From contig URNB01000001.1 in the NCBI GenBank assembly GCA_900549055.1, positions 14,852-78,851 on the forward strand: a stretch of DNA of 64,000 nucleotides. Reading direction: 5' to 3'. The stretch comes from an uncultured Oscillospiraceae bacterium (GTDB taxonomy: Bacteria; Bacillota; Clostridia; Oscillospirales; Acutalibacteraceae). The notes beneath the pieces are model-generated. The model worked only from the letters and a program-made list of their open reading frames with translations, did not search any database and was not told the origin of the DNA. This document shows, one piece after another, positions 1 to 64,000 of the stretch. A program made the position numbers and the translations under genes. Each line of letters opens with the position of its first letter. The first letter of the stretch is position 1.

Positions 1-361
1 GAACGCGGGCGGCGGCTTCGGCGGAATCGGAAAAAGAAGCATAAACGCGAAATATGTCTCTCACATAAGGGCGGACGGCTCAAACCGCATAAGCAATTTC
101 ATTATAAGAAACAATGTTCTCGATTCCGCGGCGGACGGCGCGTGCCTTGCGGCGCTCTGCTGCTATAAGAGCAGCGGCGGCAGTCTCCCCACACTTTTCC
201 GCAATATATACATAAGAAAATCCGGCGGAGGGCTTTTAAGTGTCAAGACCGAATCGGCAGCTGACGCCGCAGTATTTTCGGCGGACGCCACAGGAATTGA
301 TTATTTAAAGCAAAGCTTTGATAATAAACCCATTGTAATTTTAAGATAAGGAGTAATTATT

Positions 362-1099
362 ATGAAAAAACTATCAGCGCTGATCGCAACGGCAGTGTTA
401 ACGCTGTCGGCGGCACTTTCCGTCTCTGCGGCAGAGCCGACAGCCTCTGTACCCGTAAGCGACGGAAATGTTTACAAAAATCTTTTTTCGCTCTCGCAGG
501 ACGCCGCAGAAGAGGATACGGCGGCAATACCAGCCGAGCTTGAAAAATTATCGGGCGCGGTTGACAGCAGAAGCACGGCATATTTAAGCTTTGCGGTTTA
601 TGCTCCGGGAGCAGGCAGTTATTCATTCAAGCTTTCCTTTACGGGAACGGACTATGCCGCAGTAAAGGTGGGAAACACGGTTGTAACGGCATATCCCGAC
701 ACCGCGTTTTCGCTCACTCTCTCAAAGGGACTGAACCTTATAACCTGCTTCGGCGCCACCGCAGATCAAAAGGGAGCCGCAATTAAATATACCGCCCTTC
801 TTTGCGAGAACGGACTCAACCCGATCGAGGGCGAGTTTTATTTAAACGGAGATGTGAACGGCGATAAAGAGGTTGATATAAGAGACCTCGTACGCTACAA
901 AAAATATTTCGCAAATGCCGCCGAAATCAAGGCTGTTTCGGCGGATATCAACAGCGACGGCACGGTGGACGCCGCAGATATGAGCGTATTGAAGCAATAT
1001 TTTGTGGGAGCGGAAAGCGCCCTCGGCGCGGTATCGCCGGGTTATGAAATAAGCTATGTTATGAGAGATAACGATATTTCGGATAACTGGAATTACTGA
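362..1099 (+). CDS. Secreted dockerin-containing protein, with an N-terminal beta-sandwich (CBM-like) domain and a C-terminal type-I dockerin
   Basis: AAGGAG RBS 8 nt upstream of ATG; signal peptide MKKLSALIATAVLTLSAALSVSA; two Ca-binding dockerin repeats DVNGDKEVDIRDLVRYKKYF and DINSDGTVDAADMSVLKQYF. Confidence 0.7.
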   Translation: MKKLSALIATAVLTLSAALSVSAAEPTASVPVSDGNVYKNLFSLSQDAAEEDTAAIPAELEKLSGAVDSRSTAYLSFAVYAPGAGSYSFKLSFTGTDYAAVKVGNTVVTAYPDTAFSLTLSKGLNLITCFGATADQKGAAIKYTALLCENGLNPIEGEFYLNGDVNGDKEVDIRDLVRYKKYFANAAEIKAVSADINSDGTVDAADMSVLKQYFVGAESALGAVSPGYEISYVMRDNDISDNWNY

Positions 1100-1123
1100 T
1101 TTAACGGAAAGGAGTAACGAACT

Positions 1124-3997
1124 ATGAAGATCAAAAGGCTGTTTGCTGTTATCCTTGCGGCGTGCATGGCGTTTTCAACAGGACTTATAAGCAGCTCTGC
1201 AGAGGACGCCGCACCTACCATCTCGATCAAGGGCAATTTTTCGGTGCTTTATGTAGGTCAGTATGTTGAATTCACCTTCGGCAACCTGACCTCCGATATG
1301 GAGCTGGGAATCCTGCCGGACAACGACGGAAACCCGGGGAAATGGGGTGTGAAGAATTACCGCACCGGCAAAACGGGAACCTACAGAGAAACCTTTAAAA
1401 TGACCGACGCGGGAACATATCATGTTGCGGTTTGGACAACCGGCTGGAATTTCCAAACCTCAAAGAAAATAACCGTTGAGCCCACACCCGTGATTTCAGG
1501 CAACAAAAGAGTCGGCGTCGGAATGAATGCGACCTTTAATATTTCGGGCATTAAGTCGTCCCTTGAATTCGGAATATTCCCCGGGAACGACGACGGCAGC
1601 ATAAAATCCTACAGTGTTTCAAACTACGCCGCCGTAAACGGTGACACAAGCCGCACGGTGTCGATATCCGAACCGGGAAATTATGTTGCGGCGGTATGGG
1701 CAAGCGGCTGGAGCTTTGTAGCGCAGTTCCCGTTCAGAGTGTCCGATTCGGATAAGACTGCCTCACTTGACAAAGCATCCTACTCCGAGGGCGACACGAT
1801 AACCGTAACAACGGACAAGTGGCAAGAGAATGACTTTTTTGCGATATATAATGCCTCTGTTACGGATATAACAGCCGACACCGAAGCCGTATACAGCGGG
1901 AAAAACGACCCCGGAAAATCCTCGTATACCGTGAGTACCGCAGGCTGGCAGCCCGGAGAATACCGCTTTGTGGCGTTTGATTCGGGAGATTATTCAGCGG
2001 ATCACATAGCGGATACAAAATTCACAATAAAACAGGATAAGCGTGCAACTATGGATAAAACCACTTATACGACCGAAGAAACAATAACGGTCACCACAAA
2101 AAACTGGACATATAACGAGGGCTATTTTATCCGCATTTACAAAAAGCCGATAAGCTCGGGCTACAACAGCAACTTCGTAGCGGACACCTACGGTGCGTGG
2201 GCAAAGGAAACCTATAAATTTTATCCGTACAACTGGGAGCCCGGCGAATACCAGCTTATTGCCTTTGAATATCAAGGCTGGGTAAAGGTCAACGAGGTAA
2301 ACTTCACCGTCACCGCGCCCGAAAAGAAGGCGTTTGAAATAACCGACGGAATTCTTACCGCAAATGAGGAAATAACCCTTGATTTAGCCGAAATCTCACC
2401 CGACGCACCGGACGGCAAACTGTTTATCGGCTGGAAGACAGCGAACGGTGAAAATGCGAAAAGCCGAGTGACCCTTTCCGCGGGAGACATACTCACAGCG
2501 CAGTTCATTGATTTCAATAACGCTGACAGCACGGATTTCAAAATAACCGATACGGCTGTAAGAACAGAGAAGAGTACCGGACTTCGCTTCACGGTACAGC
2601 TGAGCAACAGACTCTGCGAAGCCCTTCCCTCTGCCGCAGAATACGGTGCGGCGGTACTTCCTTCGGATATTTTGAACGAGAACAGCTGGTCGGAGCTTGA
2701 GCTTGACAAGGCCTACCCCTACGGCGACGGCAGCTTTACCGCCGCAAAGGTTCCGGCAGAACGGCTTTTCGATTCGGAAAACGGCAGCAAAAGCTACACT
2801 GCCTGCATTACGGATATTACAGACGAAAAGCTCACCCGTCAGTATACTGTAAGAGGCTACATAAAATATACCGATATTAACGGTATCGCAAGGGTGCTTT
2901 ATACCGATTATGCCTCGGCAAATATGTATTCACAAGCAAGAGCGGAGCTTGAAGGCGGCGAGCTTTCCGTTTCCGCCCGCAGCGTTTTGACAGGTATAAC
3001 CGAAACGGTCAAAGGAATTCAAAACGGAAAATATGCGGGAGCAGACAAAATAACCGTCACCGGCAATGCAAACAACCCGAATTATTATATTTATAAGCTC
3101 GGTGAAAACGGCATTTCCGTTCGCGATGTGGTAATTGACCTCGGTCTTGTCAATCCGCTAGAAATCGTTCAGCTTTCCGATATGCATTTCAATTATCTCA
3201 ACGCAACGGATTACAAGGTAAAGAACCCCACGGTGCTTTCCACCAACGATGTACGCACCTTCGGCAAAAACGCTTCCTCCGTCGTTAAAGCGCGCAAGGC
3301 GCTTGACTTTGCAAGAACCGCCGACGCAGTGGTCTTAACAGGCGACACCATCGATTACTTAAGCTACGGCGGCATAGAGCTGCTCTATAAGGAAATATGG
3401 GATGTTATACCCGATGCCATGGTTACTATGGGTAATCACGAATATCTGCAGAGAATGCAGGGTGTAATGCCCGAAAGCCTCTCCGCCGAGAGAAGATGGG
3501 AGATACTCAGAAGCGTTTGGAAGCATGATATTGATTATACCTCAAAGGTAGTAGGCGGCAAAGTCATGCTTATCCAGCTCAACAACGGCGAGGGCAAATT
3601 CTATGCAAGCCAAAAGGCAATGCTCGAAGCCGATATAGCGCTCGCAAGAGCGAACGGCTACGCAGTTCTTGCGTTCATGCACGAGCCTATCAGTACCGGA
3701 AATGCATCGGATACCAATATTACCGCGATCCGCAAGGATGACGGCAGTGCAAGCGGAAATTACTATTCCGGTCAGGTCGGAGGGCCGAACGCCGATGCCG
3801 CCACAAAGGCGATATGCGATATTATAGCCGCAAACGGCGATATAATCAAAGGCGTTTTCAACGGTCACCAGCATGCGGATTATTATTCGGAAATACTTGC
3901 AAAAACAGCATCGGGCGCCGACACGGTAATACCGCAGTACACCTTGAGCGGCTGCATTTACGGAAACGGCAACGCTCTGAAGATCACTGTTAAATAA
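1124..3997 (+). CDS. Secreted multi-domain protein with tandem Ig-like beta-sandwich repeats and a C-terminal calcineurin-like metallophosphoesterase domain
   Basis: AAAGGAG RBS; signal peptide; two pairs of internally repeated ~90-aa domains; C-terminal phosphoesterase motifs VVLTGDTIDY, MGNHEY, GHQHADY; stop codon lies in the terminus of repeat copy 1. Confidence 0.7.
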   Translation: MKIKRLFAVILAACMAFSTGLISSSAEDAAPTISIKGNFSVLYVGQYVEFTFGNLTSDMELGILPDNDGNPGKWGVKNYRTGKTGTYRETFKMTDAGTYHVAVWTTGWNFQTSKKITVEPTPVISGNKRVGVGMNATFNISGIKSSLEFGIFPGNDDGSIKSYSVSNYAAVNGDTSRTVSISEPGNYVAAVWASGWSFVAQFPFRVSDSDKTASLDKASYSEGDTITVTTDKWQENDFFAIYNASVTDITADTEAVYSGKNDPGKSSYTVSTAGWQPGEYRFVAFDSGDYSADHIADTKFTIKQDKRATMDKTTYTTEETITVTTKNWTYNEGYFIRIYKKPISSGYNSNFVADTYGAWAKETYKFYPYNWEPGEYQLIAFEYQGWVKVNEVNFTVTAPEKKAFEITDGILTANEEITLDLAEISPDAPDGKLFIGWKTANGENAKSRVTLSAGDILTAQFIDFNNADSTDFKITDTAVRTEKSTGLRFTVQLSNRLCEALPSAAEYGAAVLPSDILNENSWSELELDKAYPYGDGSFTAAKVPAERLFDSENGSKSYTACITDITDEKLTRQYTVRGYIKYTDINGIARVLYTDYASANMYSQARAELEGGELSVSARSVLTGITETVKGIQNGKYAGADKITVTGNANNPNYYIYKLGENGISVRDVVIDLGLVNPLEIVQLSDMHFNYLNATDYKVKNPTVLSTNDVRTFGKNASSVVKARKALDFARTADAVVLTGDTIDYLSYGGIELLYKEIWDVIPDAMVTMGNHEYLQRMQGVMPESLSAERRWEILRSVWKHDIDYTSKVVGGKVMLIQLNNGEGKFYASQKAMLEADIALARANGYAVLAFMHEPISTGNASDTNITAIRKDDGSASGNYYSGQVGGPNADAATKAICDIIAANGDIIKGVFNGHQHADYYSEILAKTASGADTVIPQYTLSGCIYGNGNALKITVK

Positions 3998-4255
3998 TGT
4001 CTACTGAATAATTGCATTAGTAAATGCAATTATATAAAATCGAGTTAAAATCTCGATTTTATGGGTCAAAACCTTTGTTTTGACCGTCAGTATCCATTGA
4101 TTGTCGCCTGATTTTAAAAAGAATCAAAATGTGATTCTTTTTAAAGTGCAAGGTTTTTTCGCAAAATTGCGCAAAAACCTTGCACCTGAACAATTCAAAA
4201 GTTTACACCAACATGCTCGGGTTAAGGTGCTTTTGAATTGTTCAGCAGGCATTAA
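3995..4255 (-). mobile_element. MITE-like ~260-bp multi-hairpin repeat, copy 1 (reverse orientation relative to copies 2 and 3)
   Basis: Near-identical (reverse-complement) to 39968-40229 and 60646-60905; imperfect ~15-bp TIRs (TTAATGCCTGCTGAA ... TTCAGTAGACATTA); at least six consecutive perfect stem-loops; AT-rich versus a ~55% GC flank; no ORF. Confidence 0.7.
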
Positions 4256-4359
4256 ATAAACACTCCTCGGCTGAAAAATAAGGCGGAGTTTCTCCGTCTT
4301 ATTTTTATCCGGATAAACAGTGTGTTTTAGGAAAATTATTCAAAACAATCAAAAATCGC

Positions 4360-4388
4360 TTGTGTCATAAATTCGGATATGGTATATT
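4360..4388 (+). promoter_or_regulatory. Putative sigma-A promoter for the AraC regulator (-35 TTGTGT, 17 nt, -10 TATATT)
   Basis: Hexamer spacing read directly from the sequence; upstream of the 4450 start. Confidence 0.3.
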
Positions 4389-4449
4389 GATATAAGAAAC
4401 AATTGCGAATATATTGCGGCGGTTGTTTTGAAACATTGAGGTGATTATA

Positions 4450-5355
4450 ATGCTGACATATCTTTTTGAACGGATGCGTACCATTTCGTACGCGTCAAAT
4501 GCCGACACTCTGCTTATAAGAGACAAAAGGGCAAACTGTGAGCCGCTGCACAGGCACAACTACAACGAAATGATATATATTTATGAGGGTGAGGCCGTTC
4601 ACAGTATAAACGGTGTATCCTATAACCTTGTTCCGGGCAGTTTGGCGCTTCTTACCCCGAACGATGCTCACAGCTTCATATCGGTCGGATCGTTCTCAAC
4701 GGTCAACATTTGCTTCACAGACCGCGTGAATCTGCCGATTCCGAGCTATGAGACCCCGGTTGCGATACTGAACGAACAGTGCCGCATTGAAATGGAGACC
4801 CTGCTCTATCTTGCAGAGCAGGAGCTTCATTTAAACGATTCAGTATCCGACAGCATTGTGAACCATTGCATCGACTGGATGCTGCTCCTTTTTCAGAGAA
4901 ACAATACCACCCTGTCCAAAACAAATTCAAATTGGAACAGGCTTATCTGCAAAATTACAGAGGACTACAGTACGATAACGCTTGAAGAAGCGGCGGACAT
5001 CATGGGTGTTTCGGTCAGCCACTTCTGCAGGAAATTCAAAAAGGATTTCTCGGTTACCTTCCATAATTATCTTAACGAAATAAGGATTCGTCAGGCAAAA
5101 AATCTTTTGCTCTATTCCGACGATTCGGTTTCGCTTATTGCCGAAAAGGTAGGGTATCAGAACAATCCCTGCCGTTTCTACTCTAATTTCAAAAATGTTG
5201 TGGGCATGACCCCAAACGAATACCGCCGTTCCTTCAAGAAAAATCTTTACGGCTCCAAAGCTCCGCTTCGGTCATTTATACCGGAGCCTACGTATACGGA
5301 TCCCGGCAGATTTTCCGCATATAACGACGAAAAAAGAAGCAAAAACAAATCATAA
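4450..5355 (+). CDS. AraC family transcriptional regulator (N-terminal cupin sensor, C-terminal HTH)
   Basis: GAGGTG RBS 7 nt before ATG at 4450 (the ORF track's GTG at 4441 is less likely); C-terminal AraC HTH pattern ...HFCRKFKKDFSVTFHNYLNEIRIRQAKNLL... Confidence 0.85.
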   Translation: MLTYLFERMRTISYASNADTLLIRDKRANCEPLHRHNYNEMIYIYEGEAVHSINGVSYNLVPGSLALLTPNDAHSFISVGSFSTVNICFTDRVNLPIPSYETPVAILNEQCRIEMETLLYLAEQELHLNDSVSDSIVNHCIDWMLLLFQRNNTTLSKTNSNWNRLICKITEDYSTITLEEAADIMGVSVSHFCRKFKKDFSVTFHNYLNEIRIRQAKNLLLYSDDSVSLIAEKVGYQNNPCRFYSNFKNVVGMTPNEYRRSFKKNLYGSKAPLRSFIPEPTYTDPGRFSAYNDEKRSKNKS

Positions 5356-5435
5356 ATATCGGCAGGCATATAAAAACGCCTTAAAGCCTGCCTGCCGTTC
5401 TTCAGCGGACAGAGTCTGTTTTTGTCCGTTTTAAA

Positions 5436-7262
5436 GTGGTGAGGAATTTGAACATTTCATTTGACGATTACATGAAAAAGCTTGTATCCTGCTATAAAGG
5501 AAAAGCAATAGGCGGCACGCTCGGAATGCCGTTTGAAGGATGCACAAACACAAACAGTATTGAATTTTACAAGACTCTGCCCGATAAAATGCACGGAAAT
5601 GACGATTTGGATCTGCAGGTGGTGTGGCTTGAGACATTGCTGCGGAACGGCTTTCCGATAAACGGTTACCATTTATCTGCGGCATGGCGGCATTTGAATT
5701 TCGGACCCGATGAATACGGAGTCGCGCTGCACAATTTCAAAAACAAGATTTTCGCCCCGCTTTCGGGTGTTTACGGAAACAAGTTCGGCAGCGGAATGGG
5801 CGGCGCCATAAGAAGCGAAATTTGGGCGGCATTAGCGCCGGGAGATCCCGCGCTTGCGGTAAGCTTTGCAAAAATCGACGCCTCCGCAGACCATTGCGGC
5901 AGCGGGATTTCGGGCAGTGTTTTTCTGACCGCCGTCGAAAGCGCCGCCTATACGGAGAATGATACCGAAAGGCTGATTGAAACGGGGCTTTCCTTTGTCA
6001 ATAAGGATATTCGCTTTTCCTCTGCAATAACGGACACCGTTGAATGGTGGCACGATACAGGCGATTTATTTACGGTGCGTGAAAAAATTCTCGAAAATTA
6101 CGGTGCCGATAACTGGAGCGACGTTACAATAAATGTAAGCTTTATTGTTTTGGCTTGGCTTGCGGGAGGCGGCGATTTCGGAAAAACCGTTTGCAGCGCC
6201 GTAAACTGCGGATATGACGCTGACTGCACCGCTGCGTCCGTAGGCTCGATACTCGGCATATTAAATCCCGACGGTATTGAAAAGCGGTGGACTGACCCTA
6301 TAGGCGATAGGCTTGTTTTGTCCCGTCAGATACTCGGGGTGAGAACCTCGGAAACCATGACCGGTCTGTGTGAAAAAACCGCTGCAGCCGCAATCAAATG
6401 CGGAGAATTCTATAATTCGTGTGCGCGGCTTACAGGCGTACCGCAGCATATTGCGGAAAAATCGGCTGAAATACCCGCTTGGACTGACCCCTCCCTTGCG
6501 GAAATGCTCTTCGCCCGTTCGCAGCGGGATAGTCTTTTAAGCATACTTCCGCTCGGAATAATACTTACATACCCCGAGGTGCCATCCCTTGCAATGGGTG
6601 AGGAAAAGGAGTTTTCGGCGCGGATACTTAACCCTTCAAGAACCTCAGCAATGACACACCTAAAATTGAGCGTCCCCGAATGCTTTGAACTTAGCGGCGA
6701 TGAATTCTCATTTGAACTGCCGCCGCTTTCGGAGCATGAAATACATTTTAAAATCAAGAGCAATACCGATTATAAATCGGCATTTGATTTTTTGCATTTC
6801 CTGTTTGATATAAACGGAATGCGTTATGAAGCGGAAGCCGGCATCATCTCTGCGTATCCATGGACCGAAAAGGACGGCTGTGATGACATTTCATCGCTTG
6901 AAAGCGCCCGCTATTCCCCTGCCGAAAGCTTTATAAAGCCGATTTCGCGCGGAGCAAAGGAGCTTGCAATCGAGGTTCGCCCCGCAATGCCGATGACCGC
7001 GGCGATAACCTGCCAGGGCACAAGACCGCTGAAATTATGGTTTAACGGCGAAAAAATACTTGAATACAATGCCGAGGTATATGTCCCCGGACTGCACAGA
7101 GGGCAATCCGTACTGGCGAATCTAAAGCCCTGCTGGAACAGAATCATCCTGCAGGCCGAGGACGGAAACGACGGCGAGATATTTTTTGCAATCGGTAACC
7201 CGGTTGATTGGATATGGCTCAACACGCTTGAATGGCGCAAACCGAAGGAGGAGCAAAATTGA
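5436..7262 (+). CDS. ADP-ribosylglycohydrolase (ARH/DraG) fold protein with a ~270-aa C-terminal extension; cytoplasmic
   Basis: N-terminal ARH-like motif KAIGGTLGMPFEG, acidic cluster GNDDLDLQ and C-terminal ARH motif GYDADCTAASVGSILG; no signal peptide; start codon uncertain (GTG 5436/5439). Confidence 0.55.
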   Translation: MVRNLNISFDDYMKKLVSCYKGKAIGGTLGMPFEGCTNTNSIEFYKTLPDKMHGNDDLDLQVVWLETLLRNGFPINGYHLSAAWRHLNFGPDEYGVALHNFKNKIFAPLSGVYGNKFGSGMGGAIRSEIWAALAPGDPALAVSFAKIDASADHCGSGISGSVFLTAVESAAYTENDTERLIETGLSFVNKDIRFSSAITDTVEWWHDTGDLFTVREKILENYGADNWSDVTINVSFIVLAWLAGGGDFGKTVCSAVNCGYDADCTAASVGSILGILNPDGIEKRWTDPIGDRLVLSRQILGVRTSETMTGLCEKTAAAAIKCGEFYNSCARLTGVPQHIAEKSAEIPAWTDPSLAEMLFARSQRDSLLSILPLGIILTYPEVPSLAMGEEKEFSARILNPSRTSAMTHLKLSVPECFELSGDEFSFELPPLSEHEIHFKIKSNTDYKSAFDFLHFLFDINGMRYEAEAGIISAYPWTEKDGCDDISSLESARYSPAESFIKPISRGAKELAIEVRPAMPMTAAITCQGTRPLKLWFNGEKILEYNAEVYVPGLHRGQSVLANLKPCWNRIILQAEDGNDGEIFFAIGNPVDWIWLNTLEWRKPKEEQN

Positions 7263-8194
7263 TTAAACCGGTAGGACTGTCGGTCGGCGACCTGCAGCGG
7301 AAATACGGCGATATAAAGGCACTTGAAATTGCCGCGAACGCAGGGGCGGATTCTGTGGATCTTGATTTGTGTACAGACATAAACGATTACAGAAACAAGG
7401 ACTCTCTTTACAGTAAGGGGTTTGAAGCAACGGCGGAATACTATACCGCCGTTAAGAAACGAGCGGATGAGCTTGGAATTATTATAGGTCAAACGCACGG
7501 CAAAATTAAGGGCTTTGTGAATAATAAGGCGGAGGATGACGCCCTTGTTAAAAACAGCGAATATGACTGCTTTGCAACGGCGATACTCGGCGCGGGTGTT
7601 TGCGTGGTGCACAATGCAACCTCGATTTTTTTGGGGCCTGATCCCGAGCCTGCACTTATGCACCACTTAAGCTTTGATATGTTCAGCAGAATAATACCGT
7701 ATGCCGCAAGGAACGGAATTAAAATTGCAACTGAAACCTTCGGCGACGCGGTGCGCTTTTCCGCCTGCGATTTCTTTGGAAATATAGGTGAATTTGAAAA
7801 GGCATATAATGCGGTCGCCGCGTGTGATGAATTGAAGGAGCACTTTACCGTATGCGTTGATACGGGTCATTCAAACAAGGCTATGCGTTACGGTAATCCG
7901 ACTCCGGCAGATGTTATACGCCGTCTCGGAAAAAGCGTTACGGTGCTTCACCTTAACGATAACGATACGCTGACCGATCAGCATAAAATACCCAAAACCG
8001 GCTGCATTGACTGGAACGGCGTTATGGACGCGCTTGATGGGATCGGCTACGGCGGTATATATAACATGGAGCTTAATCTGCGCCATTTCGGTGATAATTT
8101 CCTGATTGAGACCGCCGAGTTTGCCGTTAAGGTAATGCGCAATATGCTGACAGAAAGATACGGCAAAAACGCAGTATCCGAAAAAAAGCTGTAA
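7259..8194 (+). CDS. Sugar phosphate isomerase/epimerase (xylose-isomerase-like TIM barrel, AP-endonuclease-2 fold)
   Basis: AAGGAGG RBS 8 nt before TTG at 7259, overlapping the upstream TGA (TTGA coupling); motifs VCVDTGHSN, LHLNDN. Confidence 0.7.
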   Translation: MIKPVGLSVGDLQRKYGDIKALEIAANAGADSVDLDLCTDINDYRNKDSLYSKGFEATAEYYTAVKKRADELGIIIGQTHGKIKGFVNNKAEDDALVKNSEYDCFATAILGAGVCVVHNATSIFLGPDPEPALMHHLSFDMFSRIIPYAARNGIKIATETFGDAVRFSACDFFGNIGEFEKAYNAVAACDELKEHFTVCVDTGHSNKAMRYGNPTPADVIRRLGKSVTVLHLNDNDTLTDQHKIPKTGCIDWNGVMDALDGIGYGGIYNMELNLRHFGDNFLIETAEFAVKVMRNMLTERYGKNAVSEKKL

Positions 8195-8209
8195 AACAGG
8201 TGATTAAAA

Positions 8210-9928
8210 ATGCTTGAAACAAGGCTTGTATCCTCCCTTGCAAAAATATTTCCCGACGAAATATCCGGCAGCACACTCGAAAGCGCAACCGCCCTTTCAA
8301 ACGAACCGTTTTCCTTTCAGGTCGCATTTAAAAATGCCGATTTAAAAAGCGATGCAGTGCAGATATATGTGCGTATAGAAACGGATATAGGCCTCCGAAA
8401 TATATCCGAATATAAGGTAGGCTTTGTTCCGGTTTTAAGAGCCGCGCCGCAAAATGCCGACGATTATTTTGAGCGGCGGCAGCCGGGTCTTTATCCCGAT
8501 ATGCTGCTTGAAAGAAATGTGCGTTCCGAAATTGAAAACGACGGCTTTTGGTACGATAAATACTGCGAGCAGAATGAAAACAATCAGCTTAATTCCATAG
8601 CAGAAGCATACCAGGGGCTGTGGTTTACCGTGAATGAGGCGGGAGAAAATATCAAGCCGGGTAAATACAAGATTGCAGTTGTTTTTTACAGCTCGCGGGA
8701 AAATGCCGAAATCGGCAGAAGCGAGCTTTCACTGGAAATCAAAAACGCGCGTATCACAGCCGAAGCGCCTTTATACACCTGCTGGTTACACTGCGACTGC
8801 CTTGCGGATATATACAAAACCGAAATGTTTTCAGACGAGCACTTCCGCATTATTGAATCCTTTGCAAAAAAAGCAGCGGAAACCGGTATGAACACGGTGC
8901 TGCTGCCGGCGTTTACTCCGCCGCTCGATACCCCTGTGGGCAAGGAGCGCCCAACCGCGCAGCTGGTGGGGGTCACCCTTAAAAACGGCGGCTATTCCTT
9001 CGATTTTTCACTTATGGAAAGGTACATCCGCATAATGCTTAAATGCGGAATAAAATATTTTGAGCATTCGCATCTATTCACACAGTGGGGTGCAAAGGCG
9101 TCACCGAAAATAATTGCGGATACCGAAAGCGGCAAAAAACGGATATTCGGCTGGGAAACCGATTCAAGGAGCGAAGAATACAAGCGATTTTTGAAGGAAT
9201 ATCTTAAAGCGCTTATGCCGTTCCTTAAGCGGCTCGGTATAAAAAGCAATACCTTTTTCCATATTTCGGATGAGCCGCAGAAAAAGGATATAGATTATTA
9301 TAAAAGCGCCTTTAAAACCGTAAAGCCGGAAATCGGGGACTGCAAAATCACAGATGCCCTTTCAAATTACGAATTTTTTGAAAACGGATGTATCGACATT
9401 CCCGTGGTTGAGGTCTGCTCATCGGATATTGACCGCTTTATAAACAGCTGTGAAGACTTTTGGGTTTATTATACCGGTGAAATAATGACCGGCGGTTACC
9501 CCAACCGCAACATAACTGTCACGGGCGCCCGCAACAGGATAATAGGCATACAAATGTATTATACCGGAGCTAAAGGCTTTCTGCACTGGGGCTTAAATTA
9601 TTATTATGATGTTTTAAGCCATGGGCTGTTCAACCCCGCAGAAAACCCCGGCGGATATTTTCAGGTGCCCGGCAGCTCGTTTATAATTTACCCGGGCTGC
9701 GGCGGAGAAGCGATACCGTCTGCACGGATGAAGGTATTTTCAGAAGGTCTTAACGATTACAGGGCGCTTTGCACCCTTGAAAAATTCATCGGGCGCGAGA
9801 AGACCCGTAAGTTTATTGCCGACTTTTTCGGCAAGGTCGATTATCACCTCTGCCCCGATAACGACAGTCTGCTTCGCTTCCGCGAAAGGCTTAATGAAGC
9901 TTTGGAAAATGCATACAAAGCACCTTGA
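8210..9928 (+). CDS. DUF4091 / GH123-like putative intracellular glycoside hydrolase
   Basis: No signal peptide; N-terminal beta-sandwich then TIM-barrel-like region with FHISDEP (candidate Asp-Glu catalytic pair as in GH123); assigned from memory of the family, so moderate confidence. Confidence 0.45.
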   Translation: MLETRLVSSLAKIFPDEISGSTLESATALSNEPFSFQVAFKNADLKSDAVQIYVRIETDIGLRNISEYKVGFVPVLRAAPQNADDYFERRQPGLYPDMLLERNVRSEIENDGFWYDKYCEQNENNQLNSIAEAYQGLWFTVNEAGENIKPGKYKIAVVFYSSRENAEIGRSELSLEIKNARITAEAPLYTCWLHCDCLADIYKTEMFSDEHFRIIESFAKKAAETGMNTVLLPAFTPPLDTPVGKERPTAQLVGVTLKNGGYSFDFSLMERYIRIMLKCGIKYFEHSHLFTQWGAKASPKIIADTESGKKRIFGWETDSRSEEYKRFLKEYLKALMPFLKRLGIKSNTFFHISDEPQKKDIDYYKSAFKTVKPEIGDCKITDALSNYEFFENGCIDIPVVEVCSSDIDRFINSCEDFWVYYTGEIMTGGYPNRNITVTGARNRIIGIQMYYTGAKGFLHWGLNYYYDVLSHGLFNPAENPGGYFQVPGSSFIIYPGCGGEAIPSARMKVFSEGLNDYRALCTLEKFIGREKTRKFIADFFGKVDYHLCPDNDSLLRFRERLNEALENAYKAP

Positions 9929-9978
9929 GTGTGAAAAACACCGATATACCAACGCAGGAGATTGTAACATTTAATATT

Positions 9979-10025
9979 AAACGCCATAAACTGTATTAAC
10001 AGCCTATGGCGTTTATTTTGTTTTC
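9979..10025 (+). terminator. Rho-independent terminator after the 8210-9928 gene
   Basis: Stem AACGCCATA / TATGGCGTT followed by TATTTTGTTTT. Confidence 0.5.
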
Positions 10026-10040
10026 AGGCAGGGAAAAAAC

Positions 10041-10832
10041 ATGAAAAAAATTACAGTTCTCGGCGGCGACAGCCGCCTTAAAATCGCCGCAGAGCAGCTC
10101 CGCGGCTACGGTTACACGGTAAATACTCCCGATTTCCCCGAAGTCGGGGACTTAAGCGGCTGCGATGTACTGCTGCTGCCCGTGCCGACCACGCGCGACG
10201 GAGAGACACTGTTTGCCCCTGAGTGCCGCAAAAAAATATATCTTTTCGATATTGCAAAGCTTGTACCTGACAGCACGCTTATACTGTCCTGCGGCTACAT
10301 GTTTGAAGGGAAAAACTGCATAGATTACGGAAAAAACGACGCTTACTGCCTGCTCAACGCCGTTCCGACAGCCGAGGGCGCAATTGCTCTGGCAATAGAA
10401 AAAACTCCTTTTACCCTATGGGGAAGCCGCGTTTTGGTAATCGGCTGCGGCAGGGTCGGCAGAATACTGGCAGGGCGGCTCAAATCGCTCGGCTGCCGAG
10501 TTACGGTGAGCGCAAGGAAAGCGTCGGATTTCGCACTGATTTCGGCAATGGGCTGTTACGCCGCAAAAACCTCCGAAATAAAAAAGCATCTTAACTGCGA
10601 TATCATATTTAACACTGTTGACGTTAAGGTGATAGAGGACGGGGATTTTGAAGACTGCACCGCCGAGCTTATTATAGATCTGTCAAGTCACGGCGGATAC
10701 GATTCCGCCGCGGCCGAAGCTGCCGGCATTACAGCGCTTAAGGCTCCCGGTCTGCCGGGCAAGACCGCGCCGCAAACCGCAGGAGAAATTTTGGCAAGAA
10801 GCGTGTGGGAAATTATAACGACTACTATATAA
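10041..10832 (+). CDS. dpaA: Dipicolinate synthase subunit A (SpoVFA)
   Basis: Rossmann N-terminus VLGGDSR, NAVPTAEGAIALAI, VLVIGCGRVG, ALKAPGLPGKTAPQTAGEILA, all matching B. subtilis SpoVFA. Confidence 0.85.
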   Translation: MKKITVLGGDSRLKIAAEQLRGYGYTVNTPDFPEVGDLSGCDVLLLPVPTTRDGETLFAPECRKKIYLFDIAKLVPDSTLILSCGYMFEGKNCIDYGKNDAYCLLNAVPTAEGAIALAIEKTPFTLWGSRVLVIGCGRVGRILAGRLKSLGCRVTVSARKASDFALISAMGCYAAKTSEIKKHLNCDIIFNTVDVKVIEDGDFEDCTAELIIDLSSHGGYDSAAAEAAGITALKAPGLPGKTAPQTAGEILARSVWEIITTTI

Positions 10833-10845
10833 AGAGGAGAACGAT

Positions 10846-11418
10846 ATGAAAAACATAACCGTGGGGTATGCGTTCTGCGGCTCTTTCTGCACTATTAAAA
10901 AATCTCTGGAGGCACTGAAGGAGCTTGCAAAGAATGATATTAAAATTATACCTATAATGTCACAGACAGTGTATTCGACCGACACCCGCTTCGGCTCTGC
11001 CGCATTTCTTCGCGAGGAGGTGGAGGATATCTGCAAGGCAAAAATCATACACGATATCGCCGCCGCAGAGCCGATAGGCCCGAAAAATCTGCTCGATATC
11101 GCAGTGGTGTCGCCCTGCACGGGAAATACAATTGCCAAAACCGCCCTAGGCATCACCGATACACCGGTTACAATGGCGGTAAAGGCGCATTTGCGTAACA
11201 ACAAGCCCGTAGTGCTGGCAATAGCCACAAATGACGCGCTCGGCGCTTCGGCAAAGAATATCGGGCTTCTGCACAATATGAACAACATTTATTTCGTCCC
11301 CTACCGTCAGGATGATCCCTTCGGTAAAAACAATTCGCTGGTCTGTGATTTTTCGCTCTTGACCGAAACGGTCGAAAAGGCGCTTTCGGGCGAGCAATTG
11401 CAGCCGGTCATACTTTAG
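10846..11418 (+). CDS. dpaB: Dipicolinate synthase subunit B (SpoVFB, flavoprotein)
   Basis: Strong similarity across the full length to SpoVFB: GSFCT, DTRFG, AEPIGPK, TNDALG, VPYRQDDPFGKNNS, EQLQPVIL. Confidence 0.9.
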   Translation: MKNITVGYAFCGSFCTIKKSLEALKELAKNDIKIIPIMSQTVYSTDTRFGSAAFLREEVEDICKAKIIHDIAAAEPIGPKNLLDIAVVSPCTGNTIAKTALGITDTPVTMAVKAHLRNNKPVVLAIATNDALGASAKNIGLLHNMNNIYFVPYRQDDPFGKNNSLVCDFSLLTETVEKALSGEQLQPVIL

Positions 11419-11426
11419 CAAAAAAC

Positions 11427-11450
11427 TGCCTCCCCTTATAAGGGAGGCAG
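11427..11450. terminator. GC-rich hairpin between convergent dpaB and the minus-strand glycosidase gene (likely bidirectional terminator)
   Basis: CTGCCTCCC TTATAA GGGAGGCAG perfect 9-bp stem with an A-run upstream. Confidence 0.4.
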
Positions 11451-11470
11451 CATACGAAGCTATGCAATAT

Positions 11471-13081
11471 TTAAATTTCGAACAGTATCCGCCTGTGCTC
11501 CGACTCAACATCCGGCACTTCCGTTTCACAGATATTGTTAAGCGGTGCAAAGCTGCTGCCGTTTTCACTTGTATAAATGCATTTTGCGGCATTTGTAAGA
11601 CTTAGCTCTCCTACATTATCGACACACTCGGAATCTGTTCCCAAGAGTAAATATCCGTGGCCCAGTTTAATATGCGTGTTCCTGTATTCGGGGCAATCCG
11701 CCTGCAGCCTTATGAGCGGAATATCAAATTCCACAGTCAAATCGCATTCCTTTTCGGATATGCTTATTAAGGCAAAATCTCCCTCCGAATTAATTTTCAT
11801 CGGCGTTCCGTCCTTTAAAATTCTTAAATTATCGGCGTATTTAGGTATGTAAGCCTTAAAAATCAAATTATCCCTTTGAGGGTTGACAATACGGAAATCG
11901 GTTTTTCCGATATAAGGATATTCCGTTTTTTCGGTTATTTCGGTTTCGCCGAATTTGTATAATCCGTCGTTATAATAAAGAATTTCAAAGGTATTGCCGT
12001 CTCGCAGAATTTGGTTTTCGGCGCAATAAGCCAAACCGTCTCCGCCGCGCATGGTACAGCACCAATAGGCGATACTCATATCCTCGCCGACAGGTCTTAT
12101 AAAATCCTTGCCGTAACCTATGCACACATCAAGTCCGAAGCCGCCGTTAGGTCTTAAGGCATAACCCAGTGCGTTAAGATAAATTTTATGAAACCAAGCT
12201 AAATAATCGGAATTATGTGTCAGCTTATAAAGCTCGACGGCGCACATAACCGAATCCACAACGGTGCACGGCTCTGTCCAGGACGGACGGCCGAACCAGT
12301 TTATATTTGCGTAATTCTCGGTCATTCCCTCGTTTACATACAGCTTGAATATTCTCTCCGCGGTTTCAAGGTACTTTTTCTCATCGGTAATCTTATACAG
12401 CCGTATTACCCCGCGCGTTGCCGAAAGGGTGGCATGGGTCTGCATTTGAAGCCCCGCAAAATCAATTTTTGAGAAAACACCGTACATCTCGGTCAAAAGC
12501 GGAAGCAACTCCCATCTTTTAAGCTCAAGACACGCCTTTGACAATGCGTCCATACATATAAATGCGCAGCCTATATCGGTGGAAAGGTGCCAGCAGCCGC
12601 ATCTTCCGCTGTTTTCACCGCTGAAGCCGCCGCCGTTATTTTTATTCCTTTCAATTGGATATTCACAATAATGGGTCTTTGCTTTTAAATAGAGATTGTT
12701 TATTATGTTTTCAATCAGATTATATATTTCCTCTTTGCCTGTTATCAGATAGTATTCGATAAGACCGCTTAGCAGCCAATTGTGACCTGCAAGCTGCTGC
12801 TCGCTGAATTCGCCGTCGGGGAACACCTTGCCAAGATAGCCCATTTCGTTAAGATGCTCGCCCAAAGCGTCTATGATCTGCTCAAGGAACGCGGGCTCGC
12901 GCCCGGTTGCCTCACAAAGGCGCACAAGGGCTAAAATCGTTCTGCCCTCCCAGTCGCCGTACCACGCCGATTTATCGGCGGTGAAAATATAATCGGCACG
13001 GTAGCGGTAGCTTTCAAGAATACTGTAATTGAGCAAAAGCCTATATGCCAAATCACCGCGCACAGCTGTTGTTTTTTCCAT
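11471..13081 (-). CDS. (alpha/alpha)6-barrel glycoside-hydrolase-like protein with a C-terminal beta-sandwich (GH127/DUF1680-like or AGE-superfamily); intracellular
   Basis: No signal peptide; helix-rich ~390-aa N-terminal domain followed by a ~150-aa beta-rich domain; ATG at 13081 preferred over TTG at 13093; family call is tentative. Confidence 0.4.
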   Translation of the reverse strand: MEKTTAVRGDLAYRLLLNYSILESYRYRADYIFTADKSAWYGDWEGRTILALVRLCEATGREPAFLEQIIDALGEHLNEMGYLGKVFPDGEFSEQQLAGHNWLLSGLIEYYLITGKEEIYNLIENIINNLYLKAKTHYCEYPIERNKNNGGGFSGENSGRCGCWHLSTDIGCAFICMDALSKACLELKRWELLPLLTEMYGVFSKIDFAGLQMQTHATLSATRGVIRLYKITDEKKYLETAERIFKLYVNEGMTENYANINWFGRPSWTEPCTVVDSVMCAVELYKLTHNSDYLAWFHKIYLNALGYALRPNGGFGLDVCIGYGKDFIRPVGEDMSIAYWCCTMRGGDGLAYCAENQILRDGNTFEILYYNDGLYKFGETEITEKTEYPYIGKTDFRIVNPQRDNLIFKAYIPKYADNLRILKDGTPMKINSEGDFALISISEKECDLTVEFDIPLIRLQADCPEYRNTHIKLGHGYLLLGTDSECVDNVGELSLTNAAKCIYTSENGSSFAPLNNICETEVPDVESEHRRILFEI

Positions 13082-13111
13082 TTTATCACCCAAAAAATTA
13101 AAATACGCCGC

Positions 13112-15037
13112 TTAAACGTTTATCAGCATAATTACCGGCATAAGAATTTCCGCCCTTTGCTTCACGGTCAAAGCTATGCCATCCGTAAAAAATTCAACAG
13201 GCTTAAGCTCCCCGTCACAATCTAATACTCTGACGGATTTTACACTGCGGTCGGTAATAAGCCGAATATCCGGCAGTACATCCAAACCGATATTAAATAC
13301 CGCGCAAAAAAGCTCGCCCTCGTTCGCGGTATACGCCGCACGCAAAAGCACCTCGGCGTCTCCCGGATAATATATCGGCAGATTTCCGCTTTCGCTGAGC
13401 AGCTCCGCCATTTGTTTTTTGCGGGATTCGTTTAAGAAAGAAAACGCCTCGCAATAATTATATTCCGTTCGCGGCGTGCCGCAAAAAGCAACGACCGTGC
13501 CGCCCGCCGCATTCTTAAAGCGAGTAACGGCGGGGAAAAGCGTTTCACGCTGCTTTCCGCCGATTATGTGATAAGCCTCGGAGCAGACCTCCACAGCTGA
13601 ATCAAGCGGTATCAGCCTATGTATTCCCACCTGAGCCGAACAATCGTTTCCGTTCACATACAGCCTTTCTCCGCTGACATTCTCTCCGTTCCACGGCACG
13701 GCTTTTACACCCGTGTATTCGCCGAAGCCCCGCTCAAACAGTCTTTTTGCCGTATGAGCCGATAAAAATGCCGTTCCGCTGAGTATTTTTTTAAGCTCCT
13801 CATCGGAATATATCTCATCATCGAAGCCGTCCATGAAAACCGCACCGCCCGGCTCGTTTGAAAAATACAGAGGGAAGCCGAGTCTTTCAAGCACATGCGA
13901 ATGCCACCCGTTTTCGGGGCTGCCGCTCCAGCCAAGCGCCAAAGAAGGCGTATCAGGCAGGGGTATTCTGCAGCCTAAGTGCTTCAAGGTAGAAGTAAGC
14001 CGGTTTAAGGTATTATAAAATCCCGTGTGCTCTCCCAAAATTTCCCTGTATGCTTTTCCGCTTTCGGGTTCAAACGATGAAAGCCGTGTTATCCAGTGCT
14101 TTGCACCGCCGCAGCCCTCTATTATCGACGCGGTAAAATGCGCGTGCAGATTAGAAGCGCTTGTGCTGTAGCGGTTTTGCGGGCAGGTATCGGTTTCGGC
14201 AAGCAAATGATCCGCCTTGTGCCGCAGCATATTTGCCTGACACGCCGCCATATACATTACGGGGGTAAAATTTCTGGCTCCCGCAGATGTATACCGCGAG
14301 TTATTTACGCGCACAATAACGGGATTGCCGCACCCCGCCAGAATTTCCGCAATTTCGCCCGCGAATTCCGCCGCGTTGCCGCAGGCGCAGAAGCAGCCGG
14401 GTATTGACGGATTGACCGAATCTATGCCGTCCCGCATTGCCCTTGCGGCATTAATAAGCGACTCACCCTGCGTTTTGAAAAATACCTCGCGCAGCGCCGT
14501 GTCGTTTTCATCAAAAATGCGGCGGCAAAGCTCGGAACGCGTCAATTCCTCGCCCGTCAGCTCATTTATCCGCGCCATATGCAGCCCGCAGGCACACCCT
14601 CTGCCGGGACGCGCCATAAGCCTGAAATCGTCGTCAACCATAATAATTTTCGGCCTGTGCTTTGCAATAGTCGCAAATTCATTGAAAAAATGTCTTTTAA
14701 AGCCCTCGTCATACGGGCAGCAAACATATTCCGTTCTGCCGTTCGCCATGCCGACATACTGCGTAAAGGGCGACGCCTCGTCAAGCGGATAGCCATGTCC
14801 TATGGTCGCCTGCACCAAAATGCCGCATTCAAGCCCCATCTCGGCCAGCCTGTCTCTGAATAAATCATATTTACGGCACAGCTGCTCTGCCTTCCCGATA
14901 ACCGGATTGCCCTCGGGCACCAGCTTCATCATAAAGAGCGCGCAGCTTGCGGTTCCGTTTTCATACTGTGCCTTTATATCCTCGCATATTTCTTCGACAT
15001 GCGTATCGTCAAGCGGCATTATAGTATAATTATACAT
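13112..15037 (-). CDS. Hypothetical intracellular enzyme, possibly a TIM-barrel glycoside hydrolase or phosphorylase; family unassigned
   Basis: AAAAGGAGAAGG RBS before ATG at 15037 (ORF-track start 15067 has no RBS); no signal peptide; lies inside the glycan operon. Confidence 0.4.
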   Translation of the reverse strand: MYNYTIMPLDDTHVEEICEDIKAQYENGTASCALFMMKLVPEGNPVIGKAEQLCRKYDLFRDRLAEMGLECGILVQATIGHGYPLDEASPFTQYVGMANGRTEYVCCPYDEGFKRHFFNEFATIAKHRPKIIMVDDDFRLMARPGRGCACGLHMARINELTGEELTRSELCRRIFDENDTALREVFFKTQGESLINAARAMRDGIDSVNPSIPGCFCACGNAAEFAGEIAEILAGCGNPVIVRVNNSRYTSAGARNFTPVMYMAACQANMLRHKADHLLAETDTCPQNRYSTSASNLHAHFTASIIEGCGGAKHWITRLSSFEPESGKAYREILGEHTGFYNTLNRLTSTLKHLGCRIPLPDTPSLALGWSGSPENGWHSHVLERLGFPLYFSNEPGGAVFMDGFDDEIYSDEELKKILSGTAFLSAHTAKRLFERGFGEYTGVKAVPWNGENVSGERLYVNGNDCSAQVGIHRLIPLDSAVEVCSEAYHIIGGKQRETLFPAVTRFKNAAGGTVVAFCGTPRTEYNYCEAFSFLNESRKKQMAELLSESGNLPIYYPGDAEVLLRAAYTANEGELFCAVFNIGLDVLPDIRLITDRSVKSVRVLDCDGELKPVEFFTDGIALTVKQRAEILMPVIMLINV

Positions 15038-15103
15038 ACCTTCTCCTTTTAAAAAGCTGCCGCACATTTATAAAATGCGGCAGCCGAAACAGCACCCATA
15101 CTG

Positions 15104-18100
15104 TTATTTCTTTATGGATTTCTTTTTTCTGACGGCAATAATTATTATCACCGCCGCCAACACGCCGGCTGCAATTACGGCGCCTATTATAATCCATACA
15201 TAATTATTCGACGCGTCTTCCTGCGTATTTTTTGATTTGGCAGGCGTCTTTTTGCCGCCGTCAGGCTTCTTTACATTTTCCTCTGTCGGTTTTACCTCCT
15301 CCGATGTATTATCTTCATTGCCCGCGCTGTCGTTCATTGTATCGGCAATCTGATTAGTATTCTTATTGCCGTTCGATTTTTCAGGCAGCTTATCATCGGA
15401 AAGATTTTTAATACTGTGAATTGTATCCGAGGTTCTGACGATCATTACATCATCAAAGAATATACTTGTATTTCCGTCGGACACAAACGCAAGCCATGGC
15501 GTTCTTGCCGTAAACGAATATATGACCTCTGTCCATTCGTTTTGTTTAAGCGAGGATACCGACAGCATTTTTTCAACGCCGTTGTTCTTTTCCAATATAT
15601 CCGGCCATGTTTTGAATGCTAAGGATATGTTACCGGAAGCGCCTGCGGTATCGGTCATTATCCAGAATTTGAGCTTATATTCCGCACCTACGGTCAGCTC
15701 GTCGTCATAATTCACCAGGAATTCGTCGCTGACCGAGGCAAGACCCTTTCTGTGGATTGCCTTGCTGCCGCCGTGAACCTTATCTGCAACATATCCTGCT
15801 ACGCCCGGTCTGTAATATTCGTGGTCTTCGCCGAGGTCGTATTCGGTAGCGGGATAGTTTTCAAAATCCTGCACTACCGAGGTCAGTTCCCACTTAGCAT
15901 AAAGCGTCAACTTACCGGCGGGGAATATAGTCTCGGTGAATTTGCACTGCAGCTCGCTGTATACATACCAGCCTTCAAAGCGATAGCCCTCGCGCACAGG
16001 GGTAGGCAAAACAAGCTTTGCGCCTATAAGCCCCTCAATCGGAGGAACCGTAACACCCTCTGCGTTTGTCACAAAATCAATTCTTGTTTTTCTGGCTGTT
16101 GCCGTGGCGCTGCGTTTTATTCTCGGATAGAATATGCGCAGTATAGGCATTGTATCGTCAACCGTCATCCATACCTTATCATAGTCAAGCCCGGGCATAC
16201 CGCTTTTCGCATTTACACCGCACATATTGTCGGCGTTAACAAAGGTTACGCCGAGTCCAACGGCAACGCCGAAGGTATAAACATTTTCATATGTGTTTCC
16301 TGCGGCTATCAGATCTCCTCTGCCGTCCACTATTTGATCGAAATCGGCAGTGCAGGCATAGCAGTTTCTGATAATGGAATCAGGAGCGAAAGCATTGCCC
16401 AAAAGCGCACCGCAGCGTGAGCCGCCTATCAGCTTTCCTACAAAATAGCTGTCTTCGATTTTAATCGGAGAGGGCGTACCCGAAACCATACCACCCGCGA
16501 AATTGCCGCGCACGATTACGGAGGTATCGGCAAAGCATCCGCTTATGACCGGGTAATTTTCCTCTTTTACCTCATATTCCTCTCTCCAGTTCTTAACATA
16601 CGCCGCAAATGCCGCGCCGTATGCCTCGTTTTTAACGGTGGAAACGTCAATATAACTGTCAAGTATGCCGACATTTTTAATTGAAGCCTTTGTATCGATT
16701 CCGGGTATAAGTGCGCCGCGCACGTTATCAGCTTCGGTTCTGATATAAATACCGGATACAATGTGTCCCTGTCCGTCCAAATGACCCGCAAAGGCGTTGC
16801 TTATACCGAAGGTCACATACCAGTGATTCAGCTTTTTGCCGTCATACCAGTTTTCGCTTGAGGTATCATTAAGCTTTATGTCCTCTGTCAGTACATAATA
16901 TGCCGGAGTATCATTGTACACGGTATGCTCCGAAACCATTTTGTAAAGCTGTTCGCCTGTAGCAATTTGGTATGGGTCTTCTTCGGTACCTGTGCCTCCC
17001 GCATAGTCCTCCGCTTTAAGTCCGCTCCAGATCTGACCCGGAACACCGTCGGTTGAAGAATCGGACGATTTCTGATCCATATGCGGGTAGTCGTTTTCAA
17101 CCGTGTTCCAAATAGTATCCCATTTAAGTTCGGGCATAGCGTTCCTTGCGGATTCGCCTATTATCTGTTCCTCTTTTACAACATTGACCGCTATGTTCTG
17201 CGCGTCGCCGTGCCTTGCCTGCGACTGCGAAACGGTGGAATATCTTATTCCCGATGGCATACCGAAGGATTTGTCAATCGCAACGCAGCCTACGGTATAG
17301 CTGTCCGTAACATTCGCGGTACCCCACGAATCGCCGTAAAAACCGCCGGCATAGTTAGATTTATTTTCAAAGCTGCCCACAAAATAACAGCTCGTAACAT
17401 CCACAGAGCCTGCGCTTACCCCGCCTATCAGTCCGCCGACAGCCGCAGCCGCACCGAATATCGAGTCTCTTACGGAGCATTTGCTTATTCTTACGTTTGA
17501 GCCGGTTTGAATATATCCCGCGATACCGCCGAGATAGCAGTTACCTTCTCTCCTGCCGCTCAAATACGCTTTTCTTATGTTTACTCCCACAACGTTGCCT
17601 CTGCCCGCAAGCACGGGAATCAAGCCGCATTTTTCGGAAATATTATTACAATAAAGCCCGTATACCGTGTAGCCTTTACCGTTAAGTCTGCCCTTAAAGC
17701 CCGTGTTGGGCTCGGTTAAATTAATGCTGTACCATGAGTTCAGCTTTGCCGCCGTATACCAGTTTTCCGCCTTTACATCGTTAAGATAAATATCTGCCGC
17801 CAGCTCATAATAAGCACCGGGCTCGGGGTCTGTTGAAAGGCAGTGCTCCTTTACCATTTTATAAAGCTGCTCCGCGGTTTCGATTATATACGGATCGCCC
17901 TTTTCGCCGCTGCCGCTCTTATATTCCGCGGCGGTTTTGCCGCTCCAAACCTCGCCCTTTTTGCCGTCGTAATAATCGCCTACCGGCGCGTCCGAAACAT
18001 TTTTGCCCGCGGTGCTTCCCTTTATTATCGGGTAACCGCTTTTATTTATCTCCCAAACATCCCAACCGAGATTCGGCATGTTTACCTTTGCCGCGTCGCT

Positions 18101-20062
18101 CTGCATTGCGCTCTCGCCGCTGACTGCGGTGAGGTTAACGCCCTGCGAAATCCACCAGCTGTATGCCGAATACAGAGTTCCGTCCGAAATGGCGGAAGCG
18201 TCTTTAAGATAGGGTGCCAAATTACCGGTTATAAATGCAACCACGGAATATGAATTGACAATTCTGAGATAGGATGTTGCCAAAACATTCGAGGCTACTA
18301 TTCCGCCGCCCCAGCCGCTGCCTGCGGGATTTCCGTAATCATTGAATTTGGCAGCCGAGCCGCAGTATTCAACGGTTATCTTGGCATAGTGTCCGCAGCC
18401 GATAATTCCGCCGACATGGCAGTTTGCAAGATCACTGAAGTTAACGGTGTTATCCACCACGCATTTTGAAACCGTGATTACCGATGCCTTGTTTCCGGGT
18501 GCTAAATCTACGCAGCCCAAAATTCCGCCCATGTATACATCGACATTGTTATTGGGCGCGGCATATGCATACCGCACATTAACATTTGATATTACGGCAT
18601 TGCCGTTAGCTCTCGGAATAAGTCCGTATGCGTATTTTTCCTTGTAGGTTCTGTAGTACATACCGTAAACGGTGTGTCCCTGACCGTCAAAATGCCCCGC
18701 AAAGCCCTGATACATCCAGGTGGTGTCTCCGTGCGATGCCCATTCCTTAGGATTATTGTTAAGCCAGTTTTTATCCTTGATATTATTTAAGAATATATCC
18801 TTTGTTAAAACAAAGTATAAGTTTTCGGAATTTTCCTTTGTAAACGAGGTGTTTGAGGAAAAGCCGTAAAGCTGCTCCGCGCTGCTTATCTTATAAGGAT
18901 TTTCCTTTGTGCCGTCGCCCTCGAATTTTGTATCGGACGAGCCGTCCCATACCTCAAGGTCGCTGCCGCTGCCGCTCTCATAAGCGGTGCTTCCCTTAAT
19001 TGTGGGATAAGCGCCTTCATTTGCCTGCCAAACATCCCAGCCGAGCTTCGGCATATTGTTCTCTGCGCCCTTGCCCTGCATCGAAGCCTCGCTTGCAACC
19101 GGAGTAAGATTAACTCCGCCGTCGGTCGCCCACCAGCTTTGGGTGGAATACAGTGTGCCGTCGGAAATGTCCGCCGGCTTTATGCCGCCCATCCAGCCCG
19201 ATACAAAGGCAACAATCGAGTAGGAGTTGATTATTCTGACATATTCCGCTCCCCAGTGCCCCGGCGCACAGATTATACCGCCGCCCTTTCCGGCTGACGG
19301 ATTGCCGTAATCGCTGAATTTAGCTGCCGAGCCGCAGTAGCTTACAGTCACCTTTGATTCGCGAACAGGCCCTATTATGCCGCCCAAAAGGCTGCCCGAA
19401 ATCCTGCTGAAATCCACCGTGTTATCAACAACGCATTTGCTTATTTTAACATTTGCCTGATATCCCGGGGAATAATCTCCGTTGTTCTTCTGAACAAAAC
19501 CGACTATACCTCCCATATGAAACTCAACCGAATTGTTAGCCGCGGCAAACGAATGCCTAAGGTTAACATTAGTAATTTCGGCATTCCCCGTTACCATGGG
19601 TATAAGGCCGTATGTTCCGCCTGCGGTGTAGTTATCGTAATACATACCGTAAACGGTGTGTCCATGACCGTCGAAAAAACCGGAGAAGCCGAGTGAAGCG
19701 TCGTTTGCCGCGTCTGCTCCCATTTTCGCCCATTCTCTCGGCGAATTGTTCATCCAATCGGAGCTTGAAACATCGTTCAGATAAATATCGTTCGTAAGAA
19801 CATAGTATTTTTGCTCGGAATCCTTAACATTTACCCTTGCGGTAGCAAAGCCGTAAAGCTCCGCCGCGCTTGTTATTTTGTAAGGATTGTCTTTTGTGCC
19901 GGCGCCCTCAAATTCGGTATCGGACGAGCCGTCCCATACCTTTGTTTTTCCTGCGCCCGAAACCGCAATGCTTTCAATAAACAGGGACGAACAAAGCACG
20001 GCAATTACCGAAACTACCGCCGCAATTCTTGACAGCGTATCGGTTTTGAATTTAAACCTCAT
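15104..20062 (-). CDS. Giant (1652-aa) cell-surface protein with a signal peptide, four ~310-aa modules, a Listeria-Bacteroides (Flg_new) repeat, a CBM-like domain, a low-complexity stalk and a C-terminal TM anchor
   Basis: GAGGTGG RBS; signal peptide; each module has a (V/I)W(D/S)G..DPY.I.(S/T)AE(E/Q)LY(G/K) head plus GLUG-like Gly-rich beta-strand repeats (GGIVGFV, GGIIGPV, GGGIICAP); C-terminal TM plus KKKSIKK. Confidence 0.8.
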   Translation of the reverse strand: MRFKFKTDTLSRIAAVVSVIAVLCSSLFIESIAVSGAGKTKVWDGSSDTEFEGAGTKDNPYKITSAAELYGFATARVNVKDSEQKYYVLTNDIYLNDVSSSDWMNNSPREWAKMGADAANDASLGFSGFFDGHGHTVYGMYYDNYTAGGTYGLIPMVTGNAEITNVNLRHSFAAANNSVEFHMGGIVGFVQKNNGDYSPGYQANVKISKCVVDNTVDFSRISGSLLGGIIGPVRESKVTVSYCGSAAKFSDYGNPSAGKGGGIICAPGHWGAEYVRIINSYSIVAFVSGWMGGIKPADISDGTLYSTQSWWATDGGVNLTPVASEASMQGKGAENNMPKLGWDVWQANEGAYPTIKGSTAYESGSGSDLEVWDGSSDTKFEGDGTKENPYKISSAEQLYGFSSNTSFTKENSENLYFVLTKDIFLNNIKDKNWLNNNPKEWASHGDTTWMYQGFAGHFDGQGHTVYGMYYRTYKEKYAYGLIPRANGNAVISNVNVRYAYAAPNNNVDVYMGGILGCVDLAPGNKASVITVSKCVVDNTVNFSDLANCHVGGIIGCGHYAKITVEYCGSAAKFNDYGNPAGSGWGGGIVASNVLATSYLRIVNSYSVVAFITGNLAPYLKDASAISDGTLYSAYSWWISQGVNLTAVSGESAMQSDAAKVNMPNLGWDVWEINKSGYPIIKGSTAGKNVSDAPVGDYYDGKKGEVWSGKTAAEYKSGSGEKGDPYIIETAEQLYKMVKEHCLSTDPEPGAYYELAADIYLNDVKAENWYTAAKLNSWYSINLTEPNTGFKGRLNGKGYTVYGLYCNNISEKCGLIPVLAGRGNVVGVNIRKAYLSGRREGNCYLGGIAGYIQTGSNVRISKCSVRDSIFGAAAAVGGLIGGVSAGSVDVTSCYFVGSFENKSNYAGGFYGDSWGTANVTDSYTVGCVAIDKSFGMPSGIRYSTVSQSQARHGDAQNIAVNVVKEEQIIGESARNAMPELKWDTIWNTVENDYPHMDQKSSDSSTDGVPGQIWSGLKAEDYAGGTGTEEDPYQIATGEQLYKMVSEHTVYNDTPAYYVLTEDIKLNDTSSENWYDGKKLNHWYVTFGISNAFAGHLDGQGHIVSGIYIRTEADNVRGALIPGIDTKASIKNVGILDSYIDVSTVKNEAYGAAFAAYVKNWREEYEVKEENYPVISGCFADTSVIVRGNFAGGMVSGTPSPIKIEDSYFVGKLIGGSRCGALLGNAFAPDSIIRNCYACTADFDQIVDGRGDLIAAGNTYENVYTFGVAVGLGVTFVNADNMCGVNAKSGMPGLDYDKVWMTVDDTMPILRIFYPRIKRSATATARKTRIDFVTNAEGVTVPPIEGLIGAKLVLPTPVREGYRFEGWYVYSELQCKFTETIFPAGKLTLYAKWELTSVVQDFENYPATEYDLGEDHEYYRPGVAGYVADKVHGGSKAIHRKGLASVSDEFLVNYDDELTVGAEYKLKFWIMTDTAGASGNISLAFKTWPDILEKNNGVEKMLSVSSLKQNEWTEVIYSFTARTPWLAFVSDGNTSIFFDDVMIVRTSDTIHSIKNLSDDKLPEKSNGNKNTNQIADTMNDSAGNEDNTSEEVKPTEENVKKPDGGKKTPAKSKNTQEDASNNYVWIIIGAVIAAGVLAAVIIIIAVRKKKSIKK

Positions 20063-20102
20063 TTGTTTACCACCTCTACCGTAGGTATTTAAAATCTAAA
20101 AG

Positions 20103-20951
20103 TTAATTTGCAAAGTATATTTTCGACCTGTCGTTTTTTTGGTACAGTCTTATGTAATCGATATCATAGTCAGCCTTTGTGAAATTACTGCCGACAGTAA
20201 CGTTCTTTGCCCACTCGCCGCCCGAGGTACTTGTATACCCGGGTGTAAAAATGTGATTGTTGAGTATCAGGCAATGCGGGTCGTGAAAGCCCTGCATACC
20301 GCCGCTGCCGCCTATATTTTCGGCAAGCTTATATGTACTGTAGCGCGTGCCGTCAACAAACATTGATATTTCATACGGCGTCCACAGCATACCGTAGATA
20401 TGCCAGCCGCCGTCGGATATATCGAATGTGCCGTTTTTTACGGACGAAGAACGGACGCCGTATTTCTTTATGTTCTCTTCCTCTTCCCACCATTTGTGAA
20501 GCTGCGAAGAGACCGAATTATTGCCGAATACCTCAAAAATATCTATTTCGGTAAAATAATCCGCCTCCGGCTTACAGCCGAGCTTTTCGGCAATTTCTGC
20601 GCCCTCGGGGTTTACATTGCTTTTCATCCAAAGCGACGGCCAAACCCCCTGTCCCACAGGCACCCGTGCCCTCATTTCAAGATAACCGTATTTGAAGGTC
20701 ATGCTTCTGCCGGTCGTAACCGATTTTGAGGTTTTATAGCCGCCGCCCGTTTTTGAGGAGCGCAGCCGCAGGCAGCCGCCGCCGTCTGCGCCCGAGTCCC
20801 GTATGACTGCCGCAACATCGGAGGTTGCGGCAGTCGTAAGATCCGAATAGCCGTACATATAGTCGGTAAACGCCCATTTGCTCCCGTCTATTTCGGTGCC
20901 GTTGAATTCATCCGAAAAAACGAGCTTATAGCCTTCGTCACGCGTTTTCAA
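20103..20951 (-). CDS. GH16 glycoside hydrolase domain protein with no signal peptide; TTG start overlaps the upstream stop
   Basis: GH16 catalytic motif EIDIFE and KYGYLEMRARVP; paralogous to 35547-37055; starts at a TTG embedded in a T8 tract (TTTTTTTTGA). Confidence 0.75.
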   Translation of the reverse strand: MKTRDEGYKLVFSDEFNGTEIDGSKWAFTDYMYGYSDLTTAATSDVAAVIRDSGADGGGCLRLRSSKTGGGYKTSKSVTTGRSMTFKYGYLEMRARVPVGQGVWPSLWMKSNVNPEGAEIAEKLGCKPEADYFTEIDIFEVFGNNSVSSQLHKWWEEEENIKKYGVRSSSVKNGTFDISDGGWHIYGMLWTPYEISMFVDGTRYSTYKLAENIGGSGGMQGFHDPHCLILNNHIFTPGYTSTSGGEWAKNVTVGSNFTKADYDIDYIRLYQKNDRSKIYFAN

Positions 20952-23077
20952 AAAAAAGCAACAGCCTTTTTTACTCTTATAAGGTCAAGAACATTGACCG
21001 CATTATCATTATTGACATCGGCAATCCTGTTCTCTGCCGATTCAGCGCCCAAAATAATCTTTTTGAGCATCGTCACATCGCCCGCGTCGGGTGCGTCGCT
21101 GTCCTCGGCGTTCACATCGTAATTGCGAAGACCTCTGTTCTTTAAGAGCTTTTCACCCGTGCCGTACCATGCGTCACTGTCAAATTTCAAATCGGAATAG
21201 CCCGACGCCTTTACCAAACCTTCCCATGAGTCGCGGTCGAATCCGATATAATATGCGTTCGAGAAGCTGTATGCTCCGGGAATTTTGCACTCCCAATTTG
21301 ACGACTGAAGATTGACTGCCGCCGTATGCCAGCCGTATGTATAGAAATCCTTAATGGTTATATTCGCGTATCCGCCCCATACATCCGCATATGCGCCGCC
21401 CTTGGTTGCGGTCCCGCCGAGCACGGCAGAGGAATACGAATCGCCGATAGTTATCTTTGCAAGCGCACACCCTATAATTCCCGCAGTGCGTGTTCCGGTA
21501 ACCTGAACGGTATCATCCGCAGAACACCCGGAAATCACAACCTCACCCGAGGAGATTCCCGCAGTGCCGTTTGTAGCTCCTACAAACGCGGCAGCCCAAA
21601 CACCGTTTATATACGATTTTCTGATATGCAGATCGGTTATCGAGGAATCGGCGCCGATATTTGCTATAAGACCGGCATATTTATTACCGCTCAAATTATC
21701 GTTTGCCGAATAAAGACCGTAAATTGTGTGACCGTTTCCGTCAATGTGTCCCTTGAAGGTAGCCTCGTTGCGCTCCCACGACCACCAGTTGTGTGCCGGG
21801 GCGGACATTCCCCAGCTCTTGTAAAGTGTGATATCGTTCAGATAAAGATCGGAAGTTAAAAGGTAATATTTACCTGTTTCACTTGTCTCAGCCATTTTTC
21901 TCAACTGCTCCGGAGTAGCTATGAGATACGGGTCGCCCGCTTCGCCTGTTCCGCCGTCATACGCTGCGGCGGCGGTTCCGTCCCATACCTCATACTCGGG
22001 CTTAATGAACGCAGTGCTGCCCTGTATAGTCGGGTAAGCGCCCTTATTTGCCTGCCATACATCCCAGCCGAGATTCGGCATGTTAACCTTTGCGGCATCG
22101 CCGAACATCGCGGCGGAGCCGTCCACCGGAGTCAGGTTAACGCCGCCCGAGGTTGCCCACCAGCTCTGTGTGGAATACAACGTGCCGTCGGAAATATCAG
22201 CGGGTTTTATGGCGTTAAGCCAACCGCAGGTGAAAGCAACAACAGAATAAGAATTTAATATCTTCACAGACTCCGCTGCCCAGTTTCCGGGCGCGCAGAT
22301 AATTCCGCCGCCGTTGCCCGCGGGATTGCCGTAGCTGTTGAATTTTGCTGCCGAACCGCAATACTGAACAGTAACCTTTGATTCACGCACGGGGCCTACT
22401 ATACCGCCTATAAGTCCGGTAAGATTACTTAAATCCACGGTTTCATCCACAACACATTTGGTGATTTTAACGTTCGCCTGATAACCGCTTGCGTAATTGT
22501 CATTGTTTCTATCGATAAACCCGACTATGCCGCCGAAATGAATATTTGTGCTGCCGTTTGACTCCGCATAGGCATAACGCAGATTGACATTGGTTATTTC
22601 GGCGTTACCAACCGCTTTCGGAATAAGTCCGTAAGAATAGTTGACAGTATAATTCTTATAGTACATACCGTAAACTGTATGACCCTGACCGTCAAAATGC
22701 CCGGCAAAGCCATGCGCCGCCCACTGATATTTATAGTTACTCGCCCATTCTCTTGGGTTGTTGCTCAACCAGTTGCCGGCAGTAACATCGTTAAGATATA
22801 TGTCTTTGGTTAAAACATAGTATTTATCCTTTGAATTTTCCAAAGTAAAATCAGTATTGGATGAAAAGCCGTAAAGCTCCTCTGCGGTTGTTATTCTGTA
22901 AGGATCCGCCTTTGTGCCCGAGCCCTCGTATTCGGTATCGGCAGATCCGTCCCATATTGCCGCTGCCGTGTTCGCCGCGGATACGGGATAAATAACAAAC
23001 ATTGAAATTAAAAGCGCCATAGAAAGGAAAATAGAAAATACTCGCCTGCCAGTAAATTTGCCGAAGTCAGATTTCAT
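20948..23077 (-). CDS. Secreted 709-aa paralogue of the giant surface protein (two WDG..DPY/GLUG modules) with a C-terminal degenerate dockerin-like repeat
   Basis: GGAAAGGTGA RBS; signal peptide; module 1 is ~75% identical to module 1 of 15104-20062; C-terminus ADVNNDNAVNVLDLIRVKKAVAFF is a single dockerin-like repeat. Confidence 0.75.
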   Translation of the reverse strand: MKSDFGKFTGRRVFSIFLSMALLISMFVIYPVSAANTAAAIWDGSADTEYEGSGTKADPYRITTAEELYGFSSNTDFTLENSKDKYYVLTKDIYLNDVTAGNWLSNNPREWASNYKYQWAAHGFAGHFDGQGHTVYGMYYKNYTVNYSYGLIPKAVGNAEITNVNLRYAYAESNGSTNIHFGGIVGFIDRNNDNYASGYQANVKITKCVVDETVDLSNLTGLIGGIVGPVRESKVTVQYCGSAAKFNSYGNPAGNGGGIICAPGNWAAESVKILNSYSVVAFTCGWLNAIKPADISDGTLYSTQSWWATSGGVNLTPVDGSAAMFGDAAKVNMPNLGWDVWQANKGAYPTIQGSTAFIKPEYEVWDGTAAAAYDGGTGEAGDPYLIATPEQLRKMAETSETGKYYLLTSDLYLNDITLYKSWGMSAPAHNWWSWERNEATFKGHIDGNGHTIYGLYSANDNLSGNKYAGLIANIGADSSITDLHIRKSYINGVWAAAFVGATNGTAGISSGEVVISGCSADDTVQVTGTRTAGIIGCALAKITIGDSYSSAVLGGTATKGGAYADVWGGYANITIKDFYTYGWHTAAVNLQSSNWECKIPGAYSFSNAYYIGFDRDSWEGLVKASGYSDLKFDSDAWYGTGEKLLKNRGLRNYDVNAEDSDAPDAGDVTMLKKIILGAESAENRIADVNNDNAVNVLDLIRVKKAVAFF

Positions 23078-23106
23078 TTTTGATCACCTTTCCGTAAATT
23101 ATTTTT

Positions 23107-24537
23107 TTATTTTGTTTGCTTGGCAACAAAATCGTTCAGGGTTTTAACATCATTGTTAACCGTGTTATTGACCGCAGAAATAGCGGTTTCAATTTGCGAC
23201 GGGTCGTTCTTCGCAATATCGCCCAAAACCTCGGTAGCGTTACCCGTAACGCCGCGCGTACCGTTTATAAGCGAAAGATTTTTCTTTTCGGTGGTAACGC
23301 CGCTTGTAATCTTGAAGAAGAAGGACTCGGCAGCGGAATTTATAAACGCCGATGAGGTATTGTAGTTATTGACATCGAGATAATACCTTAAGAACAGACC
23401 TGCGGCAACCGGGTTTTTAGAGCCCTTTACAATGCCCCAGCCGCGGAAGAGTCCGGTGGTTACCGACTTTTGGCTCTTGCTCCAATCCGGGAGATAGGTG
23501 AAGCCTATGTTATCGGCATTCATCTTTGACCAGTAGCCTGTCTTTTTAAGACCGTAAGCGTTTGTAAGCGCTATTCCCACCTTGCCGTTTATGAAATCGT
23601 CGCGCAGATTGTAATCGTTAAGTCCCTTTATAAGACCATCTTTAAGGCAGGTTGCAAGATAGCGCGAAACATCCTTTAATTTTGAGTCGATGCCGTTGGA
23701 GAATTTGCCGTTTTCCCATTTATAATAGGAAACGCCCGTGCAGCCGAGAACGGTCTCCCAATCAAGGTAGCCGCCGATGTAATCGGAGCCCAACGCCTTA
23801 ACATCCTGCATTGCCTTCTTCATGGTATCGAATGTCCAGTTGCCCGCCTTGTAATATTCCTCGGGAGTGGTTATGTTGTTTTCATTAAACAGCTTTTTGT
23901 TATAGAAAACGCAGTCAACCTCGTTCCAGATATTTCCTACCGTATTTACAAGATAGGTCTTTCCGTTTATAGTGGAAAGATTGAACATACCCTGATCCCA
24001 TATCGGATCGGTTTTATCTATCTGCGCGGTATCGATAGGCTGCAGGCAGCTGAGAGCCGCCGGGAAATCGTTATTGCAGAAATAAATATCGGGAGGATTG
24101 CCCGCGGCAATACGGCTTGCTATGCTCATTGAATAATTAAGCTGACCTACAAGATCAAGCTGAAATTTTATGCCGTATTTCTTTGTAAAATCCTCTACGA
24201 CCTTGGCGTCCTCATTCTTTTTCGGGTCTGCCCAGGTGGCGTACCTTACCGTAGTGCCCTTATACTTCTTTGCAAGCTCCGCAAAGTTATCGGGCATTTT
24301 TGTGTTGTTCTTTTTGCCGCCCGAGGTTGTTTGGGAGGATGAGGTTTTGCCGCTCTTGCTGTCGGTTTTTCCAGAGGAATCCCCCGAGGTCTGCCCACTT
24401 GTGCCCGACTGATATTCATACACGATTTCAACATCGTCGGACAAGGAGCCGTCGTCACTGCTGCTCTTTTTGCAGGCGGTAAACGATGCCGTCATTGCCA
24501 ATGCCAAAAGAAGACAGAAAATTCTTTGCTTTTTCAT
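23107..24537 (-). CDS. CUT1 ABC transporter substrate-binding lipoprotein (SBP family 1)
   Basis: Lipobox LALAMTASFTAC; Ser/Thr/Gly-rich linker; SBP_bac_1-like body. Confidence 0.8.
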   Translation of the reverse strand: MKKQRIFCLLLALAMTASFTACKKSSSDDGSLSDDVEIVYEYQSGTSGQTSGDSSGKTDSKSGKTSSSQTTSGGKKNNTKMPDNFAELAKKYKGTTVRYATWADPKKNEDAKVVEDFTKKYGIKFQLDLVGQLNYSMSIASRIAAGNPPDIYFCNNDFPAALSCLQPIDTAQIDKTDPIWDQGMFNLSTINGKTYLVNTVGNIWNEVDCVFYNKKLFNENNITTPEEYYKAGNWTFDTMKKAMQDVKALGSDYIGGYLDWETVLGCTGVSYYKWENGKFSNGIDSKLKDVSRYLATCLKDGLIKGLNDYNLRDDFINGKVGIALTNAYGLKKTGYWSKMNADNIGFTYLPDWSKSQKSVTTGLFRGWGIVKGSKNPVAAGLFLRYYLDVNNYNTSSAFINSAAESFFFKITSGVTTEKKNLSLINGTRGVTGNATEVLGDIAKNDPSQIETAISAVNNTVNNDVKTLNDFVAKQTK

Positions 24538-24606
24538 TTTTTTTAAATCCTTTCAGAAAAAATTTTTATAATTAAAATTTTCAGTGTCGCCTTCACCTCC
24601 GTATAA

Positions 24607-25599
24607 TTATCCGGTAATGCCGACTCTGTCGATACTTTCAATAAACCACTTCTGCAGAATCATGTACATGATAAGCATAGGCGCTATGAAAAGTATGCAC
24701 GCCGCCATAACAATAGCCATAGACTGCGGATCGCGCGGCTGAAACAGCAGCCCCGCCTTATCGCTGAGCGCCGCCTCCAAACGCGTTACCTGCAGCGCAA
24801 GAGGATAGTCTCCCAAAAGGTACATTCCGCTTAAGGTCGAATCGTTCCAGTGCCAAATTACCGAGAAAATAAATACGGTGATTATAACGACCGAGGATGA
24901 CGGCACGGCGATATTGCAGAAGGTGCGGATAGGCCCTGCGCCGTCAACCCACGCGGCTTCCTCAAGCTCGCGCGGCAGACCCTTGAAAAACTGTATGTAG
25001 ATATAAATGAGGATTCCCGATTTAAGCCCCACCCCGAAAAGCGCGGGCAGCCAAAAGGTTACCGCCGAGCCTAATATATTGGGTCTTAAGTCCACCCCGG
25101 TAATTTTATTTACCAAAGCCAATATACCCAAGAAATCAAGATGCGAATAATTTATCATTCTCGGAATCAAAAGCATCATATCGGGCACGATTATCGTTAA
25201 AAACAGCAACGCCAGCTTTATCCTTTTGCCCCTGAATTCAAATCTTGCAAAGCCGTATGCCGCGACCGCGCAGGAAACCACCTGTATAAGCCCTGCGGCA
25301 ATTTCGTTTTTTAAGGTAGACAGCAGCGAGGTTGTGTAATCAAGACACAGCACGGCTGTTTTGTAGTTTTCCTTAATGCTCAAATCGCTCGGAATCCAAA
25401 TACGCGACGAATTTAAAAAGGCGTATTTGCTTTGCAGTGACGAAACTATCATATAAAGCATAGGGTATATCACTATATAACCGACAGCTATTAAAAACGC
25501 CATTCTGAAAATTGAGTATAATACCCTACTTGTGCGTTTTCCGACTGCTTTGAGCCGCACGGCGTCCCCGTCTGAAATTCGGCAGAAGCCATTATTCAT
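24607..25599 (-). CDS. Carbohydrate ABC transporter permease (MalG-like)
   Basis: AAAGGAGG RBS; six TM segments; EAA loop EAAWVDGAGPIRTF. Confidence 0.85.
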   Translation of the reverse strand: MNNGFCRISDGDAVRLKAVGKRTSRVLYSIFRMAFLIAVGYIVIYPMLYMIVSSLQSKYAFLNSSRIWIPSDLSIKENYKTAVLCLDYTTSLLSTLKNEIAAGLIQVVSCAVAAYGFARFEFRGKRIKLALLFLTIIVPDMMLLIPRMINYSHLDFLGILALVNKITGVDLRPNILGSAVTFWLPALFGVGLKSGILIYIYIQFFKGLPRELEEAAWVDGAGPIRTFCNIAVPSSSVVIITVFIFSVIWHWNDSTLSGMYLLGDYPLALQVTRLEAALSDKAGLLFQPRDPQSMAIVMAACILFIAPMLIMYMILQKWFIESIDRVGITG

Positions 25600-25623
25600 T
25601 TTAAAGCCTCCTTTAAAAGAACC

Positions 25624-26526
25624 TTATTCACCCCAGCGGCGCATAAGCGTATTCTTATACAGCAATATTATGATTGCCATCATTCCGCCGAAAATTAAGA
25701 AGTAAAACCACAGCATTGCCGAGGAGCGGTCGTATATACCGCCGCACATCATATTGTAGGTCTGCTGTATTATAATTCCCCTCGTGCTTATTATCAGCTC
25801 AACCATTGTGAAAATCGATACCAAAAGCGTCACCCTTGAAAGCATGGGGAAGGTTATAAACCAAAATTCCTCCCACTTTGTCGCGCCCTCAACGCGCGAA
25901 GCCTCGTAAAGACTGCCGGGAATCGACTGCAGCCCCGCCAAAAACAATACCGTTTGTATGCCGCAGCTCCATATAAGATCGAATATTTTGCTTATTGTCG
26001 AGGTCATATATTCCGCCGCCTTACCGTCTATCTGCAGCTTGGTTACTATATCGTCAACCGAAAGCATTCCCGCAGTGTAGGACTTTGAAACACCCATATT
26101 GGTAAGGTCGCTGCCGGTCGTTCTGAAAAGCCACGATATTACAGGCCCCGTCGCAATTATTACCGGAAGGAAATAAAGCGCCCTAAAAAAGAGTCTTCCG
26201 CGGAAATTCTGATTGAGTATCAGCGCCAGCACCAGGCTTAAAAGCAGTATTATCGGCAGCGAATACAAAAAGGATGTAACCGTGCTCCTGAGCCACCCTG
26301 TGTAATTCGGGTTTACAAAAAGTATGTTTTTATAATTTTTAAGCCCCACAAGGGATATATCCATGCCGCCGAGCTTTATCTTAACATCGGCAAAGGAATA
26401 TACCACAGACTGAGCAAGCGGCAGCAGGTAAAAGAGAATTATGCCGATAAGCCACGGCGTTGTGAACATTCTGCCGTATTTATCCTTAAGCGTAGTTATG
26501 CCCCTGTTCTTTTTTACCTTTTTCAC
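25624..26526 (-). CDS. Carbohydrate ABC transporter permease (MalF-like)
   Basis: EAA loop EASRVEGATKWEEFWFITFP; multi-TM. Confidence 0.85.
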   Translation of the reverse strand: MKKVKKNRGITTLKDKYGRMFTTPWLIGIILFYLLPLAQSVVYSFADVKIKLGGMDISLVGLKNYKNILFVNPNYTGWLRSTVTSFLYSLPIILLLSLVLALILNQNFRGRLFFRALYFLPVIIATGPVISWLFRTTGSDLTNMGVSKSYTAGMLSVDDIVTKLQIDGKAAEYMTSTISKIFDLIWSCGIQTVLFLAGLQSIPGSLYEASRVEGATKWEEFWFITFPMLSRVTLLVSIFTMVELIISTRGIIIQQTYNMMCGGIYDRSSAMLWFYFLIFGGMMAIIILLYKNTLMRRWGE

Positions 26527-28763
26527 TTTGCTTCCCCCGTTATAAGGTAATTTTTCGCTTCGACCGTTCCGCCGGGCGTTTGCTCCGCTTTGTCCCCGTA
26601 ATTCACATAAACCGAAAGTCCGTTTGAAAAATCGGTTTTACGCAGATCATCCGATAAAACGGTATGTGAAATTATTTCTGCGCCCTTTATTTTTTCGTAA
26701 TAATCCGAGAGCGATAAAGCCTGCGACACAATATCCTCTTTTATATCGGAATACACACTGTTATAAAACAGCGGATATTCCGCAGCAATCATTCTTCTGT
26801 CCCATTTATATATCAGCGTATAGCTTATGCCGCAGCCGCCTTCAACCGCCCCAAGCAGCAGCTCGCTGCAGTCCTCGCTCAAATTGAGACTGCCCGTATA
26901 CATAGGCACATACCCGCCGAATACCATTTGGAAAAACGGAACATCCGTATCGAAAATGCGTTCGGAATCGGAGCGTGTCGGAGCGTCTGTTATAATATCC
27001 GCCAAAACCGCGGCATACGCGTTGGCGCCCGATGCCGCAAGGCGTCTTCCGCCCTTTTTGGCTTTTTTCAGCACCCTTACTGCCGCCTTATCAAAATTAC
27101 TTTTCGCACAGTAATCTCCGACCGACTTATTGCTGTAATTTGAATAGGAAACCGAGGTGAGCGATTCGAGCGAAATACCGTTAAGCTTCATTTCAGCCGC
27201 CGCCGAATCAAGCTTTTCGGCTGCGGAATCAAGCTTTGCGGGATCGAGCAGATAATGCAGGGTGTCGGCGTCCTGCTTACGGACCGCGACATTGTAAAGG
27301 TACTGCTCCGCCTTCTTTTCGCCCGAATTATAGCAGGCGTTTAAGATTGTGGAAAAGCCGCCGCTCGATTTTTTGAAACGAATCAAATCAAAATCCATAT
27401 ACATTCGCGAGCCGTTTTTCTCAAGCGAATTCTGCAATGATATCAGCTGCTTTCGGCTTCCGAACGCCTTTCCGGTCTTAAATCCGCCGCCCACCTTGCC
27501 TATATCCGCCCCGCTTTCGCCGAAGCCCTTCAGAACGGCGTTTATCGGCTGCCCCGTTTTATCCCGGAGATCATTTGTTATCTCCTCTGCCTCTTTAAAG
27601 GTCGTTGCGGCGTAAAGCCTGCTGTAGGGTACTCCGAGAAACGACTCGGTAAGATCAAGTCCGCCCACGATATTGACCGAAAGATATATATCATCGCTCT
27701 TTTTTGTGAGCTTCATTTCCTTTTTCAAATAATCCCTGTAAATATTCGCCATGCCGCTGTAGGTAGCGTTTTCACCCGAAAGCGGGAAATAATCAACCGC
27801 CACAGGCGAGGAAATTCGGTTTTTGCTGAAAACCGTGCTGCTGACCTGCGCTCCGCCCGAAAAAAGGCTGGCAATATGCCCTGTGTAGCCCCTTATATTA
27901 AATGTAGCGTAAACGGCGCTGTAGCCGTATGCCGAGGCGCCCGCGCTCACACTGATGCTTGCGCTTTCCGCACCGTCCGTTATTATCGCGCATATCCCCT
28001 GATTTTCGGAAAATTTCGCGCCGTATACCGGCAGTCTTACGCTTTCGGTGTCAGTCGGCTTTGAAATTGCTTCTATCGTCCTGTCGTATCCGTAGACCTG
28101 CGAAGAATACTGCGTTCCCTGCGCTGATGAGGTTACAGGGCGTATCAGCGCCCCGCTGCCCGACGGCACAAAAAGGTATGTGTCGCGACTGTCGTTTTCT
28201 GCCGAGCAGAAGAACGGTGCGACCGACACGGAAACCACGCGGTTTTCATTCTCAGAAATATTTTTCGGGTTGATTCTTATCTGCATTGAGCTTTCCTTTA
28301 AAATATACTGAACGGGTATCATAAAGCCCGGCTCGTCAAAATAAAACTCAACCAGAAGCGAATCCTTTCCCTTGGCGCACCGCACTCTGCCGTTCTGCAC
28401 GGCACCGGTATATGACAGCGCGTCGGTCACGATATTGGTTTCATAATCGAGATACTTTACGGTGACCGCTGACTTTAGAGCAGGATGCTTTTTTATCGGC
28501 ATACCGTATTCATCGAGCTTCAGCTCCCCGTTATTCGGCGAGCTGAAGTATTTAAGACCCGTCCTCTTATCGGTAAGTATGATTCCCTTTACCCCATCAT
28601 CCCATTCAAGCTTTAAATTCGAATTTTCGGCAATAAGCGTTTCCTCATACGAATAGCTCACTGCATTTCTGTCAAAGCTTTTAGGAGCTTCGGCAGCTTT
28701 TCCGCACGCCGAAAGAGAGATAATAACGGAAAGTGCCGTTAAAAGACTTATTAACTTCTTCAT
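26523..28763 (-). CDS. Large (746-aa) lipoprotein of unknown function, embedded between the two ABC importer halves
   Basis: AGGAG RBS 9 nt before ATG 28763; lipobox LSVIISLSAC; no recognised catalytic motif. Confidence 0.6.
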   Translation of the reverse strand: MKKLISLLTALSVIISLSACGKAAEAPKSFDRNAVSYSYEETLIAENSNLKLEWDDGVKGIILTDKRTGLKYFSSPNNGELKLDEYGMPIKKHPALKSAVTVKYLDYETNIVTDALSYTGAVQNGRVRCAKGKDSLLVEFYFDEPGFMIPVQYILKESSMQIRINPKNISENENRVVSVSVAPFFCSAENDSRDTYLFVPSGSGALIRPVTSSAQGTQYSSQVYGYDRTIEAISKPTDTESVRLPVYGAKFSENQGICAIITDGAESASISVSAGASAYGYSAVYATFNIRGYTGHIASLFSGGAQVSSTVFSKNRISSPVAVDYFPLSGENATYSGMANIYRDYLKKEMKLTKKSDDIYLSVNIVGGLDLTESFLGVPYSRLYAATTFKEAEEITNDLRDKTGQPINAVLKGFGESGADIGKVGGGFKTGKAFGSRKQLISLQNSLEKNGSRMYMDFDLIRFKKSSGGFSTILNACYNSGEKKAEQYLYNVAVRKQDADTLHYLLDPAKLDSAAEKLDSAAAEMKLNGISLESLTSVSYSNYSNKSVGDYCAKSNFDKAAVRVLKKAKKGGRRLAASGANAYAAVLADIITDAPTRSDSERIFDTDVPFFQMVFGGYVPMYTGSLNLSEDCSELLLGAVEGGCGISYTLIYKWDRRMIAAEYPLFYNSVYSDIKEDIVSQALSLSDYYEKIKGAEIISHTVLSDDLRKTDFSNGLSVYVNYGDKAEQTPGGTVEAKNYLITGEAK

Positions 28764-28775
28764 TTCTGTCATCTC

Positions 28776-30875
28776 CTAAAGCGTCAGCAATTCGGAAATT
28801 ACCGTGACGGCAAAGCCCGCAGCCTGCTGGAAAAGAATAATTATCATAACGATAAGGAAGAAAATTATACCTACGCCCAAAAGCGACAAAAAGCTTGAAG
28901 AAAGCATACGTCCGAAGCTGAAATCGTGAATTTTTATTAGTCCGCATATCATAAGCAAGACAAAATAAATGACGGATACAGCGCTTAAGATTGATAAAAA
29001 ATTCGCCTCTGTGGGAAGAAGTACATTTGTCAGAATTACCGTAATAAAGTTTTTGAGGATCAGCGGCAGGAGCGAATAGCAGGTAATTATTATTATTTCC
29101 CGCAGCCTTCCCTTTCCGCCCATAAGCGTGCATACAAACCAGTTTGCGGCAATCCAAAGCACCACTATTCCTATTGTCCGCGCCATTACCCAAAGCGAAT
29201 TGAAGGTTTCAGGATCGTACTGTGTGAAGAGGAAACCGCCGCCGAGCTTTAAAATAATTGCGGAGGCATAAAACAGCAGTGCCAGAATAATGCCAATGCC
29301 GACAGACCCCATACCTTTTTCTTTAACAAGCCCGAAGCTTTCTGACGGGTGTATCATAGTACCGAGCATTAAGCGTATCTCAGGGCTTTTAACCAAATTA
29401 AGGCTTCGTCTTTTGCTTATTACAAACCCCGCGATTATTGCCGCAAAAACCACCGCCGTAAGTGTAAACAGCACCGAAAAGTTATTGCTTATAAACTCGC
29501 TGCGGCTGTATTCAAATGCAACGGCGTACGCTTCCCTGTCGTAGCCCGCCTTTGCATATTTCATAGCCTCTTTATAATTTCCTTCATCAATAGAGGCGTT
29601 CGCCATGCCGCTGTACGCCGCCTGAATGCAATTGTCTTCCTTTAATACCTTCTGCCAGCCCGCCTTTGCCTCGGCGTACTTTCCTTTCATTGTAAGGGCA
29701 TCAAGCCGCTTTACTTCTTTTCCGTAATCGTTTATTTTAAAAACCGTAATATCGTTATTTACGCTGTCGGATACAATTACCCTGTCTCCGTCATCAAGCA
29801 GCGCCATGCCCGAAACATTCACAAAGCTTCCCCTTTGGGTGCCCTCGTGCATTCCTCCGCCGAATGCCGTAATCATTCTGCATTCGCCGTCGTAAAGAAA
29901 GACCTTGCCGAAGACCGATTCCAACGCATATATATAGCCCGAGCCGTCTATTTCGATATTCATAATATCCTGCGAGGCAAACGCGCCGAACGAATAATCG
30001 CGGTTTACGGGAGTATCCGTAAAATTAACATCCTCCGACTCAAGAATGTTCCTGCCTGTTCCGGGGCTTAATTTTCTTATCTGCCCTTTGTTCTGATATC
30101 TCTCGGTTTTACCGTTACAGGTATATATGAAACCGTCGTTATCCGACTTAATATCCACAAAGCTGTAGGGTATGCGGCTTGCTGTATTTGCCCTTTTTGC
30201 ATTGTTCGGGAAGATTCTTCCCATTATATTGCTCATGACCCCTGCGATTCCCGCAGTCACGGTATTTGCGCCGTAAAAGCCTATGAATTTACCGTTTTCG
30301 TCATAAAGCAGCGCTCCGTAATAAGAGCCCTCGCTTAGTATGTAGGTGCAGCCCTTTTCATCTATCGCTATTCTTATTGGGCGGAAATCGAAATTGTCCG
30401 GCAAAAGAGAGGAATCCGGCAGCGTTATTATATTGATAAGCTCACCGCGCAGGGTGCTGTGAAGTATTCTGCTTCCCTCGGTGTCGCAGATGTATATTGT
30501 TTTATCGGTATGTATATAAATGCTCTTGGCATCATCGTAGCTTTCTTTCCCCGAAATTTTATGAATCTCATAAAGAAGACTGTAATTACCGTCAAATACC
30601 GATATCCTTGAGGAGGAGTCAAGCAGATATATCCTTCCGTCGGAATCCGTGCATACATCGTTAAGCTCTTTAAAGGCGGATATGCCGAGCTTTTCCGCGT
30701 TAAGAACCGTATCGCACGAATACATTGCGCGGTTGTATACCTCCTTGCGCTCGTCCCCTATATTATCCCAGTAGGTATAGCTTGCGCACGGAATTTCGGC
30801 AGAGGCTGAAATTACGGAAACCAATGTAACCGCCGCAATCAGCGATGCTGTAATTGTCTTTAATATTCGCTTCAA
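28776..30875 (-). CDS. Surface NHL-repeat beta-propeller plus TPR protein anchored by a C-terminal Yip1-type multi-TM domain
   Basis: AAGGAG RBS 10 nt before TTG start; signal peptide; at least six NHL-like blades (DSDGRIYLLD, DKTIYICD, DEKGCTYIL, DNDGFIYTC, DGSGYIYAL, DDGDRVIVSD); TPR-like segment; five TM helices typical of Yip1/DUF1282. Confidence 0.6.
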   Translation of the reverse strand: MKRILKTITASLIAAVTLVSVISASAEIPCASYTYWDNIGDERKEVYNRAMYSCDTVLNAEKLGISAFKELNDVCTDSDGRIYLLDSSSRISVFDGNYSLLYEIHKISGKESYDDAKSIYIHTDKTIYICDTEGSRILHSTLRGELINIITLPDSSLLPDNFDFRPIRIAIDEKGCTYILSEGSYYGALLYDENGKFIGFYGANTVTAGIAGVMSNIMGRIFPNNAKRANTASRIPYSFVDIKSDNDGFIYTCNGKTERYQNKGQIRKLSPGTGRNILESEDVNFTDTPVNRDYSFGAFASQDIMNIEIDGSGYIYALESVFGKVFLYDGECRMITAFGGGMHEGTQRGSFVNVSGMALLDDGDRVIVSDSVNNDITVFKINDYGKEVKRLDALTMKGKYAEAKAGWQKVLKEDNCIQAAYSGMANASIDEGNYKEAMKYAKAGYDREAYAVAFEYSRSEFISNNFSVLFTLTAVVFAAIIAGFVISKRRSLNLVKSPEIRLMLGTMIHPSESFGLVKEKGMGSVGIGIILALLFYASAIILKLGGGFLFTQYDPETFNSLWVMARTIGIVVLWIAANWFVCTLMGGKGRLREIIIITCYSLLPLILKNFITVILTNVLLPTEANFLSILSAVSVIYFVLLMICGLIKIHDFSFGRMLSSSFLSLLGVGIIFFLIVMIIILFQQAAGFAVTVISELLTL

Positions 30876-30893
30876 GTGGTTTCAGCTCCTTAA

Positions 30894-31808
30894 TTACTCC
30901 TTGATACCGGCACTGCTCATGCCCTCTACCACATTGCTTTGGGTGACAAGATATATAACTATCGGCGGTATCATCATTATAACAGTGATAGCCATACTGC
31001 TGCCGGAACGAGCAATGCCTCCCGCCGTTATTTGGCTTACTATCTGCGGCAGGGTCTTAAGCTGCTCGGTAAACACCGTTCCGTTCGGAACTGACGCCCA
31101 TATGTCCCTGAATGTGAAAAGAAACACGGTAAAGGTTGCCGGCTTTATTATCGGCAGTACGATTGAGAAAAATATGCGGTAGGAATTCGCTCCGTCGATT
31201 TTCGCCGCCTCAAGCAGCGCCTCGGGCAAATACCCCTCGATATACTGCTTAATAAGGAACACTCCGAGTGTTCCTGCCATAGGCGGCAAAAGGTATACCC
31301 AATATGTATCGATCATACGAAGCTTTGAAAATATCAAATATTGCGGCACCGCAAGCGTTGTAGCACTGAACATGAGCGCAAACTGAACTATCCAAAAAAG
31401 CACATTTCTTCCGTAAAAGGTCGCCTTTGAAAGCACAAAAGCGGCCATCGCCGAGACGAGTATATACACAAGCGAGGTTACTACACTTACAAAAATACTG
31501 TTGAATATATACCTTGAAAGCGGAATTTTCAGCGACGCCATAAGCTCCGGCAGCACAAGATAATTTTCAAGCGTGGGTCTGCTCACAAAAAAGCGAGGCG
31601 GAAAAATCATCAGCTCATCAAGCGGCTTAAAGGAGGTGCATACCGCATATACCAGCGGCAGCATTGTGAAAAGTCCGGCGAGGAATATAAGAAAAAAGTT
31701 CATGAAATTACCGAAGCGCGAACGCGTAAAGCGCCTGCTTGCCGGCTTTTCGTGAGCGTTTGCGCGCCCCTTTAAATATTTTTTCAGCGACATTTTCCTC
31801 ACCTTCAT
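30894..31808 (-). CDS. Carbohydrate ABC transporter permease (MalG-like)
   Basis: EAA loop EAAKIDGANSYRIFFSIVLP; multi-TM; 4-nt overlap with the upstream permease. Confidence 0.85.
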   Translation of the reverse strand: MKVRKMSLKKYLKGRANAHEKPASRRFTRSRFGNFMNFFLIFLAGLFTMLPLVYAVCTSFKPLDELMIFPPRFFVSRPTLENYLVLPELMASLKIPLSRYIFNSIFVSVVTSLVYILVSAMAAFVLSKATFYGRNVLFWIVQFALMFSATTLAVPQYLIFSKLRMIDTYWVYLLPPMAGTLGVFLIKQYIEGYLPEALLEAAKIDGANSYRIFFSIVLPIIKPATFTVFLFTFRDIWASVPNGTVFTEQLKTLPQIVSQITAGGIARSGSSMAITVIMMIPPIVIYLVTQSNVVEGMSSAGIKE

Positions 31809-32731
31809 TTCTGCGCCATCTGAAGAATTTTACCCACTATAAGTCTGGTTATGACCATCATCATAAATAAGACCACCGCTATTGCCGAGGCATAGCCGAA
31901 TTCATAGCGAACCGTTGCCACATCGGACATAAGCGATACCACCGTATCTACCGCGTTGCCCTTGCTGGGGTAGCCTGCCAGCGTCACCGCGATTGCACTG
32001 ACCGAAAATGACGCCTGTATCTGCATGACCGCACTGAAAAGCAGCATATGCGACATTGACGGAAGTGTTATGTAACGCAGCTCCTGCCAGCGATTGCGAA
32101 CGCCGTCAATTGAACCTGCCTCATATAAATCTCTGTTTATATTCTGCAGTCCCGAAATATTCGCAAGAAACGAGACACCCATGCTCTGCCACAGCTGAAC
32201 AACAATTATTATCGGCATAAGGTAGGCTTCGTTTTTAAGCCAGGTTATCGGCTCGGTTATTATTCCGAGTGATAAAAGCATACTGTTTATATAGCCGTAG
32301 CTGTCCCCGCTGAAGGCGACCTGCCAAATAAAGTAAGCATTTCCGACAAGCGACGGCGCATAAAACATAAGCGACATAAACGCACGCGCCCCCGGTGAAA
32401 ATTCGTTTACCGCCCAGGCTAAAATAAACGAGAGCAAAAAGCCGAGCGGACCTGCCACTATTGCGAAGACCAAGGTGTTTTTTACCGTAACGGCAAAGGT
32501 CATATCATTTACTATAAGTCTTTTGTAATTGTCTATTCCGTTAAATACCGGAGAAGCTATCAGGTCATACGAGGTAAAGCTTAAGGCAAGGGAAGAGAAT
32601 ATCGGAAGAACCGTAAAAAGAACAAAGAAAATCAAAAACGGCGCAAACATAACAAACATCGGGATATTCTCTTTAAAATTTGCAGCCAATTCATTTTTTC
32701 CGATTTTATTGCGTTTCATAAAATTCTCCAT
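31805..32731 (-). CDS. Carbohydrate ABC transporter permease (MalF-like)
   Basis: GGGAG RBS; EAA loop YEAGSIDGVRNRWQELRYITLP; multi-TM. Confidence 0.85.
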   Translation of the reverse strand: MENFMKRNKIGKNELAANFKENIPMFVMFAPFLIFFVLFTVLPIFSSLALSFTSYDLIASPVFNGIDNYKRLIVNDMTFAVTVKNTLVFAIVAGPLGFLLSFILAWAVNEFSPGARAFMSLMFYAPSLVGNAYFIWQVAFSGDSYGYINSMLLSLGIITEPITWLKNEAYLMPIIIVVQLWQSMGVSFLANISGLQNINRDLYEAGSIDGVRNRWQELRYITLPSMSHMLLFSAVMQIQASFSVSAIAVTLAGYPSKGNAVDTVVSLMSDVATVRYEFGYASAIAVVLFMMMVITRLIVGKILQMAQK

Positions 32732-32751
32732 TCTGCCGCTCCCGCGGGAAA

Positions 32752-35508
32752 TTATCGGTACTCTGCTATTTTGCGTTTAATTTCATCATCCGCGACCCTG
32801 CTCCATTTCACAAGTGCGTCCTTAGTTCTTGAGGTTCCGTTCACCACCGACCAAAACGCCTGATCGACGCAGCGGGTCATATAATAGCTGCCGGGCACCT
32901 CCGGAACCTCTTTAACAAGCGCCCACTCGCTGTTAATGACCTTTTGCACCTCAGGCTTCCACGCAAGGCGCGACAGTGCTTCAACATTTGAGGTGGTTAT
33001 TCTGCCTATCATTCCGAGTATACTCTCTACATTATTGCTGTATCTTTCCTGGGTATCCGCCGAGACCCACCATTTCAAAAATTCCCAGGCGGCCTTTTTA
33101 TTCTTTGATTTCTCGATTATTCCGCAGCCCGTACCCGCGCCCGAAACAAAATTATTTCCGTTTTCGGTTCCGGGAACCTCGGCTACAGTCCATCTGCCCT
33201 CGATTTCTCTCGCCGCCGAATACAGCGTCATATACATTGTGTACGGCGCGATACCGAGCGGCATTGAGCCTACTCTGAAGCGGTTATAAAAATCCGCTTC
33301 CTTGTAGAAATCGTAATCCGTGTAGAACTCCGTCCATTTTTCAAATATCTCAACCGCTTTATCGGAAGTAAGTGCCGTTCCGTCAAGCTCATCGTTATAA
33401 AGACTTAATCCGCTTTGTGTCATGAGCGTCGGGAAGACATTGAGTCCCCCGATTCCCGCATTCACTGTGGTGGAGGAGGTTATCTGCGTATACGGCATAT
33501 AAACGCTCATATTATTACGCTGTATAACCGTGGCTGCCTCTAAAAATTCAGTCCATGTTTTCGGAACGGATAATCCGAGGCTGCCGAATATATCTTCCCT
33601 GTAAAACATTAAAAAGAAGCTCTGCGTATCGGGCAGTGCGTAAAGCGCGTTGCCGTATGCATACGGTGTTTCCGCTCCCGGCTGAAAGCTTTTAAGCACA
33701 TCCGAGCAGTCATCGAACTGTCTGAGATCGCTCAAGGCACCGCGTATCCCGAGGTTTACCGGATCTACCCTTGACATTTGCAGCGATACATCCGGGAAGT
33801 TGCCTGAAAGTATACCGTTAATAAGCGGCGTGTTGACGATTTCAAGCTTGACGCTTATACCCGTTTTTTCGGTGAAGGATTCCTTTATAAGCGAATTCAG
33901 AACCGACGCCTGATCCTGTCCCCAGTTGACCCACAGCCTTACCGTCTCCGAGCCTTCCTTGCTGTCCGATATTGCATAATCAGAGGAAAAAGACACAAAG
34001 AAGCGCTTAAAGCCGTAAACCAACCGCTTAATAATTCCTGCGCTTTTCTCCGCCGCATTTGCCCCGTAGGGAACAATATAAAGCTCGTCAAGCGCAAGCG
34101 GCATATTCACCATATCATAAAGCCATGAGCCTAGCGATGTGTAATTAGTGTAGTAATCCGAAAGGTACTGCTGCGCCGAATAAGGGCTTTTAAGCATTGC
34201 GGCAAGCACGCGCGCCGTGTTTTTCATAGCCGCAGTATACTGCGAGCTGCGGTCGGACGATTCCGAATCGATATCTTCCGCAAGCTTCAGCAGAAGCTCA
34301 CGACATTCCGTCAGCGTTTCGGTAAAATCCGGAATCTGCTTAAAAAGCTCATAATCGCGGTTGGCATCCGGTGTTTCGCCGGTAATCGCAACAATCTTTA
34401 TGTATTCATCGCCGAGCGTATTTACAATTTTTTTCAGTCTCGAAAAATATTCCGACTTATTTCCCGCATTTACTTCGAGCGTCAATGTGTGCGTTCCCTT
34501 ATCAAGATAAAAATAATACGGCTCTTTATCATCCTCGAATGTATAATATTTCCAGGCAGAGCCGTATGGGAAAACCAGCTCTTCCGCTTGAGAAAACGGA
34601 ACGCTGCCGTCAATTTTCAGTCGGCGTACACTCTGCCCGTTAATTAGCTCAGATTGCTTGTAGCGCATATTGAGATAATAATATCCCGCTTCCTTAACCT
34701 CAAAAGTCCACGAAAGGCTTTCAAAGGGCTTCTGCCATGTGCTGCCGCCGATATAATTGATTTTCGATAATGCCGCGTCGGACGGCGTCATACCGGCATC
34801 GCTGTTGTTTGACTTCGGGATTATAGAGCGGCTCGTTTTATCCGTCGCCGATTCCGCATGTATGTTTATAATTTCGGTGTCAAGCTTTTGAAGGCTGTAA
34901 TTACGGCTTACGGTTTTATAGTCGTCACTTTCCGAAATCGGAACCAAAGAAAGTGATGATATCTCTATTCCCTGCTCGGGCGAACGCAGTGTCAGAGTAT
35001 GCTCTCCCGCCTTGATGTCAAAGGCGTAAGGCTCGCTTGCGGCACCCGAATTATCGCAGACAAGCGAGGTGATAAATTCGCCCGTTTCTATCTGCTCGGG
35101 AGCGAATTCATTGCCGAGCGAATCACGCCTCGGCTCATCCGACGCATTTTTCCACAGCCTTTTGAGCACCGTGTTTTCAATTCCCTCAAACGGATATTCA
35201 CCGTCTAACAGTAACCCGATGGCAACATCTGTACCGCTGCCGCAGGGCTTCCATACTATTTTCAGGTTATAGCTGCCGCCGCTTTGCATATTAAATTTAA
35301 AATTCAGATCCCCGACTCCGTCGTTCCATAAAACAGCTCCGTCCTTTTCACTGATACCGGCTCTGTAAACGGCGTTTTTCAAAAGCTCAATGCTGCTCTC
35401 ATAAGCCGCACTCTGCGCCGATACACCTGCGGCAGACGCCGATAAGCACTGCACCGCAAGCAGTGCCGCGGCGGCAAATGAAATTATTCTTTTCGAGAAT
35501 CTGCTCAT
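32752..35508 (-). CDS. Unusually large (918-aa) secreted solute-binding-protein fusion, with an N-terminal tandem beta-sandwich (CBM-like) region of ~480 aa followed by a family-1 SBP
   Basis: Signal peptide MSRFSKRIISFAAAALLAVQCLSASAAG (ATG 35508 preferred over 35532); two repeated beta-sandwich segments; C-terminal half is SBP_bac_1-like (LWVNWGQDQASVLNSLIKESFTEKTGISVKL...). Confidence 0.65.
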   Translation of the reverse strand: MSRFSKRIISFAAAALLAVQCLSASAAGVSAQSAAYESSIELLKNAVYRAGISEKDGAVLWNDGVGDLNFKFNMQSGGSYNLKIVWKPCGSGTDVAIGLLLDGEYPFEGIENTVLKRLWKNASDEPRRDSLGNEFAPEQIETGEFITSLVCDNSGAASEPYAFDIKAGEHTLTLRSPEQGIEISSLSLVPISESDDYKTVSRNYSLQKLDTEIINIHAESATDKTSRSIIPKSNNSDAGMTPSDAALSKINYIGGSTWQKPFESLSWTFEVKEAGYYYLNMRYKQSELINGQSVRRLKIDGSVPFSQAEELVFPYGSAWKYYTFEDDKEPYYFYLDKGTHTLTLEVNAGNKSEYFSRLKKIVNTLGDEYIKIVAITGETPDANRDYELFKQIPDFTETLTECRELLLKLAEDIDSESSDRSSQYTAAMKNTARVLAAMLKSPYSAQQYLSDYYTNYTSLGSWLYDMVNMPLALDELYIVPYGANAAEKSAGIIKRLVYGFKRFFVSFSSDYAISDSKEGSETVRLWVNWGQDQASVLNSLIKESFTEKTGISVKLEIVNTPLINGILSGNFPDVSLQMSRVDPVNLGIRGALSDLRQFDDCSDVLKSFQPGAETPYAYGNALYALPDTQSFFLMFYREDIFGSLGLSVPKTWTEFLEAATVIQRNNMSVYMPYTQITSSTTVNAGIGGLNVFPTLMTQSGLSLYNDELDGTALTSDKAVEIFEKWTEFYTDYDFYKEADFYNRFRVGSMPLGIAPYTMYMTLYSAAREIEGRWTVAEVPGTENGNNFVSGAGTGCGIIEKSKNKKAAWEFLKWWVSADTQERYSNNVESILGMIGRITTSNVEALSRLAWKPEVQKVINSEWALVKEVPEVPGSYYMTRCVDQAFWSVVNGTSRTKDALVKWSRVADDEIKRKIAEYR

Positions 35509-35546
35509 ATAATTCAAACCTTTCAGGGGCATAAGGTGTTTTTTCT

Positions 35547-37055
35547 TTACCCTGCCAAATTTAACGCCCCGACTCCCGGCTTCTGATAAAGTCTTATATA
35601 ATCGACAAAATAATTAAAGGGAAGATCGCTGTTGTTCACACGGTTGCTTGCATTTGTCTCTCCTAAGTCCGGAGCATATATAAAGTTATTCAAAATAATA
35701 AGCAAAGGAGAATTAAAGCCGCCCATACCGCCGTTTTTATCGAAATCGTCGGTCATGTCAAAGGTCATGTAATCCTCGCCGTCAACCGACATTATCATTT
35801 TTTCGGGGGTCCACTCAAAGCCGTAGGTGTGGTATTCCTTCGATAAATTATCGGTATTTTTGAACACATAGTTTGTCGTTGTGGTTTTGTTATAGTGATT
35901 GCCGTTATACATTGTGTGCTTTCCGTTATGGAACCATTTATGTATGTTCGGTATTGCGGTGTCTGTGCTGCTGAAAATTTCAAAAACATCTATTTCAACA
36001 CCGTAATCGTGTTTAGTGCTTTCATCCTTCAGCGCGCCGCCGCTCACAAGCCAGAAGGACGGCCATGCCCCGACGCTGTACGGCACCATCGCCCGCATTT
36101 CAAGATAGCCGTATTTATAGCTCATGGTGTTCTGCGTGCATATTGATGAATTGGTGGCGTATTCCGCTGTCGGCAATGCGGGATTGTAATAGCGTATAGC
36201 CGTCATTTTGAGCAGACCGTTATTGACATTGACAACATTTGAATCCCTCATGAGCGGCATCATGCTTGTACCCGCCATCTTATTTTCAAAGCACCACTTA
36301 TTCATATTAAGGGCATTTCCGCCGAACTCATCGCCCCAGACATATTTGTAGTCGCTTTTAATCTGCGATTTGAAGCTTTTGCATTCACCGTTCAGCGTAT
36401 TAAGCTTTCCGCTTTCATAATTAAGGGATACGAACCACTCTGCGGCGGTTTCGGTCATCGCGGTGTGGCCGCCCTCTATATAAATTTTGTTATTTTTAAG
36501 GGATACGGCATATTTATTTTCCTTAAGCTCCGATTTGCGGCGGTTTGTATTGCCTATAAGTATTTCCTTCGCGCCGACAGCCGCACTGTCATCGGAAACG
36601 GTGAGCTTCTGCCCCGCCTTTTCCGAAAAATACGAGCGTATCTTCTCCGCCGCAGCTTTCATTTCGGCATTACCCTTCGGATATATAACGGTATAACCTG
36701 CAGGTCCGTTCCATTTTACGGCGCTTACGGTAATCTCGCTCTTTTCGTCCGCTTCGGAGCCTGACGAGGTGTTCTTTGTTGCGCGCGGGCGTTTTTCTCT
36801 TTCGGAGGTGCCGTCATCCTCTGTACTGCCGCTGTCGGAATTATTATCGTTGTCATAATAATAATTGTCATCCGAGCTGTCACTTGAAGAAGAATCGGTG
36901 CTTTCGTCGTTCTGCACAACGATTACCTTTTTAATGATCTTCTTCTTTTTCTTTTTTACTTCCTCACTGCTTCCGCAGCCGGCAACAAGCGCGGCGGCAA
37001 GCAGCAAAGAGCATACTGCCTTTATCAGTCGGTCAATTTTTTGGTATCGGAACAT
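35547..37055 (-). CDS. Lipoprotein-anchored GH16 glycoside hydrolase with a poly-Lys/acidic Ser-Asp-rich linker and a middle beta/alpha domain
   Basis: AGGGAG RBS 9 nt before ATG 37055; lipobox LLAAALVAGC; linker KKKKKKIIKK followed by Ser/Asp/Asn-rich tract; GH16 motif EIDVFE and KYGYLEMRAMVP. Confidence 0.8.
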   Translation of the reverse strand: MFRYQKIDRLIKAVCSLLLAAALVAGCGSSEEVKKKKKKIIKKVIVVQNDESTDSSSSDSSDDNYYYDNDNNSDSGSTEDDGTSEREKRPRATKNTSSGSEADEKSEITVSAVKWNGPAGYTVIYPKGNAEMKAAAEKIRSYFSEKAGQKLTVSDDSAAVGAKEILIGNTNRRKSELKENKYAVSLKNNKIYIEGGHTAMTETAAEWFVSLNYESGKLNTLNGECKSFKSQIKSDYKYVWGDEFGGNALNMNKWCFENKMAGTSMMPLMRDSNVVNVNNGLLKMTAIRYYNPALPTAEYATNSSICTQNTMSYKYGYLEMRAMVPYSVGAWPSFWLVSGGALKDESTKHDYGVEIDVFEIFSSTDTAIPNIHKWFHNGKHTMYNGNHYNKTTTTNYVFKNTDNLSKEYHTYGFEWTPEKMIMSVDGEDYMTFDMTDDFDKNGGMGGFNSPLLIILNNFIYAPDLGETNASNRVNNSDLPFNYFVDYIRLYQKPGVGALNLAG

Positions 37056-37284
37056 TACCGTCAACTCCCTGCTTTTTCGGATTTATGTTGTCATTCTGCC
37101 CAATTATTATAATCGATTGCCTTATTTTTTTAAATGCAATTTTTATTATAATTTGCACTTTTCTTCACTAATTTAACTTCCGAAAATTTTTCGGATTATA
37201 TTTTGGGGAAATATTTATTGATTTTTTTATTGAAATCTATTATAATTGAAGAATAAAATCAAGCCATTCCTGTGTTTTTTACCA

Positions 37285-37313
37285 TTGACAGGCTTATGGA
37301 ATAAAAATACAAT
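37285..37313 (+). promoter_or_regulatory. Sigma-A-type promoter for the second AraC regulator (-35 TTGACA, 17 nt, -10 TACAAT)
   Basis: Near-consensus hexamers with exact 17-nt spacing inside the AT-rich divergent intergenic region 37065-37337. Confidence 0.5.
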
Positions 37314-37346
37314 TTTGTAAAATGCTTCTTTGTACGGGTGGTTACA

Positions 37347-38171
37347 ATGATCTTCAATTCAAACGATTTCTATATAAATTCGCTTCAGCGCGTTCACTAC
37401 ATCGATACAAATATTTACACGAATAATTTTGTTGAGTACAGAACGCAGCTTTTGTTTGACGAGCTTATCTTTTTCTACCAAACCGAGGCGACGATTTATT
37501 TTGACAAAAGCGTATTTAACATCAGTCACGGCGATATTCTCTTCCTGCCCGCCGGCGAGCATGAAAAATACCGTATTGATTTTAATAAAAAGGGCTCGTT
37601 TATAGATATTTTCTTTACCACCAATTATTCGGGGAAGTATCAGCAGCAGCTTTTTAAAACCATGTTCGGAAATTCAATGTATCACGATTTTAACCAAATA
37701 CTTTCCACCTGGCAGAAAAATCAATCCGGCACATATACAAAATGTCTTTCCATTCTTTACAACATCATAAGCAATCTTCAAACCAATATATATACCACCT
37801 CCGATCAATTTAAAATAATTCAGCCCGCCGTAGACCTTATAGCGGAAACGCTGACAAACCGCAAAATAACCGTTGAGGATCTGGCGGTGCAGTGCGGAAT
37901 AAGCTATTCCTACTTTTTAAAGCTTTTTCAAAGCATTTTTCACGACACGCCAAAGAGCTATATTATAAAGCAAAAGATCAATTACAGCTGCGAGCTTTTG
38001 TCCCAAGGCAAAAAAATAACCGAGGTGTCCGAGGAATTGGGCTTTTCCGATATTTACTTTTTCAGCCGTCAGTTTAAAAAATTCATGAAGGTCTCTCCGT
38101 CCGAATTCAAAAACAAAATGCAGCAAAATAACAACTGGTTCAATCATGTTAACGATTTTGAAAAATCATAA
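37347..38171 (+). CDS. AraC family transcriptional regulator
   Basis: GGGTGG RBS 5 nt before ATG 37347; C-terminal AraC HTH (ISYSYFLKLFQSIFHDTPKSYIIKQKINYSCELL). Confidence 0.85.
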   Translation: MIFNSNDFYINSLQRVHYIDTNIYTNNFVEYRTQLLFDELIFFYQTEATIYFDKSVFNISHGDILFLPAGEHEKYRIDFNKKGSFIDIFFTTNYSGKYQQQLFKTMFGNSMYHDFNQILSTWQKNQSGTYTKCLSILYNIISNLQTNIYTTSDQFKIIQPAVDLIAETLTNRKITVEDLAVQCGISYSYFLKLFQSIFHDTPKSYIIKQKINYSCELLSQGKKITEVSEELGFSDIYFFSRQFKKFMKVSPSEFKNKMQQNNNWFNHVNDFEKS

Positions 38172-38212
38172 AAAGCATCCGCGCCGACATTCCGCAGTCG
38201 GCACGGATGCTT

Positions 38213-39904
38213 TTATTCAATGCTTATTAACCTTTCGGGGAAATCATCATCACGGTTATTATGTATTTTCGTATTGCGGCAGTTTACAAGCCTTATATCA
38301 AAGCCCTGCTTTTGAGCGGTCTTATCCCGCTCAAACACATTGTCCTCAATGCGAACGCTGTCGGCTGCCGAGACAAATATTCCGCAGCCGCAAAAGTCTT
38401 TAAAGCGGTTATTATGTATTAAAATATTTTTATGAACTCCCGCAGGGTATTCGCCGCTTTCCCCGTCATGCGACGCCTTGAATGAGACCGCCCCGTCCGG
38501 CATTGTATCGGAGGCATGTGAGCAATGCTCGAAAATGTTATTGCGTATTTCAACATTTTCGGCAGGCGCAACCTCCCACCAGCGTTTAATATCGGGAGAA
38601 AAAAGCAGCCCGGCATATGAAATTCCGTAAATATAGCTGTTTTCAATCAAAACATTCTGCGTTTGTATCAGCGCACCGCGCGCTCTGGTACTCCGCAGGG
38701 TGCAGCAGTCAATATGCACCGCCGCAAAAAATGCCTTGTTGGCAAGCACACACCCCTGTTTGACTGTTCCGCTCATATCCTCCGTCTCGAAAATTCCGTT
38801 CGGTAAGACGCTTTTTACCGTAAACTCCGCCGTTTGCAAAAAACTTTTCCTGTCATACACAGCTATTCTGTCTCCGGGCTGTGCCCATGTGCACTCGCAT
38901 ATGGCTTTTTTAGGTCTGCCCTCCATTCCGTCGGCAGTAATTGTCTTGCCGCCGTTTTCGGTTTTCACAACCTCAAGCGCCAGACCGTGAATATTTAGCG
39001 TATCGTCCCCCATTGCCTCCAAATTGCAGTTTTTAAGCACAAGCCTTCCCATAAGCCCCAATATATGTATGCCGTCGGCGTTTATCGCCATAAGGCGCTT
39101 CGAGCCCTTATTTACACGAACGGAAAAATTATCGAATGTAAAATCCGATGATCGCGGCTCCACAGTAACCGCGAAGCTTGCGGCAGAGTATACCGTTATA
39201 TTCTTTAAAGTAACCCTGCTGCAAAAATAAAACGACAGTAAGGAATGACCGTATATTTCATACCGTATATTGATCTTGTGCCCTATTTTAAGCCTGCAAG
39301 CCTCCTTTTCGGGAAGAATGCCGTCAAGCTTCAGTCTGATAATACGGTCGCTTACAACCTCATAATTAAGACCCTCATAGCGCTTTGATACCGTACCGTC
39401 CGGCAATGTGAAGCTGCGCTCCTCAATATAATCGTTATAGGTCGCAAGTGCATAATCGGGTGATCCCTTTATATCAAAGCTGTTAGTTCCGCAAATATGC
39501 TCATATCCGGTAACGGGAAATTCATCATATATCTTCACATCAACGGTTTTATTCTTGAAATCAATAGCGGTAACCTCACCGGCGGCGCCTATCGGAGAAT
39601 CGGTGTCAAAGAAAAATCCCGTTATTTCAATATCGCGGCAATCTGTGAATTCAAACGCCTCGTTAGTGGCGGATTTCGGGCCGCACGCGTCAAAATGCGT
39701 TACTATTTCCGAAAAATTCCCGAATATTTTTATATCGCTTTTACCCTTCACGGTTATAAGCCCTGAAAGATAATAGCTGCCGGTTTTAAAAACGACGCAT
39801 GAGCCGTCGGTAATACTGTCAAATAAAGCCTGAAGCTCCCCTGCGCAATCTCCCGCACAGGGTAATACTCCGTAATCTGCCGCATAATAAATTCTGCTTT
39901 TCAT
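38213..39904 (-). CDS. Right-handed parallel beta-helix (pectin-lyase-fold) protein, putative intracellular glycoside hydrolase or lyase
   Basis: GGAGG RBS; no signal peptide; PbH1-like repeats (IHNNRFKDFCGCGIFVSAADSVRIEDNVFE). Confidence 0.55.
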   Translation of the reverse strand: MKSRIYYAADYGVLPCAGDCAGELQALFDSITDGSCVVFKTGSYYLSGLITVKGKSDIKIFGNFSEIVTHFDACGPKSATNEAFEFTDCRDIEITGFFFDTDSPIGAAGEVTAIDFKNKTVDVKIYDEFPVTGYEHICGTNSFDIKGSPDYALATYNDYIEERSFTLPDGTVSKRYEGLNYEVVSDRIIRLKLDGILPEKEACRLKIGHKINIRYEIYGHSLLSFYFCSRVTLKNITVYSAASFAVTVEPRSSDFTFDNFSVRVNKGSKRLMAINADGIHILGLMGRLVLKNCNLEAMGDDTLNIHGLALEVVKTENGGKTITADGMEGRPKKAICECTWAQPGDRIAVYDRKSFLQTAEFTVKSVLPNGIFETEDMSGTVKQGCVLANKAFFAAVHIDCCTLRSTRARGALIQTQNVLIENSYIYGISYAGLLFSPDIKRWWEVAPAENVEIRNNIFEHCSHASDTMPDGAVSFKASHDGESGEYPAGVHKNILIHNNRFKDFCGCGIFVSAADSVRIEDNVFERDKTAQKQGFDIRLVNCRNTKIHNNRDDDFPERLISIE

Positions 39905-39967
39905 TTTTCCTCCAAACGGTTAGGCGGGTACGTATCACATAGGCAACAACATCTATGCCTGTTCTAA

Positions 39968-40229
39968 TTAATGCCTGCTGAACAATTCAAAAGTACCTTA
40001 ACCCGAGCATGTCGGTGTAAACTTTTGAATTGTTCAGGTGCAAGGTTTTTGCGCAATTTTGCGAAAAAACCTTGCACTTTAAAAAGAATCACATTTTGAT
40101 TCTTTTTAAAATCAGGCGACAATCAATGGATACTGACGGTCAAAACAAAGGTTTTGACCCATAAAATCGAGATTTTAACTCGATTTTATATAATTGCATT
40201 TGCTAATGCAATTATTCAGTAGACATTAA
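39968..40229 (+). mobile_element. MITE-like ~260-bp multi-hairpin repeat, copy 2
   Basis: Near-identical to copy 3 and to the reverse complement of copy 1; TIRs TTAATGCCTGCTGAA / TTCAGTAGACATTAA; 16-bp perfect stem CTGAACAATTCAAAAG...CTTTTGAATTGTTCAG plus five further hairpins. Confidence 0.7.
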
Positions 40230-40396
40230 TTATCAGTATACAGCTTTTCCCCGCTTTTGCAAATGGAGTTTTTATATTTTTTTGCACTTTTCTGCGCTGT
40301 ATTTATAAAAAACCGAATATCCCGCAGGTCTGCCGTTTGCGGAATATTCGGTATACCTAAACCGTATTTATTTTAAATCGGAATCAAAGCCGACTC

Positions 40397-41137
40397 TTAA
40401 TTCTTTTTGCCGCTCTTTATCGCTTCCAGCGTTTTTTCGGCATTGGTATGCGCATCGGAAGAGCCTTTTTTGCTTTCAAGGACGGTATCCGACACACGGC
40501 GGCAGGCAATGCGCAGTCCCTCGGGCAGCTTACCGTAGCTGTCGGTTTCGGTTGCCTTGTAGAATTCCTCTCCGAGCATAAACGGCTCACCATCAAAAAG
40601 CCCATCTCCATTCGACAGATCAGCAAGATATTTATATGAATCCTCATCCGTTATAAACAGCATCGCATTTTGATCACCGGCTATCATCGCCTGAAGCTTG
40701 GTCATCATGGTGTAGCGGTACTGCGTATCGCCCGACTTTCCGTTAAAGCTGCAGTTGACAACCTGAATATTTATTTCGCCGTCGCCGTTCACATCCTCGG
40801 CATACCCGGCAATATATTTTGCCACCGCGTTCGTCTGCTCGTCAAGCGCCGCGGTATAGGTAAAATACACAACCTCCATATCGTATTTTGTTCTTGTGGC
40901 GCACTGGGTTATCAGCACCGCCAGCACAACGGTAACAGCCGTTATCGCAACAACATACCATTTATACTGAAACCAAAAATTATCCCATTTTTCCTTCGGT
41001 GTTTTCGGAACTATAGCAACCTCGCTCGGCTTCGGCGGAGCTTCCATTTCCCCGCTCTGCATTTTTTTAAGCTCCAAAAATTCCTGACGCGCGCGGCGCT
41101 GCTCCTCAAGAATCTCGTTTGTTTCTTTCTCGGACAT
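40397..41137 (-). CDS. Hypothetical single-pass membrane protein with an extracytoplasmic domain
   Basis: GAGGAG RBS before ATG 41137 (ORF-track start 41200 has no RBS); one TM helix (WYVVAITAVTVVLAVLI). Confidence 0.5.
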   Translation of the reverse strand: MSEKETNEILEEQRRARQEFLELKKMQSGEMEAPPKPSEVAIVPKTPKEKWDNFWFQYKWYVVAITAVTVVLAVLITQCATRTKYDMEVVYFTYTAALDEQTNAVAKYIAGYAEDVNGDGEINIQVVNCSFNGKSGDTQYRYTMMTKLQAMIAGDQNAMLFITDEDSYKYLADLSNGDGLFDGEPFMLGEEFYKATETDSYGKLPEGLRIACRRVSDTVLESKKGSSDAHTNAEKTLEAIKSGKKN

Positions 41138-41267
41138 TTCCCCGTCTCCTCGGATTACACTTAATAATACAAATATAACATTTTCAGTCCGCTTTTTCAA
41201 GACGAAATTGTGAACAATTTAATAACAAAATCCCGTAGGGCGGAATATACTGTCCCGACGGGATTTT

Positions 41268-41732
41268 TTAGTTTGATTTGAATATCCAAAGCTTGCTGAA
41301 AACATAGTTCAGAAGCACAACGATTACCTGCGCCGCAAGCTTCACGGCAAGGCTGTTGAAGTGAAGCCATGTTACGAATACCAAAATTATAAGCTCTTCA
41401 ATCGCAAGCGTCGCCGCTCTGCCGCCGAAGAAATTGATTATTTCCTTTATAACGGCGCCCCTCGTATCCGCCGTGCTGCGGAACACCCATATTCTGCTTG
41501 TGATATACGCCGTAAGCACCGCCAATATCCATGAAATCACATTTGAAATAAGCGCGTCGATTCCGAAAACGGCGCAGGCAAGCTGATATGAGCCGATGCT
41601 CACAACCGTCACCACACCGCCGAAGAAGAGATACAGCAGCACTTCCTTATGCCTTTTGTAAAACGGCTCAATTTTTTTAAACAGCGGCAGACGCATAATT
41701 TTATCGAAAACATCCTCCCGGCTTCCGCTCAT
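41268..41732 (-). CDS. GtrA-family polysaccharide-synthesis membrane protein
   Basis: AAAAGGA RBS; four TM helices; GtrA-like pattern ...SWILAVLTAYITSRIWVF... Confidence 0.6.
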   Translation of the reverse strand: MSGSREDVFDKIMRLPLFKKIEPFYKRHKEVLLYLFFGGVVTVVSIGSYQLACAVFGIDALISNVISWILAVLTAYITSRIWVFRSTADTRGAVIKEIINFFGGRAATLAIEELIILVFVTWLHFNSLAVKLAAQVIVVLLNYVFSKLWIFKSN

Positions 41733-41749
41733 TTTATCAAGTCCTTTTA

Positions 41750-41790
41750 TAAGAAAAATCCGGCGCCCTCCGGAAAACGGAGAGCGCCGG
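41750..41790 (-). terminator. Rho-independent terminator of gap
   Basis: On the minus strand, stem CCGGCGCTCTCCG / CGGAGGGCGCCGG followed by ATTTTTCTT. Confidence 0.5.
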
Positions 41791-41807
41791 AGCGGAGATT
41801 TTTATTA

Positions 41808-42818
41808 TCAGATCTCTGCGAAATATTTAATGGTACGAACCATCTGGCTGGTGTAGCTATTTTCATTGTCATACCAGGAAACAACCTGTACCTGATAGGT
41901 ATCGTCGTCGATCTTGGTAACCATTGTCTGGGTAGCGTCAAACAGCGAACCGTAGGTGATGCCGATAATATCGGAAGATACGAGCGGCTCCTCGGTGTAG
42001 CCGAAGGAAGCTGAAGAAGCAGCCTTCATAGCGGCGTTGATGCCCTCAACAGTTACATCCTTGCCCTTAACAACAGCAACGAGGATGGTGGTAGAGCCGG
42101 TCGGAACCGGAACACGCTGAGCAGAACCGATGAGCTTACCGTTAAGCTCCGGAATTACAAGACCGATAGCCTTTGCAGCGCCGGTTGAATTCGGAACGAT
42201 ATTAACGGCAGCGGCGCGTGCACGGCGAAGGTCGCCCTTTCTGTGCGGGCCGTCAAGAACCATCTGATCGCCGGTGAAGGCATGAACGGTGGTCATGATA
42301 CCGCTCTGAATCGGAGCATACTTATTAAGAGTATCAGCCATCGGAGCCAGGCAGTTGGTGGTGCAGGAAGCAGCGGAGATAATCTTGTCGTTTGCGTCAA
42401 GAGTCTTCTCGTTAACGCTGTAAACGATGGTCTTAAGATCCTTACCTGCCGGAGCGGAAATAACAACCTTTTTAGCGCCTGCGTCGATATGAGCCTGAGC
42501 CTTGTCCTTCGAGGTGTAGAAGCCGGTGCACTCAAGAACTACATCAACACCGATTTCACCCCACGGAAGATCCGCAGCGTTCTTTTCAGCATAAATCTTT
42601 ATGGTCTTGCCGTCAACAGTGATGCTGTCTTCCCCTGCGGAAACCTTGTCAGCCAGAGCATAGCGACCCTGTGCGGAATCGTACTTGAGAAGGTGAGCGA
42701 GCATAGCCGGGCTTGTAAGATCGTTTATAGCAACAACCTCATAGCCTTCTGCGCCGAACATCTGACGGAAAGCGAGACGGCCTATACGGCCGAAACCATT
42801 AATAGCAACTTTTACCAT
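41808..42818 (-). CDS. gap: Glyceraldehyde-3-phosphate dehydrogenase (type I)
   Basis: [15 protein letters not shown]-terminus, catalytic SCTTNCLAP, length 336 aa. Confidence 0.95.
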
Positions 42819-42957
42819 TGGAAAAACCTCCTTAATAATTTACATTTTCTATTTTAACCCATTTGACAAGCTTTTTCAAGCTATTTGTTTAATATTTAAC
42901 AATTTTTTTATTTTTTATATATTTTGGCATAATAACCTCATATGCGGAGGTTGCAAT

Positions 42958-43542
42958 ATGATATATTTGTCAAAGCTGCGCGAGCGGTATTTAGCTGCGC
43001 TGCGGCTTCACATTCAAAGAGGAATTCTGCGCGGGCGGAACACGGAAAAGCTGCTTTTACAGCTTAAAAAAATCATGCTGTGTGAGGCGATGAGCTCAGA
43101 GGGTGAAAACTCGCCGCTTGATATTTTAAAATACGCCGATTCGCTTTTGGGCGCTGCAATCATTATACTGCTGCAAAGGGGCAAACGGTTATCAGTCGGG
43201 CTGTCGGGCGGCGGAGTTTTTCTTATAAACCGAAAGGCATTAACCGCACTTTTACTGCTTTCGGCGGATAATTGCACAGAGGACGGCAGTATTTTAATAT
43301 CCGCCGATAAAAATACAGTTACTATTCACCTTGCGGGTATTGTGCTTTACAATACGCAAAAGCTGCTGATAAGAAGGCTCGGCGGCACATTTTACAAAGT
43401 CGTTTGCGAAGACAAAGCAATTATTACTTTCCCCGCCGAAGAAACCGATGAAAAACCGACGGCACTTCAAAACGAGTGGGAGCTTTTGTCGGATAAATTT
43501 TCGGCGGTAAACATTTTTTTAATGCGGAATTCGGAATGCTGA
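42958..43542 (+). CDS. Hypothetical protein (194 aa)
   Basis: GGAGG RBS 7 nt before ATG; no recognisable family. Confidence 0.45.
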   Translation: MIYLSKLRERYLAALRLHIQRGILRGRNTEKLLLQLKKIMLCEAMSSEGENSPLDILKYADSLLGAAIIILLQRGKRLSVGLSGGGVFLINRKALTALLLLSADNCTEDGSILISADKNTVTIHLAGIVLYNTQKLLIRRLGGTFYKVVCEDKAIITFPAEETDEKPTALQNEWELLSDKFSAVNIFLMRNSEC

Positions 43543-43815
43543 ATTCGGAATTCAAAGACAGATTTTATTTTAAAATTTATATGCGCTTAATTTATGTATT
43601 TAACTCTTAAGGCGATTTTCGCCTTTCGCGCCATTCATTGCTTTGCTTTTTTGTACTGTACCTTGGACTTTACACATAATTTGAAGAAGAACCTTGATTT
43701 CCGCACCTTGAAATCTATATTCTATGTGTATTTATCCTCTTTTTTTCGGTTGTTTTTTACAGCCCCTACACATCATTTTTGCCTGCAGGGGTATTTTAAA
43801 GTTAAATGCCTTTTA

Positions 43816-44946
43816 TTATATTCTCGTCGACAGTATTTCTTCCTTTTCGCGCTTAAACTCGGCAAAGCAGCCATTATCAAGCGCGTTTCTTATATCCTCC
43901 ATAAGGTGATTGTAAAACCACAGATTGTGCATAACCGTAAGCCTTTGCGAAAGCATTTCCTGGCTTTTAAGCAGGTGCCTGATATACGCCCTGCTGTACC
44001 TTTGGCAAACGGGGCAGCCGCAGTTTTCGTCTATCGGGGACATATCGTACTCGTACTTTTTATTGTTAAGATTTATAATTCCCTTTGAAGTAAACAAATG
44101 CCCGTGGCGCGCGTTGCGGCTCGGCATTACGCAGTCAAACAAATCGACCCCGCGTTCAACGGCGTTGAGTATATTCGCGGGAGTTCCCACACCCATTAAG
44201 TAACGTATTTTATTTTGCGGCATATGCGGCGTTACATTATCAATTATATCATACATAACCTCGGTAGGCTCGCCCACGGCAAGCCCGCCTATTGCGTAGC
44301 CATCAAGCTCTAATTCGGCTATTTTTTTCATATGCTCGACCCGCAGATCGGTGTAGGTACAGCCCTGATTTATTCCGAAAAGCATTTGCTCGGGGTTCAC
44401 CGTTCCCGGCATTGCGTTCAGCTCTGCCATTTTCTTTTTGCAGCGCGCAAGCCAGCGCGCGGTGCGCTCACAGGAGGCCTTGGAGTATGAATACTCGGCG
44501 GGGTTTTCCACACATTCGTCAAACGCCATTGCGATTGTAGAACCCAAGTTTGACTGTATTGTCATGCTTTCCTCGGGTCCCATAAATATCCGTCTGCCAT
44601 CCACATGCGAGGCAAAGGTAACGCCCTCCTCGGTTATATGGCGGAGGGTCGCCAGCGAAAACACCTGAAAGCCGCCCGAATCGGTCAGAATAGGCCCATC
44701 CCAGGTTGTAAACTTATGAAGGCCGCCGCAGCCGCGTATGACCTCATCGCCCGGGCGGACATGCAAATGGTAGGTATTTGAAAGCATTATTTGGCAGCCG
44801 AGAGTTTTTAAGTCCTCTGCGGAAACCGCTCCCTTTATTGCCGCAGCTGTTGCCACATTCATAAATGCGGGGGTTTGAACGGTTCCCCTGTTGGTTGTAA
44901 ATTCGGCGCGTCGCGCGCTGCCCTCTTGTTTTAAAAGCTTGTACAT
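43816..44946 (-). CDS. tgt: Queuine tRNA-ribosyltransferase
   Basis: AAGGAA RBS; LTDSGGFQVFSL and Zn site CGCPVCQRYSRAYIRHL. Confidence 0.95.
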   Translation of the reverse strand: MYKLLKQEGSARRAEFTTNRGTVQTPAFMNVATAAAIKGAVSAEDLKTLGCQIMLSNTYHLHVRPGDEVIRGCGGLHKFTTWDGPILTDSGGFQVFSLATLRHITEEGVTFASHVDGRRIFMGPEESMTIQSNLGSTIAMAFDECVENPAEYSYSKASCERTARWLARCKKKMAELNAMPGTVNPEQMLFGINQGCTYTDLRVEHMKKIAELELDGYAIGGLAVGEPTEVMYDIIDNVTPHMPQNKIRYLMGVGTPANILNAVERGVDLFDCVMPSRNARHGHLFTSKGIINLNNKKYEYDMSPIDENCGCPVCQRYSRAYIRHLLKSQEMLSQRLTVMHNLWFYNHLMEDIRNALDNGCFAEFKREKEEILSTRI

Positions 44947-44961
44947 AAATTAATTCCTTAT

Positions 44962-45984
44962 CTATAAAATCAGCATTGCGTCGCCGAAGCTGAAAAAGCG
45001 GTATTTTTCTTTAACGGCAATATTGTAGGCGTTCATCACATTATCGTATCCCGCAAAGGCGGAAACCAGCATTATAAGCGTGCTTTCGGGCAGGTGAAAA
45101 TTGGTTATAAGCCCATCCATACACTTAAATTCAAAGCCCGGGTAAATAAAAATATCGGTGTCTCCCGAGCATTCCTTTATTTCGCCGCATTTCTTCGCGC
45201 AGCTTTCAACCGTGCGGCATGAGGTAGTGCCTACGCATATGACGCGCCCGCCGTTTTTGCGGGTCTCGTTTATGGTTTTCGCCGCTTCTTCGGGTATGTA
45301 ATAATGCTCGGTGTGCATTTTGTGCTGCGTTACGTCCTCCACCTTAACCGGTCTGAAGGTGCCGAGCCCCACATGCAGCGTAACATAGGCTATATTTACG
45401 CCCATAGCCTTAATGCTTTCAAGCATTTCCTTTGTAAAGTGCAGACCCGCGGTAGGCGCGGCGGCAGAGCCTGCGTCCTTTGAATATACCGTCTGGTAGC
45501 GCTCTTTATCCTTTAGCTTTTCCTTTATATACGGCGGCAGGGGCATTTGCCCCACCTCATCAAGCACCGCGAAAAAATCGCCCTCGCAGGCAAATTCTAT
45601 CATGCGGTTGCCGTCCTCCAAAACGTCGGTCACGATTGCTGTCAGCTTATCGGAAAATTTGAATTTATACCCCGTTTTAGCCTTTTTGCCGGGGCCCGCA
45701 AGGCACTCCCAGAGCTTATTGCCGTGCTGCCGCAAAAGCACAAATTCAACTACCGCGCCCGTGTCCTCCCGCGTGCCGTAAAGCCGCGCCGGTAAAACGC
45801 GGGTGTTATTAAGCACAAGGCAGTCGCCGGGCTTTAAAAATTCGGGCAGATCGTAAAAATGCTTATGCTCTATTTTCCCGCCGTTTCGCGGCAGCACCAT
45901 AAGCCTTGAAGAATTTCTCGGCTCAACGGGCGTTTGCGCTATAAGCTCCTCGGGCAGGTCGTAATAAAAATCACTTGTTTTCAT
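44962..45984 (-). CDS. queA: S-adenosylmethionine:tRNA ribosyltransferase-isomerase
   Basis: [19 protein letters not shown]-terminus; start set at the internal ATG (MKTSDFYY) rather than the long ORF-track start. Confidence 0.9.
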
Positions 45985-46128
45985 AAAATAATCCACAACT
46001 TCTTTGATATTTCGGCATAAAATAAATTGACAAACATTATCCGTAATGTTATAGTTAATTATATTGCATAGGGCAATATAATTCAAGATTGAATTTTAAA
46101 AATGTCTTCAGAAGGAATGTGTTTTCAA

Positions 46129-47211
46129 ATGAAAAAGTACAATGTCGGTATAATCGGCGCTACAGGAATGGTAGGTCAGCGCTTTGCGCTGCTGCTGCAT
46201 AATCACCCGTGGTTCAATGTGACCGCGCTTGCAGCAAGCTCAAATTCAGCCGACAAAAAATATACCGACGCAATAGGCAGCCGCTGGGCAATGAAAGAGC
46301 CTATACCCGAAAATTTACGGGATATGACCGTTTTTGATGCCGAGCGTGATATTGATAAAATAACCGAACGGGTAGATTTCGTTTTCTGCGCCGTTAATAT
46401 GAAAAAGGACGAAATAAAGGCGCTTGAAGAAAAATATGCAAAGCATGAGTGCCCCGTTGTTTCAAACAACAGTGCGCACCGCTTCACGCCCGACGTACCT
46501 ATGATAATACCCGAAATCAACGCCGGGCACCTTGAAATAATACCCGCGCAGAGAAAGCGCCTCGGCACGAAGCGCGGCTTTATTGCGGTAAAATCAAACT
46601 GCTCGCTGCAAAGCTATGTGCCCGCCCTTTACCCGCTTGATGAAAAATTCGGCGTTGAAAGGGTGCTTGTTTCCACCTATCAGGCAATTTCGGGCGCGGG
46701 CAAGACCTTTGAACGCTGGCCCGAAATGATAGATAACGTTATCCCCTTTATCGGCGGCGAGGAAGAAAAGAGCGAAAAAGAGCCGCTTAAAATTTGGGGT
46801 AAGATAGAAAACGGCGAAATAGTACCGGCAGAAAGCCCGAAATTCACCGCGCAGTGTATTCGCGTGCCGGTATCGGACGGTCATTTAGCCTCGGTTTTCG
46901 TTGATTTTAAAAAGAAACCCACAAAAGAAGAAATACTTGAAATATGGGCAAACTATTCGGGCGAGCCGCAAGCGCTCTCCCTGCCGCACGCGCCCAAGCA
47001 GTTTTTACATTATTACACCGAGGACGATATGCCGCAAACCAGACTTTGCAGAGATTCCGAGGGCGGTATGGCAATATCCGTCGGGCGCTTGCGCGAGGAT
47101 ACGCAGTATGATTATAAGTTTGTCTGTGTATCGCACAATACTTTGCGCGGCGCGGCGGGCGGCGCGGTGCTTTTAGCCGAATTACTGTGTGCAAAGGGTT
47201 ATATGGACTGA
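46129..47211 (+). CDS. asd: Aspartate-semialdehyde dehydrogenase
   Basis: MKKYNVGIIGATGMVGQRF Rossmann N-terminus; catalytic Cys region SNCSLQS; ~360 aa. Confidence 0.9.
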   Translation: MKKYNVGIIGATGMVGQRFALLLHNHPWFNVTALAASSNSADKKYTDAIGSRWAMKEPIPENLRDMTVFDAERDIDKITERVDFVFCAVNMKKDEIKALEEKYAKHECPVVSNNSAHRFTPDVPMIIPEINAGHLEIIPAQRKRLGTKRGFIAVKSNCSLQSYVPALYPLDEKFGVERVLVSTYQAISGAGKTFERWPEMIDNVIPFIGGEEEKSEKEPLKIWGKIENGEIVPAESPKFTAQCIRVPVSDGHLASVFVDFKKKPTKEEILEIWANYSGEPQALSLPHAPKQFLHYYTEDDMPQTRLCRDSEGGMAISVGRLREDTQYDYKFVCVSHNTLRGAAGGAVLLAELLCAKGYMD

Positions 47212-47237
47212 TTTTGTAAGAAACGGAGTGGTCTTTT

Positions 47238-48128
47238 ATGAAAAAACGCATATTCACGGGAGCAGCCACGGCACTTATCACCCCTATGAAAGCAGACGGC
47301 AGCGTAAATTTTGAGCGCCTTGAAACACTTGTTGACGAGCAGGTAAAGGGCGGAATTGATGCGCTTGTGATCTGCGGTACTACGGGCGAAAAATCCACGC
47401 TTAATTATGATGAGCACGTTAAGGTTATTGAAACCGCCGCAAGAGTAAACGCAGGCAGAGTGCCGCTTATTGCAGGCACGGGCAGCAACGACACGGTGTA
47501 TTCCGTAGGGCTTTGCGAGGACGCCGAAAAGGCGGGCGCCGACGCTTTTCTTATGGTAACGCCGTATTACAACAAAACCTCGCAGCGCGGGCTTGTGGCG
47601 CACTACAACTACATTGCCGACCGCGTTAATAAGCCGATAATTCTTTATAACGTGCCCTCGCGCACGGGGGTTGCAATTAAGCCCGAAACCTACAAGGAGC
47701 TTTCAAAGCACCCGAATATAGTAGCCACCAAGGAGGCTAACGGTGATTTATCCTCGGTTGCTAAAACCCGCTATCTCTGCGGGGACGACCTTGATATTTA
47801 TTCAGGAAACGACGACCAGGCCGTAGCTATGATGTCGCTCGGCGGAATTGGCGTTATTTCGGTGCTTTCAAACTTCCTGCCGGGGGTTATGCATAAGATG
47901 TGCGCCGAATACCTTGAGGGGCACACAAAAACCGCCGCAGAAATGCAAATAAAGTATGTGGGGCTTATGAACGCGCTTTTCAGCGACGTTAACCCCATTC
48001 CCGTAAAAGAGGCTATGAATATGTTAGGGCTTGAAGCGGGTCCCTGCCGCCTGCCGCTTTATCCTATGGAGAGTGCGGCGCGCGAGAAGCTTCGCGAAAA
48101 GCTTATAGAGTGCGGCTGCCTTAAATAA
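47238..48128 (+). CDS. dapA: 4-hydroxy-tetrahydrodipicolinate synthase
   Basis: ITPM..DGSVNFE..LVDEQVKGGIDALVICGTTGE, and the Schiff-base Lys region VATKEANG. Confidence 0.95.
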   Translation: MKKRIFTGAATALITPMKADGSVNFERLETLVDEQVKGGIDALVICGTTGEKSTLNYDEHVKVIETAARVNAGRVPLIAGTGSNDTVYSVGLCEDAEKAGADAFLMVTPYYNKTSQRGLVAHYNYIADRVNKPIILYNVPSRTGVAIKPETYKELSKHPNIVATKEANGDLSSVAKTRYLCGDDLDIYSGNDDQAVAMMSLGGIGVISVLSNFLPGVMHKMCAEYLEGHTKTAAEMQIKYVGLMNALFSDVNPIPVKEAMNMLGLEAGPCRLPLYPMESAAREKLREKLIECGCLK

Positions 48129-48198
48129 AAAACAAACTCACTGCACCCGATAGGCTTTTACCTGTCGGGTGCAATTAAAAAGCGGAAGTGAAATACAT

Positions 48199-48954
48199 AT
48201 GATAAAAGTAATATTATGCGGGGCGTCGGGCAGAATGGGCGGCTTTGTGGCAAGCACTGCGGCTGCCGACAGCGATATTTCGGTCGTCGCGGGGGTTGAC
48301 AAAATCAATAACGGCGAAAAATTTCCTATTTTTTCTTCCTTCGGCGATATAAATGTTAAAGCCGATATGATAATTGATTTTTCCCACCCCTCAATGCTGG
48401 AGCCTATGCTTGAATACGCCGTAAAAAACAATATCCCCGTAGTTATTGCCACCACAGGCTATGATAATTCACAGACCGAAAAAATACGCGCGGCGGCTGA
48501 AAATATTCCTGTATTTTTTACATTTAATATGTCGCTCGGCATAAACCTTGTGGCGGCGCTTGCAAAAAAAGCCGCAAAGGTACTCGGCGACGGCTTTGAT
48601 ATTGAAATAATAGAAAAGCACCATAACCAAAAGCTGGACGCGCCCTCTGGCACGGCAATAATGCTTGCGAACGGCATCAACTCGGTTTTCGGCGACACGT
48701 TGAATTATGAGTATGACCGCCACTCGGTAAGGCGCAAACGCCCGAAAAATGAGATTGGCATACACTCGGTGCGCGGCGGCACGATAGTCGGCGAGCACGA
48801 GGTTATTTTTGCGGGGCACGATGAAGTTATAACCCTTTCCCACACCGCGCAGTCACGCGAAATTTTCGCTGTGGGCGCAGTTAAGGCGGCAAAATTCCTT
48901 TACGGAAAGCCCGCCGGGCTTTATGATATGAGCAACGTTACAAATATCGAATGA
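48199..48954 (+). CDS. dapB: 4-hydroxy-tetrahydrodipicolinate reductase
   Basis: MIKVILCGASGRMGG N-terminus and IEIIEKHHNQKLDAPSGTA motif; start set at internal ATG 48199. Confidence 0.9.
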   Translation: MIKVILCGASGRMGGFVASTAAADSDISVVAGVDKINNGEKFPIFSSFGDINVKADMIIDFSHPSMLEPMLEYAVKNNIPVVIATTGYDNSQTEKIRAAAENIPVFFTFNMSLGINLVAALAKKAAKVLGDGFDIEIIEKHHNQKLDAPSGTAIMLANGINSVFGDTLNYEYDRHSVRRKRPKNEIGIHSVRGGTIVGEHEVIFAGHDEVITLSHTAQSREIFAVGAVKAAKFLYGKPAGLYDMSNVTNIE

Positions 48955-48962
48955 GTTTAAAA

Positions 48963-49000
48963 AACGGGCTGTTGTTTTTACACAACAGTCCGTTTTTTAA
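48963..49000. terminator. Bidirectional rho-independent terminator between dapB and the convergent GNAT gene
   Basis: Stem AACGGGCTGTTGT / ACAACAGTCCGTT flanked by an A-run and a T-run. Confidence 0.5.
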
Positions 49001-49001
49001 G

Positions 49002-49568
49002 TTATATTGTGCCTTTACAGTGGGTAACAGGCGCCTGCTTTTCTTTATGCTCGCCTATGATTTTTTCCATCCAAATCATATTGTACCAACGCCCGAACTT
49101 ATAGCCGCATTTATGAAATTCGCCAACCTGCACAAAACCGATATGGCTGTGAAATTCGGCGCTGTTTCTAGTCAGGTATTCGTCCTCGTTATCGGGATAT
49201 CCGATACAGGCGTACATATTAAGAATACCCATCTTCTTAAGCTCTTTTTCCAGCGCCGCATAGAGCGTTTTTCCGATTCCGCACCTGCGGGCATTTTTAT
49301 CAAGATAGATAGATGTCTCGCACGACCAATCGTAAGCTGCCCTGCCAACAAACGCGCCCGCATAGGCATATCCTGCAATAACCCCGTCCTTTACCGCCAC
49401 CAAATACGGGTATTTCTGCATGGTTTTTTCCATTCTGCCGCGAAATTCTTCCAAAGTGGGCGTTGTATATTCAAAGGTTATCGCCGTGTTCTTCACATAA
49501 TAATCGTATATTTCCAAAAGCCGCTCCGCGTCCTTAAGCTCTGCATTTCCGACAGTGATCATAAGCAT
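49002..49568 (-). CDS. GNAT family N-acetyltransferase (phosphinothricin-acetyltransferase-like)
   Basis: GNAT acetyl-CoA motif RRCGIGKTLYAALEKELKKMGI; start moved to the internal ATG (MLMITVGN), which gives a typical ~188-aa length. Confidence 0.7.
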   Translation of the reverse strand: MLMITVGNAELKDAERLLEIYDYYVKNTAITFEYTTPTLEEFRGRMEKTMQKYPYLVAVKDGVIAGYAYAGAFVGRAAYDWSCETSIYLDKNARRCGIGKTLYAALEKELKKMGILNMYACIGYPDNEDEYLTRNSAEFHSHIGFVQVGEFHKCGYKFGRWYNMIWMEKIIGEHKEKQAPVTHCKGTI

Positions 49569-49878
49569 TTGCCTTTCTGATAATAATTGCCTTATAATTA
49601 TAACATAAAGCGTATCCAATGACAATACAAACCGCCGACCAGATTTTACTACTGCTTGCTTTTTCTTAACTTCTTGTGTTATTATATTCATGTGAAGTTA
49701 CTTCCTTTCGATATTTGGTTTTGTGGTAAAAACATTATACCGTATTTGGAAGTTAACTTCTCTTTTTATCAGCCCGCATCATTTTAACACATAAATGAAA
49801 ACCATACAAAAGCTTAACACCGACTTGAAAAATGCGGCGGGCGGTCATATAATGAAAGATACACAGGAGGAGAGATTT

Positions 49879-50583
49879 ATGCTTAAAATTGAAAATCTTA
49901 CTAAAGTATACGGTGATAAAAAAGCCGTGGACGATTTAAGCCTGCACATAGCCCCCGGCGAAATTTACGGCTTTATAGGTCATAACGGCGCAGGAAAAAC
50001 CACCACGCTTAAATCCGTTGCGGGAATTTTGCAATTTGACTCGGGCGAGATATACATAAACGGAAAATCTGTAAAAGAGCAGCCGCTTGAATGTAAAAAA
50101 GATATTGCCTATATTCCCGATAACCCGGATCTGTACGATTTTATGAGCGGAATTAAATACCTTAATTTCATAGCTGATATTTTCGGTGTCGGCGCAGAGG
50201 ACCGCGCGGCGCGCATTAAAAAATATGCCGATACCTTTGAGCTGACCGAAAGCCTGGCAGAGCCTATTGCCGCCTACTCCCACGGAATGAAGCAAAAGCT
50301 TGCAATAATAGCGGCGTGGCTGCATACCCCGAGGCTTATAATAATGGACGAACCCTTTGTGGGACTTGACCCGAAAGCCGCGCATATCCTTAAGAAAATG
50401 ATGCGCGAGGAATGCGATAAGGGCGGCGCAATTTTCTTCTCAACCCACGTTTTGGAGGTCGCCGAAAAGCTTTGCGATAAGGTTGCCATTATAAAGGCGG
50501 GCAGGCTCATCCGCTCGGGCACAATGGAAGAAGTAAAGGGCGATGAATCCCTTGAGCAGGTATTCCTTGAGCTGGAGGATTGA
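49879..50583 (+). CDS. ABC transporter ATP-binding protein (ABC-2/exporter type)
   Basis: AGGAGG RBS before ATG 49879; Walker A GHNGAGKTT, signature YSHGMKQKL, Walker B LIIMDEP. Confidence 0.85.
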   Translation: MLKIENLTKVYGDKKAVDDLSLHIAPGEIYGFIGHNGAGKTTTLKSVAGILQFDSGEIYINGKSVKEQPLECKKDIAYIPDNPDLYDFMSGIKYLNFIADIFGVGAEDRAARIKKYADTFELTESLAEPIAAYSHGMKQKLAIIAAWLHTPRLIIMDEPFVGLDPKAAHILKKMMREECDKGGAIFFSTHVLEVAEKLCDKVAIIKAGRLIRSGTMEEVKGDESLEQVFLELED

Positions 50584-50585
50584 GT

Positions 50586-52178
50586 ATGGTTAAAATACTT
50601 CTTAAAAAGCAGCTTACCGAAATATTCCGTGCCTATTTTTACGACGCTAAGAAAAACAAAGCCCGTTCCAAAGCGGCAATTACGGGCTATATAGTGCTGT
50701 TTGTAATTTTAATGGTCGGTATTCTCGGCGGAATGTTCACCTTTTTGTCGGTTTCGCTTTGCGGCGCACTGACGGCGGTCGGCTTTGACTGGCTCTATTT
50801 TGCGATAATGAGCTTGCTTGCAATATTTCTCGGCGCTTTCGGCAGCGTGTTCAATACCTATTCGGGGCTCTACCTCGCAAAGGATAACGATCTGCTTTTA
50901 TCTATGCCCATACCCGTGGGCACTATTATGGTTTCCCGCCTGCTCGGGGTCTACCTTATGGGGCTTATGTATTCGGGCGTGGTGCTTATTCCCGCGGCAG
51001 CGGTTTATCTTATAATCGCGTCGCACAGCCTGCCTGCCGTTATCGGCTGCGTTTTGCTTGTGCTTTTAATTTCGGTTTTTGTGCTTACCGTTTCAAGTGC
51101 GCTCGGCTGGGTAGTGGCAAAAATAAGCTTAAAGCTGAAAAACAAAAGCTTTATTACCGTAATAGTGTCGCTGCTGTTTTTCGGGGCTTATTATTTTGTA
51201 TGCTTTAAGGCGCAGGATATTATAAGCGATTTAATAGTGAACGCCGCGAAATACGGCGATAAGATAAAAGGCTCGGCATACCCCATTTACCTTTTCGGCA
51301 GAGTGGGAACGGGTGATTTTATGGCAATGCTTATTGTTTCGGCAGTTGTTTTGCTGCTGTTTGCGCTTATGTGGGTGCTTATTTCCCGCAGCTTTTTGAA
51401 AATTGCAACCGCAACGGGCAAAACGGCAAAGAAAAAATACCGCGAGACCGTCGCTCGGAAAAAGAGCGTACAATCGGCGCTTTTGCACAAGGAGTTTTCG
51501 CGGTTTGTATCAAGCCCCAATTATATGCTAAACTGCGGGCTGGGAATTTTGCTGCTGCCGGTTTTGGGCATAGCTCTGCTTATAAAGGGCAATACGCTTA
51601 TGCTTGTAATGAATGAGCTTTTCGGCAAAAATTCGGGCAGCGCGGTTATACTGCTGTTTACCGCGGTGTGCGCAGCCGCCTCAATGAATGATATGGCGGC
51701 GCCCTCAATTTCGCTTGAGGGTAAATCGCTTTGGACCCTGCAGTCGCTGCCGGTAAAGCCGCTTGACATATTGAGGGCAAAGCTTAATATGCAGCTTATT
51801 TTAACGGGCGCGCCGGTTATAATTTGTATGCTTTGCGCGGCGTTTATGTTTACTCCCCTGCAATTTGTTTCGGCGTTTGTTTCGGCGCTTACATTCGTGC
51901 TGCTTTTGGCGCTTTTCGATTTGTTTGTAGGGCTTAAAATGCCCAACCTTAACTGGACGAGCGAAATAACTCCGATAAAGCAGAGCGGCGGAGTGATGAT
52001 AGCAATGCTCGGAGGATTTATTTATACCGTAATCTATTGCGCACTGTTCTTTATGGTGGGCTACAAGCTCGGCGCGGTGCAGTTTTTGCTGGCTGTTGCC
52101 GCAATTAATTTGATTTTGTCTGTTCTTATTTATTTGTGGCTTAAGAAAAAAGGAACTGCTGTTTTTTCTGCACTTTAA
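50586..52178 (+). CDS. Multi-pass membrane protein, putative ABC-2 permease partner of the upstream ATPase
   Basis: GGAGG RBS 8 nt before ATG 50586; at least 10 predicted TM helices; directly coupled to the ATPase gene. Confidence 0.6.
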   Translation: MVKILLKKQLTEIFRAYFYDAKKNKARSKAAITGYIVLFVILMVGILGGMFTFLSVSLCGALTAVGFDWLYFAIMSLLAIFLGAFGSVFNTYSGLYLAKDNDLLLSMPIPVGTIMVSRLLGVYLMGLMYSGVVLIPAAAVYLIIASHSLPAVIGCVLLVLLISVFVLTVSSALGWVVAKISLKLKNKSFITVIVSLLFFGAYYFVCFKAQDIISDLIVNAAKYGDKIKGSAYPIYLFGRVGTGDFMAMLIVSAVVLLLFALMWVLISRSFLKIATATGKTAKKKYRETVARKKSVQSALLHKEFSRFVSSPNYMLNCGLGILLLPVLGIALLIKGNTLMLVMNELFGKNSGSAVILLFTAVCAAASMNDMAAPSISLEGKSLWTLQSLPVKPLDILRAKLNMQLILTGAPVIICMLCAAFMFTPLQFVSAFVSALTFVLLLALFDLFVGLKMPNLNWTSEITPIKQSGGVMIAMLGGFIYTVIYCALFFMVGYKLGAVQFLLAVAAINLILSVLIYLWLKKKGTAVFSAL

Positions 52179-52301
52179 AGCGCAGATGATAGGAAGGCGG
52201 GAAAGAGCGCACTCTTTCTCGCCTTCAATCTGTCGATAAACCCTAAAATTTGTTTTTGCGGCGGTAACGCTGCATTTTTTTGTTCCGAATTCCGCATTAA
52301 A

Positions 52302-53792
52302 TCAGCCTCCGTTTCTCCCGCCGGAGAGCCGCTTTACCGTGCTTATAAGCTCGTCGGTTATATCATCGCCGCTCATTCGCCACTCCCAGTTGCCGTAGGG
52401 TACGCCGGGGGTGTTCATTCGGGCGGAGGAATCAAGCTGCAGCCAGTCCTGCATGGGTATTATCACCATTCGCGCGCGCGAGCGCATACCTGCGGCAATA
52501 AGACTCAGTACCGCCGAGCAGCTTTTATCGGCGGGCACCGTGCCCGAAAACATTATTTTTTCCTTTTGCGTTGCCTTTTCAAACCAGCCGCGCACGGTGT
52601 CGTTATCGTGTGTGCCGGTGTAGCAAACGCAGTTTTTATCGTAGTTTTTAGGCAGGAACTGATTATCAAGGTCAGTGTCAAATGCAAACTGCAATATTTT
52701 CATGTTGGGAAAGCCCGTGTCTTCAATAAGTTTCTTCACCTCTGGCGTGTCCCCGCCTAAATCCTCGGCGATAATTTCCGCCGAAACCGCGGGCTTCACC
52801 ATGTTCCAAAAGGCAAGCCCGGCGCCCTTTTCCCATTTCCCGCTTTTGGCGTTTTCTGCGCCGTAGGGTATTGTATAATAATCGGCAAAGGCGCGAAAAT
52901 GGTCAATTCTTATAACATCGTAAAGCCGCGCATTATGCGCAAGGCGTTTTTTCCACCAGTCGTAGCCGTCGGTCTTCATTGCATCCCAATCGTATATCGG
53001 GTTCCCCCAAAGCTGACCCGTTTCCGAGAAGACATCCGGCGGTACGCCCGCCACCTGAGTTGGGGTCATATCGCGCCCCAGCTTAAACAAATCGGGGTTG
53101 CTCCATACGTCCGCACTGTCCAGTTGAATGTAAAACGGAATATCGCCTATTATTTTAATTCCTGCGGTATTTGCGTAATTTTTAAGCTTCATATATTGCT
53201 TAAAAAAGAAATACTGAACAATTTCGCATATTGTAATTTCTTCTGCGTGGGCGGTTTTAAAGGCTTTCAGGGTGTTGGGCAGGCGGTATTTAATGCCGTC
53301 ATCAAGCTCCGAAAGGCTTTTATTGCGCGCGGACGCTTTTACCGCCGTAAACAGCGCATAATCCTGCAGCCAGTAGGCGTTTTCGCGGCGAAAATCGCGA
53401 AAGCCGCGGTCCTTGCGGTTGAAGTTTTTCGCAGCGCGTCTTATCAGCGGCAGCTTGAATTCCCGCGCGCGCTTATAATCAGCATTCTGCGAAAAGGCAC
53501 TCTCGGGAATATCGGCAGGGGATAAAAGCCCGTCGTTTACAAGCTCGTCAAGGTCTATTAAAAGCGGCTCGCCGGCAAAGGAGCAAACCGAGCTGTAGGG
53601 CGAGTTACCCTTGCCGACGGGGCACAGCGGCAGCAGCTGCCAGTAGGTCTGACCGCTTTTTTTAAGAAAATCGACAAATCTGTAAGCCGCGGTGCCGAAT
53701 GAGCCGATACCGTAGGGGGACGGCAGCGAGGTGATATGAAGAAGTATTCCGCTCTCTCTCGGATATTTTGTATCGTTACCCCTTAACAGCAC
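52302..53792 (-). CDS. malQ: 4-alpha-glucanotransferase (amylomaltase, GH77)
   Basis: ESGILLHITSLPSPYGIGSFG N-terminal signature and GH77 motifs; GTG 53792 (RBS AAAGGGG 9 nt upstream) preferred over TTG 53801. Confidence 0.9.
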   Translation of the reverse strand: MLLRGNDTKYPRESGILLHITSLPSPYGIGSFGTAAYRFVDFLKKSGQTYWQLLPLCPVGKGNSPYSSVCSFAGEPLLIDLDELVNDGLLSPADIPESAFSQNADYKRAREFKLPLIRRAAKNFNRKDRGFRDFRRENAYWLQDYALFTAVKASARNKSLSELDDGIKYRLPNTLKAFKTAHAEEITICEIVQYFFFKQYMKLKNYANTAGIKIIGDIPFYIQLDSADVWSNPDLFKLGRDMTPTQVAGVPPDVFSETGQLWGNPIYDWDAMKTDGYDWWKKRLAHNARLYDVIRIDHFRAFADYYTIPYGAENAKSGKWEKGAGLAFWNMVKPAVSAEIIAEDLGGDTPEVKKLIEDTGFPNMKILQFAFDTDLDNQFLPKNYDKNCVCYTGTHDNDTVRGWFEKATQKEKIMFSGTVPADKSCSAVLSLIAAGMRSRARMVIIPMQDWLQLDSSARMNTPGVPYGNWEWRMSGDDITDELISTVKRLSGGRNGG

Positions 53793-54606
53793 CCGCCGCA
53801 ACCCCTTTGATGATATATTTTTGCATGGAAAGATAGAAAATAATTACCGGTATGACAGACAGCACAAGCATTGCCATTAAAGCGCCCATATCAACCGAGC
53901 CGTAGCCGCCCTTTAAATACTGCACGGCTATTGGTATGGTTTTATAATCTCTGCCTATAACAAGGTATGGCAGGAGATAGTCGTTCCATATCCACATAGT
54001 GTTGAGTATCGCAACGGTTATGGCCGTGGGCTTTAAAATGGGAAATACTACCCGCCAAAATGTGCCGAGCGGCGAGCAGCCGTCAATAGTGGCAGCCTCT
54101 TCAATTCCCAGCGGCACAGTTTTAATAAAGCCCGAATACATGAATACCGAAAGCCCCGCGCCGAAGCCTAAATAGATAAACACAAGCCCTATCGGGTTAT
54201 CAAGGCTTAACACATTGGCGGTTTTCGACATTGTGAACATTACCATTTGAAAGGGCACTATCATTGAAAACACGAGCGCATAGTAAAATAATGATGAAAA
54301 CACACCCTTTACCCGCACTATATACCATGCGCACATAGAGGTGCAAACGGTGATAAGCGCGATTGAGGCGACGGTTATAAAGAGCGACCAGCCGAAAGCT
54401 ACGGGAAAGCCGGTTGTTTCAATACCCGTGGTGTAATTTGAAAAACCGGCAAACTCCGCTCCCATAGGAACGGTAAAAGGTGACGCCGCAATGGAAAACT
54501 TTGATTTAAAGGAATTCACCGCCACAACGACAACCGGGAAAATAAAAGCGGCGGCAAGGGCGATAAGCAGTAAAAAGGCAACCGCATTAAGCACTTTTCT
54601 TTTCAA
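53776..54606 (-). CDS. Maltodextrin/carbohydrate ABC permease (MalG-like)
   Basis: EAA loop EEAATIDGCSPLGTFWRVVFP; six TM helices. Confidence 0.85.
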   Translation of the reverse strand: MKRKVLNAVAFLLLIALAAAFIFPVVVVAVNSFKSKFSIAASPFTVPMGAEFAGFSNYTTGIETTGFPVAFGWSLFITVASIALITVCTSMCAWYIVRVKGVFSSLFYYALVFSMIVPFQMVMFTMSKTANVLSLDNPIGLVFIYLGFGAGLSVFMYSGFIKTVPLGIEEAATIDGCSPLGTFWRVVFPILKPTAITVAILNTMWIWNDYLLPYLVIGRDYKTIPIAVQYLKGGYGSVDMGALMAMLVLSVIPVIIFYLSMQKYIIKGVAAGAVKG

Positions 54607-55452
54607 TCAGCTTTCAACCTCTTTTCTGCGGGTCAGGCGCAGCTGAAGCAGAGCTATAACCGCCACTATTATAAAGAATATGACGGCTTTAGCCTGTCCT
54701 ACGCCCTCGTAGCCGTTCCTTGAATAAAACGTGTTGTAAATATCAAGCGCGACCATCTGCGTCCTGTCGCCGGGTGCGCCGGCGGTAAGGGCTAGGTTTT
54801 GGTCGAAAAGCTTGAAGGAATTTGTTATGGTTAAAAACAGGCATATGGTAACAGAGGGCATAACCGACGGTATTATAATTCTGAAAAGGGTGGTAACCGA
54901 GTTTGCACCGTCAACCTTTGCCGCCTCTATAATATCCCCCGGGATATTCTGTATTCCCGCTATATAAATTATCATCATATAGCCTATCATTTGCCAGTGC
55001 ATAAGAATTACAAGTCCCCAAAAGCCGTAGGTCGGGCTTGAGGTTATAGAGTAGCCGTACTTATAAAGCACGCCGTTTATTATTACCTGCCAAATATAGC
55101 CGAGCACTATGCCGCCGATTAAATTCGGCATAAAAAACACGGTGCGGAAAAAGTTTGTGCCGGGCAGCTCCTTTGTGAAAAGCAGCGCCAGCAAAAACGC
55201 GAAAACATTTATGCCTATAACCGATATTACCGCAAATTTAACGGTAAACCACATAGCGTTTATAAAGAGCTTATCGTCGGTAAACGCGCGCACATAGTTT
55301 GAAAAGCCCACAAAGGTTGCGTCGGTTACGGTTCTGAACTCGGTAAAGGAAAGCACAAGCCCCATTACAAACGGCACCGCAAAGGCTATAATAAACGCTA
55401 TAAGCGTAGGCAGCACGAATATGGGAAAATAGTGTTTTACCGTTCTGTTCAT
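54607..55452 (-). CDS. Maltodextrin/carbohydrate ABC permease (MalF-like)
   Basis: EAA loop IEAAKVDGANSVTTLFRIIIP; multi-TM. Confidence 0.85.
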   Translation of the reverse strand: MNRTVKHYFPIFVLPTLIAFIIAFAVPFVMGLVLSFTEFRTVTDATFVGFSNYVRAFTDDKLFINAMWFTVKFAVISVIGINVFAFLLALLFTKELPGTNFFRTVFFMPNLIGGIVLGYIWQVIINGVLYKYGYSITSSPTYGFWGLVILMHWQMIGYMMIIYIAGIQNIPGDIIEAAKVDGANSVTTLFRIIIPSVMPSVTICLFLTITNSFKLFDQNLALTAGAPGDRTQMVALDIYNTFYSRNGYEGVGQAKAVIFFIIVAVIALLQLRLTRRKEVES

Positions 55453-56790
55453 TTAGGCGCGTTCACTCTTCCATTTTTCGGTTATGCTTTTTTCAACATC
55501 CTCCCACTTTTTATCGCCCTGAACATAATCGAGCAGCGCGCTGCCCACTTCCTTTTTGTAAGCCTCACTCGGGAATGAGGTGAAAATCCACGGCACGGTG
55601 TTAAGGCTGTCGTCGTTCATATAGCGCACAATTTCCTTTGCGAGAGGGTCGTCGGGCTGCTCGTTTTGTGAGAATGTGGTAAACGGTGTAATGAAATTCA
55701 GCTTTTCGGTAACATAGCGCTTGCCCGTATCGCTAGAAAACAGCCAGTAAAGGAAGTCAAGCGACTGATCCTGCAGTTCCTTACTTACCTTTTTGTTTAT
55801 TGCAAGGTAGTTTTCGGTGCCTATGCAGATACCCTGCTTTTCTTCGCCGTCAATTCCCGTATAGAGCGGCAGCATTTTAATATCGTCCCGTTTAACGGTA
55901 TTGCCCGAAACGCCCGAAATCTGCGACCACGCCCAGTTGCCGTTCTGAATCATTGCAACCTTGCCGAGCGCAAACTCCGCCATTGAATCGGCAACCGATT
56001 TTGAGCCTAAAAGCGTAGGCTTGGTAATGGAATTGTTGATATAAAGGTCGAAGAGCTTTTCAAAGTTATCCTTATACTTGAATTTGATCTCCTTTGCGGC
56101 AAGGCCTGTAAGGGTTGCGTCCTTGCCGTTTTCCTTTTCGGAGAATTCATAATATAGAGGAACATTTAAAAGATGGGTCTGCCAGCGCCAGTCCTCGCCG
56201 TTTGCAAGCGAGGTAGAGGCGAAAACGCCCTCAATGCCTAACTCTTTCAGGTGCTTGGACATATCCTCGGTTACTTCTTTTAATTTCGCAAAATTGTTTA
56301 TCTGGTCGGCGGAAGTAAGCGCCGATTTTTTATCCTTTAAATCGAAATACTTTTTCATAATGGCGTTGTTGTATATAATTCCGTAGCCCTCAACAACATA
56401 AGGAATACCGTAAACGCCGTTGCCGTCCTTAATGGCGAGTGATTTATCGGATAAAATGTCATACAGCTTGCTGTCCTTTAAATCAAGGCAGTAGTCTTTC
56501 CAGGAATCATAGCCGATAGGTCCGTTGATCTGGAAAATCGTAGGTGCGTTGGATTTTGCTATTTCGGACTTTAAGGTCTGCTCGTAGCCGTTTGCGGCGG
56601 CGGTTACCACCTTTACCTTAACGCCCTTTTCTTCCTCATATTTCTTTGCCAGCTCCTCATAAACCGTTGCGGATTCGGGCTTGAAATTAAGGAAATACAC
56701 TTCCGTTGTTTTTTTCTTGCCGCAGCCCGCCATTGTAAGGCAGGAAAGCGCGCAGAGAAAAGACGCTATTAAAGAAATCGCTTTTTTCAT
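55453..56790 (-). CDS. Carbohydrate ABC transporter substrate-binding lipoprotein
   Basis: Lipobox LSCLTMAGC; SBP family-1-like body; heads the operon with malQ. Confidence 0.8.
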   Translation of the reverse strand: MKKAISLIASFLCALSCLTMAGCGKKKTTEVYFLNFKPESATVYEELAKKYEEEKGVKVKVVTAAANGYEQTLKSEIAKSNAPTIFQINGPIGYDSWKDYCLDLKDSKLYDILSDKSLAIKDGNGVYGIPYVVEGYGIIYNNAIMKKYFDLKDKKSALTSADQINNFAKLKEVTEDMSKHLKELGIEGVFASTSLANGEDWRWQTHLLNVPLYYEFSEKENGKDATLTGLAAKEIKFKYKDNFEKLFDLYINNSITKPTLLGSKSVADSMAEFALGKVAMIQNGNWAWSQISGVSGNTVKRDDIKMLPLYTGIDGEEKQGICIGTENYLAINKKVSKELQDQSLDFLYWLFSSDTGKRYVTEKLNFITPFTTFSQNEQPDDPLAKEIVRYMNDDSLNTVPWIFTSFPSEAYKKEVGSALLDYVQGDKKWEDVEKSITEKWKSERA

Positions 56791-56850
56791 AATATACCTC
56801 CTGATGATTTCTTTTAATAACTTTCCACAAAAATACGGAAAAATTCAGTC

Positions 56851-56879
56851 TTGCTTATTTTCGGAAAAAATGTTATAAT
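56851..56879 (+). promoter_or_regulatory. Sigma-A promoter (-35 TTGCTT, 17 nt, -10 TATAAT) driving a short leader upstream of degV
   Basis: Consensus -10 and exact 17-nt spacing; no plus-strand gene upstream. Confidence 0.5.
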
Positions 56880-56910
56880 AAACCCTTGGAAATAAAGGAA
56901 ATTCTAATGT

Positions 56911-56950
56911 CGGTAGAGTGAAAAAACGCACTCTACCGCGAATATTTTTT
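56911..56950 (+). terminator. Intrinsic terminator/attenuator in the degV leader; it overlaps a four-codon mini-ORF (ATG TCG GTA GAG TGA, RBS AAAGGA)
   Basis: Stem CGGTAGAGTG / CACTCTACCG followed by AATATTTTTT. Confidence 0.5.
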
Positions 56951-57038
56951 ACAGTAGAATTGCATTTTTAACTTTAGGGTGATATTTTATACATGAATTT
57001 GTATAATAATAAAAAAATAATTGGGAGCAGATGCAAAA

Positions 57039-57911
57039 ATGTCTTACAGAATAGTTACCGATTCGTGCGCGAATTTAACCGATCAACAGATAAACGATTA
57101 TGATGTGGATATTATAACGCTTAAATACAATATCAACGGCAAGGATTTCATAAGCTATCAAAAGGGCGTCAAGACCGATTACAAGGAGACCTATGCGCTT
57201 TTGCGGGATAAGGCGAAGATCACCACCTCGCTTGTTGACCGCGACACCTGCGACGCCGTTATAAAGCCGATACTCGAAAAGGGCGAGGATGTACTGCTGC
57301 TTGCTTTCTCCTCCGGGCTTTCGGGAACATATCAGAATATGGTGAACGCGGCGGAGGATTACAAAAACGAATTCCCCGAGCGCAAGGTTATAGTTATCGA
57401 TACGCTTTGTGCATCCTTGGGCGAGGGTCTGGCGGTGCATTATGCCGTAAAGCTTAAAAACGAGGGCCGCTCAATTGAAGAGGTGGCTGATTGGATTGAG
57501 AAAAACAAGCTGCACATTTGCCATATTTTCACCATCGATGATCTGTTCTTCTTAAAGCGCGGCGGCAGACTTTCGGGTTCAAGCGCAATGCTCGGCACGC
57601 TGCTCGGCATAAAGCCGCTTCTGCACACTGCGGATGACGGCAAGCTTTATGTGACCGGCAAGACCAGAGGCCGCAAGGCATCGGTCGAATATCTTATAAA
57701 CTCGGTCGGCGAGATGTCGTTTGACAACATTAAGGAGCAGGAGGTCTTTATAGGCCACGGAGACTGCGAGGAAGAAGCACTCTATATTTCCGATGAAATC
57801 AAGCGCCGCTACGGAGTCAAAAAGACTGTTGTTAATTATATTGATTCGGTTATCGGAGCGCACTCGGGTCCCGGAACGCTCGCGGTATTTTTCCTCGGCG
57901 AAAAGAGATAA
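57039..57911 (+). CDS. DegV family fatty-acid-binding protein
   Basis: [18 protein letters not shown]-terminus and DegV fold motifs; GGGAG RBS 10 nt upstream. Confidence 0.85.
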
Positions 57912-58067
57912 AGTGAACTCGATCAATACAATCGGATGATTTTCCGTTATGGGAAGCATTGTGTCCGGAGTGTATTGTCTGTTAAAAACAACAAAATACG
58001 CCACGCGAATGTGACATAATTTGCGCCGCCTCCGCCGTATAATAATTATACGAGGGAGGCGGCGCTT

Positions 58068-58898
58068 TTGGTTGTATATGCAGATATACTTATAATACTG
58101 AATTTTGCGGTGGATTATTTTCTGCTGCGTGCCGCAGCTTTTTTGCAGCACCTTAACCCGCCGCTTTGGCGTATACTTTTATCCGCCGCTGCGGGCGGCA
58201 TTTCTTCTCTCTACATATTCCTGCCGCCGCGTGGAGTAATATTGGATATTTTGTTCCGTACGGCCGTTTGCGCCGCTATGACATTTATCTGCTTCGGCTT
58301 CGGCAAAATCAAACGCTTTTTGCGCAGCTTTGGGGTATTTTTGCTTGTGACCTTCGGCTACGGCGGAGCTATGACGGCGCTTTGGTATCTATTAAGACCG
58401 AACGGCATGACGGTTATAAACTCGGTTGTTTATTTCAATATTTCACCGGCACTTTTGATTTTCTCATCCGTTGCGGCGTATTTTCTGCTGCGGCTGCTGC
58501 AGCTTATATTTTCCGGTACATCAAAGCTGGCGGAAAGATGTGAGATTACCGTTTCGGCAGGGAATAGCAGCATAACGCTGGAGGGAATTGTGGATACCGG
58601 AAACTCGGTTGAGGATATATTCGGCGGCGGCGAGGTGATAATTGCGGACGTCGAGTATGTAAAAACCCTTTTCGGCGAAATCGACCCTGCCCTTAACAGG
58701 GAAATACGCTCGCGCTACAGGGTCATGCCCTGCGGCACGGTAACAGGAGGCGGGACGCTTGAGGCATTCAGGTGCGATACCGCGCTTGTAAGCGACGGAA
58801 AGCGAAACGTAAGGCTTAATAAACCGATACTCGCCATATCGAAAACACCGCTTAAAGACGATTATTCGGCAATAGTAAATCCAAGAATTTTTATGTAG
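58068..58898 (+). CDS. spoIIGA: Sporulation sigma-E processing peptidase SpoIIGA
   Basis: GGGAGG RBS 9 nt before TTG; N-terminus [20 protein letters not shown]; five TM helices; aspartic protease motif [11 protein letters not shown]. Confidence 0.85.
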
Positions 58899-58911
58899 AA
58901 GGGCGACTGAA

Positions 58912-59604
58912 ATGAATATCAGAGCGTTAATAATAAAGTGGCTTATTAAATTCGGAATAGTAAAGCCCTCGTTTTACATAAACGGGGCGGAAACACTTCC
59001 TCCGCCGCTCGGCACGGCGGAGGAAACAAGGCTTTTGCGTGAGGGCGGGCAGGAAAACCGCAATAAGCTTATTGTGCATAATCTGCGGCTTGTGGTATAC
59101 ATCGCGCGCAAGTTTGACTCCGCTGCCGTTAATATTGAGGATCTCATATCGATAGGCACCATAGGTCTTATCAAGGCGGTAAATACATTTCGCCCGGATA
59201 AAAACATCAAGCTTGCAACCTATGCCTCGCGCTGCATAGAAAATGAAATTTTAATGTATTTAAGAAAAAACGCCTCGCAGAAGAACGAGGTGTCGATTGA
59301 CGAGCCGCTCAATATTGATTGGGACGGAAACGAGCTGCTTTTATCCGATGTTTTAGGCAGCGACGGCGACGAGGTAGGCAGGGGAATCGAGCAGGAGGAC
59401 GAAAGATTTTTGCTTTTAAGCTTTGTGTGCGAGCTGCCGCCGAGAGAAAAACAGATAATGGAAATGCGATTCGGTATGAACGGATACGAGGAATATACCC
59501 AAAAAGAGGTGGCGGACGCGCTGGGTATTTCCCAGTCGTATATATCAAGGCTTGAAAAGCGAATTATATGTAAGCTTAAAAAACAGCTTGAAAAAGCGGT
59601 GTAG
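58912..59604 (+). CDS. sigE: RNA polymerase sporulation sigma factor SigE (pro-sigma-E)
   Basis: Pro-sequence, region 2 ([25 protein letters not shown]) and region 4 HTH ([21 protein letters not shown]); sits immediately after spoIIGA. Confidence 0.9.
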
Positions 59605-59633
59605 GGCTGGTAAAATATACACGGTGATGCTTC

Positions 59634-59912
59634 TTGGAACAATATGAAAAAATACTTGCCGTATGGCTTGTTATAATAAATTTTATTTCCGTTATTGTAT
59701 GTACAGCCGATAAAAGCCGCGCAAAACGCGGCAAGCGGCGTGTGCGTGAAAGAACGCTTTGGGCACTGACACTTTTGGGAGGCGGCGTGGGAATGTACCT
59801 TACAATGCGGCTTATACGGCACAAAACCCTGCACAAAAGCTTTATGATCGGCATACCGCTTATTGTTATTCTGCAAATTATCGTTTTATTTTGCATTTTG
59901 TACTTGAAATAA
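59634..59912 (+). CDS. DUF1294-like small membrane protein
   Basis: TTG start; pattern DK..AK.G.RRV.E..L..L.L.GG..G....M.L.RHKT.HK.F. Confidence 0.5.
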   Translation: MEQYEKILAVWLVIINFISVIVCTADKSRAKRGKRRVRERTLWALTLLGGGVGMYLTMRLIRHKTLHKSFMIGIPLIVILQIIVLFCILYLK

Positions 59913-59964
59913 TACGGCGGAAATGTTAATATAATTACAGTAAATATTCAGGGGGATGTTAAAA

Positions 59965-60537
59965 ATGTCATTTTGTACTAAATGCGGCACTGAACTTAAA
60001 GAGGATGCTAAATTCTGCCCTTCCTGCGGCGCTCCGACAGAGCAAAAGGCAGAGCCGGCTGCCGAAGAAAAGCAGCCCGAGCAGAACACATATCAGCAGA
60101 ACACATACCAGCAGAATACTACATCTGATTTTGCGCAGAAATTCGACCAATTTACCGATACCGAGGACAGAACCGCCGAGTTTGATAAGGCGGACATATC
60201 GGCAAATAAGGTTTATGCAATCTTGGCGTACATAGGCTTCTTGGTTTTGGTTCCGCTTATCGCCGTGCCGAAATCAAAGTTCGCGCGCTTCCATGCCAAT
60301 CAGGGTCTTGTGCTCTTAATCGGAGAGGTGGCTTACAATATTGTGCGCAGCGTTTTGGTTTATGTCTTGCGTCTCACTATGTGGGGACCGCTGCGTATAG
60401 TTTATAATGCCGTAAAGTTTGCAACCGGCGCGGTAGGTCTTGTTTTTGTGGTCTTTGCCGTAATCGGTATCGTAAACGCCGCACAGGGCATTGCAAAGGA
60501 GCTCCCGCTTGTCGGCAAGGTCAAAATATTGAAATAA
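59965..60537 (+). CDS. Zinc-ribbon (CxxC..CxxC) membrane protein with a Gln/Asn-rich linker and a DUF4870-like TM domain
   Basis: AGGGGG RBS ~10 nt before ATG 59965; CTKCGTEL...CPSCGAP zinc ribbon; QQNTYQQNTYQQNT repeat; three TM helices. Confidence 0.55.
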   Translation: MSFCTKCGTELKEDAKFCPSCGAPTEQKAEPAAEEKQPEQNTYQQNTYQQNTTSDFAQKFDQFTDTEDRTAEFDKADISANKVYAILAYIGFLVLVPLIAVPKSKFARFHANQGLVLLIGEVAYNIVRSVLVYVLRLTMWGPLRIVYNAVKFATGAVGLVFVVFAVIGIVNAAQGIAKELPLVGKVKILK

Positions 60538-60600
60538 TTCCGCATTGAAAAGGCGGAAAAAGACCGAGCCGTTTGATTCGAAATAATTTTAACAGCATTA

Positions 60601-60650
60601 AGCCCTGCGGGTGTCGCGGCTTTCCGAACACCTGCAGGGCTTAATTTAAT
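60601..60650 (+). terminator. Rho-independent terminator of the zinc-ribbon gene, abutting MITE copy 3
   Basis: Stem AGCCCTGCGGGTG / CACCTGCAGGGCT followed by TAATTTAAT. Confidence 0.45.
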
Positions 60651-60905
60651 GCCTGCTGAACAATTCAAAAGTACCTAACCTGGCATGTTGGTGTAAACTT
60701 TTGAATTGTTCAGGTGCAAGGTTTTTGCGCAATTTTGCGAAAAAACCTTGCACTTTAAAAAGAATCACATTTTGATTCTTTTTAAAATCAGGCGACAATC
60801 AATGGATACTGACGGTCAAAACAAAGGTTTTGACCCATAAAATCGAGATTTTAACTCGATTTTATATAATTGCATTTGCTAATGCAATTATTCAGTAGAC
60901 ATTAA
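60646..60905 (+). mobile_element. MITE-like ~260-bp multi-hairpin repeat, copy 3
   Basis: About 97% identical to copy 2 (differences confined to the loop of the terminal hairpin); same TIRs; ends 1 nt from the MATE stop codon. Confidence 0.7.
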
Positions 60906-60906
60906 T

Positions 60907-62241
60907 TTATGCCTTTTTTTCTTTTTTAATTAAAATTATAAATGCGGCGGCGCATATTATTGCCGACAGCAGAGAGCCTGCCGCTGTTGCAAGCCCCATT
61001 GGGTAGAGCGTTCCCGGGAACATTGAGGACATAAAATACGCTCCGGGAATACGCACAAGCAGTATTGCAATCATATTGTGCATAAACGAAATTCCCGATT
61101 TCCCGCAGGCACAGAAATGCCCGCTGAACGCAAAGTGTATTCCGGCGAAAAGACAATCCCACGCATAGCCGCGCAGGTACTCGCCGCCTAGCCGTATGAC
61201 CGCCGCACTGTCGGTAAACAGCGATACAGCACCGCTCGATAAAAACTGCATAATAACCGCCACTGTGCCGCCAAAGCCCGCGGCAATAAAAATTGCGTAA
61301 AGCAGCGTTTTTCTTGCACGTTCGGGCTTTTGCGCCCCGATATTCTGCGCGCCGAGCGCCGAAACGGCAGAAAGCATAGAAGACGGCACAAGAAACAGAA
61401 AGCCGATTATTTTTTCGACAATTCCCACCGCCGCCGCGTCGTTAAGCCCGCGGCGGTTTGCTATTACGGTGATTACCATAAAGGCAATTTGAATAAACCC
61501 GTCCTGCATTGCGACCGGTATGCCTATTTTAAGAATTTTTCCGATTATTTGCTTATCGGGCTTTAGGTCCGCTTTTTTAAGCGCAAAGTCAGTTTTGCGC
61601 ATTTTTACAAAGATAAGCGATATAACAACGCTTACAGCCTGGGAAAGCGTTGTGCCGAGCGCCGCTCCCGCAGGACCCATACCGAGTACGCCTATAAACA
61701 GGTAATCAAGCGCTATATTAGCGGCACATGCAACCGCTATAAAGTACATGGGGCTTTTGCTGTCCCCCATACCGCGGAAAACGGCGCTTATAATATTATA
61801 CGCCGTTATAAACGGTATGCCGATAAAGCAAATCGTAAGGTAATCCACCGTGCCCGCCGCAGCGTCCGCGGGGGTCGAAACGGCGAAAACGATTGCCCTG
61901 CGCAAGACGAGCAGCAAAAGCGTCAGCACCGAGGAAAGTCCCATAAACAGCGTTACGGTATTGCCCGTAAAAAGCGCCGCCCTGCGGTTGTCCCTACCGC
62001 CTATTGCCTGCCCGATATTGACCGTAGCGCCCATGGCAAGCCCCACTATCATAACCGTCAGCATATGCATGACCTGCGAACCGACGGAAACCGCGGTAGT
62101 ATCGGCAACGCTGCCGAACTGACCTATTATGAGCAGATCCGCCATTCCGTAAAGGGTTTGCAGGAAAAAGGATAAAAGGTACGGCAGCGAGAAGAACAAA
62201 AGGTTCTTCATAACGCTGCCGCTTGTAAGCTCCCGTTTCAT
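60907..62241 (-). CDS. MATE family efflux transporter
   Basis: Twelve TM helices; MATE N-terminal pattern LLFFSLPYLLSFFLQTLYGMADLLIIGQFG. Confidence 0.85.
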   Translation of the reverse strand: MKRELTSGSVMKNLLFFSLPYLLSFFLQTLYGMADLLIIGQFGSVADTTAVSVGSQVMHMLTVMIVGLAMGATVNIGQAIGGRDNRRAALFTGNTVTLFMGLSSVLTLLLLVLRRAIVFAVSTPADAAAGTVDYLTICFIGIPFITAYNIISAVFRGMGDSKSPMYFIAVACAANIALDYLFIGVLGMGPAGAALGTTLSQAVSVVISLIFVKMRKTDFALKKADLKPDKQIIGKILKIGIPVAMQDGFIQIAFMVITVIANRRGLNDAAAVGIVEKIIGFLFLVPSSMLSAVSALGAQNIGAQKPERARKTLLYAIFIAAGFGGTVAVIMQFLSSGAVSLFTDSAAVIRLGGEYLRGYAWDCLFAGIHFAFSGHFCACGKSGISFMHNMIAILLVRIPGAYFMSSMFPGTLYPMGLATAAGSLLSAIICAAAFIILIKKEKKA

Positions 62242-62249
62242 ACAGAGGC

Positions 62250-62948
62250 TTAACCTCCGAGGTAGGCTTTTTTAACCGAGTCGCTCTGTGCAAGCTCTGC
62301 ACCCGTTCCGGAAAGGGTGATTCTGCCCGATTCAAGAACATATGCGCGGTCGGCTATTTTGAGCGCCATTTCGGCGTTTTGCTCAACCAAAAGAATGGTA
62401 GTGCCCGCGTCATGCAGTTCTTTGATTATATCAAATATCTGCTGAACAAGTATAGGCGCCAAGCCCATTGAGGGTTCGTCAAGCATTAAGAGCTTGGGCT
62501 TACTCATAAGCGCCCTGCCCATGGCGAGCATCTGCTGTTCACCGCCCGAAAGCGTGCCGGCGATCTGATTTTTGCGGTGCTTAAGGCGCGGGAAACGCTC
62601 AAAAACATCCGCAATGCCTTCCTTAACATAGCCGGGCTGTGTATAAGCGCCCATTTCAAGGTTTTCAAGCACGGTCATATGCAAAAATATTCGTCTGCCC
62701 TCGGGAACGTGCGCCAAACCCTTTGATACAAGCTTGTGCGCCTCGGCGTGGGTAATATCCTCATTCATAAGGGTTATACTGCCGGTTTTTGAGTGCATAA
62801 GCCCCGAAATGGTTTTAAGGGTGGTTGACTTGCCCGCGCCGTTTGCGCCTATAAGGGCTACGATTTCATCCTCGTGCACTTCAAGCGAAATGCCTTTAAG
62901 CGCGTGAATATTGCCGTAATAAACATTTATATCATTTACCGTCAGCAT
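62250..62948 (-). CDS. livF: Branched-chain amino acid ABC transporter ATP-binding protein LivF
   Basis: AAGGAGG RBS 9 nt before ATG 62948; Walker A GANGAGKST; LSGGEQQMLAMGRAL; LLMLDEPSMGLAP. Confidence 0.85.
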   Translation of the reverse strand: MLTVNDINVYYGNIHALKGISLEVHEDEIVALIGANGAGKSTTLKTISGLMHSKTGSITLMNEDITHAEAHKLVSKGLAHVPEGRRIFLHMTVLENLEMGAYTQPGYVKEGIADVFERFPRLKHRKNQIAGTLSGGEQQMLAMGRALMSKPKLLMLDEPSMGLAPILVQQIFDIIKELHDAGTTILLVEQNAEMALKIADRAYVLESGRITLSGTGAELAQSDSVKKAYLGG

Positions 62949-63783
62949 TACCGTCAGCCTCCTTTTTCTTTCCGAGATACGCCTCAATAACCTTGGGGTT
63001 AGCCTTGATTTCATCCGGCGTGCCCTTTGCGATTATTTTACCGTGGTCAAGCACGCAAATGCCCTCGCAAATGTTCATAACAAGGTTCATATCGTGCTCA
63101 ATAAGCATTATTGCAATATTAAAGGTATCGCGTATGCGGCGGATATTTTCCATAAGCTCCGCCGTTTCCGAGGGGTTCATACCCGCCGCGGGCTCGTCAA
63201 GCAAAATAATGCTCGGGTTGGTGGCAAGCGCTCTTACAATTTCAAGTCTTCTCTGCGCGCCGTAGGGTAAAGAGCCTGCCTCCTCGTTTGCTACATCAGC
63301 CATAGAGAAAAAGTCAAGCAGCTCTATTGCGCGCTCATTAGCCGTTTTCTCGGCTTTTTTATAGCCAAAACCGTGGGTAACCGAGGCAAAAAAGCCCTCT
63401 TTAATGGAGTTATGCAAGCCTACCTTGACATTGTCAAGCACCGACATATTGGAAAACAGCCGTATATTCTGGAAGGTGCGTGCGATTCCCATTCGGTTTA
63501 CCTGCGAGGTTGTTTTGCCGGCAGTTGACTTTCCGTCCAAAATAATAGAACCGCGCGAGGGCTGGTAAACATTGGTAAGCAGGTTGAAAACGGTGGTTTT
63601 ACCGGCGCCGTTAGGGCCTATAAGACCGGCTATTTCGGTTTTGCCTACGGTAAGTGAGAATTCGTCAACTGCGGTAAGTCCGCCGAAATCTATACCTAAA
63701 TGGTGGGTTTCAAGCACGGGGCGTTTATCAACATCGCGCTCGGGAACAATTGCGCCCGAGGGGTAAGGTACCATTTTATCCAT
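62932..63783 (-). CDS. livG: Branched-chain amino acid ABC transporter ATP-binding protein LivG
   Basis: GGAGG RBS; Walker A GPNGAGKTT; LPYGAQRRLEIVRALATNP; LLDEPAAGMNP. Confidence 0.9.
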   Translation of the reverse strand: MDKMVPYPSGAIVPERDVDKRPVLETHHLGIDFGGLTAVDEFSLTVGKTEIAGLIGPNGAGKTTVFNLLTNVYQPSRGSIILDGKSTAGKTTSQVNRMGIARTFQNIRLFSNMSVLDNVKVGLHNSIKEGFFASVTHGFGYKKAEKTANERAIELLDFFSMADVANEEAGSLPYGAQRRLEIVRALATNPSIILLDEPAAGMNPSETAELMENIRRIRDTFNIAIMLIEHDMNLVMNICEGICVLDHGKIIAKGTPDEIKANPKVIEAYLGKKKEADGNADGK

Positions 63784-64000
63784 TTGATTTTACCTCCCCG
63801 TTTTTATTTTTGCGGAATATTCCGTCTAATTTAATTTTAGTGTTTTCAAAAAAGAGCTTTGCTTTTGAGCTGTTTTTAAGCAGCATTACCGCGATAAGCA
63901 GTATAGCGTAAATAAGCATGCGGTAATCGCCTGCGTTTATGTTGCGCAAAAGCTCGGGCAGCATATAAAGCAACGCCGTTGCTATGATAGTGCCGAAAAT
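63776..64000 (-). CDS. livM: Branched-chain amino acid ABC permease LivM, 3' end only (gene continues beyond the window)
   Basis: Hydrophobic C-terminal segment LIYAILLIAVMLL; overlaps the livG start; open to the window edge. Confidence 0.65.
   Translation of the reverse strand: MFGTIIATALLYMLPELLRNINAGDYRMLIYAILLIAVMLLKNSSKAKLFFENTKIKLDGIFRKNKNGEVKSNG

Follow-up and report, generated by a model that had tools for sequence, protein, structure and literature searches.

Within the 64-kb window considered here, that is, the whole stretch of DNA that was analysed (64,000 nucleotides), a repeat built almost entirely of hairpins occurs three times, which raises the question of whether it is mobile DNA, an RNA module carried in mRNAs or a portable source of terminators and stop codons. 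The initial annotation had placed all three copies correctly and put their identity above 95%; measured identity is 98-99% (98.9% for copy 2 against copy 1, 98.5% for copy 2 against copy 3). Its boundaries needed adjustment, as an alignment of 16 and later 64 copies refined the ends to the core AATGCC...GACATT, with a unit length of 256-259 bp among complete copies. The element has a G+C content of 33% against 47% for the window and, as had been claimed, contains no transposase or other open reading frame apart from mechanical ones of 22-52 aa. The three cores are as follows:

3996-4253, minus strand: copy 1 (AATGCC...GACATT on this strand), 258 bp, 33% G+C; absent from the syntenic locus L055
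39970-40227, plus strand: copy 2, 258 bp; absent from L177, L178 and L179
60648-60903, plus strand: copy 3, 256 bp; at the same site in all same-species contigs

It is scarcely credible that these copies are assembly artefacts, the outcome that the initial annotation had named as fatal to its reading. Some metagenome contigs do fuse the flanks of two sites via one element, but all three insertions are found again in assemblies made independently from numerous samples, including a 989-kb contig, and every copy in the window has its own matching target duplication.

Outside the window, 13 further copies with 97-99% identity are present in six species-level gut MAGs, and a scan of human-gut metagenomes found at least 120 loci, with 96.9-100% identity among the matches listed; many short-read contigs end inside the element. 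The insertions form 47 distinct site clusters. A search for older, diverged copies with nhmmer returned only truncated copies and palindromic self-matches. Matching the AraC gene by exact protein sequence gave no hit, probably owing to a differently called start codon. Between species, element copies are 97-99% identical while the flanking genes are 70-84% identical, a disparity which indicates that the element has spread recently through uncultured human-gut Clostridia. Two of the insertions can be compared with empty sites in relatives. For copy 1, a relative with 78% amino acid identity and the same gene order (L055) reads GTTAAATAAATATTC where the window reads GTTAAAT-element-AAATAAACAC; for copy 2, a relative with 84% amino acid identity (L177) reads GATAATTACAATAGGCA where the window reads GATAATT-element-AATTAGAACAGGCA. 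Both empty sites hold the duplicated bases as a single copy. In a further locus (L013), an independent insertion occupies a homologous intergenic neighbourhood with a different duplication and in reverse orientation. The site of copy 3 is also occupied in a lineage 97% identical in DNA, and this orthologous copy differs by 1.9% between the lineages with flanks 0-4% different; since it diverges like its flanks, it is under no special constraint.

The imperfect terminal inverted repeats (TIRs) that had been reported are present, and are written here as AATGYCTRCTGAAYAATT, but they measure 13-18 bp, and the outer TT/AA is part of the target duplication and not of the TIR. As now delimited, AATGCCTGCTGAACAATT matches AATGTCTACTGAATAATT at 15 of 18 positions, and the pair is conserved in all complete copies. 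The ends and the duplications of the window copies are:

39970-39987, plus strand: 5' TIR AATGCCTGCTGAACAATT in copy 2 coordinates, from the copy alignment
40210-40227, plus strand: 3' TIR AATTATTCAGTAGACATT in copy 2 coordinates, from the copy alignment
3992-3995, no strand: copy 1 left duplication AAAT as read on the plus strand of the window (ATTT in element orientation)
4254-4257, no strand: copy 1 right duplication AAAT; the L055 empty site has a single AAAT here
39966-39969, no strand: copy 2 left duplication AATT, from the empty-site comparison
40228-40231, no strand: copy 2 right duplication AATT, from the empty-site comparison
60643-60647, no strand: copy 3 left duplication AATTT; gene 59956-60537 has a terminator hairpin whose T-tail contains it
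60904-60908, no strand: copy 3 right duplication AATTT, overlapping the MATE stop codon

An A/T-only direct repeat flanks the element at 56 of 64 distinct flank pairs, being 4 bp long in 37 and 5 bp long in 19. Seven further flank pairs have no direct repeat, and five of these are chimeras, since they visibly combine flanks that belong to two other known sites. The target had been described as TTAA/TTAT-like; this does not hold, the actual one being a 4-5 bp duplication A-W-W-(W)-T inside Y-T-T/AWW(W)T/A-W (slashes bound the duplicated bases). The variable length of the duplication (4 or 5 bp) counts against a MITE reading. Nevertheless, with TIRs, target duplications, many near-identical non-orthologous copies in several species and two precise empty sites, the original proposal of a MITE is borne out, and it is very probable that the family is a non-autonomous, non-coding mobile DNA element of this kind.

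All six stems quoted in the initial annotation were found, each copy comprising six perfect hairpins grouped as two three-hairpin domains. In copy 2 the predicted fold is arranged as follows:

39973-40117, plus strand: domain 1, closing stem GCCTG/CAGGC around hairpins 1-3
39978-40037, plus strand: hairpin 1 (domain 1)
40038-40077, plus strand: hairpin 2 (domain 1)
40081-40107, plus strand: hairpin 3 (domain 1)
40125-40227, plus strand: domain 2, closing stem around hairpins 4-6
40125-40137, plus strand: internal TIR-like sequence AATGGATACTGAC, which pairs with the 3' TIR and closes domain 2
40138-40159, plus strand: hairpin 4 (domain 2)
40161-40189, plus strand: hairpin 5 (domain 2)
40190-40215, plus strand: hairpin 6 (domain 2)

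Six separate perfect hairpins are more elaborate than what is found in most MITEs. Substitutions among the three window copies do fall in the loop of the terminal hairpin (hairpin 6), to which they had been thought confined, and also in the apical part of hairpin 1. In some copies the tip of hairpin 2 is inverted, a palindrome-templated event. Domain 2 was considered as a separate mobile sub-element and rejected, as the 5'-truncated copies (L098, L107 and L163) each begin at a different point and in no case at the internal TIR-like site.

The many perfect subterminal hairpins, the inverted tip of hairpin 2 and an asymmetric target use (ATTT 20 versus AAAT 1) would fit mobilisation as single-stranded, hairpin-folded DNA, of the IS200/IS605 or REP/RAYT type, in place of cut-and-paste by a DDE transposase. 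This route is highly improbable, since TIRs and site-variable duplications are both absent in such systems and present here, since the element has no GTAG/CGTC-type REP head and since its orientation switches with the direction of the neighbouring gene inside one 64-kb window. IS200/IS605-derived palindrome-associated elements have no TIRs, generate no target duplication and insert 3' of a fixed tetra- or pentanucleotide, and are ruled out by the TIRs and by the variable duplications on both sides. Likewise, the RAYT-mobilised REP and REPIN sequences, which are G+C-rich palindromes of 20-40 bp with a GTAG/CGTC head and no target duplication, are ruled out by the 33% G+C content, the 258-bp unit, the TIRs and the target duplications.

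Folding, suggested at the outset as a check, gives -114.6 kcal/mol compared with -47.2 +/- 4.4 for shuffled sequences (z = -15.3). A predicted fold of such extreme stability speaks for a functional RNA module, whereby the minus strand would be carried in the neighbouring mRNA, its fold would stabilise or regulate the transcript and its orientation would be kept by positive selection. It is also in line with this explanation that unpaired columns are about 2.8 times more variable than paired ones and that one pair covaries. However, with every stem a perfect palindrome, neither strand folds better than the other, pair-breaking changes (26 G-T versus 26 A-C) favour neither strand, and covariation is seen in only 1 of 101 pairs (A-T 15, G-C 16, G-T 14). 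The divergence of the orthologous copy, matching that of its flanks, argues in the same direction, as do the hosting genes, which are functionally unrelated to each other, and the Rfam results: at the gathering score the whole-window search returned nothing, and a permissive search returned only a sub-threshold match to TD-2 RNA and hairpin-type microRNA noise. No tRNA or tmRNA lies in the 64-kb window. A structured ncRNA family, which the initial annotation had entertained as an alternative, is thus not favoured. The most likely reading of the six perfect hairpins is as palindromes at the DNA level rather than a fold evolved in RNA; they could possibly be protein-binding sites or products of palindrome growth.

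The genes around the copies bear on a second suggestion, namely that the element serves as a portable transcription terminator or stop-codon supplier. Two native signals are relevant here:

4274-4306, plus strand: intrinsic terminator native to the phosphoesterase gene, with an A-tract, a stem AAGGCGGAG/CTCCGTCTT and a T-tract, read from the sequence and located directly after the stop in L055
40235-40263, minus strand: promoter-like site TTTGCA-17-TATACT upstream of the beta-helix gene 38213-39904, conserved in the empty L177

Copy 1 meets the phosphoesterase stop TAA (3995-3997) as claimed, the T closing the duplication and the AA opening the element, and lies between this stop codon and the native terminator. 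Copy 3 adjoins the MATE stop, although that stop (60907-60909) shares bases with the right-hand duplication. The insertion point of copy 2 is 7 nt beyond the conserved promoter-like -10 box, which places this copy in a 5' leader and not at a 3' end. Of 36 genes adjoining the element on its right-hand side, 16 have their end no more than 3 nt away from it, which together with the A-tract/T-tract arms of hairpins 3 and 5 would agree with a terminating role. Yet L055, the locus without the insertion, already ends the gene with the same TAA and possesses the same terminator, and native terminators persist beside copies 1 and 3. The A-tract/T-tract hairpins hold only 2-3 G-C pairs; an intrinsic terminator has a G+C-rich stem with a U-tract directly behind it, and a consensus scan of 39800-40450 found no terminator-like site on either strand. 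Moreover, a terminator at the position of copy 2, between a gene and its conserved promoter-like site, would silence that gene. A stop or terminator function is accordingly very unlikely, even if it ranks above the single-stranded route in probability.

What does stand of the earlier emphasis on gene ends is a real bias of the copies towards gene 3' ends and towards one orientation. Copies strongly prefer positions just 3' of genes in an orientation antisense to the gene upstream, by 36 sites to 6, and in tandem regions the orientation ratio is 18:2 at element sites compared with 49:38 at unoccupied motif sites. The target motif hence accounts for only part of the bias, and the residual orientation bias points tentatively to an effect at the level of transcription, which a model of purely selfish DNA leaves unspecified. 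A replication-linked orientation is unlikely, as the 64 kb hold copy 1 in one orientation and copies 2 and 3 in the other, every copy following the gene beside it; G+C skew merely mirrors gene strand and does not decide the matter. The excess over the motif expectation can be counted in favour of the RNA module, as can the fact that copy 1 (between stop and terminator) and copy 2 (in a 5' leader) would both be transcribed in the same, antisense orientation, and that MITE-derived 3' adducts have been proposed to affect mRNA stability in pneumococcus (PMC3049150). Weighed against the strand symmetry and the scarcity of covariation, the module is an unlikely explanation. The same low chance is given to its wider form, in which transposition would have spread a 258-nt six-hairpin block into 3' UTRs, and into certain 5' leaders, belonging to dozens of unrelated genes, the message always containing the same strand, with an effect on mRNA stability or processing. 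If true, such an orientation-specific module would explain the 18:2 and 36:6 bias left by the target motif.

For the favoured reading, that of a non-autonomous mobile element, we infer that a DDE-type transposase mobilises it in trans and that selection causes the bias. The enzyme, supplied from another locus of the host genome, would bind both ends, the element would be cut out or copied and then joined into a staggered cut at the AT-only target, and repair of the cut would duplicate 4 or 5 bp. Since such targets are concentrated at TAA stops and around terminators, copies would accumulate immediately 3' of genes, where the terminal AA of the element would rebuild TAA and thereby leave the protein unchanged. 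Few copies occupy promoter regions or lie, in sense orientation, between co-directional genes, and selection against such insertions is the likeliest reason. Autonomous elements bearing matching TIRs were sought in about 0.9 Mb of DNA, viral contigs, and phage and plasmid records, and none turned up. Inverted TIR-like pairs 0.4-4 kb apart in the 0.9 Mb amounted to one, a spurious pair; the viral contigs gave one chance 20-mer match within a phage coding region and nothing real; and the element had no match in the phage and plasmid records.

The element is of an ordinary type and the family has not been described before, the nearest families being comparable by architecture and genomic behaviour; its likeness to bcr1, BOX and RUP is confined to these two aspects. 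BOX, RUP and SPRITE of Streptococcus pneumoniae are non-coding, multi-copy, tightly folded repeats of about 100-300 bp with TIRs paired in the fold, are enriched downstream of genes and between convergent genes and are regarded as non-autonomous mobile elements, with ISSpn2 proposed as partner IS for BOX and IS630-Spn1 for RUP; in 36 cases a gene takes its stop codon from a BOX repeat (PMC3049150). The gut element shares the stop-codon overlap and the enrichment at gene 3' ends. In contrast, it is a fixed six-hairpin unit and not a modular boxA-B-C array, and it differs from all three in its host, uncultured gut Clostridia, and in its 4-5 bp AT-only duplication. bcr1 of the Bacillus cereus group (Okstad 2004, Klevan 2007) is a Firmicute element without a known transposase, with 5-bp AT-rich direct repeats, a non-conserved distribution among close strains and a cruciform-like fold of independent stem-loops, and is transcribed with neighbouring genes (PMC3184786). 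However, bcr1 has about 155 bp, two stem-loops and a fixed TTTAT target, whereas the gut element has 258 bp, six hairpins and the variable A-W-W-(W)-T, and bcr1 has RNA-level compensatory changes where the gut element has one covarying pair only. The Correia elements (NEMIS) of Neisseria are likewise MITEs with TIRs and AT targets next to genes, are co-transcribed and carry IHF sites and promoters and act as RNase III substrates; unlike the gut element with its 4-5 bp duplication and six hairpins, they duplicate TA and form one long hairpin. The best Rfam match, TD-2 RNA (RF03162; 28.4 bits, E = 0.02 in a 321-base search), falls on the minus strand of domain 1, but identity with TD-2 was rejected, as its score falls far short of the gathering score of 48.7 and the match needs large insertions in two loops. 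TD-2 of Treponema denticola also consists of multi-copy consecutive hairpins within one lineage, although it belongs to another phylum and has no reported TIR or target duplication. Its authors remarked on many pair-breaking mutations (PMC1950547).

Apart from its value for assembly, as a marker and for open questions, the element is selfish DNA of an ordinary sort. Its family fragments short-read contigs and gives rise to chimeric joins in MAGs of an abundant uncultured gut lineage, and knowledge of the element sequence and its target aids assembly, binning and strain typing, the insertions being clean presence/absence markers. It furthermore offers a compact case for asking why a MITE has six perfect palindromes and why one orientation to transcription persists.

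The three near-identical non-coding elements in the window are copies of a single sequence, as reading and aligning the stretches established, and a repeat finder independently recovers them as direct and inverted repeats of 225-273 nt with 98-100% identity. Aligning the window copies with further ones, 13 at first and about 60 afterwards, defines a conserved unit that runs from AATGCC to GACATT, which places the cores and one internal feature as follows.

3996-4253, minus strand: core of copy 1, from the alignment of copies
39970-40227, plus strand: core of copy 2, from the alignment of copies
60648-60903, plus strand: core of copy 3, from the alignment of copies
40125-40137: internal sequence resembling the terminal inverted repeat (TIR), AATGGATACTGAC, which pairs with the 3' TIR to give the closing stem of domain 2

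The ends of the element form an 18-bp imperfect inverted repeat (AATGCCTGCTGAACAATT versus AATGTCTACTGAATAATT, 15/18). The TIRs described in the initial annotation are present, but the outer TT/AA assigned to them belongs to the flanking duplication. With a G+C content of 33% against 47% for the window, the element contains only mechanical ORFs of 22-52 aa. Folded as a single strand it adopts two multi-branch domains, each consisting of a short closing stem that encloses three perfect hairpins (hairpins 1-3 and 4-6), and all six stems quoted earlier are found in it. The fold energy is -114.6 kcal/mol compared with -47.2 +/- 4.4 for shuffled sequences (z = -15.3); the reverse strand folds equally (-115.2), and folding as DNA is equally good.

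Immediately outside the core lies a direct repeat of 4 bp in 37 and of 5 bp in 19 of 64 distinct flank pairs. These duplications always consist of A/T only and vary in sequence by site (ATTT 20, AATT 11, AATTT 7, ATATT 7, ATAT 5, plus others), and the pre-insertion target logo is Y-T-T / A-W-W-(W)-T / A-W. One remaining pair has a 3-bp repeat and seven have none; five of these seven visibly join the left flank of one known site to the right flank of another and are therefore chimeric assemblies or recombinants. Such mixed-site contigs were observed downstream of the MATE gene that adjoins copy 3 (L015, L017, L037, L039, L040), and further contigs join two sites' flanks through a single element (L096, L099, L117, L144). 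Their duplications do not match, the far flank of L017 for example being the left flank of L012, and they represent either assembly chimeras or recombination between copies.

Mobility is settled by two precise empty sites. In L055, a relative with the same gene order as the window and a phosphoesterase 78% identical to that adjoining copy 1, the intergenic region is 264 bp shorter and reads ...GTTAAATAAATATTCGTCGGCT, where the window has ...GTTAAAT, the 258-bp element and AAATAAACACTCCTCGGCT. The copy 2 site is likewise empty in the relatives L177-L179 (84% identity in the beta-helix protein), where ...TGTATACTGATAATTACAATAGGCA stands in place of ...TGTATACTGATAATT, the element and AATTAGAACAGGCA. 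In L013, a relative with about 70% DNA identity, the neighbourhood homologous to that of copy 3 holds a separate, independent insertion (7024-7286). It lies at the stop codon of the homologue to the zinc-ribbon gene, ahead of the terminator of that gene; it faces the opposite way to copy 3 and has a different duplication.

This anatomy is that of a non-autonomous transposon, and the end product and the empty sites support the original proposal of a MITE, with boundaries and target corrected. A transposase supplied in trans would bind the two inverted ends and make a staggered 4-5 bp cut at an AT-only target, the repair of which would duplicate the 4-5 bases. The element behaves like a bacterial MITE in four of five defining features; the fifth is a cognate IS, and no partner element with these ends was found in the ~0.9 Mb of DNA examined, in viral contigs or in phage and plasmid records. 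Both REP/REPIN sequences and IS200/IS605-type elements are ruled out, since the element has TIRs and variable duplications.

Several shortened forms were also observed. Copies lacking domain 1 have differing break points (L098 5794-5916, L107 2869-2979, L163 1959-2060), ATAT still standing on both sides of that in L098, and a copy in L010 (4762-4950) lacks the last 70 bp. In L078 (1552-1598) a palindrome of ~50 bp is made of two element 3' ends (3' TIR, hairpin 6 and their mirror image), with one mismatch at the outer 5' end and no matching duplication; it is a mini-derivative or deletion product.

When one genome per species was scanned with a 24-mer of the central linker, 13 further copies emerged, each sharing 97-99% identity with those in the window; they come from six uncultured human-gut Clostridia/Ruminococcaceae MAGs. 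In a metagenome scan the 3' terminal 23-mer matched at least 120 loci; the matches listed are all from human-gut assemblies and include ~60 complete copies (96.9-100% identity) as well as dozens of contigs that break off 5-90 nt into the element, the mark of a repeat that short reads fail to span. Contigs likewise end inside the element in exact-protein look-ups of the flanking genes. All same-species contigs examined, among them a lineage with 97% DNA identity, carry copy 3 at the identical site; it differs by 1.9% between lineages while the flanks differ by 0-4%, so that orthologous copies drift like neutral DNA. Between species, however, copies are 97-99% identical whereas host genes are 70-84% identical, which indicates recent spread. 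No older, diverged copies were found in the ~0.9 Mb of DNA examined.

The element is depleted from promoter regions and enriched after genes, and its orientation is biased. Simple ORF calls were made around 42 de-duplicated sites, each read in element orientation: at 36 of them the gene next to the 3' TIR faces the element, and at 6 it faces the other way. The flanks are convergent at 18 sites and divergent at 2; where they are tandem, the element lies antisense to the gene upstream at 18 sites and sense at 2. Of the 36 right-hand genes, 16 stop no more than 3 nt from the element, compared with 3 left-hand genes. The null consisted of non-disruptive sites in the same DNA that match the target logo but carry no element (antisense-tandem 49, sense-tandem 38, divergent 27, convergent 21); compared with it by Fisher test, the right-hand neighbour gave p = 6e-6 and tandem regions p = 0.005. 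Within 3 nt of an upstream stop the null is itself skewed (19:8, against 30:30 at larger distances), and motif asymmetry accounts for part of the stop-codon effect. Among occupied tandem sites more than 3 nt from the upstream stop, about 9-11 are antisense and at most 2 sense. All three window copies keep the rule although copy 1 is opposite to copies 2 and 3 in absolute orientation, hence the bias follows the genes. Target choice does not fully account for the preference.

It had also been proposed that the element supplies stop codons or terminators, which is not supported. The terminal AA of the element and the invariable final T of the duplication regenerate TAA, so that many copies seem to overlap a stop codon while the protein is unchanged; for copy 1 the empty site in L055 already has TAA in the same codon. 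Copy 1 separates this stop codon from a canonical terminator, itself conserved in L055; copy 3 lies after the terminator hairpin of gene 59956-60537; and a consensus scan of both strands of the element detected nothing terminator-like. Copy 2 lies behind a promoter-like site, inserted 7 nt past the -10 box, and the beta-helix gene 38213-39904 would consequently have the whole copy as its 5' leader.

40235-40263, minus strand: promoter-like site TTTGCA-17-TATACT, conserved in the empty locus (L177 ~2440-2500)

The alternative of a structured ncRNA is weak. No Rfam family reached threshold; the best match, TD-2 (28.4 against a gathering score of 48.7), is itself a multi-hairpin repeat confined to one lineage, and its status is uncertain (PMC1950547). 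Across 53 distinct sequences only one of 101 predicted pairs covaries (A-T 15, G-C 16, G-T 14), and pair-breaking changes give G-T and A-C equally often (26 each), which favours neither strand. Unpaired columns are 2.8 times more variable than paired ones, an excess that arises mostly from the hairpin 1 tip and the inversion of the hairpin 2 tip. In two loci the inner part of hairpin 2 (TTTTTGCGCAATTTTGCGAAAAAA) is swapped for its exact reverse complement (L005 ~6050-6092, L006 ~4605-4646), a palindrome-templated inversion.

Elsewhere in the window, repeats of ~1 kb with 65-77% identity (17862-22956) lie within and between two adjacent large ORFs, both repeated-domain surface proteins.

15104-20062: ORF of 1652 aa, Listeria-Bacteroides repeat
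20948-23077: ORF of 709 aa, dockerin

A 42-nt direct repeat of 71% identity (TTTGCGGAATATTCGG..., 40336-40377 and 63809-63850), whose first copy overlaps a terminator-hairpin-like sequence of gene 40397-41200, probably reflects chance or a terminator-like sequence common to both places. For the mechanical AraC-family ORF 4441-5355 (304 aa from a GTG start) the protein index contains no exact match; its product is called as 301 aa in same-species contigs, which probably puts the true start 9 nt downstream of the GTG.

The nearest analogues are the pneumococcal BOX/RUP/SPRITE elements, which like this element are few at promoter regions and many after genes, 36 BOX elements encoding a stop codon (PMC3049150). 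The other is bcr1 of the Bacillus cereus group, a transcribed element with a cruciform fold and 5-bp AT direct repeats for which no transposase is known (PMC3184786). Searching full texts for MITEs in Ruminococcaceae gave nothing relevant, and the hosts are uncultured; the family thus appears to be undescribed. The features that take it slightly beyond the routine are its six-hairpin, two-domain architecture and its orientation bias.

Follow-up and report, generated by a model that had tools for sequence, protein, structure and literature searches.

A candidate glycan-capture protein with four tandem beta-helix modules in a GH16 and ABC importer locus of an uncultured human-gut Ruminococcaceae bacterium

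The closest solved relative of the protein analysed here is 3N6Z, a structural-genomics entry from Bacteroides ovatus (BACOVA_03286, 'putative immunoglobulin A1 protease') with no published function; no associated publication, and nothing relevant on BACOVA_03286, was found in the literature searched. The beta-helix gating domain NTD2 found in M26 IgA1 metalloproteases (6XJB/7JGJ from S. pneumoniae and 7UVK from G. haemolysans) belongs to the same fold class; it is present in one copy next to the protease, touches a protein and not a glycan, and acts in immune evasion. To our knowledge, a carbohydrate ligand has yet to be demonstrated for any protein of this beta-helix class, and the literature searched gave nothing relevant on the GLUG motif in connection with beta-helices or IgA1 proteases. 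Beta-helix adhesins of Gram-positive bacteria include PfbA of S. pneumoniae and the binding regions of SRRP from L. reuteri; each is a single beta-helix anchored by sortase, and their ligands are proteins or pectin-like. On the side of glycan utilisation, the SusE/F-like surface glycan-binding proteins (SGBPs) of Bacteroidetes are lipoproteins of the outer membrane that contain Ig-like spacers and are partnered with SusC/D, and in Bacteroidota PULs GLUG domains are present on DUF1735 spacers (PMC11216935). In Gram-positive bacteria, the mixed-linkage beta-glucan locus of Blautia producta encodes a cell-anchored enzyme, BpGH16MLG, with four CBM4s, an ABC importer and a solute-binding protein (SBP) (PMC10318527).

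The window, the whole stretch of 64,000 nucleotides that was analysed, comes from an uncultured human-gut Ruminococcaceae (UMGS974-like). Its relevant features are given below.

11471..37064, minus strand: tightly spaced cluster of 14 genes
37338..38171, plus strand: divergent AraC regulator
20948..23077, minus strand: 709-aa paralogue with signal peptide, type-A module, a fourth module type and type I dockerin
20948..20957, minus strand: T8 run (20950..20957) and TGA, forming a slippery T_TTT_TTT heptamer and then a 0-frame stop
20103..20951, minus strand: leaderless GH16 (laminarinase-like), 282 codons, in the -1 frame relative to the paralogue
19952..20062, minus strand: signal peptide of the 1652-aa protein, aa 1-~37, from sequence and hydrophobicity
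18953..19939, minus strand: beta-helix module 1, aa 42-370, type A
17951..18952, minus strand: beta-helix module 2, aa 371-704, type A
17033..17950, minus strand: beta-helix module 3, aa 705-1010, type B
16076..17032, minus strand: beta-helix module 4, aa 1011-1329, type C
15887..16075, minus strand: InlB B-repeat / Listeria-Bacteroides repeat (Flg_new), aa ~1330-1392, from an HMM match
15419..15877, minus strand: CBM4/9/22-like beta-jelly-roll, aa ~1396-1548
15203..15418, minus strand: low-complexity stalk rich in K/N/D/E/S/T, aa ~1549-1620, from composition
15131..15202, minus strand: single C-terminal TM helix, aa 1621-1644, from hydropathy
15107..15130, minus strand: predicted cytoplasmic basic tail RKKKSIKK, positive-inside

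The open reading frame at 15104..20062 (minus strand) encodes 1652 aa, and the chain runs from the signal peptide through four tandem modules of 306-334 aa each, the Flg_new repeat, the beta-jelly-roll and the stalk to the TM helix and the basic tail. The initial annotation had described a C-terminally membrane-anchored surface protein of four modules, and this observation was upheld by the sequence together with the hydropathy profile. The n-region of the signal peptide is basic (R2, K4, K6, R12) and is followed by the hydrophobic core IAAVVSVIAVLCSSLF and an AVSGA-like cleavage region, with a hydrophobicity peak of 2.33 at aa 16-34. At the start of the stalk the pLDDT drops to 52-69. The TM helix YVWIIIGAVIAAGVLAAVIIIIAV showed a mean KD hydropathy of 3.19 over 19 residues, and the same C-terminal ending was found in 124 of the 135 family members carrying this cassette. 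The protein is probably of type I (N-out, C-in), with its extracytoplasmic part presumably exposed at the surface. The identities of a sortase-anchored LPXTG protein and of a cellulosomal cohesin scaffoldin were both dropped, since the 1652 residues contain no LP.[TSA]G motif and no cohesin; a dockerin is also absent from this chain.

The modules were found to fold as right-handed parallel beta-helices superposable on a solved member of the GLUG / IgA1-protease-NTD2 class. A profile of 59 module sequences searched against PDB sequences matched 3N6Z (E 3.8e-23), 7UVK (5.6e-10) and 6XJB (1.1e-5), in accordance with the GLUG-like nature that had been proposed, and a profile of six sequences returned noise only. 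The Pfam and NCBIfam scan of the 1652-aa protein at E<=1 gave Flg_new alone, with no GLUG, CBM or catalytic family; Glug (PF07581) and Peptidase_M26_N (PF05342) matched neither the whole protein at E<=1 nor module 1 at E<=0.1. Among the 59 family modules, Glug was matched by 14 and M26_N by 3 at E<=0.1, and the gathering score was passed by P0085 (23.2 vs 20.5 bits) and P0017 (47.5 vs 27.7). These two Pfam models are too short or narrow for this module subfamily, and the full unit of ~300 aa is covered by no Pfam model. Public protein collections contain at least 35,414 cluster representatives of the family, annotated mostly as hypothetical or 'InlB B-repeat-containing'. The earlier label of an 'undescribed type' was given up, as the modules are sequence and structure homologues of 3N6Z and IgA1P NTD2 with tens of thousands of members; their domain class is already known.

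Compared with 3N6Z, a single domain from Bacteroidota in which the positions of N96 and D97 are unconserved, the protein of this Firmicute carries four such domains in tandem, is TM-anchored and has the additional Flg_new and CBM-like domains. It differs from the M26 IgA1 proteases in having a tandem array, in lacking the M26 catalytic domain, HExxH, G5 and LPXTG, and in its glycan uptake context.

Each of the 247 relatives has between 1 and 18 long modules, and in the library of representatives a single protein can have as many as 23 matched stretches. The array nearly always begins directly after the signal peptide (median start aa 42) and is followed by GH16, SASA, GDSL esterases, dockerin, ricin-B or the Flg_new, CBM and TM tail. 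Within the 1652-aa protein, module 2 is a duplicate of module 1 (53% identity). Module 3 is 54-57% identical to the module at the same position in P0002, P0003 and P0006 and 31-32% identical to the other modules of its own chain, and it has N for D128 and Y for H132. Module 4 is 55-60% identical to the last module of the orthologues, and type C is invariably the final one ahead of Flg_new. Overall, a module of type A, B or C shares 54-60% identity with its positional counterpart in orthologues, vs 27-35% between types, which argues for non-redundant roles. No further module copies were found in the window outside the 1652-aa and 709-aa ORFs.

The Pfam and NCBIfam check of the C-terminal cassette confirmed the Flg_new repeat of the initial annotation, with PF09479 (E 9.4e-9, 35.7 bits vs cutoff 27) and TIGR02543 (E 1.7e-5, 25.0 bits vs cutoff 20.95) both above cutoff; the repeat was matched in all 37 homologous cassettes. 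The CBM-like sandwich was likewise supported, its fold being a beta-jelly-roll of the CBM4/22/35/6 group. Its own CBM_4_9 score lies under the Pfam cutoff (17.9 bits, E 0.0042, vs cutoff 25.9), and E<=0.1 is reached by 36 of the 37 homologous cassettes (best 2.3e-8). The C-terminal region alone gave just a marginal InlB match against PDB sequences.

The cluster comprises, as listed, genes for a GH16, a 926-aa SBP, two permeases, a Yip1/NHL protein, a DUF5696 protein, two permeases, a 476-aa SBP-like protein, the paralogue, a GH16, the 1652-aa protein, a 651-aa unknown protein and a 540-aa GH127/GH88-like protein. The locus has two ABC importers. The order of DUF5696, ABC permeases, SBP, dockerin paralogue, GH16 and TM-anchored multi-beta-helix protein is kept in the related loci L002, L003, L005 and L008, whose proteins are 28-51% identical, and L009 (32% identical) has DUF5696, permeases and GH16 in a different order. 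Placement within a glycan import operon, as first suggested, was supported. The DUF5696 protein and the 651-aa neighbour had no matches among PDB sequences, and a literature search on DUF5696 returned nothing relevant. GH123 and ADP-ribosylglycohydrolase genes lie close to the cluster, and relatives have SASA or fucosidase partners; from this context, host or other glycans are also possible as substrate.

The paralogue contains a type-A module with 66% identity to module 1 and, at aa 664-706, a type I dockerin (PF00404, 27.6 bits vs cutoff 22.9). Its initial description as a 709-aa dockerin-bearing protein was correct in this respect and incomplete in omitting the GH16 in the -1 frame. A homopolymer slip site that is conserved marks the point where the paralogue's dockerin ORF leads into GH16 in the -1 frame, and the GH16 frame carries on past the stop of the dockerin ORF, with the predicted junction peptide ...AVAFFLKTRDEGYK. 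The GH16 domain was recognised by Pfam (E 5e-14), and its nearest solved relatives are endo-1,3-beta-glucanases aligning from query residues 5-10. The junction is crossed by a single HSP to the in-frame homologues P0070 and P0087, in which dockerin protein and GH16 form one polypeptide. The T_TTT_TTT geometry recurs in L001, L006, L007, L008, L010, L011 and L012, and an A_AAA_AAA version in L002, L005, L022 and L024. No conserved downstream stimulatory RNA structure was detected (alifold -0.2 kcal/mol; single-sequence z -0.72), and ribosomal frameshifting is therefore indistinguishable here from transcriptional slippage. Frameshifting linked with dockerins was not found in the literature searched, where a -1 junction joining a GH16 domain to a dockerin ORF appears to be undescribed.

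The reading preferred here, to which a probability of roughly 55% is given, is that the 1652-aa protein serves as a distal glycan-capture rod, or surface glycan-binding protein, of a Gram-positive beta-1,3-glucan locus. After cleavage of the signal peptide, the disordered K/N/D/E-rich stalk would lift the protein off the membrane, with the CBM4/22-like jelly-roll, the InlB B-repeat and, outermost, the rod of four right-handed beta-helix domains beyond it. The distal array together with the proximal CBM-like domain would retain polysaccharide at the cell surface, where a dockerin-borne or free GH16 enzyme may cleave it; the solute-binding proteins would then gather the oligosaccharides for the two ABC importers. 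The protein is a constant member of this utilisation locus, which is predicted to be of the beta-1,3-glucan (GH16 laminarinase-like) type. GH16 similarity alone points to beta-glucan as the putative substrate, and glycan binding by the modules, most likely on this reading, is suggested by the genomic context, as is the role of glycan-capturing scaffold or adhesin proposed in the initial annotation. The modules also behave as accessory domains, with variable copy number, a start after the signal peptide and enzyme partners.

The 1652-aa protein would be a functional analogue of the Bacteroidetes SGBPs and of the BpGH16MLG CBM4 array. Like the SusE/F-like proteins it is non-catalytic, membrane-tethered, multi-domain and locus-encoded, and the analogy would be functional, as this protein has a C-terminal TM helix and belongs to a monoderm with ABC importers. 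A GH16_3-type endo-glucanase, surface non-catalytic binding modules, ABC import and the Gram-positive background are common to the Blautia locus (PMC10318527). There the CBM4 beta-sandwiches are on the enzyme itself, whereas here most of the beta-helices belong to a separate TM-anchored protein, a dockerin is present on the enzyme copy, and the DUF5696 and Yip1/NHL genes are extra. A bolder proposal, regarded as speculative, is that the ~300-aa GLUG-type modules form a new non-beta-sandwich CBM class, that the 1652-aa protein is the Gram-positive SGBP counterpart, that the three positionally conserved module types read different beta-glucan features, and that the paralogue's GH16 is attached solely via conserved -1 recoding, so that one locus would yield both a dockerin protein without catalytic domain and a GH16 enzyme with a dockerin.

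Conservation in the modules falls mostly on G, P, W, Y and hydrophobic residues, hence on structural ones, which together with the protein contact of IgA1P NTD2 and the CBM_4_9 score under the cutoff counts against glycan capture. The conservation pattern is in accordance with a passive spacer or coat, a rigid rod that has no ligand specificity of its own and adds reach or a surface layer while the CBM-like domain binds. The wide range in copy number with recent duplications (M1/M2 of P0003, 87% identity) and the proposal of PUL accessory domains elsewhere as spacers (PMC11216935) fit as well. This explanation is nevertheless rather unlikely: the modules are distal to the CBM-like and any catalytic domain and thus do not project them outward, and a generic spacer would not need three positional types conserved across orthologues.

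A host- or particle-directed adhesin, whose array binds mucus, IgA, another protein or a cell surface and whose placement in the locus reflects co-regulation only, is improbable. The homology to the IgA1-contacting NTD2 domain, the InlB B-repeat, the fold matches to the beta-helix adhesins PfbA and SRRP and the human gut source agree with it; the similarity to PfbA and SRRP is at fold level only. Against it stand the recurrent tight operon placement with GH16, SBPs and permeases, the direct fusion of the same modules to GH16 and carbohydrate esterases in relatives, and the CBM-like domain in the same chain.

The initial annotation saw no catalytic domain and took a match to a known enzyme family with catalytic residues as its refutation; none was found for the modules. 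PL, GH and CE family HMMs gave no match to the 59 modules save a weak GH49 in one (E 0.019). Neither HMMs nor the catalytic constellation sought (either three catalytic Asp on the central rungs or an Asp cluster binding Ca together with an Arg/Lys base) indicated a beta-helix lyase or hydrolase of PL1/3/6/9 or GH28/49/55/87. Identity as an M26 IgA1-specific metalloprotease was dropped, there being no peptidase family match and no HExxH in the 1652 aa. A catalytic reading was also dropped as the main one, because the search for invariant acidic or basic residues left only D92, N96, D97, D128 and H132 as conserved, with conservative, structural substitutions. That at least one module is a polysaccharide lyase, hydrolase or esterase that has escaped recognition and acts via D92, D97, D128 and H132 is very unlikely: the closest relatives are non-catalytic or of unknown function, a conserved Arg or Lys base is missing, Y/F replaces H132 in 27% of modules and N replaces D128 in 9%, the motifs sit in the N-terminal cap region and not on central rungs, D128 is unconserved in IgA1P, and catalytic domains do not typically occur in tandem arrays of up to 23 units. 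Equally slight is the chance that the TM-anchored protein tethers the adjacent dockerin beta-helix/GH16 protein by a non-canonical, cohesin-independent interaction, which would fit the two being parted just by the GH16 ORF in the window, L001, L002, L003, L005 and L008 and the finding of no cohesin family among the 22 window proteins scanned.

As a practical warning, dockerin/GH16 loci of this kind are mis-annotated as two genes. The tie of the modules to 3N6Z and IgA1P NTD2, with their recurrence beside GH16 and ABC importers, provides a testable functional hypothesis for many 'dark' surface proteins of Clostridia. If the modules bind glycans, the CBM repertoire would gain a new fold, and the locus outlines how uncultured gut Ruminococcaceae may harvest beta-glucans.

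The ORF at 15104..20062 (-) encodes, as first annotated, a protein of 1652 aa beginning with ATG and preceded by a GAGGTGG Shine-Dalgarno sequence 7 nt upstream. Its N-terminus has a basic n-region followed by a hydrophobic core. There are exactly four copies of the motif [VI]W[DS]G (aa 42, 371, 705 and 1011), and each opens the longer motif G.GT..(D/N)PY.I...(E/Q)LY. The alignment gave identities to the first module (M1) of 53% for M2, 32% for M3 and 27% for M4, and of 66% and 30% for the two modules of the 709-aa paralogue. The module HMM scored i-E-values of 1e-81 to 1e-90 in this ORF and 400-483 bits per module in P0001, a relative with 98% identity; such scores lie far outside chance expectation, so that the four-fold repeat is real, and the proposed four tandem modules are confirmed. 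Among the other ORFs of the 64-kb window the HMM found no GLUG-type module besides those of the paralogue.

The fold was modelled for M1 with AlphaFold2 from an alignment of 59 diverse module sequences. The model was confident (pLDDT 92.2, pTM 0.93) with short beta-strands, and Foldseek was in agreement with a beta-helix assignment. The 59-sequence profile matched 3N6Z, the structure of Bacteroides ovatus BACOVA_03286 (E 3.8e-23), and IgA1 proteases (E 5.6e-10 and 1.1e-5). At E<=0.1, Pfam Glug was touched by 14 of the 59 family modules and Peptidase_M26_N by 3, and the module of one homologue matched the latter at 1.7e-12. These results are in accordance with the 'GLUG-like' description. In the window protein itself, Pfam matched Flg_new (aa 1347-1390, E 9.4e-9) but not Glug, even at E<=1. 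The module belongs to a domain class, GLUG/IgA1P-NTD2, whose structure is known but whose function is uncharacterised; the 1652-aa protein is a new, uncharacterised member whose function we infer. The fold is known from 3N6Z and the NTD2 of IgA1 proteases, and the 'undescribed type' of the initial annotation is not fully borne out. In IgA1 proteases, the NTD2 beta-helix is non-catalytic, occludes the active site and shifts on IgA1 binding (PMC9637739). No description of the recurrent architecture and locus context reported here was found in the searched literature.

The C-terminus carries a hydrophobic helix of 24 residues (aa 1621-1644) and, after it, the tail RKKKSIKK; ahead of the helix lies a 73-residue segment rich in K/N/D/E/S/T. 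The motif search found no LPXTG-like motif. The single TM helix with basic tail was thus rightly described, as was the dockerin of the paralogue (Pfam Dockerin_1). The protein has type I topology. Outward from the C-terminal anchor come the stalk, the CBM-like domain and the B-repeat, and then the four GLUG-class beta-helices. The full-length search gave 186 relatives; the few with a source name came from MAGs of Clostridia or Ruminococcaceae and bore the labels 'InlB B-repeat-containing' or 'hypothetical'. An HMM of the window modules found 426 complete modules among the 120 relatives listed, 2-8 per protein. In a 1.84-billion-protein representative library, this profile matched 35,414 proteins at E<=1e-3, of which 2,149 reached E<=1e-30; some had up to 23 matched stretches. 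Among 247 relatives, the array begins within 60 residues of the N-terminus in 89% (median aa 42), and a median of 281 residues follows the last module. The proteins then continue in one of two ways: with the Flg_new/CBM/stalk/TM tail, or with a dockerin, a catalytic domain (GH16, SASA esterase or GDSL esterase) or both. Of the 247 relatives, 135 conserve the 236-aa cassette after M4, and 124 of these 135 end in a TM helix and basic tail. Flg_new was matched by 37 of 37 representative cassettes and CBM_4_9 by 36 at E<=0.1; the CBM_4_9 score of the window protein itself (17.9 bits) is under the cutoff.

The C-terminal anchor places the beta-helices farthest from the cell, with the CBM-like or catalytic domain on their cell-proximal side. 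Such a position agrees with a role in distal capture or contact and argues against a spacer projecting those domains outward. M1 and M2 are type A modules that arose by duplication, M3 is type B and M4 type C. M3 and M4 each share 54-60% identity with the module at the equivalent position of the orthologues P0002, P0003 and P0006; between types, identity is only 27-35%. This positional conservation suggests non-redundant roles. A passive rod is on both these counts a doubtful explanation of the protein. In P0003, the two distal type A modules (aa 41-362 and 365-689) are 87% identical, compared to 53% in the window protein, which indicates that its outermost module was recently and independently duplicated or gene-converted.

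The gene lies within a run of 14 minus-strand genes (11471..37064, gaps <=69 nt), from which an AraC regulator is transcribed divergently. The closest genome is UMGS974, an uncultured human-gut Ruminococcaceae MAG (96% identity). The genes of the run, from its head, are as follows.

35547..37064 (-): GH16, 505 aa; catalytic domain at aa 279-440, no annotation in the N-terminal half
32752..35532 (-): 926-aa solute-binding protein (SBP); SBP domain only at aa ~543-833
next: two permeases
28776..30875 (-): 699-aa membrane protein with Yip1 domain and NHL repeats
26523..28772 (-): DUF5696 protein, 749 aa (E 8.6e-136)
next: two further permeases
23107..24537 (-): 476-aa ORF; positional counterparts elsewhere are SBPs
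20948..23077 (-): 709-aa paralogue
20103..20951 (-): GH16
15104..20062 (-): 1652-aa window protein
13112..15067 (-): 651-aa protein, directly 3' of the window protein gene
11471..13093 (-): 540-aa GH127/GH88-like protein, last gene; both similarities sub-threshold only

The order DUF5696, permeases, SBP, dockerin/beta-helix protein, GH16 and TM-anchored multi-beta-helix protein recurs in the loci L002, L003, L005 and L008, whose proteins are 28-51% identical. In L009, a relative with 32% identity adjoins GH16, GH30 and a 2590-aa GDSL+GH16 protein, with DUF5696 and permeases upstream. The closest solved relatives of the GH16 beside the window protein are laminarinases and endo-1,3-beta-glucanases. 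The window protein is a fixed member of this GH16/ABC locus, and its placement in a glycan import operon is upheld. The 476-aa ORF had no Pfam match at E<=1e-3; since 441-476-aa SBP_bac_1/8 proteins occupy its slot in L002, L005 and L008, it is probably a divergent SBP of the second ABC system. The 651-aa protein gave no Pfam and no PDB sequence match; both it and the 540-aa protein are possible intracellular glycoside hydrolases of this locus that have so far escaped recognition.

Further features of the loci were observed. The ~540-aa N-terminal extension of the 926-aa SBP is unannotated, and its L008 counterpart has a faint Golvesin_C match. DUF5696, which has no PDB sequence relative, and the Yip1/NHL protein are conserved core genes in L002, L003, L008 and L009. 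Beyond the AraC gene, a 563-aa protein (38213..39904 (-)) carries a generic Beta_helix (PF13229), not the GLUG module type. The 2590-aa protein of L009 (19004..26776 (+)), with GDSL esterase and GH16 matches, is encoded directly after the GH16 gene and a TM-anchored relative with seven modules; to judge from its length, it is probably P0133, with six module stretches, and it exemplifies large, combinatorial module-enzyme fusions.

The junction between the paralogue and the GH16 was analysed. The paralogue ends GCT TTT TTT TGA, with its stop in a T8 run (T_TTT_TTT TGA, 20948..20957 (-)), and the GH16 ORF continues from this run in the -1 frame (TTG AAA ACG). The GH16 ORF is leaderless, and solved laminarinases align from its residues 5-10. 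Modules, dockerin and GH16 form one polypeptide in P0085, P0087 and P0070, and a conceptual -1 fusion aligned to P0070 and P0087 in a single HSP spanning the junction. The -1 geometry with a homopolymer heptamer was present in 12 of 12 split loci examined, from about five lineages (the window, L001, L002, L005, L006, L007, L008, L010, L011, L012, L022 and L024), as T_TTT_TTT plus stop, T_TTT_TTC, or A_AAA_AAA 18 nt before the stop. No ATG, GTG or TTG lies ahead of the conserved YKLVFSDEFNG strand in L001, L007, L010, L011 and L012, or ahead of the conserved linker upstream of the called start in L002 and L005; by inspection, this linker differs between the latter two by ~10 synonymous versus 3 non-synonymous changes in the -1 frame. 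The near-identical strain of L010 (3490..3501), with an identical GH16 protein, has TAA for TGA, which keeps the stop in frame 0 and Leu in frame -1 (TTG to TTA) and removes the apparent TTG start, the sole candidate start codon of the GH16 ORF. In-frame fusions occur in four other loci, and in a further one GH16 is encoded separately, in the +1 frame, and has an N-terminal region of its own. The T8 junction is a candidate conserved -1 recoding site; as no conserved downstream RNA structure was found there, ribosomal frameshifting and transcriptional slippage are both possible. Shared pseudogenisation appears improbable, since the split lineages with a T-run all keep an intact GH16 frame, at 55-100% identity. 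The arrangement physically ties modules to the GH16 enzyme and strengthens their reading as accessory modules.

A surface protein holding beta-glucan-type polysaccharide for the GH16 and SBPs is the favoured reading, with a probability of about 0.55. The protein would stand on the cell surface, where the distal beta-helices, possibly also the proximal jelly-roll, would hold the polysaccharide; the GH16 would then cut it and the SBPs gather the products. The beta-glucan locus of Blautia producta is the characterised Gram-positive analogue, with a cell-anchored GH16 bearing four CBM4s, an SBP and an ABC importer (PMC10318527). A host or protein adhesin is improbable, and a non-canonical anchor for the dockerin enzyme slightly more so.

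Catalysis by the modules was assessed from residue conservation over 140 representatives, no pair exceeding 45% identity. The conserved columns were nearly all G, P, W, Y or aliphatic, and no Arg or Lys was conserved. The conserved polar positions were D92 (93%), N96 (98%), D97 (78%) and D128 (85%), with H132 in 66% and Y or F otherwise; they belong to two motifs of the N-terminal cap region, DIYLND and FDG.GH. In the window protein, M3 has N at D128 and Y at H132, and M2 has N at D97. The profile alignment revealed that N96 and D97 are not conserved in 3N6Z, nor D128 in IgA1P. HMM scans of the window protein and family modules matched no PL, GH or CE family, apart from a weak GH49 match (E 0.019) in 1 of 59 modules, and the motif search found no HExxH in the window protein. 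Tandem arrays of up to 23 units with varied catalytic partners are the behaviour of accessory modules and not of catalytic domains. From the conservation pattern, the lack of an enzyme HMM match and these arrays, we treat the modules as putatively non-catalytic, in line with the initial annotation, and the same evidence with the variable polar sites makes a cryptic enzyme about as improbable as the non-canonical anchor.

In Bacteroidota PULs, GLUG domains are carried on DUF1735 spacers at SusE/F-like positions (PMC11216935). Tentatively, the beta-helices could be a new CBM class acting as Gram-positive counterparts of surface glycan-binding proteins (SGBPs), coupled to a recoded dockerin-GH16. 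The recoding finding changes how the 709-aa paralogue should be read.

Follow-up and report, generated by a model that had tools for sequence, protein, structure and literature searches.

Two reading frames adjoin on the minus strand of the window (the whole 64-kb stretch of DNA that was analysed): a 709-aa gene for a secreted dockerin protein, and an ORF for a glycoside hydrolase of family GH16 that has no leader of its own. Are these two genes or one? Comparison of the junction with those of related loci suggests that they form one recoded gene, expressed through a minority -1 ribosomal shift on U_UUU_UUU to which polymerase slippage probably contributes; we give this reading a probability of about 0.5. 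The run of eight T's at the junction is conserved as a slippery site, and most likely some of the ribosomes (or transcripts) slip there by a single base, so that a whole beta-glucanase domain is appended.

The Junction and Its Two Reading Frames

In the window sequence, the minus strand across the junction reads ...GTA AAA AAG GCT GTT GCT TTT TTT TGA AAA CGC GTG.... Its features, with their sources, are:

20948..23077, minus strand: 0-frame ORF of 709 aa, tail ...VKKAVAFF*, stop TGA at 20950-20948 (ORF list)
20960..21088, minus strand: dockerin type I domain, residues 664-706 (Pfam Dockerin_1)
20966..20972, minus strand: second in-phase heptamer A_AAA_AAG (gtA AAA AAG), 8 nt upstream of the T run (sequence)
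20950-20957, minus strand: homopolymer T8 on the coding strand, A8 on the plus strand (sequence)
20951..20957, minus strand: in-phase slippery heptamer T_TTT_TTT (gcT TTT TTT), proposed site of the -1 shift (sequence and 10-locus alignment)
20948..20950, minus strand: 0-frame stop TGA, immediately 3' of the heptamer; TAA in strain L085 (sequence)
20949..20951, minus strand: TTG (Leu), first -1-frame codon past the shift and a possible, non-conserved start (sequence)
20103..20951, minus strand: -1-frame ORF of 282 codons, leaderless GH16 laminarinase-like catalytic domain (ORF list and Pfam GH16)

The preliminary description had placed the end of the 709-aa ORF at GCT TTT TTT TGA, on a T8 run, and the beginning of the GH16 ORF at TTG, and this is confirmed on the minus strand. 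As TTG starts one base upstream of a 0-frame codon, the GH16 ORF lies in the -1 frame, which is open upstream as far as a TGA at 20987-20985. The conceptual -1 product has 991 aa, with the junction ...KKAVAFF-LKTRDEGYK.... Together with base 20950 the heptamer T_TTT_TTT makes up the T8 run, which could also be a substrate for RNA polymerase slippage. This run is one of only two A/T runs of at least 8 within the window, and in-phase T_TTT_TTY heptamers number 6 in 19,149 codons; the site is rarer than expected by chance.

A -1 shift at A_AAA_AAG, in phase and productive in the window and in L085, would also enter the open GH16 frame. This heptamer was rejected as the true site: it is not conserved outside the window's species, and in L007 a -1-frame stop lies between A_AAA_AAG and the T run.

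The 709-aa protein has the N-terminus MKSDFGKFTGRRVFSIFLSMALLISMFVIYPVSAAN and consists of a signal peptide, two repeats of ~330 aa (an unassigned module) and a C-terminal dockerin that finishes three residues ahead of the 0-frame stop. The match to Dockerin_1 (PF00404, residues 664-706) has an E value of 3.5e-6 and 27.6 bits against a gathering cutoff of 22.9, and the duplicated Ca-binding segments, both of D.N.D type, are visible. The GLUG label previously attached to the protein has no support in Pfam, where no GLUG match appears even at E<=10; for the repeats no NCBIfam family and no PDB relative was found either, and a faint Peptidase_M26_N match was recorded only for homologues in L171.

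The 282-aa ORF matches Glyco_hydro_16 in Pfam (PF00722, E 5e-14). Its closest PDB relatives are laminarinases or endo-beta-1,3-glucanases, and PDB laminarinase catalytic domains align from residue 5-10 of the ORF. The catalytic motif EIDIFE (E-x-D-x-x-E) is intact at 20532-20549, with E135, D137 and E140 invariant. A GH16 paralogue at 35547-37064, with an ATG (the fourth codon of the listed ORF) at 37055, carries the lipobox LVAGC, in agreement with its earlier description as a secreted lipoprotein. An ABC sugar importer is encoded next door to the 282-aa ORF.

Conservation of the T-Run Junction

Ten T-run junctions from about eight lineages were compared (the window, L085, L005, L001, L002, L007, L087, L163, L165 and L166); the L002 lineage is also represented by contigs L003 and L004, bringing the T-run contigs to 12. 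In all ten loci NNT TTT TTY lies in the 0 frame, a stop follows 0-1 codon later (immediately 3' of the heptamer in five), and GH16 is open in the -1 frame through the run. The loci diverge to 53% GH16 identity, and among the deeper lineages dS is saturated. When the ten junctions are aligned, no block wider than two columns is invariant except T6. The codon preceding Phe-Phe varies (GCT, GTT, AGT, GGT, AAT, CTT) and its final T is always kept, so that the heptamer's seventh base is preserved. Seven of the ten loci have 7-9 T's (at least eight in four) and L002, L007 and L087 have T6C; position Z of the X_XXY_YYZ heptamer is C in four loci, three of which carry six T's only.

Read in the -1 frame, the linker past the run keeps a conserved protein sequence (LISGDSG, LLSGDPG, YVSGDTG, WISSDN, RLSSD), its changes being third-position in that frame (GAT/GAC, AGT/AGC, CTG/TTA). 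For GH16, dN/dS is 0.07-0.17, including pairs without a start codon, and 0.07-0.08 for the window's 282-codon ORF; the 709-aa ORF gives 0.11-0.12 against L085 and L005. Judged from these ratios, GH16 is under purifying selection. With about eight lineages and saturated dS between the deeper ones, the slippery site and the frame relation are conserved beyond neutral expectation.

No in-frame allele was found in the T-run clade, either among the 12 contigs or among close homologues in the protein database. For the window's species, a collection of 5.8 billion proteins yielded, among the fragments listed, only C-terminal ones ending ...AVAFF and one A5 variant (in the third frame), and again no in-frame allele. 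The lack of such an allele in the clade argues against sequencing error, a pseudogene and simple TTG/TGA coupling.

Fused Homologues and A-Run Lineages

The preliminary description named as its refutation orthologues that consistently carry a separate GH16 with an RBS or signal peptide of its own, and this refutation fails. Orthologues are split in the T-run clade, where no GH16 has a signal peptide or a good RBS and the slippery heptamer and -1 relation are kept; in-frame fusions of the predicted architecture occur among distant homologues. In the latter (L008, L088, L089, L014, L099), dockerin, linker and GH16 form one uninterrupted ORF, and each aligns with the conceptual fusion as a single HSP that spans the junction.

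Other lineages have runs of A9-A11 at the same dockerin/GH16 boundary. In one subclade (P0009-P0011), with an ATG directly past the A run, A11 gives a -1 relation and A10 and A9 give +1; a -1 ribosomal shift is no explanation there, because the frame relation varies. In the P0011 species, A11 was found in 10 contigs and A10 in 2. Counted over all lineages, at least three different boundary sites are involved: U_UUU_UUY at ...FF, A9/A11 at the dockerin's LKKK, and A9-A11 at QKKK. Tentatively, in a group of gut and rumen Clostridia the in-frame linker between dockerin and C-terminal GH16 may repeatedly have been turned into a homopolymeric recoding site. The catalytic isoform of a cohesin-bound surface protein would then be made in a low, fixed proportion to the non-catalytic one. 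In loci with a start codon after the run, the enzyme might also be divided between a cytoplasmic and an exported pool.

Proposed Mechanism of Recoding

For the majority of ribosomes, GCU UUU UUU would be followed by UGA, and the 709-aa secreted dockerin protein would be released. A minority would move one base back at U_UUU_UUU, the in-phase heptamer: the two tRNA-Phe would re-pair in tandem, or the P-site tRNA-Phe would slip with the stop codon in the A site. The shifted ribosomes would then read UUG-AAA-ACG... and produce a 991-aa protein with, in order, the signal peptide, the repeats, the dockerin, a 7-residue linker and the GH16 beta-1,3-glucanase-like domain. Such a fusion would export a catalytic domain that otherwise has no signal peptide of its own. 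RNA polymerase slipping at T8 and adding a single U would lead to the same protein, and probably plays a part. The earlier suggestion that a -1 slip or a one-U insertion gives a fusion of ~990 aa is thus supported by the comparison. In the window strain, where TTGA overlaps the stop in the classical coupling layout, re-initiation at TTG is possible as an extra route.

The comparative data fit both ribosomal -1 frameshifting and transcriptional slippage. The C at position Z in four loci and the six T's in three favour a ribosomal heptamer over a polymerase run-length requirement. In E. coli, H_HH.U_UU.Y ranks with the most efficient -1 motifs, and of the tetramers U_UU.C outperforms U_UU.U (PMC4066793). 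It is from sequence comparison that we infer the occurrence of shifting, its efficiency, and the ribosome as its conserved actor.

When 90 nt downstream of 15 junctions were folded, they were no more stable than shuffles (z -1.6 to +1.2) and had no hairpin in common, Rfam has no match at the junction at E<=1, and upstream SD-like (AAGG-like) sequences are inconsistent across the T-run loci. A weak upstream A6:U8 stem ending in the run is found in 8 of the 10 T-run loci (-2 to -7 kcal/mol; -7.1 in the window). As a stimulator it was rejected, being not significant against shuffles (z >= -1.5; -1.4 in the window) and absent from L007 and L087; it may merely reflect the complementarity of Lys (AAA) and Phe (UUU) codons. 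With no stimulator, the efficiency of a ribosomal shift may be well under 1-2%.

Transcriptional slippage as the main mechanism is a somewhat doubtful alternative. Realignment of dA8:rU8 would yield U9 (or U6) transcripts, normal translation of which would give the fusion, and the ribosome would play no special part. The 7-9 T's in seven of the ten loci and the A9-A11 runs at the same boundary elsewhere are consistent with this, as is the failure of junction folding and Rfam to reveal a ribosomal stimulator. Since slippage both inserts and deletes, it alone could serve the -1 (A11) and the +1 (A10, A9) relations in P0009-P0011. Clostridia offer a precedent in IS1447 of Clostridium thermocellum, where A9 slips ~16% in each direction and seven A's are enough (PMC6211511), and runs of 9 A/T slip in bacteria (PMC5009743). 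The IS1447 run also follows a stem-loop, with which the A6:U8 hairpin ending in the T run may be compared, but this hairpin has the shortcomings given above. The run lengths give a mixed picture: T8 in the window and 7-9 T's in seven of the ten loci reach the seven that suffice in IS1447 (the classical length is nine), but three T-run loci, L002 in one lineage and L007/L087 in another, carry T6C, which is shorter than this, and nevertheless keep the arrangement and a selected GH16. In addition, a C at Z, as in four loci, makes the run shorter, contrary to what slippage would favour.

Translation Signals and Other Explanations

A second alternative is that there are two separate genes, with the GH16 made by termination-reinitiation at TTGA as a cytoplasmic enzyme acting on imported oligosaccharides and the T run incidental. 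We regard this as improbable, although several observations point toward it. TTG overlaps the stop in the window, close homologues are annotated as separate ~280-aa proteins, the ABC sugar importer adjoins, and an ATG lies directly past the A run in the P0009-P0011 subclade. Moreover, standalone leaderless GH16 genes with a good RBS exist in related loci (L090, and P0013 in L170/L171), so a cytoplasmic GH16 is not absurd.

The translation signals speak against a separate gene. As had been described before, the GH16 ORF has neither RBS nor signal peptide: the sole SD-like element before it is AAAGG, 13 nt upstream and not at a functional distance, unlike the neighbouring genes of the operon, which carry GGAGG/GAGGTG/AAGGTGAT at 6-10 nt upstream. 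No promoter or terminator was found at the junction. TTG is replaced by TTA in L085, L005 and L001, and by other codons elsewhere. L085 belongs to the same species (98.7% identical, with no gap in 6846 nt), and at the junction it differs from the window by a single G->A change, which turns TGA into TAA in frame 0 and TTG into TTA, a synonymous Leu codon, in frame -1; with it the GH16 frame loses its sole start codon. Neither L085 nor L005 offers an alternative start, whether ATG/GTG/TTG or ATT/ATC/ATA/CTG, in the GH16 frame before the conserved strand YKLVFSDEFNG. Canonical starts (ATG/GTG/TTG) before this N-terminal strand are likewise lacking in L007 and L087 (T-run) and L171 (A-run), and GH16 is still under purifying selection there. 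Among homologues that have a start codon, its position varies, while the stretch upstream is conserved as protein in the GH16 frame; in P0006, P0007, P0008 and P0014 the gene callers cut off the conserved N-terminal strand. Simple TTG/TGA coupling, which the preliminary description had kept as an alternative, is disfavoured by the TTA of the 98.7%-identical strain.

Phase variation had also been considered. Here slipped-strand mispairing would switch a contingency locus between fused ON (T9/T6) and split OFF (T8) states, with the assemblies showing OFF. Homopolymer length does vary between samples in the P0011 species (A11 against A10), and in the window's species an A5-for-A6 variant (P0124) lies upstream of the T run, but the variants found never restore the frame. 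None of the 12 T-run contigs, of the 15 upstream-protein fragments of this species listed among 19, or of the 16 P0001/P0005 cluster members is in frame. The window and L085 both have T8, and L002, L003 and L004 all have T6C, in what is a small sampling; T6C sites are in any case poor phase-variation tracts. The OFF state would need to have become fixed in about eight lineages with GH16 still selected, and we consider a contingency locus very unlikely.

An artefact or decay, whether a sequencing or assembly error in the homopolymer that breaks one gene in two or a pseudogene newly arisen by frameshift, is scarcely credible: homopolymers are error-prone and the in-frame fused homologues show a single gene to be viable, but SPAdes, MEGAHIT and Logan contigs from different samples, including an independent assembly of the same species, agree on T8 with 0 indels in 6.8 kb, the same frame relation recurs with T6C, T7, T8 and T9 in other species, and dN/dS stays at 0.07-0.17 with synonymous sites saturated between lineages that share the arrangement.

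Comparison with Known Recoding Systems

To our knowledge, few non-mobile bacterial chromosomal genes use -1 frameshifting or slippage to make an extended product. A search of the literature for frameshifting in connection with dockerin, cellulosome or GH16 brought up no reported case for dockerin/cellulosome-type proteins or bacterial glycoside hydrolases, and neither GeneTack (PMC3711429) nor the recoding review of Atkins et al. 2016 (PMC5009743) contains a dockerin or glucanase frameshift cluster. The alpha-L-fucosidase gene fucA1 of Saccharolobus (Sulfolobus) solfataricus is expressed by -1 programmed frameshifting (PMC8037382, PMC8211752). As proposed for the present gene, fucA1 places a glycoside hydrolase in two ORFs (0 and -1) and provides the full-length enzyme by recoding only. 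The fucA1 ORFs are reportedly joined at an in-phase homopolymeric heptamer that is A-rich, and the slippery sequence here is U-rich. In the archaeal gene the catalytic polypeptide itself contains the shift site, and reading in the 0 frame gives a fragment, whereas here the shift would fall exactly at a domain boundary, with a complete secreted dockerin protein in the 0 frame.

In E. coli dnaX the shift truncates the protein, with an upstream SD-like element, a downstream stem-loop and an efficiency of about 50%. Here, in contrast, the shift would extend the protein by a 282-residue domain, and a stimulator was not found. Both are chromosomal bacterial genes with an in-phase X_XXY_YYZ heptamer (A_AAA_AAG in dnaX) and two products, tau and gamma in the case of dnaX (PMC5009743). 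The G/gpGT tail assembly chaperone of phage lambda likewise has a minority C-terminally extended product beside a major short one. Its slippery site and frame relation are conserved even where the sequence is not. Unlike the present site, it belongs to a phage morphogenesis gene, what it appends is a binding domain and not an enzyme, and its shift motif is another; the lambda frameshift is mentioned in PMC5009743.

In IS1447 (A9), Shigella mxiE (a homopolymeric run) and Thermus dnaX (A9), two frames are joined in the RNA by means of homopolymeric A/T runs (PMC6211511, PMC5009743); the first is an IS transposase gene, the second a regulator gene and the third a gene of replication. The present site differs in that three T-run loci, with T6, are under the demonstrated minimum and no significant stem-loop precedes the run. 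In Buchnera and Blochmannia, genes interrupted at poly(A) tracts are functional via slippage in a fraction of transcripts (PMC5009743). There, however, decay is tolerated in reduced, AT-rich genomes, whereas here the run sits at one domain boundary in a free-living gut anaerobe of 47% GC and recurs in lineages with saturated synonymous sites.

Implications

If the proposed recoding is correct, the annotation of these gut Clostridia systematically mis-describes a secreted GH16 as a leaderless cytoplasmic protein, or else truncates or omits GH16. The natural variants (T6C to T9, A9 to A11, and the in-frame fusions) would provide a test set for ribosomal versus polymerase slippage in Clostridia. 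The slippery sequence would fix the stoichiometry in which a surface-complex component is made with and without its catalytic domain. Repeated recoding at this boundary, the more tentative reading, would mean that polysaccharide-degrading machinery uses frameshifting for regulation in a new way.

The dockerin-GH16 junction

The junction reads ...CTT ATA AGA GTA AAA AAG GCT GTT GCT TTT TTT TGA AAA CGC GTG ACG... on the minus strand and is made up of the following features.

23077..20948, minus strand: 709-amino-acid (aa) open reading frame (ORF), C-terminal end ...LIRVKKAVAFF*
20957-20950, minus strand: T8 run
20951..20103, minus strand: 282-codon GH16 ORF, opening with TTG (20951-20949), -1 frame (709-aa ORF as frame 0)

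The T8 junction and the -1 position of the GH16 frame, both reported in the preliminary description, were borne out by the sequence and by reading of the ORFs. On the 5' side of the run, the GH16 frame stays open for just 11 codons, where it is bounded by a TGA (20987-20985). In-phase T_TTT_TTY heptamers occur at 6 per 19,149 codons in the window, and the 64 kb hold just one A/T run of at least eight besides the T8 run. This other run, at 24537-24544 (A8 on the minus strand), consists of seven A's and the A of the ATG of a 476-aa protein and lies within the spacer between its Shine-Dalgarno (SD) sequence (AAAGGA) and the start; in locus L001, the counterpart of this protein bears the annotation solute-binding protein, and the window copy has no Pfam match. 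Another in-phase slippery heptamer, gtA AAA AAG (20966-20972, minus strand), is located 8 nt 5' of the T run. A_AAA_AAG is the classical dnaX/IS motif, and a -1 shift on it would likewise lead into the GH16 reading frame, which is open there (...VKK-GCCFFLKTRDEG...). This heptamer occurs in the window and in L085, a contig of the same species, and is not kept in other lineages.

The 709-aa protein carries a signal peptide and a complete type I dockerin (residues 664-706, Pfam), while its earlier "GLUG" label found no Pfam support at any threshold. Its ∼330-aa module (VWDGSSDTEFEG.GTK.NPY...) recurs in several copies in the neighboring 1652-aa protein (15104-20062, minus strand) and has no assignment in Pfam, NCBIfam or PDB. 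The 1652-aa protein also has a Listeria-Bacteroides repeat, a C-terminal membrane anchor and an in-phase A_AAA_AAG (15128) seven codons ahead of its stop. The 282-aa ORF is a GH16 domain (Pfam) with the catalytic EIDIFE intact. The nearest solved structures are laminarinases/endo-beta-1,3-glucanases, whose catalytic domains align from its residue 5-10, leaving no space for a signal peptide, so that the ORF is indeed leaderless as first described. The accompanying statement that it lacks a ribosome-binding site holds for the 6-10 nt spacing at which SD sequences precede the other operon genes, but an AAAGG is present 13 nt away. The GH16 paralogue at 35547-37064 (minus strand) is a secreted lipoprotein, as had been noted, with the lipobox LVAGC. 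Just past the lipobox it has KKKKKK, whose coding stretch is rich in A and contains an in-phase A_AAA_AAG (36957), and its N-terminal region is weakly GH20b-like.

Conservation of the T run

Homologous junctions were collected by protein search with a junction-spanning query, after which the DNA was retrieved and each junction read in three frames. The closest GH16 homologues (45%-62% identity) are all annotated as separate leaderless proteins of ∼250-300 aa; dockerin and GH16 are combined in more distant proteins (∼30% identity, 660-680 aa). The loci whose gene neighborhoods were checked (L001, L002, L167, L168) proved syntenic, with ABC permeases, a solute-binding protein, a large dockerin protein, GH16 and a very large Flg_new-repeat protein.

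Junctions of the T-run clade, read in the frame of the dockerin ORF
Window: GCT TTT TTT TGA
L085: GCT TTT TTT TAA (the window's species; 98.7% identity across 6846 nt, ungapped)
L005: GTT TTT TTT TAA (92% DNA identity; Ruminococcaceae MAG UMGS974)
L001: AGT TTT TTT TAA
L163: GGT TTT TTT ATG TGA
L165: AAT TTT TTT GGA TAA
L166: CTT TTT TTC TAA
L002 (also L003, L004): AGT TTT TTC TCC TGA
L007: GGT TTT TTC GCC TGA
L087: GGT TTT TTC GCT TAA

All ten junctions have T_TTT_TTY in the X_XXY_YYZ phase, with the 0-frame stop 0-1 codon past the heptamer and GH16 in the -1 frame, open across the run. Apart from the T6 core, the junction alignment (mean column identity 67%) has no invariant block wider than two columns. 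The codon ahead of Phe-Phe encodes six different amino acids, its third base being T without exception. These loci are monophyletic in a rough neighbor-joining tree of GH16 domains.

The linker between run and fold is conserved at the protein level when read in the -1 frame (L[IL]SGD.G, YVSGDTG, WISSDN, RLSSD/N, LK[TA]RDEG), and its changes fall at third positions of that frame even where an ATG lies further 3', a pattern indicating that the linker is translated in the -1 frame. The comparison of orthologues proposed in the preliminary description found them split, with the heptamer, throughout the T-run clade and homologues fused in L008, L088, L089, L014 and L099, where a single ORF runs from a signal peptide and homologous repeats through the dockerin and a 6-20-residue linker to GH16. 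Single HSPs between these proteins and the conceptual 991-aa fusion span the junction (e.g., residues 667-982 at 41%, 324-989 at 31%). The predicted product is thus an ordinary uninterrupted gene elsewhere. In the same neighbor-joining tree, L008, L088 and L089 fall just outside the recoded clades, and L014 and L099 much further out.

Proposed mechanism of fusion

The conserved T-run loci, the missing start codons described below and the in-frame fusions support the original proposal of a -1 slip or a one-T insertion, and we rate at roughly 0.8 the probability of the T run giving rise to a dockerin-GH16 fusion through -1 recoding of one form or another. A ribosomal -1 frameshift on U_UUU_UUU would yield ...AVAFF-LKTRDEG..., and the stop directly 3' of the heptamer in the window could allow P-site slippage during slow termination. 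Heptamers of the form H_HH.U_UU.Y are among the most efficient in E. coli, with U_UU.C ranking above U_UU.U as a tetramer (PMC4066793). RNA polymerase slippage on T8 would give the same protein. In IS1447 of Clostridium thermocellum, A9 slips in either direction, ∼16% each, and a run of seven A's is enough (PMC6211511); in bacteria generally, slippage occurs at runs of nine (PMC5009743). In three loci the run is no longer than T6, with C next, and Z is C in 4 of 10; on these two grounds, we favor the ribosomal shift as the conserved component. We accordingly give about even odds to the ribosome as the principal route and regard transcriptional slippage in that role as possible but rather doubtful, although the polymerase probably contributes at T8.

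Initiation of GH16 as a separate gene, coupled at the TTG alone, appears improbable. Within 100 nt around the junction, the window and L085 differ only by G->A at 20949, which turns TGA into TAA and TTG into TTA; stop remains stop and Leu remains Leu, so the change is neutral under the frameshift model, yet the sole start codon is lost. No canonical or near-canonical start precedes the conserved YKLVFSDEFNG strand in the GH16 frame of L085 or L005, nor any ATG, GTG or TTG the conserved N-terminal strand in L007, L087 and L171; as a result, gene callers cut P0006, P0007, P0008 and P0014 inside the fold. Phase variation at the run is more improbable still, as no in-frame allele was found in any of the 12 T-run contigs, in the upstream-protein fragments of the window's species (15 listed of 19) or in the P0001 and P0005 protein clusters. 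One variant from this species, P0124 (ENA contigs), has A5 for A6 in GTAAAAAAGG (window 20967-20972), which takes the dockerin ORF end into the third frame (...VKRLLLFFKNA*) and does not restore the GH16 frame. The identical frame relation of T6C, T7, T8 and T9 loci from independent assemblies by different assemblers speaks against an assembly artefact. Sequencing error or a pseudogene is hardly credible given that repetition and the GH16 dN/dS values (0.069 window/L085; 0.076 window/L005; 0.097 L007/L087; 0.17 L171/L170b; dS is saturated among deeper T-run lineages): GH16 is under purifying selection.

A runs at the same boundary

In place of the T run, A runs are found in another three groups.

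L164: CTT AAA AAA AAA TAC TGA; A9, -1; no start ahead of LVW
L171, L170b: TTA AAA AAA AAA ATT (CAA) TAA; A11, -1; no canonical start in L171, TTG at the LVW strand only in L170b
P0009-P0011 subclade: A9-A11 run, then ATG directly

In the P0011 species (L168, L169, L172-L181), the run ∼60 nt ahead of the GH16 ATG is A11 in 10 contigs and A10 in 2 (L175, at 30x coverage, and L181); the related loci L167 and L182 have A10 and A9. Since A11 places GH16 at -1 and A10 and A9 at +1, this subclade must rely on independent initiation or polymerase slippage and not on a -1 ribosomal shift. The A/T runs occupy three different positions within a few residues past the last dockerin helix, which suggests that recoding runs evolved repeatedly at one domain boundary. 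In L164 (1608-2444), L170 (2046-2981) and L171 (4382-5317), the recoded copy is followed by another GH16 gene, leaderless and standing alone, which in the latter two has a strong GGAGG ribosome-binding site and ATG; putative cytoplasmic GH16 paralogues therefore coexist with the dockerin-linked copy.

Relation to known systems and expected efficiency

Functionally, the archaeal fucA1 alpha-L-fucosidase, expressed by -1 frameshifting, comes nearest (PMC8037382, PMC8211752). Mechanistically, the closest are dnaX and phage G/GT, the homopolymer slippage sites of IS1447, mxiE and Thermus dnaX, and poly(A) rescue in endosymbionts (PMC5009743). The junction can be assigned to known kinds of recoding or slippage; the recurrence of recoding sites at one domain boundary is possibly new. 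A full-text literature search for frameshifting with dockerin, cellulosome or GH16 returned no report of such a case, the IS1447 paper being the sole match, and none appears in the GeneTack survey or a 2016 recoding review.

An A6:U8 hairpin (20950-20973, minus strand; corresponding positions in 8 of the 10 T-run loci) could form between the A run of the Lys codons (LKK, dockerin helix) and the U run of the Phe codons, its 3' arm being the slippery site; it is weak (-7.1 kcal/mol in the window) and not significant against shuffles. No structure stands out downstream of the junctions (folding versus shuffles, z -1.6 to +1.2), Rfam has no match at the junction, and no SD-like element is consistent among the junctions. 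These last three results speak against a strong ribosomal signal. A low shift efficiency is thus likely, and the fusion with GH16 would then be the minor form of a dockerin protein that is for the most part non-catalytic.
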